Shown here one piece after another: positions 1-40,910 of a stretch of DNA of 40,910 bases. This DNA comes from Archangiaceae bacterium (GTDB lineage Bacteria; Myxococcota; Myxococcia; Myxococcales; Myxococcaceae). Position 1 is the stretch's first letter. Each line of letters begins with the position of its first letter. The stretch spans positions 1 through 40,910 of the forward strand of contig JAYVCD010000088.1 of the NCBI GenBank assembly GCA_043750125.1, in the 5' to 3' direction. Position numbers and translations under genes: made by a program. The notes under the pieces were generated by a model that saw nothing but the letters and a program-made list of their open reading frames with translations, was not told the DNA's origin and did not search any database.

Positions 1-3000
1 CCGTACCGGGGCTTGAACAGCTTCACCGAGGCCGACGCCGACGGATTTTTCGGCCGGGAAAAAGAAGCCGAAGCCTTCGCCAATCGGCTGCGAGAGAGCC
101 CGTTTCTGGGCGTGGTCGGCCCCTCGGGAGTCGGAAAGAGCAGCTTCGTCCAGGCCGGAGTGTTGCCGCTGCTCGCCGACGACTGGACCGCGCTGGTGGT
201 CCGGCCCGGGCAGTCGCCGATTGCAGCGCTGGCGGCGCGCCTGACCGCGGCCGGAATCGACGGAGACCGGGTGCTGGCGAGGCTGCTGAAGTCCCCCGAA
301 GTGCTGGGCGAGGTGTTGCGGGAAGCCGCCGCCCGCACCGGACGCAAGTACCTGCTGCTGGTGGACCAGTTCGAAGAGTTGCTCACCTTGTGTCTGAACT
401 CGGAGGAACAGATTGCCTATGCGGCCGCGCTCACCAGCGCCTGCCGGGCGATGGGGGACCCGGTTCGGGTGGTTGTCACGCTGCGGGACGATTTTCTGAT
501 TCGGGCCCAGGGGCTGCCGCCGCTGGTGGACAAGCTGAGTCAGGGGCTGCAGTTGCTGACGACTCCGGCCGAAGCGGACCTGCTGCGAATTTTGATCGAG
601 CCGCTGAAGCGGGTCGGCTACCTGTTCGAAGACACCCAACTGCCGGTGCTGATGGTCAAAGGGGTGGCCGACCAGCCGGGCGCGCTGGCGCTGCTGTCCT
701 TCGCCGCCACTCAGCTGTGGGAAGTGCGAGACCGGCAGTTCAAGCGGTTGACCCGAAAGGCCTACGACGCGCTGGGAGGAGTGGGCGGCGCGCTGGCCCA
801 GCACGCCGAGAAAGTCGTCGAAGGAATGTCGGAGGCCGAGCAGCCGATTTTGAAACAGGCGTTCCGGCACCTGGTCTCGAGCCAGGGCACCCGCACCGTG
901 TTGTCCTACGCCGAGCTGATGGAGCTGCTGGGAAGCTCAGCGTCGTCGCGAAAGGTGGTCGAGGCGTTGGTGCAGTTTCGATTGTTGGTCGCTTCCGAAG
1001 GGGTGGGGGGCGAAGAGCGAATCGAAATCATTCACGAAGCGCTGCTCACCTCGTGGCCGCGGCTGGTGAAGTGGCAGCGTGAAAATGCCGAGAACGCGCG
1101 GTTGCGCGACGCGATTCGAGCCACCGCCCGGCAGTGGAACGACAAGGGCCGCCCGAGGGGAATGCTGTGGCGGGAAGAGACGCTGGCCGAATACAAGGTC
1201 TGGCGGGCCCGGTACACGGGGGCACTGACCCGGGTCGAAGAAGACTTCACCCGGGCCGGCCTGGCCGAAGAGTCGGGGGCCCGCCGCCTTCGCAATGGGT
1301 TGATCATCGCTGCCGGGGTCGCGTTGACGGTGGGGTTGATCGTGCTGGCTCGGGCGAATCAGCGGGCCGAAGCGAATGCCGAACGGGCCCAGGCGAAGGC
1401 GGCCGAATCGGCGTTGCGGCTGGCGCGCTCGACCGCGGAACAAGGCCGGCAGGCCTATCTGGCCGGGCGCCCGCGCGAGGCGATGGGGCTGCTCGAGGCT
1501 GCGACCGACGCGGGCCTGCGCACCGCCGGAACGAGCTACCTGCTGGATCGAATTCGCCATTCGGCCACTGCAGAAAAAGGCGGGCGGGACTTTCACAAGT
1601 CGGTGATGACGGTCGCGATTTCTCCAAACGGCGCGCAGCTGGCGGTCAGCCTGACCGATGGAACCGTGCTGTTCGTCGATCGCCATACGCTGGCGACCGT
1701 TCAGGAGATCCAGCCCGGAAAGCGCAATCAACGGGCGATCAGCTGGAGCCACGATGGCTCGGTGCTGTTGATGTGTGGCGAAGACGGGTCGCTGTTCTTG
1801 TTCGAGGCCGCGACCCGCGCGCGCCTCGGATCCCTGCACCTCGAGGAATCGCGACTCAGTGACTGTCAATTCTCGCCCGATGACAAATCGATCGTCGCCG
1901 TCTCTATCACCGGCCATTCGTACCTGGTGAGCCGAACCCCGGAGCTGGCGCTTCGGGGGACCTGGACAGTCGAGCAGGGATTGCGGCACGTGTCGGTCAG
2001 CCCGTCGGGAAAACGGTTTGTGCCCTTGACGCTCAGCAATTTCAACGGCGCCCAGTCGGCCGATTCGCGCGAACCGATTTTGTCGATGGTGGGGGCGGCT
2101 CCGATTTGGCTCACCGGTTTTCGGGGAGGCGGGTTTCGATCGGCCACGTGGTCGAGTGACGAAAAGAAGCTGTTCACGGGAGGCGAAGACGGGGTGATTC
2201 GGATCTGGGATGTGGCCACCGGCCGCCCGGAAGCCAGTCTGGTTGGACACCAGGGCCCGGTGAGCCGGGTGAGCATGCTCGGCACTGGAACCCAGCTGGT
2301 CAGCACCGGCGTCGACGGCTCGCTTCGCACCTGGGATCTTCCGACCCGGATGATGGTGATGAACCTGCAGGCGCATGCCGAGCAGGCCAATGACCTGGCG
2401 GTGATTGAGGGGGGCCTGGTGACCGGCGGGGCGGACGGCGTCGTTCGGGTCTGGTCGACCAGCGGTCAGCTTCGACACCTGCACTCGGTGCACGACGGAG
2501 TGATTTCCGTGCTGCTCGTCGACGCCCAGGTGGACGAAGTTCTCTCTGGCGGCATGGACGGCTGGCTGAAAATCCAGCGCCTTTCTTCGGCCGACTACAC
2601 GAAGGCGATGTTGCTGCCTTCCGACACGGGGGCGGCCGCATTGGCGATGAATCAGGGAGTGCTGGGGGTCGGCCGCTACGACGGTCCGATTGCCTTGTAC
2701 CCCCTGGATGGCGGAACGCCGGCCCCGGTGCCGCACGGGAAGCTGCAGGAAGACCACATTCTCGCGCTCAGCCCGGGCGGCAACCTGGTCGCCCTCGAAA
2801 AACGGGGGAAAGTCGAGATCCTCGACACTGCGAGTGGCAAACAGCTCGCGCTGTTGGATGCCCATCGCGAAGAGATTGCGATGACCTTCGATTCCACCGG
2901 GAAGTTTCTACTCACGACGGCGCAGCAAGGTCCTCCGATGGTGTTTGCGACCCGCGATTGGGCTCGGCGCTCGTTTCCCGAGGACTTGAGCGTGACGGGA

Positions 3001-3441
3001 GCGGCGTTCGCCGACGAAACGGGGCAGGTGTGGGGCGGCACCAACACCGGCGAAGTGCTGTTGTGGGGGCGCGAGGGTTCCATCGTGCGTCGCAAGCAGG
3101 TGTTCAATTCGAGGACCAACGCGCTCGCTGCCTCGGCCGACGGAAAGTGGATTGCCGTGGCGGGCATTGATCAACGGCTGCGGGTGGTGCGGACCTCGAA
3201 TCTCGAAGTGGTGGCCTCGGCGGTGTCGACCGCTTCGGTCAATGTGCTTGGGTTCTCCTTCGATTCCCGCATGCTGGTTGCGGGGGACATCAATGGAACT
3301 ACGCAGATCTGGAACCTCGACCCCCTCGAGCTGGTGGACACCCGCCGAACGCCCAATCTGAACATGGTGATCCTGGCGCCGCGGCTGGGGGGTTACCTGA
3401 CGTTGAGCCTGTCTGGCGAGTTGGTGCTCTGGCCGATGTAG
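1..3441 (+). CDS. STAND-class (nSTAND1-like) P-loop NTPase with transmembrane helix and C-terminal WD40 beta-propellers; 5'-partial (N-terminus, probably a kinase or other effector domain, is outside the window)
   Basis: Frame is open from base 1 (PYRGLNSF..D..FFGRE, typical nSTAND1 start); Walker A GPSGVGKSS; Walker B LLLVDQFEEL; PGALALLSF; IIHEALL; hydrophobic LIIAAGVALTVGLIVLA; many WD repeats (GEDGVIRIWD, GVDGSLRTWD, GADGVVRVW). Confidence 0.9.
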   Translation, partial: PYRGLNSFTEADADGFFGREKEAEAFANRLRESPFLGVVGPSGVGKSSFVQAGVLPLLADDWTALVVRPGQSPIAALAARLTAAGIDGDRVLARLLKSPEVLGEVLREAAARTGRKYLLLVDQFEELLTLCLNSEEQIAYAAALTSACRAMGDPVRVVVTLRDDFLIRAQGLPPLVDKLSQGLQLLTTPAEADLLRILIEPLKRVGYLFEDTQLPVLMVKGVADQPGALALLSFAATQLWEVRDRQFKRLTRKAYDALGGVGGALAQHAEKVVEGMSEAEQPILKQAFRHLVSSQGTRTVLSYAELMELLGSSASSRKVVEALVQFRLLVASEGVGGEERIEIIHEALLTSWPRLVKWQRENAENARLRDAIRATARQWNDKGRPRGMLWREETLAEYKVWRARYTGALTRVEEDFTRAGLAEESGARRLRNGLIIAAGVALTVGLIVLARANQRAEANAERAQAKAAESALRLARSTAEQGRQAYLAGRPREAMGLLEAATDAGLRTAGTSYLLDRIRHSATAEKGGRDFHKSVMTVAISPNGAQLAVSLTDGTVLFVDRHTLATVQEIQPGKRNQRAISWSHDGSVLLMCGEDGSLFLFEAATRARLGSLHLEESRLSDCQFSPDDKSIVAVSITGHSYLVSRTPELALRGTWTVEQGLRHVSVSPSGKRFVPLTLSNFNGAQSADSREPILSMVGAAPIWLTGFRGGGFRSATWSSDEKKLFTGGEDGVIRIWDVATGRPEASLVGHQGPVSRVSMLGTGTQLVSTGVDGSLRTWDLPTRMMVMNLQAHAEQANDLAVIEGGLVTGGADGVVRVWSTSGQLRHLHSVHDGVISVLLVDAQVDEVLSGGMDGWLKIQRLSSADYTKAMLLPSDTGAAALAMNQGVLGVGRYDGPIALYPLDGGTPAPVPHGKLQEDHILALSPGGNLVALEKRGKVEILDTASGKQLALLDAHREEIAMTFDSTGKFLLTTAQQGPPMVFATRDWARRSFPEDLSVTGAAFADETGQVWGGTNTGEVLLWGREGSIVRRKQVFNSRTNALAASADGKWIAVAGIDQRLRVVRTSNLEVVASAVSTASVNVLGFSFDSRMLVAGDINGTTQIWNLDPLELVDTRRTPNLNMVILAPRLGGYLTLSLSGELVLWPM

Positions 3442-3476
3442 GGCCCGAGGGGCTGGCCCTGTCGGCGGCACGGTCA

Positions 3477-3499
3477 GACTGATCGCGCGAGGGCCAATC
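3477..3499. promoter_or_regulatory. Palindromic enhancer-like box, copy 1 (GACTG-N13-CAATC)
   Basis: GACTGatcgcgCGAGGGCCAATC; near-identical to 5035-5057 and at the same distance (1 bp difference) from a sigma54 motif. Confidence 0.65.
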
Positions 3500-3568
3500 T
3501 GGTCTTCGCAGGTCCTTCGAGATGATCGCCGCTTTCTGCGAGTGCAAGAGGTTGCGGGGCGCGAGCGT

Positions 3569-3584
3569 TGGATCAGCGCTTGCT
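3569..3584 (+). promoter_or_regulatory. sigma54-type promoter (-24/-12) of peptide gene 1
   Basis: TGGATCAGCGCTTGCT = GG-N10-GC with TTGC at -12; the GC ends 49 bp before ATG 3632. Confidence 0.65.
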
Positions 3585-3631
3585 CAAGCCTTCCTTCGTC
3601 GAGCACCCCGCAGCCCAACTGGAGAACAACA

Positions 3632-3751
3632 ATGAAAGAAATCAAGAAGCCGATCAAAGTGCTGGTGGTCCGTGAGCTCACCGCCGAAGAGACGGCTCAG
3701 GTGTGCGGAGCACAAATTGTTATTCGAAGCGTGAGCAGCACCCCCGTGTAG
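3632..3751 (+). CDS. Double-glycine-type leader peptide precursor 1 (39 aa; predicted core QIVIRSVSSTPV)
   Basis: GGAG RBS at 3621-3624; MKEIKKPIKVLVVRELTAEETAQVCGA|QIVIRSVSSTPV; EL-x3-E-x3-V-x-G-A leader pattern; paralog at 5186-5320. Confidence 0.85.
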   Translation: MKEIKKPIKVLVVRELTAEETAQVCGAQIVIRSVSSTPV

Positions 3752-3939
3752 AGCTGCACCCAAGCTTCACCGTCCCAGGGAAACGGCTGGCCATTCCTGG
3801 CCAGGCGGTGCCAGTGGGAGGTCCTCCTCGCTGGTCAGTGAAGGCCCAGGCGCGGCCGCGAGAAGTCGGCGTCGCCCGGGCTGTCGCACATCATTTGAGC
3901 TCAAACTACATTTCCGCCGAGTTGGCGGTGGCGAGTCGG

Positions 3940-3962
3940 TCTTGCTCTCTCGAGGGCCAATT
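3940..3962. promoter_or_regulatory. Degenerate third copy of the enhancer-like box, upstream of the MFP gene
   Basis: TCTTGcTCTCTCGAGGGCCAATT shares 16 contiguous bases (TCTCTCGAGGGCCAAT) with copy 2; no clear GG-N10-GC found downstream. Confidence 0.5.
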
Positions 3963-4032
3963 GGGTCGCGCCCGAGCTGGACGGGCGCGGGTCGATGACT
4001 CGGGGTAGATTGGTGTACCGTCGACCTTTGAG

Positions 4033-4956
4033 GTGTCTCTGATGATTTTCGGTCATTGGCTGACAGCCTCACTGATCGTCGTCCTCTTTGTCAGTGCCGG
4101 CTGGGAAATCAAACAGCAAACCTCGCGGCCCAATCGGCGTGAGACCGGGACGTTGCAGCAGCCCGGGGCAATCGCTGACCGCGACGCCCCGGAAATCGGA
4201 ATGGTGGGAGTGGTGGTCGCCAGGGACGACGCGCAGCTTGGTTTCCGAGCGCCGGGTCGGGTGCATCGGGTCGCCGTGGGAATGGGGGATCTCGTTCACG
4301 CTGGAGACCCGCTGGTCGAGCTGGAAACCGAAGAGCAGGCGCGCGAAGTCGGCACCGCTCAGGCCCGGGCGGTCGCGGCGCGAGCGGAGCAGACCGCCGC
4401 GCGGGTGCGACTGGCCGAAGTCACCGACCGTTTGAAGCGGGCCGAACAGACCGCCCAATACAGCGCTGCAGAAAAGCTGGAAGTCGCCCGCTGGGCGGTG
4501 ACCACGGCATCGGCGGGAATGGATCAGGCCGCCGCCCGAGTCGAAGAAGCCAACCAGGCGCTGCAGTTGGTGACGCTTCGCGCGGCCGGCAACACGCTGC
4601 GGGCGCCGTTCGACGGCACGGTGACCGATGTCTTCGTCCGCCGAGGAGCGCGGGTGATGACGGATCAACCGGTGCTGCGAATGATTGGCAGCGGCGAGCT
4701 GAGCGTGCGGTTCGCGGTTCCGCAGGCCCAGATGGCAACGGTGACCCGGGGCTCTGCACTGATGGTCGAGCTCGCGCCGAACTCCGAACCGATGCGAGCC
4801 ACGGTGTCCCGCATGACTCCCGGGTACGACCCGACGCTGAGGTACCGGCTCGCGGAAGCCCGCTTCGAACCCTCGAAGGGCCTGGGGGCGCTCACCGCGG
4901 GATCCCCGGTTACCGTCACTGCGCTGAAAGTTCCTGCGCGGGCCGAAGCGCACTGA
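4033..4956 (+). CDS. Efflux/type I secretion periplasmic adaptor (membrane fusion protein, HlyD/RND-MFP family)
   Basis: N-terminal hydrophobic anchor; lipoyl half motifs (PGRVHRVAVGMGDLVHAGDPLVEL; LRAPFDGTVTDVFVRRG) flanking a helical hairpin. Start could be ATG 4042. Confidence 0.85.
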   Translation: MSLMIFGHWLTASLIVVLFVSAGWEIKQQTSRPNRRETGTLQQPGAIADRDAPEIGMVGVVVARDDAQLGFRAPGRVHRVAVGMGDLVHAGDPLVELETEEQAREVGTAQARAVAARAEQTAARVRLAEVTDRLKRAEQTAQYSAAEKLEVARWAVTTASAGMDQAAARVEEANQALQLVTLRAAGNTLRAPFDGTVTDVFVRRGARVMTDQPVLRMIGSGELSVRFAVPQAQMATVTRGSALMVELAPNSEPMRATVSRMTPGYDPTLRYRLAEARFEPSKGLGALTAGSPVTVTALKVPARAEAH

Positions 4957-5034
4957 TCCGCCGGCAGGGACTGCTGCTCGCGTGGGCCGTTCCCGCTTTG
5001 CTTTCGGTGTCTCCTGTTGCCCGCCAAGAGTCCT

Positions 5035-5057
5035 GACTGTTCTCTCGAGGGCCAATC
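5035..5057. promoter_or_regulatory. Palindromic enhancer-like box, copy 2 (GACTG-N13-CAATC)
   Basis: GACTGttctctCGAGGGCCAATC; see copy 1. Confidence 0.65.
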
Positions 5058-5125
5058 AGATCGCCTTGAGGGCAAGGGCAGGTCGGGGACAAACGCCATT
5101 TCGGTGGCTTAGTTCCAGGCTTCGT

Positions 5126-5141
5126 TGGGTCTTCGTTTGCA
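5126..5141 (+). promoter_or_regulatory. sigma54-type promoter (-24/-12) of peptide gene 2
   Basis: TGGGTCTTCGTTTGCA = GG-N10-GC with TTGCA; preceded by cgt as in copy 1; the GC ends 46 bp before ATG 5186. Confidence 0.65.
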
Positions 5142-5185
5142 GAAGACAATCCATCGGAACCCACGCTGCATTCAACGGAGCCCAG

Positions 5186-5320
5186 ATGAAAGACATGAAG
5201 AAGCCGATCAAGGTGCTGGTGGTTCGGGAGCTCTCGGTCGAAGAGGTGGATCAAGTGCAAGGAGGGCTCGTCCAACCCTACTTGCGGAGCGCAAGCAGCA
5301 ACCCTCTCACCGCCAAATAA
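5186..5320 (+). CDS. Double-glycine leader peptide precursor 2 (44 aa; predicted core LVQPYLRSASSNPLTAK)
   Basis: GGAG RBS at 5177-5180; MKDMKKPIKVLVVRELSVEEVDQVQGG|LVQPYLRSASSNPLTAK; leader 19/27 identical to precursor 1. Confidence 0.85.
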   Translation: MKDMKKPIKVLVVRELSVEEVDQVQGGLVQPYLRSASSNPLTAK

Positions 5321-5419
5321 AACCAGATTCATTCGCAGGCCCGTGTGCCAACCCGGACATACATTAAGCCGTGGTTCGCGAACGCTGATCATTCCTCCGT
5401 CAGGCGAAGACGGACTCAG

Positions 5420-5443
5420 CCACCGAGGCGCACGCCTCGGTGG
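5420..5443. other. GC-rich perfect inverted repeat (possible transcript-stabilising or terminator-like hairpin)
   Basis: CCACCGAGGCG-ca-CGCCTCGGTGG; no U-tract. Confidence 0.4.
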
Positions 5444-5505
5444 GTTCCGTCGCGCCGGGCACCCGCGCTATAGGGTGTCCCGATGACAAACCCCGGGACG
5501 CGCGC

Positions 5506-6318
5506 GTGGATGCCCACCTGATCAAGCTCGACCAGGAACACCCTGGTTTTCGAGACCCCGAGTACCGAGTTCGCCGCGACGCGATTGCCCGACTGGCGCT
5601 GGCCCACCGGCGCGGCGACGCTCCGGCGCAGGTCGCCTACACCCCGGACGAAGGAAAAGTGTGGAACGGAGTGCTCGAGGCGCTGGCTCCGCTGCACGCC
5701 CGCTACGCCTGTAAGAGCTTCCTCGACGCCTGGCCCGGCCTGGGGTTCAACGGGCTGCGCATTCCCCAGCTGTCGGAAGTCAGTGCCCAACTGAAGAAGC
5801 GCACCCGCTTTTCCTACGAGCCGGTCGCCGGCCTGATGAGCGCCCGCGAATTCATGGAACGGCTGGCCGACCGCACCTTCCTCGCAACCCAGTACATGCG
5901 TCATCCCAGCATGCCGCTGTACACCCCCGAGCCGGACGTCATTCACGAGCTGGTCGGTCACGCCCCCTCGCTGAGCGATGAGCGCTACGCCCGCCTCAAT
6001 GAGCTGTTCGGAAAGGCGACGGCGGCTTCCAACGACACCACGGTTGAAGCGCTGATTCGAACCTACTGGTTCTGCCTCGAGTTCGGCCTCGTTCGCGAAG
6101 GCGGCGCGGTCAAGGCCGTCGGAGCCGGGTTGCTGTCCTCGTTCGGCGAGCTCGGCCGCTTCGAGAGCAACTCGACGCTGATGCCCTTCGAGCTGCAGCG
6201 CATCGCCCAGACCCCGTTCGACCCCACCCAATACCAGCAGACGCTGTTCGTGGCCGACTCGGAAGACGCGCTGCTCGCGACCTTGAGCCAGTGGCTCGAG
6301 CGCCTGGCCCGGGCGTAA
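5506..6318 (+). CDS. phhA: Phenylalanine 4-monooxygenase (biopterin-dependent aromatic amino acid hydroxylase)
   Basis: LDQEHPGFRDPEYR, RIPQL, PVAGLM, TQYMRHPSMPLYTPEPDVIHELVGH (Fe ligands), YWFCLEFGL, GAGLLSSFGE. Start uncertain (GTG 5506; ORF open from 5440). Confidence 0.88.
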   Translation: MDAHLIKLDQEHPGFRDPEYRVRRDAIARLALAHRRGDAPAQVAYTPDEGKVWNGVLEALAPLHARYACKSFLDAWPGLGFNGLRIPQLSEVSAQLKKRTRFSYEPVAGLMSAREFMERLADRTFLATQYMRHPSMPLYTPEPDVIHELVGHAPSLSDERYARLNELFGKATAASNDTTVEALIRTYWFCLEFGLVREGGAVKAVGAGLLSSFGELGRFESNSTLMPFELQRIAQTPFDPTQYQQTLFVADSEDALLATLSQWLERLARA

Positions 6319-6443
6319 CCCTCGCACATCGCAGTACATCGGCGCGGATCAGTTCGAGGGGCAGAGGCACCAAAGCTGGCGTCCGAGTTGCTCTGCCCGG
6401 TACCCTCCCCCGTTCGCCCCTGCAGAATCTGGAGTCTCGCCTG

Positions 6444-7286
6444 ATGAAGAAACGCCCCACGCTCTCGCGCCGCGGAATCCTCGCGGCGCTGCTCAATGGG
6501 GCCTTGCTGCCCGCGACCGCGCGCGCCGAACGAAAGCTGTCGTCCAACGAATTCTTCGAAGTGACGCGCACCGAGCTCTTCATCCCCGGGCTGCACCCTT
6601 CGCATGACGGGCTGGTGATCGCGCAGCTCTCGGACATCCACATCGGGCGCGGCTCGCCCGACGGGCGCGTCATCTCGGCGGTGCGGATGGTGAACGAAGA
6701 GAATCCCGACCTGGCGGTGCTGACCGGCGACTACGTGACGACGAAGCGGGACCCCTACGAGCGGGTGCCGCAGCTGCTGCAGGGAATCAACGCGCCCACC
6801 TACGCGGTGATGGGCAACCACGATCATTGGACGGACGCAGCCACCCTGCGCCGGGGCCTCGAAGGCATCGGCTACTGCGTGCTGCAAAATGATCACACGG
6901 TGGTGCGCCTCAAAGGAGCCGACTTCAACATCTTGGGGCTCGACGACAGCACCACCCACCACGACGACGTAGAGCGCACCTTCAAGGGCCAACCCACCGG
7001 CTCGCGCCTGGTGCTCGCCCACACCCCCACGAGCGCCAAGAAGCTGCCGCCGTGGCAGGGAATGCTGTGCCTGTCGGGCCATACCCACGGGGGCCAGCTT
7101 CACGTTCCGATGCTGACCGAAGGACTCTTCGCCCGCGCCGGAATGCCCTACGTCCGCGGCCTCTACAACGTTCGGGGCAACCAGCTGTACGTCAATCGCG
7201 GGCTCGGCTTCGGGCGCGGCACGGCGCTGCCGCGGTTGAACTCGGACCCTGAGCTGAGCCTCATCACCCTGCGCGCCGTCGGTTGA
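6444..7286 (+). CDS. Calcineurin-like metallophosphoesterase (YkuE-like) with twin-arginine signal
   Basis: SRRGIL Tat motif and ARA cleavage site; SDIH, TGDY, GNHD, LAH, SGHTHGGQ motifs; GGAG upstream of ATG 6444. Confidence 0.88.
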   Translation: MKKRPTLSRRGILAALLNGALLPATARAERKLSSNEFFEVTRTELFIPGLHPSHDGLVIAQLSDIHIGRGSPDGRVISAVRMVNEENPDLAVLTGDYVTTKRDPYERVPQLLQGINAPTYAVMGNHDHWTDAATLRRGLEGIGYCVLQNDHTVVRLKGADFNILGLDDSTTHHDDVERTFKGQPTGSRLVLAHTPTSAKKLPPWQGMLCLSGHTHGGQLHVPMLTEGLFARAGMPYVRGLYNVRGNQLYVNRGLGFGRGTALPRLNSDPELSLITLRAVG

Positions 7287-7325
7287 GTTCTTGTCGTCCC
7301 CGCGCGCCAGAGCTAACTGCGCGCG

Positions 7326-8480
7326 ATGCGTTTTCCGATTCTTCTGCTCGCAGGCGTCGTTTGCATCGTGCTCGGCGTCGCGGGCTCTGAGTGGAGCCGC
7401 CGCCACCCGCACGAGAAGCCGGTTCCGATTCTCATTCCGCTCGCGCCGCCCCTGACCGCCGAAGAGCTGTCGGCCACCGAGCTGCTGACCGATGAAAAGA
7501 TCGACGCGGAAGGGCTGCGGGTCGCGAACGCCGAGCTGACCGGGTTCGCCCGGGACGCCAGGCTGCCCGAAGACTTTGGGGTCAGCGAAGCGAAGGCGGT
7601 GCTCGCAGGCTCGCTGTTCGCGCGCAACGCCGTCCCGCATGGCAACGCCGTCTTCCTGATTTCCGAAGAGGGAAAGCAGGGGGTGAAGCAGAGCCTGCTG
7701 CGGATTACCGCCAGCGACTTGCCCAAGGCGCTCGTCGTTCACCGGCCGGGAATCGGAGCGATCGCCGTCGAAGGTTCCCGGCTGTACTGGTCCGAGGGAG
7801 GCTCGATTTTTTCCACCGATGCCACCCTGGGCGGGGAAGCCCGGGCGGTGATCCGCTTTCCGAAGGGGCGCATCACCTCGCTCGCCGTCGCACAGAAGGT
7901 GTTGATCGCAGCGCTGGTGCCCAGGCCGCTCGACCCGTTTTCGAGCGAGCCGGTGGGGATCCTCGTCTCGGTCTCGATTCCCGACGGAAAGGTCAAAGTG
8001 CTGGCGAGCCAGCAGGTCCGGCCCGCCGAAGCCCACACCGATGGCTCGAGCGTGGTGTGGGTCGGTGGGTACCCCGCCGACCTGTGGAAGGTCGAGCTGC
8101 CCGCTGGCGAGCCCCGCCTGGTCTCGACCCGCGCCGACGGGCCGGTGCTGCTCGAAGACAAGTCCGTCACCTTTCGCCACCCGGTGACTGGCGCCCCTGA
8201 GTTGGTGCGAATGGGAACCGACGGCACTTCGGTTGTGCTGGCGAAGGGCGAAGTCGAGCGGGTGACCCAGCTGGCAGGCGAAGTCTGGTTCTCGGTGGGA
8301 GGCAGCGTCAGACGAGTCAGCGTGCAGGGCGAGCACGAGAAGGCGGTGGCCCAGCTTCCCCACCCGGTGCTCGAGCTGGCCGTCACCGATGACGCGCTGT
8401 ACGCGGTCATCCGCCAGGACTCCGGGGGCCACCTGCTGCTGCGGCTGCCCCGCAGCACTCCGGAAGGCAGCCGGCCGTGA
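7326..8480 (+). CDS. Hypothetical exported/membrane-anchored protein, likely beta-propeller
   Basis: N-terminal hydrophobic segment; repeated short beta motifs (IAVEGSRLYWS, LAVTDDALYA); overlaps the next gene by GTGA. Confidence 0.65.
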   Translation: MRFPILLLAGVVCIVLGVAGSEWSRRHPHEKPVPILIPLAPPLTAEELSATELLTDEKIDAEGLRVANAELTGFARDARLPEDFGVSEAKAVLAGSLFARNAVPHGNAVFLISEEGKQGVKQSLLRITASDLPKALVVHRPGIGAIAVEGSRLYWSEGGSIFSTDATLGGEARAVIRFPKGRITSLAVAQKVLIAALVPRPLDPFSSEPVGILVSVSIPDGKVKVLASQQVRPAEAHTDGSSVVWVGGYPADLWKVELPAGEPRLVSTRADGPVLLEDKSVTFRHPVTGAPELVRMGTDGTSVVLAKGEVERVTQLAGEVWFSVGGSVRRVSVQGEHEKAVAQLPHPVLELAVTDDALYAVIRQDSGGHLLLRLPRSTPEGSRP

Positions 8481-9385
8481 GCCTGCAGCTTCGCCCCGCG
8501 ACCCCGGCCGAGCAGCGGGCGCGTGACGCGCTGACCTGGGCGGAATGGGGCAGCCGACTGACGGTGGCCCAATACCTGGAGCGCGAGCAGGCCCTGCGCA
8601 GTCACCCCTGGCCGCGCGAGGCGATGACCACCTGGCTGCTCACCGAGGGGAGGCAGATTCTCTGCTCCTGCGAGACGTTTCGAAACGAGAGCAGCGTCGG
8701 CGGGCACCCCGGCTCGAGCTTCGCGGTGGCGTCGGTCTTCACCGAGCCCGACCGGCGGGGAAAGGGCTACGCGGGAAAGATGATGTCGGCGCTGCTCGAG
8801 CGGCTGCGGGAGCGACCCGACGCTCAGAGCTCGGTGCTGTTCTCGGACGTGGGCGCACCGCTGTATGAAAAGGCCGGCTACCGGGCGTTGCCCGCTTGGG
8901 ACTGGGTGCTGCCCGCAGCAGACGTTCCTTCGGACGCCCAGGGTCTGGGCCGGCCGGTGTCTGCTCCCCCGCGCGGGGCCGGGGTAGAAGGGCAGCTTCT
9001 TCTTCACCCTTCGGGGCAGCAGCTGGACTGGCATTTCGAGCGCAGTGAGCTGTACGCCCGGTTTTTCGGCCGTCCCCCGCTGAGCGACTACGGAGCGCGC
9101 ACCGCCCTGGGCACGGCGTGGTGGACCGCCCAGTTCAAGAGCGACGAGCTGTTGGTGCTTTGGCTGGACGCGCCGGATGCCGCCGCCGCCGCCCCGCTGC
9201 TCCGGGCCGCCCAGCTTCAAGCCCACCGGGCGGGGCTTCCCCGGGTGCGGGTGTGGGAGACTTTCCGCCTCGATGCCATCGCCGGCGCCCAGCGACGGGT
9301 GCGCGAGGGCGAATTGCCGATGGTCGTTGCGCTCAACGTTCCCTTCAGCTCCTGGCAACGGGTCGAACGTGCATTGTGGGTGTAG
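8477..9385 (+). CDS. GNAT-family N-acetyltransferase
   Basis: Acetyl-CoA motif A: VASVFTEPDRRGKGYAGKMM; SVLFSDVGAPLYEKAGY. Confidence 0.85.
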   Translation: MSLQLRPATPAEQRARDALTWAEWGSRLTVAQYLEREQALRSHPWPREAMTTWLLTEGRQILCSCETFRNESSVGGHPGSSFAVASVFTEPDRRGKGYAGKMMSALLERLRERPDAQSSVLFSDVGAPLYEKAGYRALPAWDWVLPAADVPSDAQGLGRPVSAPPRGAGVEGQLLLHPSGQQLDWHFERSELYARFFGRPPLSDYGARTALGTAWWTAQFKSDELLVLWLDAPDAAAAAPLLRAAQLQAHRAGLPRVRVWETFRLDAIAGAQRRVREGELPMVVALNVPFSSWQRVERALWV

Positions 9386-9414
9386 GGGCCAAGTTCGCCT
9401 AGAGTGAAAGGCCT

Positions 9415-9780
9415 GTGAAGCGCTTGATCCTCGTGTCCGATGGCAGCCCTGAGCTGGTGGAATCGCTCTCGCACATCGGCGACGAGCTCAATTTGACCGT
9501 GCTCTCGGACCCGGCGGCGGGCGTCGTCGCGCGCGCCCGCAAGGAACAGCCGCAGCTGATCATTCTCGACATCCACCAGAAAGACGGGCTCGAGCTGCTC
9601 AGCCTGTTGAAGACCGGCCTGGGCACCCGCAACATTCCGGTGGTGGTGGTGGGCGGTGAGGACTCTTCGACCTTGCGCGAGATGGCGCTGGAAATCGGAG
9701 CCGATGCCTTCGTCGAAAAGCCCCTCGGCCCGGATTTTTTGCCCAAGGTCGCAACCTTCCTCAACAACGCCCAGAAGTAG
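9415..9780 (+). CDS. Single-domain response regulator receiver (CheY-like)
   Basis: PQLIILDIH..DGLELL, IPVVVV, GADAFVEKP. Confidence 0.85.
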   Translation: MKRLILVSDGSPELVESLSHIGDELNLTVLSDPAAGVVARARKEQPQLIILDIHQKDGLELLSLLKTGLGTRNIPVVVVGGEDSSTLREMALEIGADAFVEKPLGPDFLPKVATFLNNAQK

Positions 9781-9831
9781 CCGCGCCCCCGACGGGCCAG
9801 CGCAGGCGCGACAAAGTGGTAAGCAGCGCCG

Positions 9832-11151
9832 ATGACGACTGCCTTGCTGATCCTCGTCCTGCTGGCGGGTCCGGCGACGCCGGTCGAGCCTGGGCCCCAG
9901 AAGCAACTGACCTTCATCGAAGACGACTACCCGGCCGCGCTCGCCCTGGCGAAAAAGGGAAAGCTCCCGCTGTTCATCGATGCGTGGGCGCCCTGGTGCC
10001 ACACCTGCGTGTTCATGCGCGAGCACGTCTTCAACAAGTCCGAGCTGGGCAAGCACGCGGCGCGCTTCGTGTTCCTTTCCATCGACACCGAGAAGGAATC
10101 GAGCGCTCCGTTCCTGCGCAAATATCCAATCGACACCTGGCCCACCTTGTTCATCGTGGACAGCGCGAAAGAGACGGTGGCCCTCAGTTGGTTGGGCAGC
10201 GTGAACGCCGAGCAGTTCGGGCGGCTTCTCGACGATGGGGAAAGAGCGGTGAAGGTCGCGGCGCAGCCCAAAGGCTCGGCCGAGCAGAAGCTGGCCCAGG
10301 CCGACCGGCTCTTCGGTGAAAAGAAGCTTCCCCAGGCGATCGCCGCCTACCGCGCCGCGTTCGAGGCGATGAAGCCGGGCCAGCCGCGCAACGCGAGGAC
10401 GATCGAGTCGCTGCTCACCGCGCTCAACCAGAACAAAGAATACAAAAGCTGCGTCGACCTGGCCCTGGCCCAGGCGCCGCAACTTCCCCGCGGGCCCAGC
10501 TTCGTCAATGCGCTGTATCTGGGCCTGTCGTGCCAGGCCTCCGCCGACAACAAGGAACCGTGGAAGCTCGACGCCGGCGAGCAGCTGTTCGCGCTGGGGC
10601 AAGAGGGGTTGAAGGTCGAAGGGATTCTGGCCGACGACCGCAGCGGGCTGTACGAGGCGCTGGTCGATTTCCTCGTCGAGAAGGGGGACAAGAAAGGCAG
10701 CGTCGAATTGGCGAAGGCCTGGCTGGAGTTCCTCGAGGCCGAAGCGGCCAGGGCTCCGACCGCTGCGGCCCGGGCGGCCTTTGATCCCCACCGCCTGAAC
10801 GCCGCGCTGGCGTCGGGCCAGCCCCAGCGGGTGGTCGCGGCGCTGACGAAGTCCGAGGCGGACCTCCCCGAGGACTACAACCCGCCCGCGCGGCTGGCGA
10901 TCGCCTACCGCGAGCTGGGCAAGCTCGACGAAGCGCTCGCGGCCGCCGACCGCGCGATGAAGAAGGTCTATGGCCCGCGGAAGATCCGGGTGCTGGAGAC
11001 CCGGGCTTCGATTCTGGCCAGGAAGGGAGACCTGGCCGGACAGAAGCAGGCGCTGCTCGAGGCGGTGACTTGCGCCAAAGCGCTTCCGGAAGGGCAGCGC
11101 AATCCAACCACCATCGCCCGGCTCGAGGGCCAGGTGGGAAAGCTCAAATGA
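9832..11151 (+). CDS. Exported thioredoxin-family protein with TPR-like helical repeats
   Basis: Signal peptide; IDAWAPWCHTC CxxC; cis-Pro loop WPTLFIVD; C-terminal TPR-like segments (LAIAYRELGKLDEALAA). Confidence 0.8.
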   Translation: MTTALLILVLLAGPATPVEPGPQKQLTFIEDDYPAALALAKKGKLPLFIDAWAPWCHTCVFMREHVFNKSELGKHAARFVFLSIDTEKESSAPFLRKYPIDTWPTLFIVDSAKETVALSWLGSVNAEQFGRLLDDGERAVKVAAQPKGSAEQKLAQADRLFGEKKLPQAIAAYRAAFEAMKPGQPRNARTIESLLTALNQNKEYKSCVDLALAQAPQLPRGPSFVNALYLGLSCQASADNKEPWKLDAGEQLFALGQEGLKVEGILADDRSGLYEALVDFLVEKGDKKGSVELAKAWLEFLEAEAARAPTAAARAAFDPHRLNAALASGQPQRVVAALTKSEADLPEDYNPPARLAIAYRELGKLDEALAAADRAMKKVYGPRKIRVLETRASILARKGDLAGQKQALLEAVTCAKALPEGQRNPTTIARLEGQVGKLK

Positions 11152-12411
11152 TCCGAATCGCGCTCGTCGTCTGCGGCCTATTCCTCGCCAGTTGCAGCAA
11201 GGGCGCCCCCGGTTCCTGCGCCACCGATTCGCAATGCAACCCGGGCCTGTGCTGCTCGGGCCAGTGCGTGGACGTGTCGACCTCGACCCTTCACTGCGGG
11301 GCCTGCTTCAACGGGTGCGGAGCCCAGAACGGAGCGGCCAGCTGCTTCGCCGGAGCCTGTTCGATCAGCTGCGCGAGCGGTTTTGGCGACTGCAACAAGA
11401 TGGCGAAGGACGGCTGCGAGACCGAGCTTGCCAGCACGGTCAACCATTGCGGCGCGTGCGCCACCGCGTGCAGTTCGGCCAATTCCACCCAGGTCTGCGA
11501 GCGCAGCCATTGCCTGCAGAGCAGCTGCGATCCCGGCTTTGGAGATTGCAACGCCAACGACGGCGACGGGTGTGAAGTCGACCTGAACAGCTAAGTGACC
11601 CACTGCGGCAGCTGCGCCAAAAAGTGCGTCACCGTCGCAGGCATCGGGGCGTGCAACGGATTTCAGCGGGGGCGAAGATGCCGGCGCCGGCCCGACCTGG
11701 AAGAAGCTCGTCGCCACCGGAGGTCCGACCGCCAACCGGGGCATGGCCGGGTGGGCGTGGGACAAGGCGACCCGCACGCTCTTCATCTACGGCGGCACCG
11801 ACGCGGACAACAACCTCGTCTACGACGAGCTGTGGCAGCTCGAGGTGGCGAGCTTGAATTGAACCGCGCGCACTAAACCCGGCTCGCCCGGAGGCCGGTA
11901 CGAGGGGGTGATGGTCTGGGACTCCGCGCGGCAGGCGGTGGTGGTGGGCCAGGGCTACGACAACAACTTCGTCCCTTCGTCCAGCTTCTACGCCTTCGAC
12001 CCGACCGCCGATGGCGGGGGGTGGAGCCCGCTGGTCACGACTTCCACTGCGTCCGCGCGGTCGGGGGCGGCTTTTCTGGGGGACCTGCAGCCGCTGCACG
12101 TCTGGGCCGGCGTCGACGACAACGGAGATCTCTCGAACGAGCTCTACCGGCTGGACCTGCCCGACGGAGGGCCCCAGTGGACGGCGGTGGCCGCGGCCAA
12201 CCCGCCTTCGGCCCGGGGCTACCCGACCGGGGTGAGCGTCGCAGGGCGAAGACTCATCTTTGGCGGCTACGGGGTTCAGGGCTTCAACACGATTGCGTTG
12301 CGCGACATCTGGGAGCTCGAGGAAGACGCCGGCTGGACGTTGACCGCCGACGGGGGAATCCCCTTCGCCCACCCCGGAACGGTCTTCACCACCGCGGTGG
12401 CCCGCGAATAA
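11148..12411 (+). pseudogene. Disrupted Cys-rich lipoprotein with C-terminal Kelch-like repeats
   Basis: Lipobox FLASC; HCGACxxxC repeats; in-frame TAA at 11592-11594 inside repeat 3; frame switch near 11655-11665 into Kelch-like repeats (LFIYGG..DELW, LIFGGY..DIW); second nonsense TGA at 11860-11862. Confidence 0.75.
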
Positions 12412-12474
12412 CGGCCCCAGGGGGTGCAACTGAGAAGTAGCGCGCCGAAATCCACACGGTATGTTCGCGACAAG

Positions 12475-13191
12475 ATGAGTGACGTCAAACTGCCTGCGCA
12501 CCTGATCGAGGTGCTCGAAACCATGTCGCAGGAAATGGGAGTGCCCCGCGACGCGCTGGTGTCCCAGGCCGTCTTCCAGTTCGCGCGCCTCAGTGGATAC
12601 CTGGTGGCCGGTAAAAGCGCCGGGGTGACCGCGGCCCGAGCGCCAATTCGCCCCCACTCGGGCAACGCCGCTTCGAAAAAGCGTGCCCCGGACCCGGAAC
12701 CTCAGGACGACGAGGCGCCCGCGGAGGACGAGGAAGGCAACCCGTTCGACGAGCAGGTGCACGACGCTCCGCCGGAAGACGAGCCGATGGACGAGCCGGC
12801 GCAAGACGAAGAGCCGCCCCAGGAAGAAGAGGCACCTGCGGAAGACGAAGCGCCGCCCGAGGAAGAAGAGCCCGCCCCGCAGGTGAAGGGGAAGGGCTCG
12901 ACGATGGTCATCTCGATGGCCGGCCGCGAGTCGTACAAGATGACCGGAGACCAGGTGCTGCTCGGCCGCGGGAAGCACTGCGACTTCGTCATCGAGTCCA
13001 ATCGGGTCTCGCGCGAGCACGCCCGGTTCACCAAGAAGGGCACCGACTACTTCGTCGAAGACCTCGGCAGCTCGAACGGAACCTTCGTCGGCGCGGGGAG
13101 CAAAGAGAAGCTCACCGGCCCGAAGAAGCTCAAAGATGGCGACGATGTGACCTTCGGCACCGAGAAGGTGAAGGTCGCGATCAAGAAGTAG
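12475..13191 (+). CDS. FHA-domain protein with N-terminal ribbon-helix-helix-like segment and acidic linker
   Basis: FHA motifs LGRG..CD, VSREHA, VEDLGSSNGTFV, LKDGD; N-terminal VKLPAHLIEVLETMSQEMGVPRDALVSQAV; E/D/P-rich linker. Confidence 0.85.
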   Translation: MSDVKLPAHLIEVLETMSQEMGVPRDALVSQAVFQFARLSGYLVAGKSAGVTAARAPIRPHSGNAASKKRAPDPEPQDDEAPAEDEEGNPFDEQVHDAPPEDEPMDEPAQDEEPPQEEEAPAEDEAPPEEEEPAPQVKGKGSTMVISMAGRESYKMTGDQVLLGRGKHCDFVIESNRVSREHARFTKKGTDYFVEDLGSSNGTFVGAGSKEKLTGPKKLKDGDDVTFGTEKVKVAIKK

Positions 13192-13554
13192 CTACTCGTG
13201 GGCGAAGGATCCACCGCCGCCCCGAGGACTGAAGCGCTCGAAGACATGAGCCATCGCCGCCGGCTGGGCGAGTTCTTGTTCGGTGATTAAGCCGACGAAC
13301 TCGTCGCCCGACAGCACCGCGACGAACGGCATCTGGGCGGCGTTCATCTGGCTGCGCGCCTCGGTCAACAAGGTCGCCGGAGAGGTGGTGGGCACGTTGC
13401 GTTCCATCACCGAGGCCACGTAGGCAAACGGTCCCCGTTCCTGGGCGGCCAGAATCAAATCTCCGCGCAGCACCACCCCCACCAGTCGCCGGTCGTGAAG
13501 CACGGCGAAGGCGAACTGAGGATTTCGAGCCACCCAGGCGACGGCCTCGGCCAT
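13192..13554 (-). CDS. CBS-pair domain protein (possibly 5'-truncated remnant)
   Basis: VTFSPDTTMAEAV, AVLHDRRLVGVVLRGDL, VASVMERNVPT, VAVLSGDEFVGLITEQEL; the first CBS strand lies upstream of the ATG and overlaps the LysR gene stop. Confidence 0.7.
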   Translation of the reverse strand: MAEAVAWVARNPQFAFAVLHDRRLVGVVLRGDLILAAQERGPFAYVASVMERNVPTTSPATLLTEARSQMNAAQMPFVAVLSGDEFVGLITEQELAQPAAMAHVFERFSPRGGGGSFAHE

Positions 13555-13574
13555 CGTGGTGTCGGGCGAAAAGG

Positions 13575-14498
13575 TTACTTTCGGGAATCCTCGTTTTTGC
13601 CGAATAGTTCTCTTCGGGCCGAGGCCGCAACGGCAACGACTGCGGCGTGGCGCAAACGCCGCTCGACCGAGATGGCCCAGAATCGCTCGGTGACATCGGC
13701 AGTGCGCCCCACCACTTGAACGTCGTACTGCCGGCACACCTCGTCTTCGATCACCGTCGGCGCCGCGAAGACTCCCCTGCCCCGCATTCCGAAAGTCATC
13801 AGCAGCGCGCTGTCGTCGAACTCGGCCACCACCTTCGGCCGCACCCCGAGGGTGTCGAGCCAGATGTCGAGCTGACGGCGCACCGTTGTGGATCGCGACG
13901 GGAGCAACATCGGGGTCCCCTCGAGGCTCTTGGGAAAACCGCGGCGCAGCGAGCCGGCCTGGCCTGCGCGCGCGAAGAACGTGGTCCCGCTCTCGCCCAG
14001 CGCGTGGCTGAAGGCTTTGACCTTGATGTCGGTCGGCGCGGGCGAGTCGGACAGCACGACGTCCAGCTCGTGCAGCGCCAGCTCGGCCAGCAGCTGGGGC
14101 AGCGGCCCTTCGTGACATTCCAGCTGCAGCAAAGGCACCGCATCGAACGCCGGCTCGAGCAGCCGCTGAGCGACGAGCTTCGGAATGACGTCCGCGACTC
14201 CCACCGCGAAGCGCACCCCGGTGCCCGGATTGCCGCCGGTCTCGAGCGCGTTCTGCAGCTCTTTGCCGAGGCGGAAGATTTCGTCGGCGTAGCGGAACGT
14301 GGTCTGGCCCACGTCGGTGAGGACCAATTTGCGGCCCTGCCGGGCAAACAACTTCTGACCCAGGGATTCTTCCAGGGTCTTCAGCTGGGTCGAGATGGTG
14401 GGCTGGGACAGGTGCAGCTCTTTGCTGGCAGCCGAGATGGTTCCCGCGCGGGCCACGGTCCAGAAATAGAGAAGGTGGTGGTAATTGAGCCAGGGCAT
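13575..14498 (-). CDS. nhaR: LysR-family regulator, NhaR-like
   Basis: WLNYHHLLYFWTVARAGTI...LHLSQPTISTQLKTLE HTH; VGVADVIPK; EFDDSALLMTFG; ISVERRLRH are characteristic of the NhaR subfamily. Confidence 0.85.
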   Translation of the reverse strand: MPWLNYHHLLYFWTVARAGTISAASKELHLSQPTISTQLKTLEESLGQKLFARQGRKLVLTDVGQTTFRYADEIFRLGKELQNALETGGNPGTGVRFAVGVADVIPKLVAQRLLEPAFDAVPLLQLECHEGPLPQLLAELALHELDVVLSDSPAPTDIKVKAFSHALGESGTTFFARAGQAGSLRRGFPKSLEGTPMLLPSRSTTVRRQLDIWLDTLGVRPKVVAEFDDSALLMTFGMRGRGVFAAPTVIEDEVCRQYDVQVVGRTADVTERFWAISVERRLRHAAVVAVAASARRELFGKNEDSRK

Positions 14499-14579
14499 TG
14501 GTTTTGCGAATTGGAACACGCCGGTTCAAAATCTGCAGCAGACGGTGAAGGGGTTGTGCTCGGAATTGTTTGGGGCGAA

Positions 14580-14646
14580 TCGACAGACGGGCATTGCAGT
14601 GCCAGTCGGCTGGCCATCAATGCCGACTTTCTGGCAACGCCCGATC
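14580..14646 (+). repeat. Dispersed intergenic structured repeat, copy 1
   Basis: TCGACAGACGGGCATTGCAGTGCCAGTCGGCTGGCCATCAATGCCGACTTTCTGGCAACGC; also at 18275, 19143 and 20527 in the same orientation. Confidence 0.9.
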
Positions 14647-14720
14647 CTTCGCGCCATCGTCCACTCAGCCCCGAAGCCGATTTGAGGGCGTTCCTCCGCA
14701 AGGCTTGATTTAAGGAACGG

Positions 14721-16118
14721 ATGGAAAGAGTCGCAGCCACCTCGGGCCCGACTTCTTCCGAGGTTGCCTGTGGGGTGTGCAGCCAGCCAGTCGAGGGCGC
14801 GCGGTGCACCGGGTGTGGCGCCGCGCATACCGCCGGAGCATTTCGAATCACCCGGGTCATCGCGGTCACTCCTCACAGCCGGCTTTACGGTGCAGTCGGG
14901 CCCGGCGGGCAAACCGTCGCGCTCAAAGAGCTGCTGTTTGCCACCGTGCCCACCATCGAACAGGTCGAGGCTTTCGAGCGGGAGGCGAAGCTGCTTCAGC
15001 AGCTCGACCATCCCGCGATCCCCCGGTTTGTCGCGAGCTTCTCCGAAGGAACAGGCCTGGGCCTGCGGCTCTACCTGGCCCAGCAGCTGGTCCCCAGCGA
15101 CTCGTTGCAGAGCCGGGTAGGCCATCGTCCATTCACCGCGGCCGAGGCGATTCAGTGTGCCGAGGCGCTGCTGGAAGTCCTGCGGTACCTCCACCAGCGT
15201 ACGCCACCGCTGCTGCATCGCGACCTCAAGCCAGCCAACGTGATCCAACGCCCGGACGGGACACTGGCGTTGGTCGACTTCGGGTCCGCACGCATTCTGA
15301 GCTCCACGGTCACCCACGGAGCCACGCTGGTCGGCACCTTCGGGTACATGGCGCCGGAACAGCTGGGCGGAACGGTGAGCACCCGCAGCGATCTCTACGC
15401 GCTGGGCGCCACGCTCGTTACGCTTCTGACCGGCAAGCCGCCCTGGGAGCGGATGAACGATCAGCTCGCGCTCGAGCTCAAGGGCCCACAAGTGCCCGAC
15501 CCCCTGCGCAAATTCCTGAGCCGGCTGCTCGCCGTCAGGCCGGCCGACCGCTTCTCCTCTGCGGGCGCTGCGCTCGCGTTCTTGCGCCGCCCCTGGTACC
15601 GCCGAGGGACTTCAGCCGCAATCTTCCTCGCAACCGCACTGGTCGGCGTGGCAGTGGCCGGGCTCGCTCTGGGCCACCCACAAGCGGTGGACTTCTGGTT
15701 CTACGCGCGCAGCTTCTTGCCCAACGGCTCGGGCGCTTCCAATCGGACCCAGACCCGTGCGAGCGCGGAGATCGGGAAGACGGTTGAAATCTCCGGGCCG
15801 GTCGAAGTCCGGGTCGGGACCGTGACCCGCTCTTCGTGGGCCGACGGAGCGGAGTCGATCTCCGTCGACCTGGATTTGGCCAATCGACTGCCCGAGCCGT
15901 TTGGGCTTCCCGCAGCTGCGTTGCAGCGAACAGTCCGCATTCGCACCCACAGCGGGACGATGGTGGCAGCGCACCCGCTGCGAAATCTCCCTCGCATGCT
16001 TCCGGGGAGCACGTTGCGGCTGCAACTGCACTTCGACCTCGCCACCCAGGACTTCCCGCTGGAATTCGTCTTCGAGGACGGCCAGGTCGTCGCGCCCGAC
16101 TTGAAGCTGCGACCGTGA
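14721..16118 (+). CDS. Ser/Thr protein kinase with N-terminal Zn-ribbon, TM helix and C-terminal extracytoplasmic domain
   Basis: CGVC...CTGC; VALKEL; LLHRDLKPANVI; LVDFG; GTFGYMAPEQ; SDLYALG; TM AAIFLATALVGVAVAGLAL. Confidence 0.88.
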   Translation: MERVAATSGPTSSEVACGVCSQPVEGARCTGCGAAHTAGAFRITRVIAVTPHSRLYGAVGPGGQTVALKELLFATVPTIEQVEAFEREAKLLQQLDHPAIPRFVASFSEGTGLGLRLYLAQQLVPSDSLQSRVGHRPFTAAEAIQCAEALLEVLRYLHQRTPPLLHRDLKPANVIQRPDGTLALVDFGSARILSSTVTHGATLVGTFGYMAPEQLGGTVSTRSDLYALGATLVTLLTGKPPWERMNDQLALELKGPQVPDPLRKFLSRLLAVRPADRFSSAGAALAFLRRPWYRRGTSAAIFLATALVGVAVAGLALGHPQAVDFWFYARSFLPNGSGASNRTQTRASAEIGKTVEISGPVEVRVGTVTRSSWADGAESISVDLDLANRLPEPFGLPAAALQRTVRIRTHSGTMVAAHPLRNLPRMLPGSTLRLQLHFDLATQDFPLEFVFEDGQVVAPDLKLRP

Positions 16119-16246
16119 AATTTTCGCAGGCGATTTCGAGCCTGCGGAGCGCTGAACGGCTGAGCAGAATTCCAGCCTTCGTCGACCTGTTTTTATCTAT
16201 TACGAAATTTTGACATATGCGTAAACATCGCGTTATTTATCGCGCG

Positions 16247-17005
16247 ATGCCTTTCTCCGCCCGGCAGAGCGTCGAGCTCTTTCATCTGCACTTCCTCCGT
16301 CAGCTTGCGGCGGGAACCGATCGGGCGCTCTTCGTGCTGAAGGGGGGCTGCAACCTCCGTTTCTTTTTCGAAAGCTTCCGATACTCGGAAGACATGGATC
16401 TCGACGTCCGGGTGATGACCCGGGCGACCCTGAAGAACAAGGTCGAACGCCTGCTCGATTCCCCGGCCCTGCGCCTGCCGCTGAGGGTGCAGGGGCTCGA
16501 AGTCGTCGAAGTCTCGGCCCCGAAACAAACCGAGACCCCTCAGCGTTGGAAGCTCGGGCTCAAGTTGACCGGACACTCCGTCCCACTGCGGACGAAAGTC
16601 GAGTTCTCGCGACGGGGTGATGCCGAGGGGACGATCGAGGCGGTGAACGGAGCGGTGGCGCGGGCGTATGGAGTCACGCCTCCGGTGGTGAGCCACTACC
16701 TGGCTCCGGCGGCGATCGTTCAGAAAGTCCAGGCGCTGATCGGCCGGCCACAGACCCAGGCTCGCGACGTGTTCGACTTGCAGGTGCTGCGGGCCAAATC
16801 CTCTTCGTCGGTTCGCGTCGGCGAGCCCATCAAGCGGCAGATCCCGCAAGCCATCGAGCGGGTGATGGCGCTTTCGTACGACGACTACCTCGCTCAGGTC
16901 GTCGCTTACCTGTCGGAAGATCAGGCCCCCGCGTTTCGCGATCGAGAAGTCTGGGATGCGATGCAGCTCGAGGTGGTCGAGCTCCTCGAAAGGCTGCAAG
17001 CGTGA
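16247..17005 (+). CDS. AbiEii/AbiGii-family nucleotidyltransferase toxin (type IV TA)
   Basis: FVLKGGCNLRFFF..RYSEDMDLD nucleotidyltransferase motif; KVEFS; KVQAL..R..ARDVFDL. AT-rich promoter with TTGACA at 16210-16215. Alternative start 16217. Confidence 0.85.
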   Translation: MPFSARQSVELFHLHFLRQLAAGTDRALFVLKGGCNLRFFFESFRYSEDMDLDVRVMTRATLKNKVERLLDSPALRLPLRVQGLEVVEVSAPKQTETPQRWKLGLKLTGHSVPLRTKVEFSRRGDAEGTIEAVNGAVARAYGVTPPVVSHYLAPAAIVQKVQALIGRPQTQARDVFDLQVLRAKSSSSVRVGEPIKRQIPQAIERVMALSYDDYLAQVVAYLSEDQAPAFRDREVWDAMQLEVVELLERLQA

Positions 17006-17619
17006 ACGCGTCGCTGGCCTATTCGCGCCTGCTCTCGCTGGGCCCGCCCGTGGTCCGGACGTCTGAGGTCGCAGCCGTGTTGGGCAGCACCGCGCTCGCC
17101 GCCAGCCAGACGCTGCGAAGGCTGGCGGCGGCCGGGTTGGTGAAGCCGCTGCGGCACGGGCTCTTCTGGGTGAAGCAGGAGCCCATCGATTCGTGGGTCG
17201 CGTTGGATTGGATCGCAGCGCCCTACCCGGCGTACGGCTCGCTCTACAGCGCGCTCTACCTGCACGGAGTGCTCTCGCAGCTTCCCCAGACCCACTACGC
17301 GGTCACGCTCGGCCGGACCCAGAAGGTCCAGACGGCCGCCGGGGCCTATTCACTTCATCAAATGGCGCCCGAGGTGTTTGGTGGGTTCGAGACTCTGGGC
17401 AGCGGCGCGAAGCTCGCCACGGTGGAGAAGGCGCTGTTCGATCTCGCCTACCTCGCCGACACGCGCTCGCGGCTGTTTGCACGTCCACCGGAGCTCGAGC
17501 TGCCGGCCCGGGTCAATCGCGCAGAGCTGAGTCGATGGGTTCAACGGATCAAGGATCCGCGACGGCAGACGCTGGTGCGACTTCGGCTGGACGGGTGGAT
17601 CAAGGCCAGCCGCAGGTGA
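17002..17619 (+). CDS. AbiEi-family antitoxin / transcriptional regulator (type IV TA)
   Basis: N-terminal wHTH (EVAAVLG..ASQTLRRLAAAGLVKPLRHGLF); YGSLYSALYLHG; ATVEKALFDL; GTGA coupling to the toxin gene. Confidence 0.82.
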   Translation: MNASLAYSRLLSLGPPVVRTSEVAAVLGSTALAASQTLRRLAAAGLVKPLRHGLFWVKQEPIDSWVALDWIAAPYPAYGSLYSALYLHGVLSQLPQTHYAVTLGRTQKVQTAAGAYSLHQMAPEVFGGFETLGSGAKLATVEKALFDLAYLADTRSRLFARPPELELPARVNRAELSRWVQRIKDPRRQTLVRLRLDGWIKASRR

Positions 17620-17694
17620 GCGGGAGAGCAGGTGAGCGGGCGCACACGACAACAGAAGACACTGAGCAACAGCAGTCTGTTACGACCTGACGCG

Positions 17695-18252
17695 GTGAAA
17701 ACGCTCTTCCTACTGCTGGCGGTCGGTCTGGGCGGCGCTGGCGCCTACTTCGGGACGATGGCGAAAAGTTCGTATTCGCCCTACTCGGCAGAGCAGCTGC
17801 AAGTGCTGCTCGAGGGCTTCGGGGAAATCAGACGCCCGACGGAAAACCAGCTGTTCTCGCGTGATCTGCTGTTGGCCGAGATGCAGCGGCGCACCGTTTT
17901 CCCGGTGCTGGTTGCCAGTGCCGCCCTCGCGGCGATTGGCGCCTACCTGTCGCGAGCGACCCGAGGGAGCCATGACGGCGCCAACACCGAGGAAGGCGCC
18001 CGGTTCTCGGCCTCAGTCGGCAACCCGTCGGTGGTCCTCGAAGGCGCGCGCAACAAGGCCGCTGCTCTGCTGGGAGTGACGCTGACTGCGCCCTCGGTGG
18101 TGATCGAGGCGGCGCTCGCGGCTCAGCTCGAGAGCCGCAATTCAGATCGGCTGATGGGGATCGCTCCGGATCTCAAAGCGATGGTGCTCGCGCAGCGTGA
18201 GGCGCTGATCAAAGCGCGAGACCTGCTGATCAACGGCGTGACGCGGGATTAG
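17695..18252 (+). CDS. Membrane protein with C-terminal degenerate J-like domain
   Basis: Two hydrophobic segments; AALLGVTLTAPSVVIEAAL...NSDRLMGIAPDLKAM..QREALIKARDLL parallels the DjlA-type J-domain pattern but lacks HPD. Confidence 0.55.
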   Translation: MKTLFLLLAVGLGGAGAYFGTMAKSSYSPYSAEQLQVLLEGFGEIRRPTENQLFSRDLLLAEMQRRTVFPVLVASAALAAIGAYLSRATRGSHDGANTEEGARFSASVGNPSVVLEGARNKAAALLGVTLTAPSVVIEAALAAQLESRNSDRLMGIAPDLKAMVLAQREALIKARDLLINGVTRD

Positions 18253-18274
18253 CGCAGGCGCTCGAGTCACCCAT

Positions 18275-18341
18275 TCGACAGACGGGCACTGCAGTGCCAG
18301 TTGGCTGGCCATCAAGCCGAGTTTTCGGCAACGCTTCGATC
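18275..18341 (+). repeat. Dispersed intergenic structured repeat, copy 2
   Basis: TCGACAGACGGGCACTGCAGTGCCAGTTGGCTGGCCATCAAGCCGAGTTTTCGGCAACGC; contains the perfect 14-bp palindrome GGCACTGCAGTGCC (18285-18298). Confidence 0.9.
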
Positions 18342-18419
18342 ACCCTCGCCGTCCAGTTGACAGGCCAGGCTCGCTAGCCCCGTCGACATCGCTGATGGTA
18401 CCGACGATAGCGGACAGCT

Positions 18420-19142
18420 CAAAGGTGTGGCCTGCGCCGAGCACCATCGGAGTTCTCTTGAAGAAGTACGGCCTGGTGCGGCCGAAGAAACGACGGATTC
18501 GCGTTCCTCCATTCGCCTCGCCTTTGGCCCCGTGTGAAGAGCCCAACGACGTCTGGTGCCTCGACTTCAAGGGCCACTTCGGGCTTGGGAATGCGGCGCG
18601 TTGCTACCCGCTCACCATGACGGATGGTGCTTCCCGGTACCTCTTACTGTGTGAGGGCTTGCCTCATTGCAGGGAACAACTTGTCCGGCACCACCTCGAG
18701 CTGACCTTCCGACCTTCCGGGAATTCGGTCTCCCGACGCGTATTCGCTCTGACAATGGGCCCCCGTTCGCCAGCGTGGCACCGGGCGGACTCTCAGCACT
18801 CTCAGTGTGGTGGATAAAGCTGGGCATCCTTCCCGAACGGATTGAGCCCGGGCACCCCGAGCAGAATGGACGGCACGAGCGGATGCATCGGACCTTGAAG
18901 GCCGAAGCAACGAAGCCCTCCTCAGACAGCTTCACTGCGCAGCAGCGTCGGTTTGACCTTTTCCGTCGCGAGTACAACGACGTGCGGCCGCACGAAGCTT
19001 TGGGTCAAGTGCCTCCAGCCAAACTCTACGAGCCGTCTCCTCGGACCTACCCCAGCGAGCTCGCCCCGCCCGAGTACAAGCAGGGGGTGGTGCGTTGGGC
19101 ATGCAAAGGGTTTAAATTGTTACCTAGGCACCCGGCCGCACA
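18420..19142 (+). mobile_element. IS481-family insertion sequence remnant (5'-truncated, frameshifted transposase, right end retained)
   Basis: WPAPSTIG, PNDVWCLDFKG, IRSDNGPPF, PGHPEQNGRHERMHRTLK, YNDVRPHEALG (DDE integrase core); 8-bp duplication frameshift at 18703-18718; end-like TGTTACCTAGGCACCCGGCCGCACA at 19118-19142. Confidence 0.85.
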
Positions 19143-19190
19143 CATCGCAGTGCCTGTCGGCCGGCATCAATGCCGAGTTTCTGGCAACGC
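19143..19190 (+). repeat. Dispersed intergenic structured repeat, copy 3 (5'-clipped, abuts IS end)
   Basis: CATCGCAGTGCCTGTCGGCCGGCATCAATGCCGAGTTTCTGGCAACGC. Confidence 0.85.
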
Positions 19191-19202
19191 TCTCGACCAG
19201 AG

Positions 19203-20456
19203 TTACTCGGCTTCGAGCAACGTCACCCGGCAGTCGTAGGTGGGGTTGGTGAGGTCGACGATGTCGAGCTCGCCTGTCATCTCGTCGAAGCGCCCCGACA
19301 TCCCCGGCATCCGGACGCCGAGCTGCCGCACCGGTCCGCCCGTTCCCGGCGGCGTGGCGTTGCCAATACTCGAGAGCAGGCTCAACGCCGCCATGGTCAT
19401 CATTCCCAGTGCCACGCGGCCCGTCATCTCTTTGGCCTTGAGCTTTCGGCGGTACTGAATGATTCCGTCGAACCGCCAGAGGCTGCGCAGCGCGTGGGGG
19501 GTGCCTGCATCGAGAGAGAACGCGAGCCCGACGTGCCGCGCGCGCTCGGTGACCCAGGCGTCGAACGGCTTGAGTCCACTGGGCCGAACAAGATTGGCGC
19601 TGGCGAACGCACCCGACGACTGCTGTCGAATCTCCACCAGCGCATACAGCTCGAGGCCGGCCCGGCCGTCGGCGAACTCCTGAAGCCGCGCTCCGGCAGC
19701 GAGGAAGCTGGCCATCGCCATCGCATCGGTTCCGCCCTTCCCTGCCGCCTCTGCGATCGCCGACGGCTTCTCGACCTTTTCCAGCCGGCCCTCGGGTTCG
19801 GCGTAGGGAGCGCCGGTCTTGGCGTACCGCACGGCGCCGGCGCCCCAGCTCTCGAGCACCGCACCGAGGACGGCCTTCGCTGAATCGGTGTCGATGAACT
19901 TCGGCACGTCGTCCGTCGCGGCGCGCAGCTCGGCGCCAAGCTGGCCGTAGGCGGGCTCCAGCAGGCCGCCGCGCACCCGCGATGCCGCGAGATCCCTGCC
20001 GAGCCAGTCGCCGACGCGGGCCGAGACGCGTTCTTGTTCTTCGGTGAGCAGGTTGGCGGCGCGGGGCATGTCTTCGGGGTGCCACGTGCGGCCGCGCGGC
20101 GCCTCTTCGGTTCCAGTGCTGGGCAAGACCGTCAGCCCTTCAGGCAAGTTCGTCACGTCAATCGCGCGCGGAGCATCGACCTGCTCGCGGGTGGGAGCCG
20201 CTACCACCGGAGCAACCGGCCGAGACTTCTTCGCAGCAGGGATCGCCGGCGCCCGCGATGAATCCTTCAGAGGCGTCGGGGGAGTGTGCGCCGGCTGCGG
20301 AGGCGTCGCGTCGATCCACACCAGCGGCGATTGCTCGACGGGCTCGATCCGCCAGGGCTGGGCAGTTACACCCGCTTGCAGCGCGAGGAGCACGCCGACG
20401 TGCAGCGCGAGCGACACGCCGAGTGTGATGAGCCTCCTCGATCTCCAGCGTGCCAT
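19203..20456 (-). CDS. Hypothetical TonB/TolA-like membrane-anchored protein
   Basis: N-terminal TM with SLALH motif; Pro-rich linker; later segment LVEIRQQSSGAFASANLVRPSGLKPFD resembles the TonB C-terminal pattern. Confidence 0.6.
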   Translation of the reverse strand: MARWRSRRLITLGVSLALHVGVLLALQAGVTAQPWRIEPVEQSPLVWIDATPPQPAHTPPTPLKDSSRAPAIPAAKKSRPVAPVVAAPTREQVDAPRAIDVTNLPEGLTVLPSTGTEEAPRGRTWHPEDMPRAANLLTEEQERVSARVGDWLGRDLAASRVRGGLLEPAYGQLGAELRAATDDVPKFIDTDSAKAVLGAVLESWGAGAVRYAKTGAPYAEPEGRLEKVEKPSAIAEAAGKGGTDAMAMASFLAAGARLQEFADGRAGLELYALVEIRQQSSGAFASANLVRPSGLKPFDAWVTERARHVGLAFSLDAGTPHALRSLWRFDGIIQYRRKLKAKEMTGRVALGMMTMAALSLLSSIGNATPPGTGGPVRQLGVRMPGMSGRFDEMTGELDIVDLTNPTYDCRVTLLEAE

Positions 20457-20526
20457 GGCGGCCTCGCGGTACGGCCCGACGGGACTCCAATTTCACCAGG
20501 CGCAATCGCGTGGGTAGCGTGGAACC

Positions 20527-20580
20527 GGCACTGCAGTGCCAGTTGGCTGGCCATCAATGCCGACTTTCTGGCAACGCTCG
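20527..20580 (+). repeat. Dispersed intergenic structured repeat, copy 4
   Basis: GGCACTGCAGTGCCAGTTGGCTGGCCATCAATGCCGACTTTCTGGCAACGCTCG. Confidence 0.9.
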
Positions 20581-20598
20581 GTCGCCTGAAAAGAAAAC

Positions 20599-22200
20599 TC
20601 AGTTCCGGTCGACCTTGAAGCGCCGGGTCACGTCGGAAAGCGCGGCGACCGCGGACTTGAGGTCGTGCGCAATCTTCGTGCTCCGGCCGGTCGCGTCGAC
20701 CCCCTGCTTCACCAGGTCGGCGACGTTTCGAGCGCCCTGCACCGCCTGCTCGGAGCTCTGTTTTTGCTGCCGGGTGGCGATCGCGATCTGCTGGGCGGCT
20801 TCCTTCGTCCCCCGGGACAGCTCGACGATTTGCTGGAACACCGCCGACGCTTTCTCGGCGACGGCGACTCCCCGGTCGCTGGCGCCCACCCCTTCCCTCG
20901 CCTTCAACACCGCCTGGTCTCCCGACGCCTGGACGCTCTCGACCAGCCGGCCGATGTCGCGCGCTGAGACCGCGACGCTCTCGGCCAGCTTGCGCATCTC
21001 GGCCGCCACCAGTGAAAAGCCCCGCCCGACTTCGCCCGCCTTGGTTCCCTCGAGCGCGGCGTTGAGCGCGAGCAGGTCGGACCTGTCGGCGACCTGTTTG
21101 ATCACCTGGGCGATGCGCGAGACCTGCTGAAGATCCTGATTGAGCCGACCGATCGCCTCGGCGGCCTCTTTGGATTCGCGCCGGATCTCGGTGATTCCCC
21201 CGACCATCTCGTTGACCACCGCGCGGGCCTCGTCGACCGCTCCGCTGGTGCGGACCGCCGCCTGCTCGACCGTGTCGGTGCTGGCCTGAATCATCTCTGC
21301 CGTGCGCGAGAGCTCTTCGAAGGTCGCCGCGATTTCCTGGGCGTACGCCGACTGCTGACTGGTGACGTGTTCCTGGTCTCCGGAAGCGGCGATCAGACCC
21401 TGGGCGGCGCCGCCGAGGCGATCAGTCAAAGACACCATCTGCTTCACCAGCACCTTCAAGCTGGTCAGCATCTCGTTGACCGACTCGGCCATGCTGCGCA
21501 CTTCCCCGCTGCCCTGGACATTGAGCGCCTCGCCGCTCACGTCTCCACTGGCCACCGTTCGCGCCACCCGGGTGACGACGCCAATCGGCCCGGCCAGCGC
21601 GCCCGAGAAGAGAAAGGCCAGCGCCAGGCCACCGAGCACGGTCGCCAACAGCACCCAGACCCCCACCGCCTGGTTGCGCCGCTCGGACTCGATCAATTCG
21701 CGCAGCGACATCTGGGTGACGATCAGCGCTTCGTAGCCCTGGTCCTTCGCGGTGCAGCGCACCGTCATCGCGACCCCGCGCTCGATTTCGCACTGCCCGG
21801 AGGAAGCGACCTCATATTTCCCCGGCGGCAGGTCTCCGCGCACTTGCGTCTTGTCTCCCACTGCACTCACCGTGACGAAGCGCCGGCCTCCCTCGGTGAC
21901 GACCGTCTCGGGCGAGACCTCGAGCGCCCCGGCGTGATCGATGTTTCCTCCGGCGCGCACCCCGGCGAAGACCGCGTCGAGCTCGTCGTTCCCGGCGAGC
22001 TTGTCGTGGATCAACCGCATCGTGGGAGCCGCGTTCGCGACCGCCAGCAAGCCCACGCTTCGAGCCTGCCGCTCGAGCGCCAGCCCGGCCTGCTCATTGA
22101 GCCGCAGCGGGAAGTACCAGGAAGTGAAGACGGCCACCGCGACGCACGGCAACAACACGGCAATGGCGGCTTGAACGCGAAGCGAAAGCTTCCCCCACAT
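20599..22200 (-). CDS. Methyl-accepting chemotaxis protein
   Basis: Two TM helices, HAMP ([17 protein letters not shown]...[12 protein letters not shown]), signalling hairpin [38 protein letters not shown]. Confidence 0.92.
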
Positions 22201-22311
22201 CGTCGGTACACCTCAGTTGGAAGGCGGCGAAACCTAGCCGTTTCGTGGCAAGTTCGCGCCCTCAAACGCGGTTCGCACGAGGAGTTCAAGCCACCCGTGG
22301 CTCAGGAAAAC

Positions 22312-22878
22312 ATGTCCCTCACCGTCGGCGTCATCATGGGCAGCAGCTCGGATTGGGAGACGCTGCGCCACGCCTCCGAGACGCTCGACCGCTTCGGGGT
22401 CACCCACGAGGTGCGGGTGGTTTCGGCCCACCGCACCCCCGAAGCAATGGTGGCGTACGCTCAAGGGGCCCAGGGGCGCGGGCTGAAAGCGATCATCGCC
22501 GGAGCGGGAGGCGCCGCTCACCTTCCCGGAATGGTGGCCAGCCTCACCCCCCTGCCGGTGCTCGGAGTGCCGGTGCAGACCAAGGCGTTGTCGGGGGTGG
22601 ACAGCCTGTTGTCGATCGTTCAGATGCCCGCCGGAGTACCGACCGCCACGTTCGCGATTGGTCCCGCCGGAGCGACCAACGCCGCGCTGTTCGTCATCCG
22701 GATGCTGGCCTGGAACAACCCCGAGCTGCTGCGAAAGCTCGAGGCGTACCGGGCCGAGAATGCGCAGCGTTCGCTCCGCTCGACCGCCGAGCTGCGACCG
22801 GTCACCGAAGCGCCGATTCCAAGGCCGAAGGCGACGCCTGCAGTGCCGCGCAGGCGACGCGGCAAGATCGAGCGGTGA
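22312..22878 (+). CDS. purE: N5-carboxyaminoimidazole ribonucleotide mutase
   Basis: [56 protein letters not shown]. Confidence 0.96.
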
Positions 22879-24056
22879 AGCCCCGTTCGGTCGGCATTCT
22901 GGGAGGCGGCCAGCTGGGCGTAATGCTGGGCGAGTCGCTGCTCCACCTCAACTGCGAGGTGGTGGTGCTCGACCCGGACGTAGAGTCTCCGGCCCTGGCC
23001 CGGCTTCCGCACGTGCTGACCGCCGGCTACGACGACCCGGTGGCGCTGGCCGAATTGTTCGAGCGCTGCGACGGGGTGACCTTCGACTCGGAAAACATTC
23101 CGTTCGCGCCCTTGATCCCCCACGCCGCGAAGCTCACCCCTTCGCTGCAGGTGCTGGAAGTCAGTCAGGATCGGGGGAAAGAGAAGGCCTTTCTTGCAGC
23201 CCACGGCTTTCCTCACGTCGCTCACCGCCTCGTCCCCCCGGGCGAAGGGCTGGCTGCGGCGGCGCGGGCGTTCGGCTTTCCCTGCATCGCCAAGTCGGGG
23301 CTCGGCGGCTACGACGGGAAGGGCCAGTACCGACTGGACGGCGAAGCAGACCTTGAAGGGTTGCCCCAGGCTGCGCGGGGCGGCTGGGTCCTCGAAGAGC
23401 GCCTGAACCTCCACACCGAGCTGTCCTGCATCGTCGCGCGCGATGGCATCGGCGCCGAGCTGTGTTTTCCGGTCTTCGAGAACCTCCACACCGACCACAT
23501 CCTGGATTTGACGGTGGTCCCCGCGCGGGTGGCTCCGGCGCTCGAGGAAGAGGCGTGCAAAATCACGCTCGAGGTGGCCCGCGCGCTCGAGGTGGTCGGC
23601 CTGCTGACGGTCGAGTTCTTCTTTGGCGACGGGCGGGCGGGGAAGCGACGGCTCTACGTCAACGAGCTGGCTCCGCGGACCCACAACTCAGGCCACGTTA
23701 CCCGCCAGGCCTGCACCTTCAGCCAGTTCGACGCGCTCGCGCGGATTTTAAGCCACCTTCCGCTCGCGGCGCCCCGACTGCACCCCGGGGCGTGGTGCAT
23801 GGGCAACCTGCTGGGAGACGTTTGGCTTTCCCAGGGCCGAACCGGCGGGGCGCTGGACCTGGCGGCCTGGAAGCGGTTTCCCGATGTGGTCGATGTCTTC
23901 CTCTACGGAAAACACCAGGCCCGACCCAACCGGAAGATGGGCCACTTCGTCGTTCGGGCCGACGCGCCTGAGCGGGCGATGGAGCGGGCCCGGGCCTTCA
24001 GAGCAGCACTTACAGCCACCCCCGGTGTCGGACAGATTCCGAAACCGCACTTGTAA
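22875..24056 (+). CDS. purK: N5-carboxyaminoimidazole ribonucleotide synthase
   Basis: [56 protein letters not shown] overlap with purE. Confidence 0.95.
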
Positions 24057-24104
24057 ACCCGACGGCAGTAAAGCGGCAGAGTGGCCACAGAGGTGTAAAC
24101 TGCG

Positions 24105-26411
24105 ATGTCTACCGTGTCGGACCCGCCATTCGTAAAACCCACGTCCGAGTTTGATCGCCGGACCCTCGGGAAGTACGAGCTGCTTTGTCGACTGTCGACA
24201 GGCGGAATGAGTGAGATTTTTCTCGCGACCCAGAAAGGTCTGGCGGGCTTTCGAAAAATCGTGGTCCTCAAATCGATTCTTCCGGACATCCGCGGGGAAG
24301 ACGAGTTCGTAAAGATGTTCCTCGAAGAGGCGCGAACCACCGCGGCCTTCAATCACCCCAACATCGCGCAGGTCTTCGACCTCGACACCGACAGCGGGAT
24401 GCTCTTCCTCGCGATGGAGTTCGTGCAGGGCGCCACGCTGGTCGAGATGGCCCGCGCCTGCCGCCAGGCAAAAGAGCCGATTCCCCTCGGCTTCACCCTC
24501 GCCTCGGTGCGCGACACCGCGCTCGCCCTTCACTACGCCCACACCTTCATCGACCCGCGCGGCCGCAAGCAGATCGTGATTCACCGCGACGTGGCCGAGA
24601 AGAACATCATGGTGAGCTACGACGGGACCACCAAGCTGCTCGACTTTGGAATTGCCAAGGCGCTCGGGCGACGCAGCGGCAGCCTCACTTCGATTGGAAT
24701 GGTCAAGGGCACCAGCGGCTACATGTCGCCCGAGCAGATTCGGGGTGAGCCGTTGGATCCCCGCAGCGACGTCTTCGCTCTCGGGGTCGTGCTTCATGAA
24801 TGCCTGACGGGAATGCGGCTGTTCCACGGGAAGAACGCCGAGGACGGAATGCTGGCCGCGCTGCGCGAAGACGTGCAGCCGCCCTCGCGCCTGAGCCCCG
24901 ATGTGCCGGCCGCGATCGACGCCGTCACCCTCAAAGCGCTGGCCCGCGATCGCGACCAGCGCTACGGCACCGCGCTCGAGCTGGCCCGGGCGATCGAAAA
25001 GGCCTGCCCCGGAGCGCTGTGGCACGCCGAGCAGTCCGGAGACCTGGTTCAGCGGTTCTACAACGAGCGTCGCCAGCAGACGCGCGACCTGATTGAGAAC
25101 GCGCAGCGGGGGCAGGAGCCCACCGGTGAGCTGCGGCTGGACAAGGTGTTCGCCGCGGTCGGCGGCCGGCCCCAGTCGAACATCGGCAAAGCGCCGACGC
25201 CTCCGGCGGGAAACCTGGTGCCTTTGCCGACTCCGCGGCGGGAAACAGCGCAGACGGTTCCGCTGCGTCCCGCGGGGCGAGACATCAAAACGGTTCCGGG
25301 GGTGGCGCAGCGGGTCTCGGGAGAAAAGCCGGTGCTGCCCAGTGACGAGACGACGGGCTCCGATGGGCGCTTGCCTGTCCCTTCGGCCAAAGAAGTCACC
25401 GAGCTGCACTTCGATGCGGACGAGCAGGCGGCGGCCTTCGACGACGAGGACTCGGCCAAGACCATTCCGGCCACCTCGCTGCCGGTCGCGCTGCTGGCCC
25501 AGCTGCGCGCCAACCGCGCCCGCGAGCCCGAGGCCGTTCCGGCGGCAGCGCACAGCCCGCTGACCGAACCGCAGCCTCCGGCGTTGCGGCATTCGAACGT
25601 GGTGCTCGCGGCCGTCTACGACCCTTCGACCGAAGGGGACACCACCACCTCGACCACCGGCCCGGTTCAGCCCAACTCCGACATCGTCGACGGGCCGGAC
25701 CTGGGGACGAAGACCGCGATTGATCGCCCCTTCGATACCCGCAGCGACGACGACCGGTTTGACGGCTCGACGAAGACCGGTTTCATCCTCCCGGGGGGCG
25801 GTCGGGGAAGGTTGATCCTGATCGGGCTGGCGCTGGCCGCGGTGGCGATCGGGGGCACGCTGTTCGCGCTGAAAGCGGGGCCCTTTGGCGAGCTGCCCTC
25901 GGGCCCTCAGCCCGCGAGCAAGCTTCCCGGAACCTTCCCCCATCGGGCCGAGACGCTGCCGGTGCCCGAACACCCCCACCCGGCCGAGCCGGTGCCCGTT
26001 CCGGGTCGGGTGGAGCCGCGAATTCCAACTGCGGATCCGTTGCCGACGGGCGCGGCAAAGAAAATCGAAGTGAAGCCCGAGCCTAGGCCAGACCCGAAGG
26101 CAGTCCGCAGACCGCTGCGCGAGCCGACCCGCGAGCCCGCTCGGGAAGTCGTGCGCGAGCCGGTCAAGCGCAAGCCTTCCGAGCCGAGGAACGAGACCCC
26201 GGTGCTGCTGGGCAGCGTCTCGCTGGTGGTGGAGCCTCCGGTGCACGTCTTCTTCGCTGGAAAGGATCTCGGAACGACGCCGCTGAAGGCCACGCTTCCG
26301 GTGGGAAAGCAGACCCTGAAGTTCGTTCCGTCCGAGGGTCCTTCGAAGACGGTCAGCGTAGAAGTCAAAGAAGCCGGCGGTGCAGCCCGCTTCGACCTCG
26401 AAGACCTGTAG
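24105..26411 (+). CDS. Membrane Hanks-type protein kinase with atypical catalytic loop (HRDVAEKN) and C-terminal PEGA-like domain
   Basis: LSTGGMSEIF, VVLK, HRDVAEKN, DFGIAK, GTSGYMSPEQ; TM LILIGLALAAVAIGGTLF; DLGTTPL..LPVGKQ. Confidence 0.9.
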   Translation: MSTVSDPPFVKPTSEFDRRTLGKYELLCRLSTGGMSEIFLATQKGLAGFRKIVVLKSILPDIRGEDEFVKMFLEEARTTAAFNHPNIAQVFDLDTDSGMLFLAMEFVQGATLVEMARACRQAKEPIPLGFTLASVRDTALALHYAHTFIDPRGRKQIVIHRDVAEKNIMVSYDGTTKLLDFGIAKALGRRSGSLTSIGMVKGTSGYMSPEQIRGEPLDPRSDVFALGVVLHECLTGMRLFHGKNAEDGMLAALREDVQPPSRLSPDVPAAIDAVTLKALARDRDQRYGTALELARAIEKACPGALWHAEQSGDLVQRFYNERRQQTRDLIENAQRGQEPTGELRLDKVFAAVGGRPQSNIGKAPTPPAGNLVPLPTPRRETAQTVPLRPAGRDIKTVPGVAQRVSGEKPVLPSDETTGSDGRLPVPSAKEVTELHFDADEQAAAFDDEDSAKTIPATSLPVALLAQLRANRAREPEAVPAAAHSPLTEPQPPALRHSNVVLAAVYDPSTEGDTTTSTTGPVQPNSDIVDGPDLGTKTAIDRPFDTRSDDDRFDGSTKTGFILPGGGRGRLILIGLALAAVAIGGTLFALKAGPFGELPSGPQPASKLPGTFPHRAETLPVPEHPHPAEPVPVPGRVEPRIPTADPLPTGAAKKIEVKPEPRPDPKAVRRPLREPTREPAREVVREPVKRKPSEPRNETPVLLGSVSLVVEPPVHVFFAGKDLGTTPLKATLPVGKQTLKFVPSEGPSKTVSVEVKEAGGAARFDLEDL

Positions 26412-26423
26412 CCGCGTCGTTCG

Positions 26424-28604
26424 TTACTGAGTGGGGGGCCTGGTCACCACCGGCCCGCCGAGCGTCTCTTCGCGGTGGTCATGTCCCGGCCCGCCAAAAG
26501 TCCCCACCCACGGCTCGGACAGCGCCGGAGAAATGGAGGGCAAGGCGATGCTGTGAAACGCCGCGCTGCTGCCGGCAAACGGAGGGTCGCACTTCCCGCA
26601 CGCGTCGCTGCCTTCCATCAGCGCCAGTGAGCCTTCGGCCACTTCAAACAGCTGCGGCTCGGTGCGGGAGCTCATCGCGACATCGCAGGTGAAGGCCTCA
26701 CTGCCGTCGCGCACCACGATCGCGTGCAGCTGGGTCTGGCCGCTTTTTCGGGTGAAGGTGAGCGCCACGGTGGTCGGACCTTTTCGGGTGGCCCACGAGG
26801 CGAGCCGCAGCTGGTCGCTGCCGAACGTCTGCCCCGGCAGCAACAGGTGCTTCCACCGGGTGCTGGGGGTACCGGACTCATAGCCATTGAGGCTGCTCGA
26901 GCCGGTGAGCGGGGCGACCACGGTGCGTTCCCTCGAGACCACCGCCCGCCCGAAGTGCTCGTTGAGGGTGAAGGACGGTTGGCCCGACGAGGTGAGGACC
27001 GCGTTGGCGCTGTTTTCCGGGTAGAGCAGCCCGCGCGCGACGGCGAGCTCGCCACCGACGAGGGAAAAGTCGGTGAACTTCCAGCGGAAGATGCCATCGC
27101 GGGTAAAGCTCATCACCACCGTGGGAGTGCCGGGCACCAGCGGGGCCGGGCTGGTAATCGTCGGAGAGAAGCCGATGAAGAGGTCTCCCAGCGAGTCGGC
27201 GCCAAAACCGTACGGGTGGGGGTGGTTGCAGACCCCGAGCACCGGGTCGTTGACCTGCTGCGCAGTCACCAGCTTGCCGCTGGCGTCGAGCACCACCAGA
27301 AAATACAGGCGGCAGTTGGTCGGCTTGCTCGGCTCGGGGCTGCTCGGGTACGCCTCGAAGAGGGCGGCCAGGCGGTCGCTTCCCTGGACTGCCATTCGCG
27401 CCATGAACAGCGAAGAGGTGAGCGCCAGAAAATCAGGCCGGGCCGTGTGGAGGTCGAAAGTCCACAGCAGCTCTCCGGTGGAAAGGTCGATCGCGCTGAC
27501 TTTCCCGTTCACCGAGGCGGGGTAGTCGGCGCAGATCATCCGCCCGTTCCACAGCATGCAGCGGCGGGCGGCACCCAGCGGTGCTTCCTTCGCCCCGGGG
27601 GTATTGGCCCTCAGGTGGGGAGGGGTGAAAAAAAAGCCGGAGAGTGAGACTGAGCCATTGGGCTCCAGCACCAGGTCGTGAAGCTGCGGCTGGGCGTGGC
27701 CCATTCCGGCGTCGACCGTGCTCGAGTCGTAATTCCAATTTGGGACCAGGGCAGTCGCCTGCGGGCGGACACAGACATCTGCCACACAGACGCCCTCGGG
27801 CTGGCAAGGCGAGGCTTGGGCGCAGATGTAGCCATCGGGAGGGTCTCGCACCACGCAAGCCCCGGAGATGCACACCTGGGCGGCCTGGCAGGTCTGCATC
27901 GGGCCGCACGACGTTCCCTCATCGGCGTCTTCGAAACCACAGCCGGTGGAGGGGCTGCAGACCCCCACCTGGCATTTGCCATCGCCCGGGCAGGGAGGCG
28001 CGGGCAGGTGCTCACACCCAATCACCGCGTTGCAGGTGTCGAGGGTGCATTTGTCGAGGTCATCGCAGCTCTTTTCGTCCCCCACGCAGCGGCCGTCCTG
28101 GCAGGTGGCGTTCATAAGGCAAACGTTGCTCCGGTCGCAAGAAGTGCCGTTCACCGAGGGGTGCTCGACGCAGTGCAGCAACTGGAGGTCGAAGGTGGCC
28201 TCGAGGCAATCGGCCGACGCCGGGCAAGCCGGAGTGGGCCGGGCCTGACCCACCAGCGCCACCATCTGGTCGGCTTGACCATCGACTTCGAGCTTGATCT
28301 TCGAGAGGAACTGCCCGGTCTGGGTGGGAAGGAAGGTGACTGAGAGCTCGATTTCACCCGTGGTGGCGCTGGATGGAAGCGCGCTGACCACGAAGGGAGC
28401 GTCCGGGCCCGTCCACTTCAGCGCAACGCTCGCGCGCCCATCGTTCGCCAACCGGAAGGTCTGCGGGGGCAACCGCTGGGCGGGGTAGACCTCGCCGAAG
28501 TCCAGGGTCAGCGGAGAGAGGTGCACCGCGCCCACCGCGCTGTTGAGGCCCGGCTGGCGGCAACCCGCAAGCACGAGGACTGTCGTCAGGATGAGACTGC
28601 GCAT
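26424..28604 (-). CDS. Cys-rich lipoprotein (Ig-like domain, Cys-rich repeats, C-terminal propeller-like region)
   Basis: Lipobox VLAGC; LDFGEV...LANDG Ig-like segment; repeated C-x-C motifs (CDDLDKCTLDTC); GGAG-like RBS (GGAGGG) upstream. Confidence 0.75.
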   Translation of the reverse strand: MRSLILTTVLVLAGCRQPGLNSAVGAVHLSPLTLDFGEVYPAQRLPPQTFRLANDGRASVALKWTGPDAPFVVSALPSSATTGEIELSVTFLPTQTGQFLSKIKLEVDGQADQMVALVGQARPTPACPASADCLEATFDLQLLHCVEHPSVNGTSCDRSNVCLMNATCQDGRCVGDEKSCDDLDKCTLDTCNAVIGCEHLPAPPCPGDGKCQVGVCSPSTGCGFEDADEGTSCGPMQTCQAAQVCISGACVVRDPPDGYICAQASPCQPEGVCVADVCVRPQATALVPNWNYDSSTVDAGMGHAQPQLHDLVLEPNGSVSLSGFFFTPPHLRANTPGAKEAPLGAARRCMLWNGRMICADYPASVNGKVSAIDLSTGELLWTFDLHTARPDFLALTSSLFMARMAVQGSDRLAALFEAYPSSPEPSKPTNCRLYFLVVLDASGKLVTAQQVNDPVLGVCNHPHPYGFGADSLGDLFIGFSPTITSPAPLVPGTPTVVMSFTRDGIFRWKFTDFSLVGGELAVARGLLYPENSANAVLTSSGQPSFTLNEHFGRAVVSRERTVVAPLTGSSSLNGYESGTPSTRWKHLLLPGQTFGSDQLRLASWATRKGPTTVALTFTRKSGQTQLHAIVVRDGSEAFTCDVAMSSRTEPQLFEVAEGSLALMEGSDACGKCDPPFAGSSAAFHSIALPSISPALSEPWVGTFGGPGHDHREETLGGPVVTRPPTQ

Positions 28605-28766
28605 CCACCCTCCGTGCCGCGTCCGCGTGAAATTCTGTCACCCTTCGGTGTAGGCGCTCCAGTAATGCCAGAAGCGTGCTTCAGAATTTCTACAGGGACG
28701 AGTCGAGCGGGTGACGTTCATTTGGGCGCCACGAATGTTCGAGCGCCACTCTGCTGTCGGCTACTG

Positions 28767-28974
28767 TCATAAAGAGTCTTATTTGATAGTCGTAGAAGCA
28801 GGGTCGAAGAAGTTGGGGAGAACCCAAAAAGCCGATGGGTGATGAAGGGTTGCCCAAAAGGACGCTGTGGAGAAAAGGCTGGGTATTCCACTGCTGCACA
28901 CACCCGCGGTGGGTGAGCGATGGGTTCCCACACCACCGACGCGCAACCCCGCATCTTTCCACAGTCAATTCACA
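28767..28974. other. Candidate oriC core: AT-rich tract, DnaA-trios and cluster of degenerate DnaA boxes
   Basis: TCATAAAGAGTCTTATTTGA then TAG-TCG-TAG-AAG-CAG (28787-28801), then TGGGGAGAA (28814), TGTGGAGAA (28866), CTTTCCACA (28955), CAATTCACA (28966). Confidence 0.6.
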
Positions 28975-29002
28975 GCTGCGTTTGCTAGCCTGCGCAGCCT
29001 GA

Positions 29003-30736
29003 ATGGCGCGGGCCACTGCCGATGTGCCGATGGGTGAGGACCTCTATCGGGGGAGGAAAATCGGCAAATACGAGATCCTGACCCAACTGACCTCGGGAGG
29101 AATGGCCGAGCTCTTCCTCGGCTACACCGCCGGCCCGGGTGGATTTCGAAAGTACGTGGTGGTGAAGCGGATTCTCCCCGACGCGAAGGACAATGAGCAG
29201 TTCGTGAAGATGTTCCTCGATGAGGCGCGGATTACCGCGGCCTTCAACCACCCCAACATCGGGCAGGTGTTCGACCTGGGTGAGGACGGAGAAGGCCTGT
29301 ACCTCGCGATGGAGTTCATCGCGGGGCAGAACCTGAACCAGGTGACCGGGGCTTGCGCGAAGAAGCGGGCGGTGCTGCCGATTGGACTGTCTGCGTCGGT
29401 GGTCCACGACCTCGCCCTTGCGCTGCACTACGCGCACACTTTCAGGGATCCTGCAGGCAAGGCGTTCCCCGTCATTCACCGCGACGTGGCGCAGAAGAAC
29501 GTGATGCTCACCTACGGCGGGATGGTGAAGCTGCTCGACTTCGGAATCGCCAAGGCGAGGGGAAGCCTGGGGCGCACCAATGCCGGAACGGTGAAGGGCA
29601 CCACCGGGTACATGTCGCCTGAGCAGGTTCGCGGCGAAGAGCTCGATGGGCGCAGCGACGTCTTCTCGGTGGGAGTGGTGCTGTGGGAAATGATCACCGG
29701 CCGAAGGCTCTTCTCGGGCGATACCGAGATCGACGAGATGAAGCAGATTCTCTCCGCGCCCATCGCGGCCCCGTCCGAGCTGGTTCCGGTGATTCCCGAT
29801 ACGCTTTCGGACATCACGTTGCGCGCGCTGTCCCGCGAGCGCTCGGACCGCTTTCCGACCGCGAAAGATTTCGCGCGCGCGATGCAGCTGGCCTGCCCCG
29901 AGCTGTTGTTTGATCAAGATCAACGCGCGACCTTCATGACCGAGATGTTCGAAGAGAAGGTCGTCGCGACCCAGGCGCTGCTCGAGTCGGCGGGCGGCGA
30001 GATGGAAAAATCGGCGGTGCTCAACGCGGTCAGCCTGCTTCGCGACGACGCCAGCTTCCCCGAGACGGAAGCCCGCCCGGCGCCCAGGCTTCGCAAGCGC
30101 GCGACGCACGTGCCGCCCAGGCGCAAGGTGACCCACAGCGAGCTCGAGCAGAAAGTCGCCGAGCAGGCGGTCGCGATTGCCCTGCTGGCGGGGCCGGAGC
30201 AACCAAGGGTCCCGAAGACCAACCCCGATGGGCTCGCGCCCCACGAGGACTCGAAGAGCCAGCTGAAGGGAAACCTGGTGCTGCTGCTGATTGCGGTGCT
30301 GACCGCTCTGGGGGGCGTCGCGGTCTACCGGTACATCTGGAATGCCTCGGATTCGGGCGGTGAGGCGACGGCGTACAACGCCAATGCGCCGGTGCCGGGG
30401 ATGCTGGACCCCACTCCCATCAGACCGCCTCCGGGTTTCGGGGGCGGTCCTCCTCAGCCCGATGAGCCCCGCACCGCGGCGGCCGAGCCTGCGCCGAAGC
30501 CCACGGCCCGACCGTCGGGCACCGTCACCCTCGCCATCTTTCCCGAGGCGCTCGTCTCGCGGGGGAAGACAACGCTGGGGAAAACGCCCCTGTTCAACGT
30601 GAGCCTTCCGGCAGGAACGCACCTGCTGACGGTGGTGGGCGAGGACAAGGTCAAGCGGGGCCTGTCGGTGCAGGTTCAGGCCGGGAAAAATTCGATCTTC
30701 AAGCTCGGTCTGGAAGACATTCCACCCGCGAAGTAG
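29003..30736 (+). CDS. Membrane Hanks-type protein kinase with atypical catalytic loop (HRDVAQKN, DspB-like) and PEGA-like C-terminus
   Basis: LTSGGMAELF, VVVKRI, HRDVAQKN, DFGIAK, GTTGYMSPEQ; TM LVLLLIAVLTALGGVAVY; LGKTPL..LPAGTH. Start may be ATG 29030. Confidence 0.9.
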   Translation: MARATADVPMGEDLYRGRKIGKYEILTQLTSGGMAELFLGYTAGPGGFRKYVVVKRILPDAKDNEQFVKMFLDEARITAAFNHPNIGQVFDLGEDGEGLYLAMEFIAGQNLNQVTGACAKKRAVLPIGLSASVVHDLALALHYAHTFRDPAGKAFPVIHRDVAQKNVMLTYGGMVKLLDFGIAKARGSLGRTNAGTVKGTTGYMSPEQVRGEELDGRSDVFSVGVVLWEMITGRRLFSGDTEIDEMKQILSAPIAAPSELVPVIPDTLSDITLRALSRERSDRFPTAKDFARAMQLACPELLFDQDQRATFMTEMFEEKVVATQALLESAGGEMEKSAVLNAVSLLRDDASFPETEARPAPRLRKRATHVPPRRKVTHSELEQKVAEQAVAIALLAGPEQPRVPKTNPDGLAPHEDSKSQLKGNLVLLLIAVLTALGGVAVYRYIWNASDSGGEATAYNANAPVPGMLDPTPIRPPPGFGGGPPQPDEPRTAAAEPAPKPTARPSGTVTLAIFPEALVSRGKTTLGKTPLFNVSLPAGTHLLTVVGEDKVKRGLSVQVQAGKNSIFKLGLEDIPPAK

Positions 30737-30752
30737 CGCGCTGCGGCCCGCT

Positions 30753-32075
30753 CTAGACCACGCCCAGCCGCGAGGTCAGCTCGGTCAGCTGGTGACGAAG
30801 CTGCTCGTCGACTTCGCGTTGGGCTTCAATCTTTCTCACCGAGGACATCACGGTCGAGTGGTCTTTGTTGAAGCTGTTGCCGATCGCCGGGAACGAGGCG
30901 TGGGTCAGCGTGCGCAGCAGGTACATCGCGACCTGGCGGGCGAAGGCGATGTTCTTCGTTCGTCGCTCGCCCTTGAGCTCGAGCAGCGGAATCTTGAAGA
31001 AGCGGGCCACTTCGCCCTGAATCGCGTCGGCATCGAGCTGCTTTTGCGCCGGAAGAATGTCTTTGAGCACCTGGGCGGCAAACTCTTCGGTGATCGCCTG
31101 CCCGGTGAGCGAGTGCACCGCAGAAATCTTGATCAGCGCGCCCTCGAGCTCTCGGACGTTGCGCACCACGTGACGGCCGATGAAGTGGGCGACGTTGTCC
31201 GGGAGCAGAAAACCGTCGGAAGCGGCTTTCTTCTTCAAAATCGCCACCCGCATCTCGAAGTTGGGTTCCTGAACGTCGGTAATCAGCCCCATCGTGAAGC
31301 GGCTGCGCAGCCGTTCTTCCAGCCCGGGGATGTCGGCGGGCACCATGTCGGAGGTGAGGACGATCGCCTTCGACATCTGGTGGAGCGAGTTGAAGGTATA
31401 GAAAAATTCGTTCTGGGTTTCCTGCTTCTTTCCCAGGAACTGAATGTCGTCGATCAGCAGCACATCGCACTCGTCCCGGAATTTCTTTCGGAACTCGGTC
31501 ATCCGGTGGTCGCGGACGCTCTCGATGAACTGGTTGGTGAACTCTTCACTCGACAGATAGACGATGCGCGTCTTCGGGTCTTTCTGGAGGATCCGGTTGC
31601 CGACCGCGTGCAGCAGGTGGGTCTTCCCCAGCCCGGTGCCCCCGTAGATGAACAGCGGGTTGTAGTTCTTGCCCGGGGCGTCCGAGACGGCCATCGCCGC
31701 GGCCGCGGGCAGCTGGTTCGAGTCGGCGACCACGTAGGTTTCGAAGGTGAAGCGCTCATAGAGCCGCGCGGGCTGGCGGATCTGGTTGACTGCGGGTGTG
31801 GGTGTGGCGGGGGTCTGACTGCGCGCCCGTTCGATGATTTCGTACCGCAGCGCCGGGCTGTGTCCGGTGAGGCGGAGCACCGTTTCCTTGATCATCTGGC
31901 AGTAGTGGTCGTCGACCCAATCGCGGAAGAAGCGATCGCCCACGCCCAGCACCAGCTCAGCGTCGGTGAACTCCAACGCGGTCAGTTCCCGCAGCTGCGA
32001 CGCGGCATAGGCATGCCCGTCGGTGCGCAGGGTTTCGAGTAGATTGTCCCAAAGGTTCTGGGGGGTTGAATTCAT
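30753..32075 (-). CDS. dnaA: Chromosomal replication initiator DnaA
   Basis: FTFETYVV..SN, YNPLFIYGGTGLGKTHLL, LLIDDIQF, RLRSRF, NVRELEGAL, ARQVAMYL, KDHSTV; GAGG RBS before ATG 32075. Confidence 0.96.
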   Translation of the reverse strand: MNSTPQNLWDNLLETLRTDGHAYAASQLRELTALEFTDAELVLGVGDRFFRDWVDDHYCQMIKETVLRLTGHSPALRYEIIERARSQTPATPTPAVNQIRQPARLYERFTFETYVVADSNQLPAAAAMAVSDAPGKNYNPLFIYGGTGLGKTHLLHAVGNRILQKDPKTRIVYLSSEEFTNQFIESVRDHRMTEFRKKFRDECDVLLIDDIQFLGKKQETQNEFFYTFNSLHQMSKAIVLTSDMVPADIPGLEERLRSRFTMGLITDVQEPNFEMRVAILKKKAASDGFLLPDNVAHFIGRHVVRNVRELEGALIKISAVHSLTGQAITEEFAAQVLKDILPAQKQLDADAIQGEVARFFKIPLLELKGERRTKNIAFARQVAMYLLRTLTHASFPAIGNSFNKDHSTVMSSVRKIEAQREVDEQLRHQLTELTSRLGVV

Positions 32076-32229
32076 GCCGGCCTCACAGACGAGATGCGCA
32101 CAGTTCGAGCCCAACCCCGGAATCAGTGAAGAAGCAAAAGGGCGGCATCTCTACCTGCGCGCGGGAAGAGGGATCAAGTACTTTGGTCAACTCCGCGTAA
32201 CCGAAAGCGGTTTTGGAAGGTCGAAAGCT

Positions 32230-32424
32230 TGTGGACAGCCGGGGCCGGAAAGTCGGCGCTGTTTCGCAATCGGGCCCAATGGGATGTTGCTGAAAGTACG
32301 TTTGGCGCAAAGGCCCACCCGGGGAAGAATCGGGAGGTCTGTCCACAGCCGGGCGCTGTCGGGCCGGACGACTTCTCAACATTCCCCACAGGTTTTCCAC
32401 AGCTCGGGGGCGAAGATTTCCACA
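32230..32424. promoter_or_regulatory. Cluster of DnaA-box-like 9-mers in the dnaA-rpmH intergenic region
   Basis: TGTGGACAG (32230), CTGTCCACA (32339), TTCCCCACA (32382), TTTTCCACA (32393), ATTTCCACA (32416) versus consensus TTWTNCACA. Confidence 0.7.
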
Positions 32425-32572
32425 GGACAACCGGTGGTGGGAACCGAGGCTGCGGCCTGATCCACCCGGCTCGGGAAAGAAAGGCGGCGGCGAGCGTTGA
32501 AAGTGGCGCCACAGTCCGCTAAGTGCCGCCGCTTCTCCTGTCAGCCTGACACGTCAGCAAAAGGATCTTCCC

Positions 32573-32728
32573 GTGAAGCGCAAGCCAACTTACCAACCTT
32601 CAAAAATCAAACGGAACCGCGCCCACGGTTTCCGGAAGCGCAATTCCACCAAAGCGGGCCGCGGCATCCTCAAGAAGCGGATGGCGAAGGGCCGCAAGCG
32701 TCTGGTCGTGAAGTCGTACCAGAAGTAG
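32573..32728 (+). CDS. rpmH: 50S ribosomal protein L34 (absent from the ORF track)
   Basis: Manual translation from [62 protein letters not shown]; canonical position. Confidence 0.95.
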
Positions 32729-33090
32729 TGGTGTCACGCGGCGCCGAGCGCTTTAGAAAAGAGGCCCGGCTTCGGCGGCGCAGCGAGTTCCTGCGGGTGC
32801 AGGACAAAGGGCAGAAGATCACCGCCGATTGTTTGCTGGCGCTGGTACTGCCCAACGCGTCTGGGCAGACCCGCGTGGGCCTGACTGTTTCCAACAAGGT
32901 AGGCAACTCGGTGGTGCGGAACAAAATCCGCCGGCGCCTTCGAGAGCTGTACCGAAAGCGGCAGAAGCTGATGCCGAAAGGAATCGACCTGGTGGTGATT
33001 GCCAGAAATTCCGCCGCCCAGGCGGACTTCGCCGCGATGACCCGCGCTTTCGAGCGCGTCACCGGTGAATTGGTGAGGCGTTTTTCATGA
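32728..33090 (+). CDS. rnpA: Ribonuclease P protein component
   Basis: [40 protein letters not shown]; the true start is after rpmH (GTG 32728 or 32731), not 32497. Confidence 0.93.
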
Positions 33091-33353
33091 CCAACAAATC
33101 CGGGTGGGCGTTCCTCGAGGCGGTCCTGCTCCAGGCGTTGTTGCTGCCGGTGCGGCTGTACCGGGCGGTGTTGTCTCCGGTGATGCCGCCTGCCTGCCGC
33201 TTTCACCCTTCGTGTTCGAAGTACGCGCTCGACGCGCTCACCACCCACGGGCCGCTTCAGGGCAGTTGGCTTGCGGTGCGTCGACTGATGCGCTGTCACC
33301 CGTTTCATCCCGGCGGGCTCGACCCCGTCCCGGCAAGGACTCACCATGGATAA
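33087..33353 (+). CDS. yidD: Membrane protein insertion efficiency factor
   Basis: [37 protein letters not shown]. Confidence 0.95.
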
Positions 33354-35145
33354 CCAGAAGCGCCTGTTGATTGCGATTGGCCTCTCGCTGGGGTTGACGC
33401 TCGTCTACTCGAAGCTGGTGTGGGAACCGCAGGCCTCGAAGGAACGGCAGGTCGCCGAAGAAGCTGCGCTGCTGGCCGACGCCGGCAGCCCTTTTCTCGC
33501 GGTCGGGTCGGCCGACGCGGGCAGTCCGATGGCGGTGGGGCCCGCGATCGACAACAAGGCCAACGACGTGCTGCCGGTGCGCGAGCTGACCTTCGCGCGC
33601 GATTCGGCCCGCTATACCTTCTCGACCGAGGGAGCGGGCCTGGCCCACGCGCTGCTGTTGGGGAAGAAGGAACGCGAGCAGCAGGAAGTGAGCATCGGAG
33701 AAGGGTTCAAGAAGCTGCTCGGAGGCGCCGCCGAGATCCCTCCCCAGATGGACATGGCGCGCCCGGTTGATGGGCATCCGATGCCTTTTGCCGTTTCGCT
33801 GGTGGGCAGCGCGTCGGTTCCAGGCACGGCGCGGTACGCGGTGGTCGAAGAGTCGAACGGGCGGGTCGTCTTCAAGACCACCCAGGGGCCGTGGGAAATC
33901 GAGAAGACCTTCACCTGGAAAAAGGAAGGCTACGAGCTGGCGATGCAGGTGGTGGTGAAGAACCTCGGTTCCACGCCCTTGTCGGCTGAGCTGGGGGTCC
34001 ACTCGGCCCGCGCGATTGATCCGAGCCACGAGGTGGCTCCGAGCATGTTCGGCGGCGTCGGAAATCAGTCGAACGCCACCTGCCTGGTCGAAGACAAAGT
34101 GCACCGGAAGATGCCGTCGAAGGACCCAGCCGAGGAATTCAAGGGCACGGTGCGGTACTCGGGCATCGACCAGCAGTACTTTCTGGCTTCGGTCTTTCCC
34201 TCGGGTGGGGCGCTGGTCGGCCGCTGCGTGCTGACCTCGAACGCCACCGCGCGCATCGCGGACACCTACTTCCCCATCACCGTCGCCGCGGGCGAGAAGA
34301 CCACGCTGCAGTTTGGCGGGTTCCTCGGGCCCAAAGACTTCGAGATGCTCAGCGCGACTCCGACCTTGAGTGCGGGCGGGGGCAATGGAGCGGTCGTCGC
34401 CCAGTACAGCCCGGGCCTCGAGAAGGCGGTCGACTTCGGTTGGTGGGCGGTGATCTGCAAGGTGCTGCTGACGGTGTTGAAGTTCTTCCACGGTCTGACC
34501 GGAAACTGGGGCGTCTCGATCATCTTGCTGACGGTCGGGGTCAAGCTGCTGCTGCTCCCGTTGACCCACAAGGCGATGGTCAGCGCGGAGTCGATGAAGA
34601 AGCTCCAGCCGCAGATGGAAGCGATGAAGAAGAAGTTCCCCGACGACAAAGAACGCCAGAACGTCGAGATGATGAAGATGTACCAGGAGCAGAAGGTGAA
34701 CCCCCTCGGGGGCTGTCTGCCGCTGCTGCTGCAGCTGCCGGTGTGGGCCGCGTTGTTCACCACGCTGCGCACCAGCTACGAGCTGTACAGCGAGCCGTTC
34801 TTCGGCCCGGTGTGGACGGACCTGACCTACAAAGATCCGACGTACATCCTCCCGCTCGCGCTGGGGATCACGATGATCATCACCCAGCGACTGCAGCCGC
34901 AGATGATGGACGCGACCCAGGCGAAGGTCATGACCTGGTTCATGCCGATCTTCTTTACGGCGATCATGATGAACTACCCGGCCGGGCTGGCGCTCTACAT
35001 CTTCACCAACAACTTGTTGTCGATCGGGCAGCAGGCGGCGTTGAAGCGATACCTGGCGCGGAAGAAGGGCGATGGGGGCAAGTTTCCTGCGCCGACCGAC
35101 CGACCAGACAAAACCAAGAAGTTGCAGCCGGCCACCAAGGCCTGA
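33346..35145 (+). CDS. yidC: Membrane protein insertase YidC
   Basis: [11 protein letters not shown] anchor; [43 protein letters not shown]. Confidence 0.96.
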
Positions 35146-35175
35146 ACTGTGCCGGCCTGACGGTCGGCAAGAGGG

Positions 35176-35910
35176 GTGGTTGTGGAAAAACAACAGCAGG
35201 TCGAGAAGCTGCTCGGCGACATTCTGAAGTTGATGGAGTTTCCGGCGCGACTCGATTTCAAAGACGGAGCCGATGGGAGCCTGGCGGTGGCGATGCACTT
35301 CGTCGGCGAGGTGCCTCAAGGCATCACCGCGGGCAAGAATAGCTTCCTCGTCGATTCGCTGCAGTTTCTGCTCAACAAGTGCATCAACCGGCCGAACACC
35401 GAGCGGCGCTGGGTGACTTTGGGCGTCGGGGGATTTCCTGAGCCGCGCGGGAATCGACTTCCAGGTCCTCCTCCCGAGGCGAGCGCGCCCTCGGCCGCGC
35501 CCAGCAGTCTGGCGGCCGCCAGCGCTCCTTCCGCCGCCCCGAACGGGCGACCTGCGCGGGCTGCTCCGGCCGCCCGGCCTGCGGCCCGAAGCGCGCCGCA
35601 ACGTCCGTCGCGGCCGGCCGAAGTGGACGAGTCGAAGCTCGAAGTGGCCGCCGACCCCCTGCTTGCGGCTTTGGGCAAGTCGTTTGCTGAAAAGTCGGCG
35701 AAGCTCGGCCGGGTCTATGCGGTCGCGATGATGTGCGTCGAGGACCGGGCCCGCCTTCTTCAGTCCGCGAAGCTGGTTCCGGGAATGACCGCCAAGGTGG
35801 AAGGCGAGAGTCACTTCCGGCGGCTGACCTTTGTTCCCGACAAGCCGACCGCGATGCCGAAACGGCACGCGATGGCGGTGTACCCCGATGATGAAGAAGA
35901 GGGAGACTGA
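35176..35910 (+). CDS. Degenerate Jag/KhpB(EloR)-like protein (KH-like plus R3H-like)
   Basis: Canonical jag position after yidC; VDSLQFLLN (KH helix); M..EDR..L and EGESHFRRLTFVP (R3H-like end); Pro/Ala linker. Confidence 0.65.
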   Translation: MVVEKQQQVEKLLGDILKLMEFPARLDFKDGADGSLAVAMHFVGEVPQGITAGKNSFLVDSLQFLLNKCINRPNTERRWVTLGVGGFPEPRGNRLPGPPPEASAPSAAPSSLAAASAPSAAPNGRPARAAPAARPAARSAPQRPSRPAEVDESKLEVAADPLLAALGKSFAEKSAKLGRVYAVAMMCVEDRARLLQSAKLVPGMTAKVEGESHFRRLTFVPDKPTAMPKRHAMAVYPDDEEEGD

Positions 35911-35915
35911 CGAAC

Positions 35916-36143
35916 GTGGGTAAGGCGAAGTCACTCAAGGACAAGCTGTGGGGCGCCGCGGTGCTCAAGAGCAGCTTCGCGCTTCGCGATGGGCTCGAGT
36001 CACCGGCCTTTCGCAGCATCTACCCCGGTGTGCTGCGGGACCTGGGCGTTGAAGACGCAGCGGTCGATGCGTACATCGATGCCAACCGCGAGGCCGTCGA
36101 AAAGGCGGCGAAGGGCAGCGTCGGCGATACGTCGGGCGAGTAG
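35916..36143 (+). CDS. Small hypothetical protein (75 aa)
   Basis: GTG start with GGAG upstream, GC3-rich codons, fills the gap in the operon. Confidence 0.6.
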   Translation: MGKAKSLKDKLWGAAVLKSSFALRDGLESPAFRSIYPGVLRDLGVEDAAVDAYIDANREAVEKAAKGSVGDTSGE

Positions 36144-36240
36144 CTTTTCTGGTGCGCGGGCAACGGCAGTGGTGGGGCTTCGCGCCGCCGGCCGAAAGCG
36201 CCCTTGAGTCTTCAGGGCTTCGCAAGTTCCGGCGGTACGC

Positions 36241-37560
36241 CTGACCTCCTCGATCACCATCGCCGCGATTGCGACGGGCCCCGCGCGCGGTGGGATCGGA
36301 GTGGTGCGAATCAGTGGTCCATTGGCGGTGGACGCGGCCCGGCGGGTTGCGCCTTCGTTGCCCCCGTCCCCTGCCCCGCGGCATGCCTATTTCCTGGGCT
36401 TCACCGACGGCGCGGGAACTGTCGTCGACGAAGGGGTGGCCCTTTACTTTCAAGGTCCACAGTCGTTCACGGGTGAAGACGTAGTCGAGCTCCAGGCCCA
36501 TGGATCCCCCCGGTTGTTGCGGTTGTTGCTCGAAGCGGTCACGTCGTTGCCCGGAGTTCGGGTGGCCCAGGCCGGAGAGTTCACCCGGCGCGCTTTTCTG
36601 AACGGACGCATCGACCTGGCGCGCGCGGAAGCGGTCGCAGATTTGATCGCCGCGGACTCTGAATCCGCAGTCCGGGCCGCGGCCGCGCAGTTGGCGGGCG
36701 CGCTGTCTGAGCAATTGCGCGCGGTGCGAGCTCCGCTGGTCGAGCTCCATGCGGATCTCGAGGCGGCTTTGGACTTCCCGGAAGAATCCGACGGGGTCGA
36801 CATCGAGACCGGGGCCCGACTGGAAGAGGCCCTTGCGAGGTTGAAGGCCCTTCGGGACCAGGGCCGTCGGGGCGCCCTGATTCGGCGCGGTGCCCACGTG
36901 GTGTTGTACGGGCCGGTGAATTCGGGGAAGTCGACGCTGTTCAATCGTCTGGTCGGCTCGGAGCGCGCGCTGGTCGATGAGAGCCCTGGGACCACCCGCG
37001 ATGCGCTCGAGGCGAGCCTCGAATGGGACGGACTTCGGGTGACGTTGGTCGATACCGCCGGGTTGAATGCAGCTCCCGAGCGACTCGAGGCGCGGGGCAT
37101 CGAGCGCACCCGACTGGCGCTGAAGGAGGCGGATCTCGCGGTGCTGTTGTTGCCCCCAGATTCGAGCCCCGGCCAGGTCGCGCAATGGCGGCTCGAAGTC
37201 CCAGACCCGGTTCGAATCGAGGTCCACGGGAAGGCGGACCTGGGAGGGTTGCCTTCGGGCGCGCTCGGAGTCAGCGGGTTGTCGGGGGCCGGGGTCGATG
37301 TCCTTCGCGCTCGGCTTCTGGAGGCGGTCGGGTACCAGCGCGCCGAAGCAGTTGCGCTCTCTTCCGCCCGACATCTGGAAGCGATGAATCGCGCAGTCGA
37401 CGCACTCGAGCGCGCGGTTGCGGCACAGACCTTGAGCACGCTCGAGGTCGTCGCGGGCGAAACGGGAACGGCGCTGGGAATGCTTTCGGAAATCAGCGGA
37501 GAGGACGCGCGCACCGAGTTGCTCGACGCCATCTTCCAGCGGTTCTGCATCGGCAAATGA
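36241..37560 (+). CDS. mnmE: tRNA modification GTPase MnmE (TrmE); probable non-canonical CTG start
   Basis: TIAAIATGPARGGIGVVRISG, SFTGEDVVE, GEFTRRAFLNGRIDL, GPVNSGKSTLFN, PGTTRD, DTAG, C-terminal FCIGK. Confidence 0.94.
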   Translation: MTSSITIAAIATGPARGGIGVVRISGPLAVDAARRVAPSLPPSPAPRHAYFLGFTDGAGTVVDEGVALYFQGPQSFTGEDVVELQAHGSPRLLRLLLEAVTSLPGVRVAQAGEFTRRAFLNGRIDLARAEAVADLIAADSESAVRAAAAQLAGALSEQLRAVRAPLVELHADLEAALDFPEESDGVDIETGARLEEALARLKALRDQGRRGALIRRGAHVVLYGPVNSGKSTLFNRLVGSERALVDESPGTTRDALEASLEWDGLRVTLVDTAGLNAAPERLEARGIERTRLALKEADLAVLLLPPDSSPGQVAQWRLEVPDPVRIEVHGKADLGGLPSGALGVSGLSGAGVDVLRARLLEAVGYQRAEAVALSSARHLEAMNRAVDALERAVAAQTLSTLEVVAGETGTALGMLSEISGEDARTELLDAIFQRFCIGK

Positions 37561-37646
37561 TTCCGGGGGCTTTTGCTCCTGAATCACATTGTCCACAGAA
37601 CCCAACCCGGTATTCAAATCCCGGTCGGCTGCGGTAGAGGGACGGG

Positions 37647-39464
37647 ATGCAGTCCTTCGATGTCCTCATCATCGGTTTGGGTCACGCCGGGTGCGAAGCG
37701 GCGCTCGCCTGTGCCCGAGTCGGCCTGAAGACCGCGGCAGTGACGCTGCGGAAGGATCGAGCGGCGGTGCTGAGCTGCAATCCGGCCATTGGCGGGACGG
37801 CGAAGGGCCACCTGGTTCGTGAGCTCGATGCCCTGGGTGGGCAAATGGCCCGCACCGCGGACCAGGCCGGTACCCATTTCGTGACCCTCAACTCGTCCAA
37901 GGGGCCGGCGGTTCGCGCCACGCGGGTGCTGTGTGACCGGGACGCGTATGCGCGCTCGATGCAGGCGACGTTGGCGACACAGCCCGGGCTGACCGTGATT
38001 GAGGGGGAAGTCGCGCTGCTCCACGTGGAACAGGGGCGGGTGGGAGGCGTGCAGTTGGCGGACGGCAGCCAGCTTCAGGCCCGTTCGGTGGTTGTGACGA
38101 CGGGGACTTTTCTTCAAGCCCTGATGCACCTGGGGTCGGTCAAAGAAGTCGGAGGCCGGCTCGGTGATGCCGCGGCGACCGGATTGTCGGACTCGCTGCG
38201 GGGGCTCGGGTTCTCGTTGGGTCGGTTCAAGACGGGAACGCCGGCGCGGCTGAAGCGGAGCACCATCGACTTCAGCCGGTGTGAACGCCAGCCGTCCGAC
38301 CCCCAACCTCGGCCTTTTTCCCTTCGCACCCCGGCGGCCCCCTTCCCCGTTCAACCCTTGCTGGACTGCTGGGTGACCCACACCAGCGAAGCGACTCATC
38401 AGGTGCTGCGCAGCAACCTTCATCGCTCGCCGCTTTACCGGGGGGACATCGTTGGCCGAGGCCCGCGGTACTGCCCGAGCGTGGAAGACAAGGTGGTCCG
38501 CTTCCCGGCCAGGGCTCGGCACACGGTTTTTCTCGAGCCCGAGGGTCCGGCCTCGGACCTGGTCTACCCCGCGGGCTTGTCGACCAGTCTCCCGCCCGAG
38601 GTCCAGCTCGAGTTCCTGCGAACCATTCGGGGACTCGAGGGGGTTGAGGTCGAGCGGTTCGGCTACGCGGTGGAATACGACTTTGCTCAACCGACCCAGC
38701 TGCTTCCCACGCTCGAAACGAAGAGGGTTCAAGGGTTGTTCTTCGCCGGTCAGCTGAATGGAACGTCCGGGTACGAAGAGGCGGCGTTTCAAGGGCTGCT
38801 GGCGGGCATCAATGCCGGGTTGCAGGTCCAGGGTCAGCCCGCCCTGGTGCTGGGCCGTCACGAAGCCCACGGCGCCGTTCTTCTGGACGAGCTGGTGACG
38901 CACGGGGTGGACGAGCCTTTTCGGATGTTCACTTCCCGCAGTGAGCATCGGCTGAAGCTTCGCGAGGGGAACGCCGCGCTCCGTTTGAGCGTGCACGGGC
39001 ATCGGGTGGGTCTGGTGAACGAGGGCGAGTTGGCCCGGGTCGAAGGGTGGCGGAAGCAGATCGCAACCGAGCTCGAGCGGCTGGGAAGCACTGTGTTGCG
39101 TTCGCTGCTCAAGCGTCCGGAAGTGACTTACGACAGCCTTGTAGCAAGTGATCCCGACCGCCCTTCTCTCCCCAGCTGTGTTCAGGAGGAAGTCGAGGTC
39201 GAGGTCAAATATGCCGGGTACATCGCGATGGCTGACGCAAGTCTGGCGCGATCCCAGACCGGGGCCGATGAGTGGGCCATTCCTGACGCGGTGCGGTGGG
39301 AAGAGGTCCCTGGGCTTTCGTCAGAGGCCCGCGAACGTCTCAGTCGCGGACGACCCGGCTCGGTGGGACAAGCGCGGCGGCTGCCTGGGGTCAACGCGAC
39401 GGCGATCGGATTGGTCCTCGTTCACCTGAAGCGGTTGGGGCAGACCGGGCCGCGTTCCACGTGA
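37647..39464 (+). CDS. mnmG: tRNA uridine-5-carboxymethylaminomethyl synthesis enzyme MnmG (GidA)
   Basis: GLGHAGCEAA, SCNPAIGGTAKGHLVRE, KTGTPAR, GPRYCPSVEDK, AGQLNGTSGYEEAA, EPFRMFTSRSE. Confidence 0.96.
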   Translation: MQSFDVLIIGLGHAGCEAALACARVGLKTAAVTLRKDRAAVLSCNPAIGGTAKGHLVRELDALGGQMARTADQAGTHFVTLNSSKGPAVRATRVLCDRDAYARSMQATLATQPGLTVIEGEVALLHVEQGRVGGVQLADGSQLQARSVVVTTGTFLQALMHLGSVKEVGGRLGDAAATGLSDSLRGLGFSLGRFKTGTPARLKRSTIDFSRCERQPSDPQPRPFSLRTPAAPFPVQPLLDCWVTHTSEATHQVLRSNLHRSPLYRGDIVGRGPRYCPSVEDKVVRFPARARHTVFLEPEGPASDLVYPAGLSTSLPPEVQLEFLRTIRGLEGVEVERFGYAVEYDFAQPTQLLPTLETKRVQGLFFAGQLNGTSGYEEAAFQGLLAGINAGLQVQGQPALVLGRHEAHGAVLLDELVTHGVDEPFRMFTSRSEHRLKLREGNAALRLSVHGHRVGLVNEGELARVEGWRKQIATELERLGSTVLRSLLKRPEVTYDSLVASDPDRPSLPSCVQEEVEVEVKYAGYIAMADASLARSQTGADEWAIPDAVRWEEVPGLSSEARERLSRGRPGSVGQARRLPGVNATAIGLVLVHLKRLGQTGPRST

Positions 39465-39468
39465 AACA
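39453..39468. promoter_or_regulatory. parS centromere-like site 1
   Basis: CGTTCCACGTGAAACA, matching parS consensus TGTTNCACGTGAAACA; contains the mnmG stop codon. Confidence 0.85.
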
Positions 39469-39475
39469 GAGGGGG

Positions 39476-39484
39476 TGTGGATAA
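39476..39484 (-). promoter_or_regulatory. Perfect DnaA box
   Basis: TGTGGATAA = TTATCCACA on the minus strand; a second perfect copy is at 39549-39557. Confidence 0.75.
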
Positions 39485-39549
39485 CGTGTTTGTAACTTTT
39501 AAAAGCGCCCAAGAGCATGAAACTGGGGTTCGTTTCGGGAGGGGGGGCT

Positions 39550-40209
39550 GTGGATAAAGAGGCCCAAATCGCCTTCGAACAAGGTGCCCTTCGGCTTGGG
39601 TTGAACCCGGGGGGGCACGTCTGGCCGGCCCTTGAAGTGTGGGTTGACGAGCTCTTGAAGTGGAACGCCAAGGTGAATCTCACCGCCATCACCCAGCCCC
39701 TGGAGGTGGTCGAAAAACACCTGTTGGATTCACTGTCGGTTTTGCCAGAAGTCGCAGGCGCGGCCACCTTGTTGGATCTCGGAGCGGGAGCCGGACTGCC
39801 AGGAATTCCGTTGGCGATCGCCCTTCCCGAACTGGCGGTCACGATGGTTGACGCGGTGAGCAAGAAGGTCACTTTTCTGAAGCAGGTCATCGTGAAGCTC
39901 GGCCTGGTGCCGCGGGTCCGGGCGGTTCACGTCCGAGCTGCGGGACTGTTGGAGGCCGAGAAGTTGAGTCAGGCCGAAGTGGTGATCGCGCGGGCCCTGA
40001 TGGACCTGGACCAGTGGCTTCCTTTCGCCCTGCCCTACCTTGCGCCAGGGGGTCGATTGGTCGCGATGTTGGCGCGCCCGCCATCGATGAAAAGCCTAAC
40101 GGAGCTCGCGCAACAATACGGCCTGCGCGTGGCGTCGTTGCGAAGCTTTACCCTACCCTCTTCGGGAGATCCGCGAACCGTGGCTTCGTTTCAAATGGGT
40201 TCCACGTGA
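39550..40209 (+). CDS. rsmG: 16S rRNA (guanine527-N7)-methyltransferase RsmG (GidB)
   Basis: WNAKVNLTAI, HLLDSL, LDLGAGAGLPGIPLAI, KKVTFL, ARAL; GTG 39550 follows a G-rich RBS (ORF open from 39517). Confidence 0.94.
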   Translation: MDKEAQIAFEQGALRLGLNPGGHVWPALEVWVDELLKWNAKVNLTAITQPLEVVEKHLLDSLSVLPEVAGAATLLDLGAGAGLPGIPLAIALPELAVTMVDAVSKKVTFLKQVIVKLGLVPRVRAVHVRAAGLLEAEKLSQAEVVIARALMDLDQWLPFALPYLAPGGRLVAMLARPPSMKSLTELAQQYGLRVASLRSFTLPSSGDPRTVASFQMGST

Positions 40210-40213
40210 AACA
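40198..40213. promoter_or_regulatory. parS site 2
   Basis: GGTTCCACGTGAAACA; contains the rsmG stop codon. Confidence 0.85.
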
Positions 40214-40412
40214 AGTTTGGTGGGGCACGCGCTGATCGTCACGTCGGGTGCGGCAGTTCGATGCGTCGCCCCGGGCTCAGACTCGATGGGTGGGTCCCCG
40301 GGGTTGCATCAAGCGAGGCGGGCCTTCGATCTGCCTGGGTTCTGAGGTTTCCTCAGCCCGGGTTCTTCGCCGGCCCCGGCCCAAGCTCCGGTGCGCTCGA
40401 AGATTTGAGACC

Positions 40413-40446
40413 GAGCGCTGAGTCGGAGCGCTGAGTCGGAGCGCTG
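40413..40446 (+). repeat. Short tandem repeat, 13-bp unit, ~2.6 copies
   Basis: GAGCGCTGAGTCG GAGCGCTGAGTCG GAGCGCTG. Confidence 0.7.
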
Positions 40447-40751
40447 GGCTTCGTTGCGTTCGTGGTTGGCGCGCCGAACAGAGCCGCCCCGCGGTGATTC
40501 AGTTTTGGTCAGACGTATGTCCGCAGGTTCGGGCCCGGATGTTTGGCGCGCTTCATTTGAGTTCGAAAGCGCTGAGTCCAAAACTGTGGCGATTCTGTGG
40601 CGCCATCTGCGGTGATTAGAGAAGCGTCTTAGGATTCTTCGGGAAGCAAAGGCCCAGGAGGCTTCGGGAGGCGCATTCTCCGGTGGTTCGGGAAACGCGC
40701 CGAGCGCGATATTCGCCTGCCAAAATCCGAGCTCGTCGCTATCCGTCCCGA

Positions 40752-40767
40752 CGTTCCACGTGGAACA
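40752..40767. promoter_or_regulatory. parS site 3
   Basis: CGTTCCACGTGGAACA. Confidence 0.88.
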
Positions 40768-40888
40768 AAGTCCAGGAAGCCCAGCCAGCAGGGGAGGGGA
40801 GGACCCTCCACCGAGCGGGCTTCAGGCTCGCGTTTCTTCGCTGGGTCACCGTCGCCATTGTGGATCCAGCCGTGTGGGCCGCACCTTG

Positions 40889-40904
40889 TGTTCCACGTGG
40901 AACA
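40889..40904. promoter_or_regulatory. parS site 4
   Basis: TGTTCCACGTGGAACA, perfect palindrome. Confidence 0.9.
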
Positions 40905-40910
40905 ACAAAC

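What the first reader, a model, noticed from the sequence alone, without database searches (positions are those of the whole stretch)
1..5320. Candidate undescribed peptide signalling/RiPP module: STAND-WD40 receptor, two sigma54-driven double-glycine peptides and an MFP
Seen: a STAND NTPase-TM-WD40 gene is followed by peptide gene 1, a membrane-fusion protein and peptide gene 2, all on one strand. Each peptide gene has an RBS, a GG-N10-GC promoter and the same upstream palindrome. Established: double-glycine leaders are cleaved and exported by C39-peptidase ABC transporters working with an MFP; sigma54 needs an enhancer-binding ATPase; myxobacterial STAND-WD40 proteins often carry N-terminal Ser/Thr kinases. 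Inference: the exported peptides may be ligands of the WD40 propellers, which signal through a kinase to an enhancer-binding protein (possibly FHA-type) that re-induces the peptide genes, giving a quorum-like feedback loop unlike histidine-kinase peptide systems. The transporter and activator are not in this window, so the loop itself is unproven.
Basis: partly seen in the sequence, partly recalled or inferred. Interest (0 to 1): 0.85.

Follow-up and report, generated by a model that had tools for sequence, protein, structure and literature searches.

The report
Peptide genes beside a membrane STAND kinase
Two tiny export-signal peptide genes with sigma-54 promoters sit beside a giant membrane kinase with an outward-facing WD40 sensor, and this pairing recurs in related myxobacteria, so it may be an undescribed way for bacteria to make and sense short peptides.

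Summary
Window 1-5320 carries, all on the + strand, an nSTAND1-TM-WD40 gene, a 39-aa double-glycine peptide gene, a membrane-fusion protein gene and a 44-aa peptide gene. Both peptide genes have an RBS, a -24/-12 element and a shared upstream box. The box is a repeat with weak dyad symmetry, and a third copy precedes the MFP.

They are the Ser/Thr-kinase N-terminus of the STAND gene, an FHA-family sigma-54 activator, a C39-ABC transporter with its own MFP, and a TolC-like protein. C7 also holds a LanB dehydratase and a histidine kinase/NtrC pair.

The pairing is conserved. The kinase-linker-nSTAND1-TM-WD40 subfamily occurs at 33 places in 11 of 208 family genomes. A double-glycine ORF lies beside it in 19 of 32 relatives' loci and in 0 of 20 control loci. 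Of 22 peptide genes, 12 have a sigma-54-like promoter, against about 1.5% background. Peptide cores and WD40 domains are hypervariable, while leaders, kinase and NTPase are conserved.

The most likely function is a peptide production-and-sensing circuit with the STAND kinase as receptor. Ligand binding and feedback are inferred, not shown. My six full-text searches found no description of it.

The parts
1..3441 (+). C-terminal 1146 aa of a roughly 1800-aa receptor-like protein: nSTAND1 NTPase (residues 1-386), one TM helix (residues 434-452), then WD40 propeller region (about 530-1146). The N-terminal Ser/Thr kinase and a roughly 300-aa linker are on contig C7 (G000:C7:35228-37207).
   Evidence: Pfam; hydropathy. 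The C7 tail aligns at 42% identity over 617 aa to residues 15-584 of the full-length G024 homologue, and the junction ...EK(A)|PYRGL matches ...ERAPYRGL. Pkinase on the C7 tail at E 8.7e-35. Logan contigs run 186-671 nt beyond window base 1.
3477..3504 (+). Box copy 1 (core CGAGGGCCAAT at 3488-3498), candidate activator-binding site 82 nt upstream of the -24 GG.
3569..3584 (+). Sigma-54-type -24/-12 element TGGATC-N5-TTGCT. Predicted transcription start near 3594.
3632..3751 (+). Peptide gene 1, 39 aa. Leader MKEIKKPIKVLVVRELTAEETAQVCGA, predicted core QIVIRSVSSTPV. RBS GGAG at 3621-3624.
   Evidence: (leader HMM 37.7 bits)
3940..3967 (+). Box copy 2 (core 3951-3961), upstream of the MFP gene. 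No -24/-12 element at the spacing seen for the peptide genes.
   Evidence: read
4033..4956 (+). MFP_B: membrane-fusion/periplasmic adaptor protein, 307 aa, with an N-terminal TM anchor. It is a second adaptor besides MFP_A, which lies next to the PCAT on C7.
   Evidence: MFP_B-like genes lie beside MFP_A/PCAT in G023, G155, G218 and G024.
5035..5062 (+). Box copy 3 (core 5046-5056), 81 nt upstream of the -24 GG of peptide gene 2.
5126..5141 (+). Sigma-54-type -24/-12 element TGGGTC-N5-TTGCA. Predicted transcription start near 5151.
5186..5320 (+). Peptide gene 2, 44 aa. Leader MKDMKKPIKVLVVRELSVEEVDQVQGG, predicted core LVQPYLRSASSNPLTAK. RBS GGAG at 5177-5180.
   Evidence: (leader HMM 37.2 bits)

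Best explanation
Window 1-5320 is the 3' end of a gene cluster of about 21 kb that the assembly split between contig C7 and this contig.

The cluster encodes, in order:
- a histidine kinase and an NtrC-type sigma-54 activator;
- a second sigma-54 activator, EBP2, of the FHA / GGDEF-like / AAA+ / HTH type;
- MFP_A, a C39-peptidase ABC transporter (PCAT) and a TolC-like protein;
- a LanB dehydratase on the opposite strand;
- a protein of about 1800 aa: Ser/Thr kinase, linker, nSTAND1 NTPase, one TM helix, WD40 propellers;
- peptide 1, MFP_B and peptide 2.

Proposed mechanism:
1. The two precursors are transcribed from sigma-54 promoters.
2. LanB may dehydrate Ser/Thr residues in the cores.
3. 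The PCAT cuts after GA/GG and exports cores of 12 and 17 residues through MFP_A/MFP_B/TolC.
4. The peptide is read by the periplasmic WD40 domain of the STAND kinase.
5. NTPase-driven oligomerisation activates the kinase.
6. The kinase activates EBP2, which binds the repeated box and fires the sigma-54 promoters of the peptide genes. The box upstream of MFP_B may bring that gene under the same control, although no -24/-12 element was found there.

What is shown: gene content, motifs, predicted topology, the conserved adjacency, and the promoter enrichment.
What is inferred: cleavage, export, dehydration, peptide-WD40 binding, the kinase-to-EBP2 link, which activator binds the box, and the positive feedback.
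For: Cluster content.
- The genome has a single C39 match and a single LanB match.
- Only two leader-HMM matches stand out, at 38.0 and 37.8 bits; the next best is 11.8.
- The PCAT keeps the DCG and HF motif stretches of C39 (motif identity recalled). rpoN is present.

Leader.
- Peptide 2 has L-12, S-11, E-8, V-7, V-4 and GG, which fits the double-glycine consensus (consensus recalled; residues).

Conservation.
- The linker domain marks 33 places in 11 of 208 family genomes.
- A double-glycine ORF of at least 9.8 bits lies next to the gene in 18 of 32 relatives' loci. It becomes 19 with the G218 extension. Among the 21 loci with at least 500 nt of downstream flank, the count is 16 (17 with that extension).
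- The best score in 20 control loci (306 kb) around another nSTAND1 subfamily is 3.1 bits.
- In 11 loci the ORF lies downstream on the same strand, as it does here.

Sigma-54.
- A -24/-12 score of 5 or more is found 38-89 nt upstream of the leader match in 12 of 22 peptide genes.
- The same score occurs in 148 of 10000 random windows and in 3 of 185 upstream regions of other ORFs in the same loci.
- No sigma-70-like site lies in 3300-5600.

Activator.
- The EBP2 N-terminal domain is found in 7 of 33 loci and 0 of 20 controls.
- FHA scores above the Pfam cut-off in 5 of 7 copies.
- Relatives with EBP2 show a TGCGCA-N4-TGCGCA dyad upstream of the peptide promoter.

Receptor-like features.
- The TM segment sits at the same place in 17 of 18 full-length homologues, with more K/R on the N-terminal side.
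- Mean pairwise identity is 0.58 for the kinase, 0.61 for nSTAND1 and 0.21 for WD40.
- Cores are 5-28 aa and unrelated between loci, while leaders are conserved.
Against: - No experiment or expression data exist, and no RNA run holds the locus.
- The own EBP2 has no detectable FHA domain, only a weak GGDEF-like match.
- Only 7 of 33 loci have EBP2 and only 5 have a PCAT within the stretch fetched, so most copies would have to use shared components encoded elsewhere.
- In 5 of the 21 loci with downstream flank, no peptide was found at first. One of them was later found 1.3 kb beyond MFP_B.
- Core similarity does not track WD40 similarity: Spearman 0.13, permutation p about 0.18, n = 13 loci.
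- WD40 divergence may be inflated by repeat misalignment, and hypervariable sensors also fit an immune reading.
- The cluster's histidine kinase/NtrC pair could be the true regulator.
- The MFP copy of the box lacks a matching -24/-12 element.
- The peptides have no relatives outside this family in 5.8 billion proteins or in two contig collections, so the own cores cannot be compared with anything.
- The C7-C88 join rests on protein homology, not on a spanning read that I could see.
Confidence: 0.5

Rival explanations
1. RiPP or bacteriocin production cluster. The peptides are antimicrobial or otherwise bioactive end products, dehydrated by LanB where it is present. The STAND kinase and sigma-54 activator only switch production on in response to some other extracellular cue, such as prey, competitors or envelope stress. 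The peptides are not the ligands of the WD40 domain.
For: - A full-length LanB, a PCAT, two MFPs and a TolC-like gene make a typical RiPP export and modification set.
- LanB is present in 6 of 33 loci. All five LanB-linked cores seen contain Ser/Thr, and four of the five contain Cys.
- Many cores elsewhere are Cys-rich.
- Core similarity does not track WD40 similarity.
Against: - Many cores are only 5-12 residues long, for example GRGPY, APKVNW and HGMPSIF. That is shorter than typical pore-forming bacteriocins (general knowledge).
- Most loci have no modification enzyme in the stretch fetched.
- The one-to-one pairing of a hypervariable peptide with a hypervariable sensor gene, in up to 8-11 copies per genome, has no obvious reason if the sensor reads an unrelated cue.
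- The own cores have no Cys, and no LanC was found (the control was silent, so this is weak).
Confidence: 0.3
2. NLR-like conflict or allorecognition system. The nSTAND1 protein is an immune-type sensor whose hypervariable WD40 domain detects non-self: foreign peptides, phage or competitor molecules. The kinase is the effector, and the neighbouring peptide is a toxin, a tag or a decoy.
For: - nSTAND1 was defined in predicted counter-invader systems that have kinase or FHA effector domains (PMC8195603, passages seen).
- nSTAND1 targets are diversified by DGRs in multicellular bacteria (bioRxiv 2023.09.22.558884, passages seen).
- The sensor is hypervariable.
- The family expands within lineages to 8 and 11 copies, and its distribution is patchy: 0 of 4 same-genus genomes.
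Against: - The conserved TM helix puts the sensor outside the cytoplasm, away from intracellular invaders.
- The system is tied to sigma-54 promoters, a dedicated transcription activator and an exporter, which suggests gene regulation rather than abortive infection.
- No nuclease, TIR, caspase or other death effector was seen in the loci read. Only selected ORFs were scanned.
Confidence: 0.12
3. Conventional nisin-type autoinduction. The membrane histidine kinase and NtrC-type regulator at the 5' end of the cluster sense the peptide and drive the sigma-54 promoters. The STAND kinase is a neighbour with another job.
For: - A histidine kinase with a weak 4HB_MCP-like sensory module (E 4e-4) and an adjacent RR-AAA-HTH_8 activator lie in the cluster.
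- A 65%-identical kinase sits beside one STAND paralogue in G156.
Against: - The kinase is found in only 1 of 32 relatives' loci, and there it has no NtrC partner in the stretch read.
- The STAND-peptide adjacency holds in 19 of 32 loci.
Confidence: 0.05
4. The two small ORFs are not genes, and the resemblance to double-glycine leaders is chance.
For: - There is no Pfam or NCBIfam membership. The best match is NF038167 at E 0.095.
- No homologues turned up in the large databases.
- No expression data exist.
Against: - The two paralogues have conserved coding regions but unalignable upstream DNA.
- Both have an RBS at 5-7 nt.
- The leader HMM separates 22 such ORFs from controls (9.8 bits or more against 3.1 or less).
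- Their promoters are enriched for -24/-12 elements.
Confidence: 0.03

Closest known systems
Gram-positive double-glycine pheromone circuits (ComC/ComAB/ComDE, BlpC/BlpAB/BlpHR); recalled, not read here
   Same: Short peptide with a double-glycine leader, cut and exported by a C39-ABC transporter. The peptide gene sits next to its sensor, and the peptide varies between lineages (pherotypes). The G024 peptide gives sub-threshold hits to ComC (13.6 bits against a cut-off of 50) and to a bacteriocin-like peptide family.
   Different: Here the sensor is not a histidine kinase. It is a Ser/Thr kinase fused to a STAND NTPase with an outward-facing WD40 domain. Output runs through a sigma-54 activator. 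The exporter is a Gram-negative tripartite set with two adaptor proteins. The host is a myxobacterium.
Nisin/subtilin-type class I lanthipeptide clusters with autoinduction (LanB, LanC, LanT, NisRK); recalled
   Same: A full-length LanB dehydratase in the cluster, Ser/Thr-rich cores, a two-component pair in the cluster, and self-induced production as the expected logic.
   Different: No LanC was found, the own cores have no Cys, and the leader is of the double-glycine type rather than the FNLD type. Export is by a PCAT. Most related loci lack LanB altogether.
nSTAND1 STAND NTPases of predicted counter-invader conflict systems (Kaur et al. 2021, PMC8195603; passages seen)
   Same: The same NTPase family by Pfam, an N-terminal kinase-type module, C-terminal repeat sensors, and occurrence in bacteria with multicellular habits.
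   Different: This subfamily has a conserved TM helix between NTPase and sensor and a specific 300-aa linker. It is tied to sigma-54-driven double-glycine peptides, an FHA-type activator and exporters. None of this is mentioned in the passages I saw. The supplementary neighbourhood tables were not available to me.
FHA-domain sigma-54 activators and Ser/Thr kinase networks of Myxococcus xanthus (Jelsbak et al. 2005; recalled, seen only as a cited title in the listing)
   Same: A proposed route from Ser/Thr kinase to an FHA-bearing enhancer-binding protein to sigma-54 promoters in myxobacteria.
   Different: Here the kinase and the activator are encoded side by side with their likely target gene, a secreted-peptide precursor. 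The kinase also carries STAND and WD40 modules.
Receptor Ser/Thr kinases with an extracellular beta-propeller (PknD of Mycobacterium tuberculosis); recalled
   Same: Cytoplasmic kinase, one TM helix, extracytoplasmic propeller sensor. NCBIfam gives a sub-threshold PknD match for the G024 protein (121 bits against a cut-off of 839).
   Different: An NTPase switch and a linker of about 700 aa together are inserted between kinase and membrane. The propellers are WD40, not NHL. A candidate ligand gene lies next door.

Membership tests
Double-glycine leader peptides (PCAT substrates) | Leader with the consensus L-S-x-x-E-L-x-x-I-x-G-G: hydrophobic at -4, -7 and -12, acidic at -8, G at -2, G/A/S at -1 (consensus recalled) | tested here: met
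   Peptide 2 has L-12, S-11, E-8, V-7, V-4, G-2 and G-1. Peptide 1 has L-12, T-11, E-8, T-7 (not hydrophobic), V-4, G-2 and A-1. Neither reaches any curated NCBIfam or Pfam model.
Double-glycine leader peptides (PCAT substrates) | A C39-peptidase ABC transporter with catalytic Cys/His encoded with them | tested here: met
   The only C39 match in the genome is in the same cluster, at C7:27547-29775, with C39, ABC_membrane and ABC_tran domains. The DCG and HF motif stretches are present. The genome is 89% complete.
Double-glycine leader peptides (PCAT substrates) | Cleavage after GG and export shown | not testable with these tools
   Needs peptidomics or an in-vitro C39 assay.
Class I lanthipeptide cluster | Full-length LanB dehydratase (N and C domains) | tested here: met
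   Lant_dehydr_N at E 5e-131 and Lant_dehydr_C at E 6e-60 on C7. It is the only copy in the genome.
Class I lanthipeptide cluster | LanC cyclase | tested here: inconclusive
   No PF05147 match in the own genome, but the control genomes were silent too and the genome is 89% complete.
Class I lanthipeptide cluster | Cys in the core to form thioether rings | tested here: not met
   The predicted cores QIVIRSVSSTPV and LVQPYLRSASSNPLTAK have Ser/Thr but no Cys. The only Cys is at -3 in the leader of peptide 1. I therefore do not file it as a lanthipeptide.
Sigma-54-dependent promoter | GG at -24 and GC at -12 with the fixed spacing, flanked by TGGCAC/TTGCW-like bases (consensus recalled) | tested here: met
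   Both peptide genes score 5 of 7 flanking matches. Across relatives, 12 of 22 reach 5 or more, against about 1.5% in two controls.
Sigma-54-dependent promoter | rpoN and an enhancer-binding ATPase available, with an upstream activator site | tested here: met
   rpoN lies on C457. Two activators are in the cluster. The repeated box lies 81-82 nt upstream of the -24 GG. Binding was not tested.
Sigma-54-dependent promoter | Transcription start and sigma-54 dependence shown | not testable with these tools
   No RNA run holds the locus.
nSTAND1 STAND NTPase | Full-length match to PF20703 | tested here: met
   339.7 bits against a cut-off of 27.1, model positions 1-378 of 379.
Membrane-fusion protein of a tripartite exporter | Adaptor fold (barrel-sandwich/HlyD domains) above a curated cut-off | tested here: met
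   TIGR01730 scores 105.8 against 94.9. The type-I HlyD model TIGR01843 scores only 32.5 against 208.65.
Membrane-fusion protein of a tripartite exporter | Encoded next to its pump | tested here: not met
   There is no transporter in the window. The PCAT on C7 has its own adjacent MFP_A. MFP_B-like genes do lie beside MFP_A/PCAT in G023, G155 and G218.
FHA-domain enhancer-binding protein | FHA domain above the Pfam cut-off, N-terminal to the sigma-54 AAA+ module | tested here: not met
   The own EBP2 has no FHA match at E up to 5. Of the orthologues, 5 of 7 are above the cut-off: G023 38.7, G155 46.7, G166 30.2, G167 28.5 and G218 23.6 bits. G007 scores 18.9, below it.
Peptide quorum-sensing circuit | Secreted peptide, cognate receptor and density-dependent self-induction | not testable with these tools
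   Only the gene content and the promoters fit. The co-variation test was inconclusive.

The most novel reading that the evidence does not exclude
A new class of bacterial peptide receptor. These would be membrane-spanning, NLR-like STAND Ser/Thr kinases whose periplasmic WD40 propellers read short, hypervariable peptides exported by a PCAT. They would signal through an FHA-type activator to sigma-54 promoters. The paralogous peptide-receptor pairs, up to 11 per genome, would then act as private communication or kin-recognition channels in social myxobacteria.
Probability: 0.3. Interest if true: 0.9.

Novelty: new variant of a known kind. Interest (0 to 1): 0.8.

Why it matters
Peptide signalling with double-glycine leaders is textbook for Gram-positive bacteria, where the receptors are histidine kinases. 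To my knowledge, no dedicated peptide receptor of this kind has been described in Gram-negative bacteria, and STAND/NLR-like proteins of bacteria are currently read as intracellular immune sensors.

This conserved pairing offers a directly testable candidate for a different signalling architecture:
- a hypervariable exported peptide;
- a hypervariable, outward-facing WD40 sensor on a STAND kinase;
- a sigma-54 promoter, and often a dedicated FHA-type activator.

It also offers a candidate basis for private signalling or kin recognition in social myxobacteria. At the least, it shows that sigma-54 control in myxobacteria extends to ribosomal peptide precursors. It also marks a set of very short, unexplored peptide products, some linked to LanB.

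Tried and rejected
Peptide relatives.
- tblastn of the own genome found only the two copies.
- There were 0 of 60 relatives with peptide 2 alone.
- Only the two window peptides turned up among 5.8 billion proteins of 21-77 aa.
- Nothing was confirmed in genome contigs or metagenome contigs with back-translated leader patterns.
- Relatives appeared only after I followed the STAND gene's synteny and built a leader HMM.

Co-fold of the WD40 region (residues 495-1146) with the peptide 2 precursor: no answer, score 0.00 against a mark of 0.34, and controls were not run. This is not evidence either way.

Expression: no RNA holder was listed for window 3300-5500.

Laying Logan contigs on window 1-2500 showed contigs running 186-671 nt past the first base. 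It gave no letters to compare with C7.

Other scans.
- Rfam on 3300-5600 gave only a chance snoRNA match at E 0.11.
- No sigma-70-like site was found, and the 2 terminator-like sites are within the shuffle expectation.
- The ESM Atlas was uninformative for the 333-aa ORF between the TolC-like gene and LanB.
- The second genome-contig scan used a query that included the kinase C-lobe and returned generic kinases from many phyla, so it was useless for distribution or naming.

Core-versus-WD40 co-variation was inconclusive.

The 11-mer box with 2 mismatches occurs 8 times in the C7 part, about as expected by chance. One lies in the 110-nt gap before MFP_A and shares CTCTCGAG with the box, which is only a hint.

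The idea of a strong palindrome was rejected.

Earlier notes of this scan held nothing.

Literature. Six full-text searches found no paper linking STAND/WD40 kinases with double-glycine peptides, PCATs or sigma-54. Supplements were closed, so gene-neighbourhood tables of the nSTAND1 paper were not checked.

Full report
**What is in the window**

The window is the whole of contig C88 of a 6.17-Mb, 460-contig, 89%-complete assembly. From base 1 an open frame runs to 3441.
- It matches Pfam nSTAND1 end to end: E 4.4e-101, residues 1-386, model positions 1-378 of 379.
- WD40 and other propeller families cover about residues 530-1114.
- Between them lies the most hydrophobic 19-mer of the protein, residues 434-452.

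Downstream, on the same strand, lie three genes.
- A 39-aa ORF at 3632-3751.
- A 307-aa membrane-fusion protein at 4033-4956. TIGR01730 scores 105.8 bits against a cut-off of 94.9.
- A 44-aa ORF at 5186-5320.

The two small ORFs are 64% identical. Each has GGAG 5-7 nt before the ATG. Over the 26 leader codons, 15 are identical, 4 differ synonymously and 7 non-synonymously, while the 75 nt upstream do not align.

Peptide 2 carries L-12, S-11, E-8, V-7, V-4 and GG. This fits the double-glycine leader consensus as I recall it. Peptide 1 ends in GA and has T at -7. Neither belongs to a curated family.

**Promoters and the repeated box**

TGGATC-N5-TTGCT lies at 3569-3584 and TGGGTC-N5-TTGCA at 5126-5141. 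They lie 63 and 60 nt before the start codons.

A conserved box occurs three times, at 3477-3504, 3940-3967 and 5035-5062.
- Its 11-mer core occurs 6 times in the genome, and 3 of those are here.
- The box lies 82 and 81 nt upstream of the -24 GG of the two peptide genes.
- The third copy precedes the MFP gene and has no -24/-12 element at that spacing.
- The shared dyad is only CTCGAG, in two copies, so it is better called a box than a palindrome.

No sigma-70-like site and no Rfam family lie in 3300-5600.

**The missing parts are on the next contig**

Contig C7 (37,209 nt) ends in an open frame that encodes a Ser/Thr kinase and a further 400 aa or so.
- It aligns at 42% identity over 617 aa to residues 15-584 of a full-length 1772-aa homologue in genome G024.
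- Its last residues (...EK, plus two bases of an Ala codon) meet the window's first residues (PYRGL...). This matches G024's ...ERAPYRGL.
- Logan contigs of four runs extend 186-671 nt beyond window base 1. I could not compare their letters with C7, so the join rests on homology.

Upstream on C7 lie, in order:
- a histidine kinase and an NtrC-type sigma-54 activator;
- a second sigma-54 activator, EBP2, with an N-terminal region of about 245 aa without a firm Pfam match;
- MFP_A;
- a C39-ABC transporter;
- a TolC-like protein;
- an ORF of unknown function;
- a full-length LanB dehydratase on the other strand.

The genome has one C39 match, one LanB match and rpoN. No LanC match was found, but the control was silent, so this is weak. 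Only two ORFs match the leader HMM well, at 38.0 and 37.8 bits; the next best is 11.8. The rest of the window holds no transporter or activator.

**The pairing is conserved**

The peptides alone have no detectable relatives in 60 related genomes, 5.8 billion proteins or two contig collections. However, the best matches of the STAND protein and of the MFP fell on the same contigs in G023 and G024.

Four relatives showed the following arrangements.
- G024: the full-length kinase-STAND-WD40 gene is followed by three double-glycine ORFs.
- G023: the gene follows two MFPs and a PCAT, and an EBP2 orthologue follows it.
- G007: an EBP2 orthologue follows it.
- G166: a peptide, an EBP2 orthologue and a LanB follow it.

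The 300-aa linker between kinase and NTPase marks this subfamily.
- It occurs at 33 places in 11 of 208 genomes of the family, in none of the 4 same-genus genomes, and in up to 8 and 11 copies in G155 and G156.
- It occurs in 11 of 401 genomes sampled across the phylum.

I fetched all 32 relatives' loci. I then scanned them with a 24-position HMM built from eight leaders.
- It found 20 further double-glycine ORFs of at least 9.8 bits, in 18 of the 32 loci.
- The best score was 3.1 bits in 20 control loci (306 kb) around a different nSTAND1 subfamily.
- One more peptide lay 1.3 kb beyond MFP_B in G218.
- Of the 21 loci with at least 500 nt of downstream flank, 16 had a peptide (17 with G218).
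- In 11 loci the peptide lies downstream on the same strand.
- The eight seed leaders match by construction. The other 14 ORFs do not.

**Sigma-54 and the activator**

A -24/-12 score of at least 5 of 7 lies 38-89 nt upstream of the leader match in 12 of the 22 peptide genes. The same score occurs in 148 of 10,000 random windows and in 3 of 185 upstream regions of other large ORFs in the same loci.

The N-terminal domain of EBP2 occurs in 7 of 33 loci and 0 of 20 controls. FHA scores above the Pfam cut-off in 5 of the 7 copies, but not in the own copy or in G007.

Five loci (G007, G024, G130, G166 and one of G167) show a TGCGCA-bearing word, in most as a TGCGCA-N4-TGCGCA dyad, about 100-125 nt upstream of the peptide promoter. 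Three of the five have an EBP2 orthologue in the stretch fetched. The own locus uses a different box.

**Receptor-like features**

- In 17 of 18 full-length homologues the top hydrophobic 19-mer sits just after the NTPase. In most of them more K/R lies on its N-terminal side. This places the kinase and NTPase inside the cell and the WD40 domain outside.
- Mean pairwise identity among the 18 is 0.58 for the kinase, 0.43 for the linker, 0.61 for nSTAND1 and 0.21 for WD40. One homologue with an internal stop was dropped, and the split own protein was left out. Repeat misalignment may lower the WD40 figure.
- Predicted cores are 5-28 aa long and unrelated between loci, whereas leaders are conserved.
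- Core similarity did not track WD40 similarity: Spearman 0.13, permutation p about 0.18, n = 13 loci.

**Reading**

The gene content, the conserved adjacency and the promoter enrichment make a functional link very likely. It joins the STAND kinase, the double-glycine peptides, sigma-54 and the exporter.

The specific mechanism I favour, at about 0.5, is a self-sensing circuit.
1. The peptides are transcribed from sigma-54 promoters.
2. LanB possibly dehydrates them.
3. The PCAT, MFP_A/MFP_B and TolC set cuts and exports them.
4. The outward-facing WD40 domain reads them.
5. The kinase activates the FHA-family activator, which re-induces the peptide genes. The box before MFP_B suggests shared control, but no -24/-12 element was found there.

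No step from export onward is shown. The rivals are:
- a RiPP antibiotic whose production the sensor switches on for another cue (0.3);
- an NLR-like conflict or allorecognition system (0.12), in line with how nSTAND1 has been described (PMC8195603 and bioRxiv 2023.09.22.558884, passages seen);
- nisin-type control by the cluster's histidine kinase pair (0.05);
- spurious ORFs (0.03).

**Novelty**

Six full-text searches found no description of this module.
- The sigma-54/natural-product paper PMC7910581 concerns polyketide and non-ribosomal genes by its abstract. It did not mention RiPPs, lanthipeptides or FHA in the text searched.
- PMC7159879 does not hold the word nSTAND.
- Supplements were closed, so neighbourhood tables of the nSTAND1 work may hold contexts I could not see.

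I rate it a new variant of known kinds (peptide autoinduction circuits, RiPP clusters, STAND sensors). There is a real chance that the receptor class is new.

Noticed in passing
L031:10457-11177 (G024); L070, L085, L069, L065, L032, L093, L030, L078, L083, L094, L080, L075, L088, L082, L079, L091, L087, L097: Very short and diverse predicted cores follow conserved double-glycine leaders, for example APKVNW, GRGPY, HGMPSIF, LICKFPRM, EGPSYGCGR and VATGSCCGA. Many contain one to three Cys.
   Followed up: partly
G155 and G156: The kinase-linker-nSTAND1-TM-WD40 gene is expanded to 8 and 11 copies in two genomes of one genus. It was not found in the 4 genomes of the window's own genus.
   Followed up: partly
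L087, L065, L032, L031, L069: A TGCGCA-bearing word, mostly as a TGCGCA-N4-TGCGCA dyad, lies about 100-125 nt upstream of the sigma-54 element of the peptide genes in relatives. It differs from the box in this window and is a likely binding site of the FHA-type activator.
   Followed up: partly
L067:18400-18800 (G000:C7): The own kinase has an insertion of about 90 aa, rich in Pro, Thr and Ser, between the DLG and APE motifs of the activation segment. The homologue in G024 has a much shorter one.
   Followed up: no
L067:9235-9265 (G000:C7), between EBP2 and MFP_A: A stretch sharing CTCTCGAG and ...AAATGGGGT with the repeated box sits in the 110-nt gap before the MFP_A-PCAT-TolC genes. It may be a degenerate fourth copy.
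   Followed up: partly
L066/L060:1-700 (G186:C1248): Two tandem double-glycine peptides have near-identical leaders and Cys-rich cores of 33-38 aa. The context was not analysed because the contig is short.
   Followed up: no
L080:10293-11639 (G156:C689): A histidine kinase 65% identical to the one in the own cluster lies beside a STAND paralogue. No NtrC-type partner appears in the stretch read.
   Followed up: partly
window 5440-6318: A biopterin-dependent aromatic amino-acid hydroxylase gene (Pfam E 1.3e-77) starts 120 nt after peptide gene 2. Whether it belongs to the cluster is unknown.
   Followed up: no
window 16217-17619: An AbiEii/AbiEi type IV toxin-antitoxin pair.
   Followed up: no
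window 30753-40209: dnaA (minus strand), yidC, mnmE, mnmG and rsmG lie here. The peptide cluster therefore lies about 25 kb from the likely replication origin region.
   Followed up: no
window 9403-30736: The area is dense in signalling genes: a receiver protein, an FHA protein (12424-13191), three further Ser/Thr kinases (14721-16118, 24105-26411, 29003-30736), a LysR regulator and a chemoreceptor.
   Followed up: no
window 3779-3812: An inverted repeat (CTGGCCA ttcc TGGCCAG and its flanks) lies just after peptide gene 1. It could be a terminator or attenuator without a T-run.
   Followed up: no
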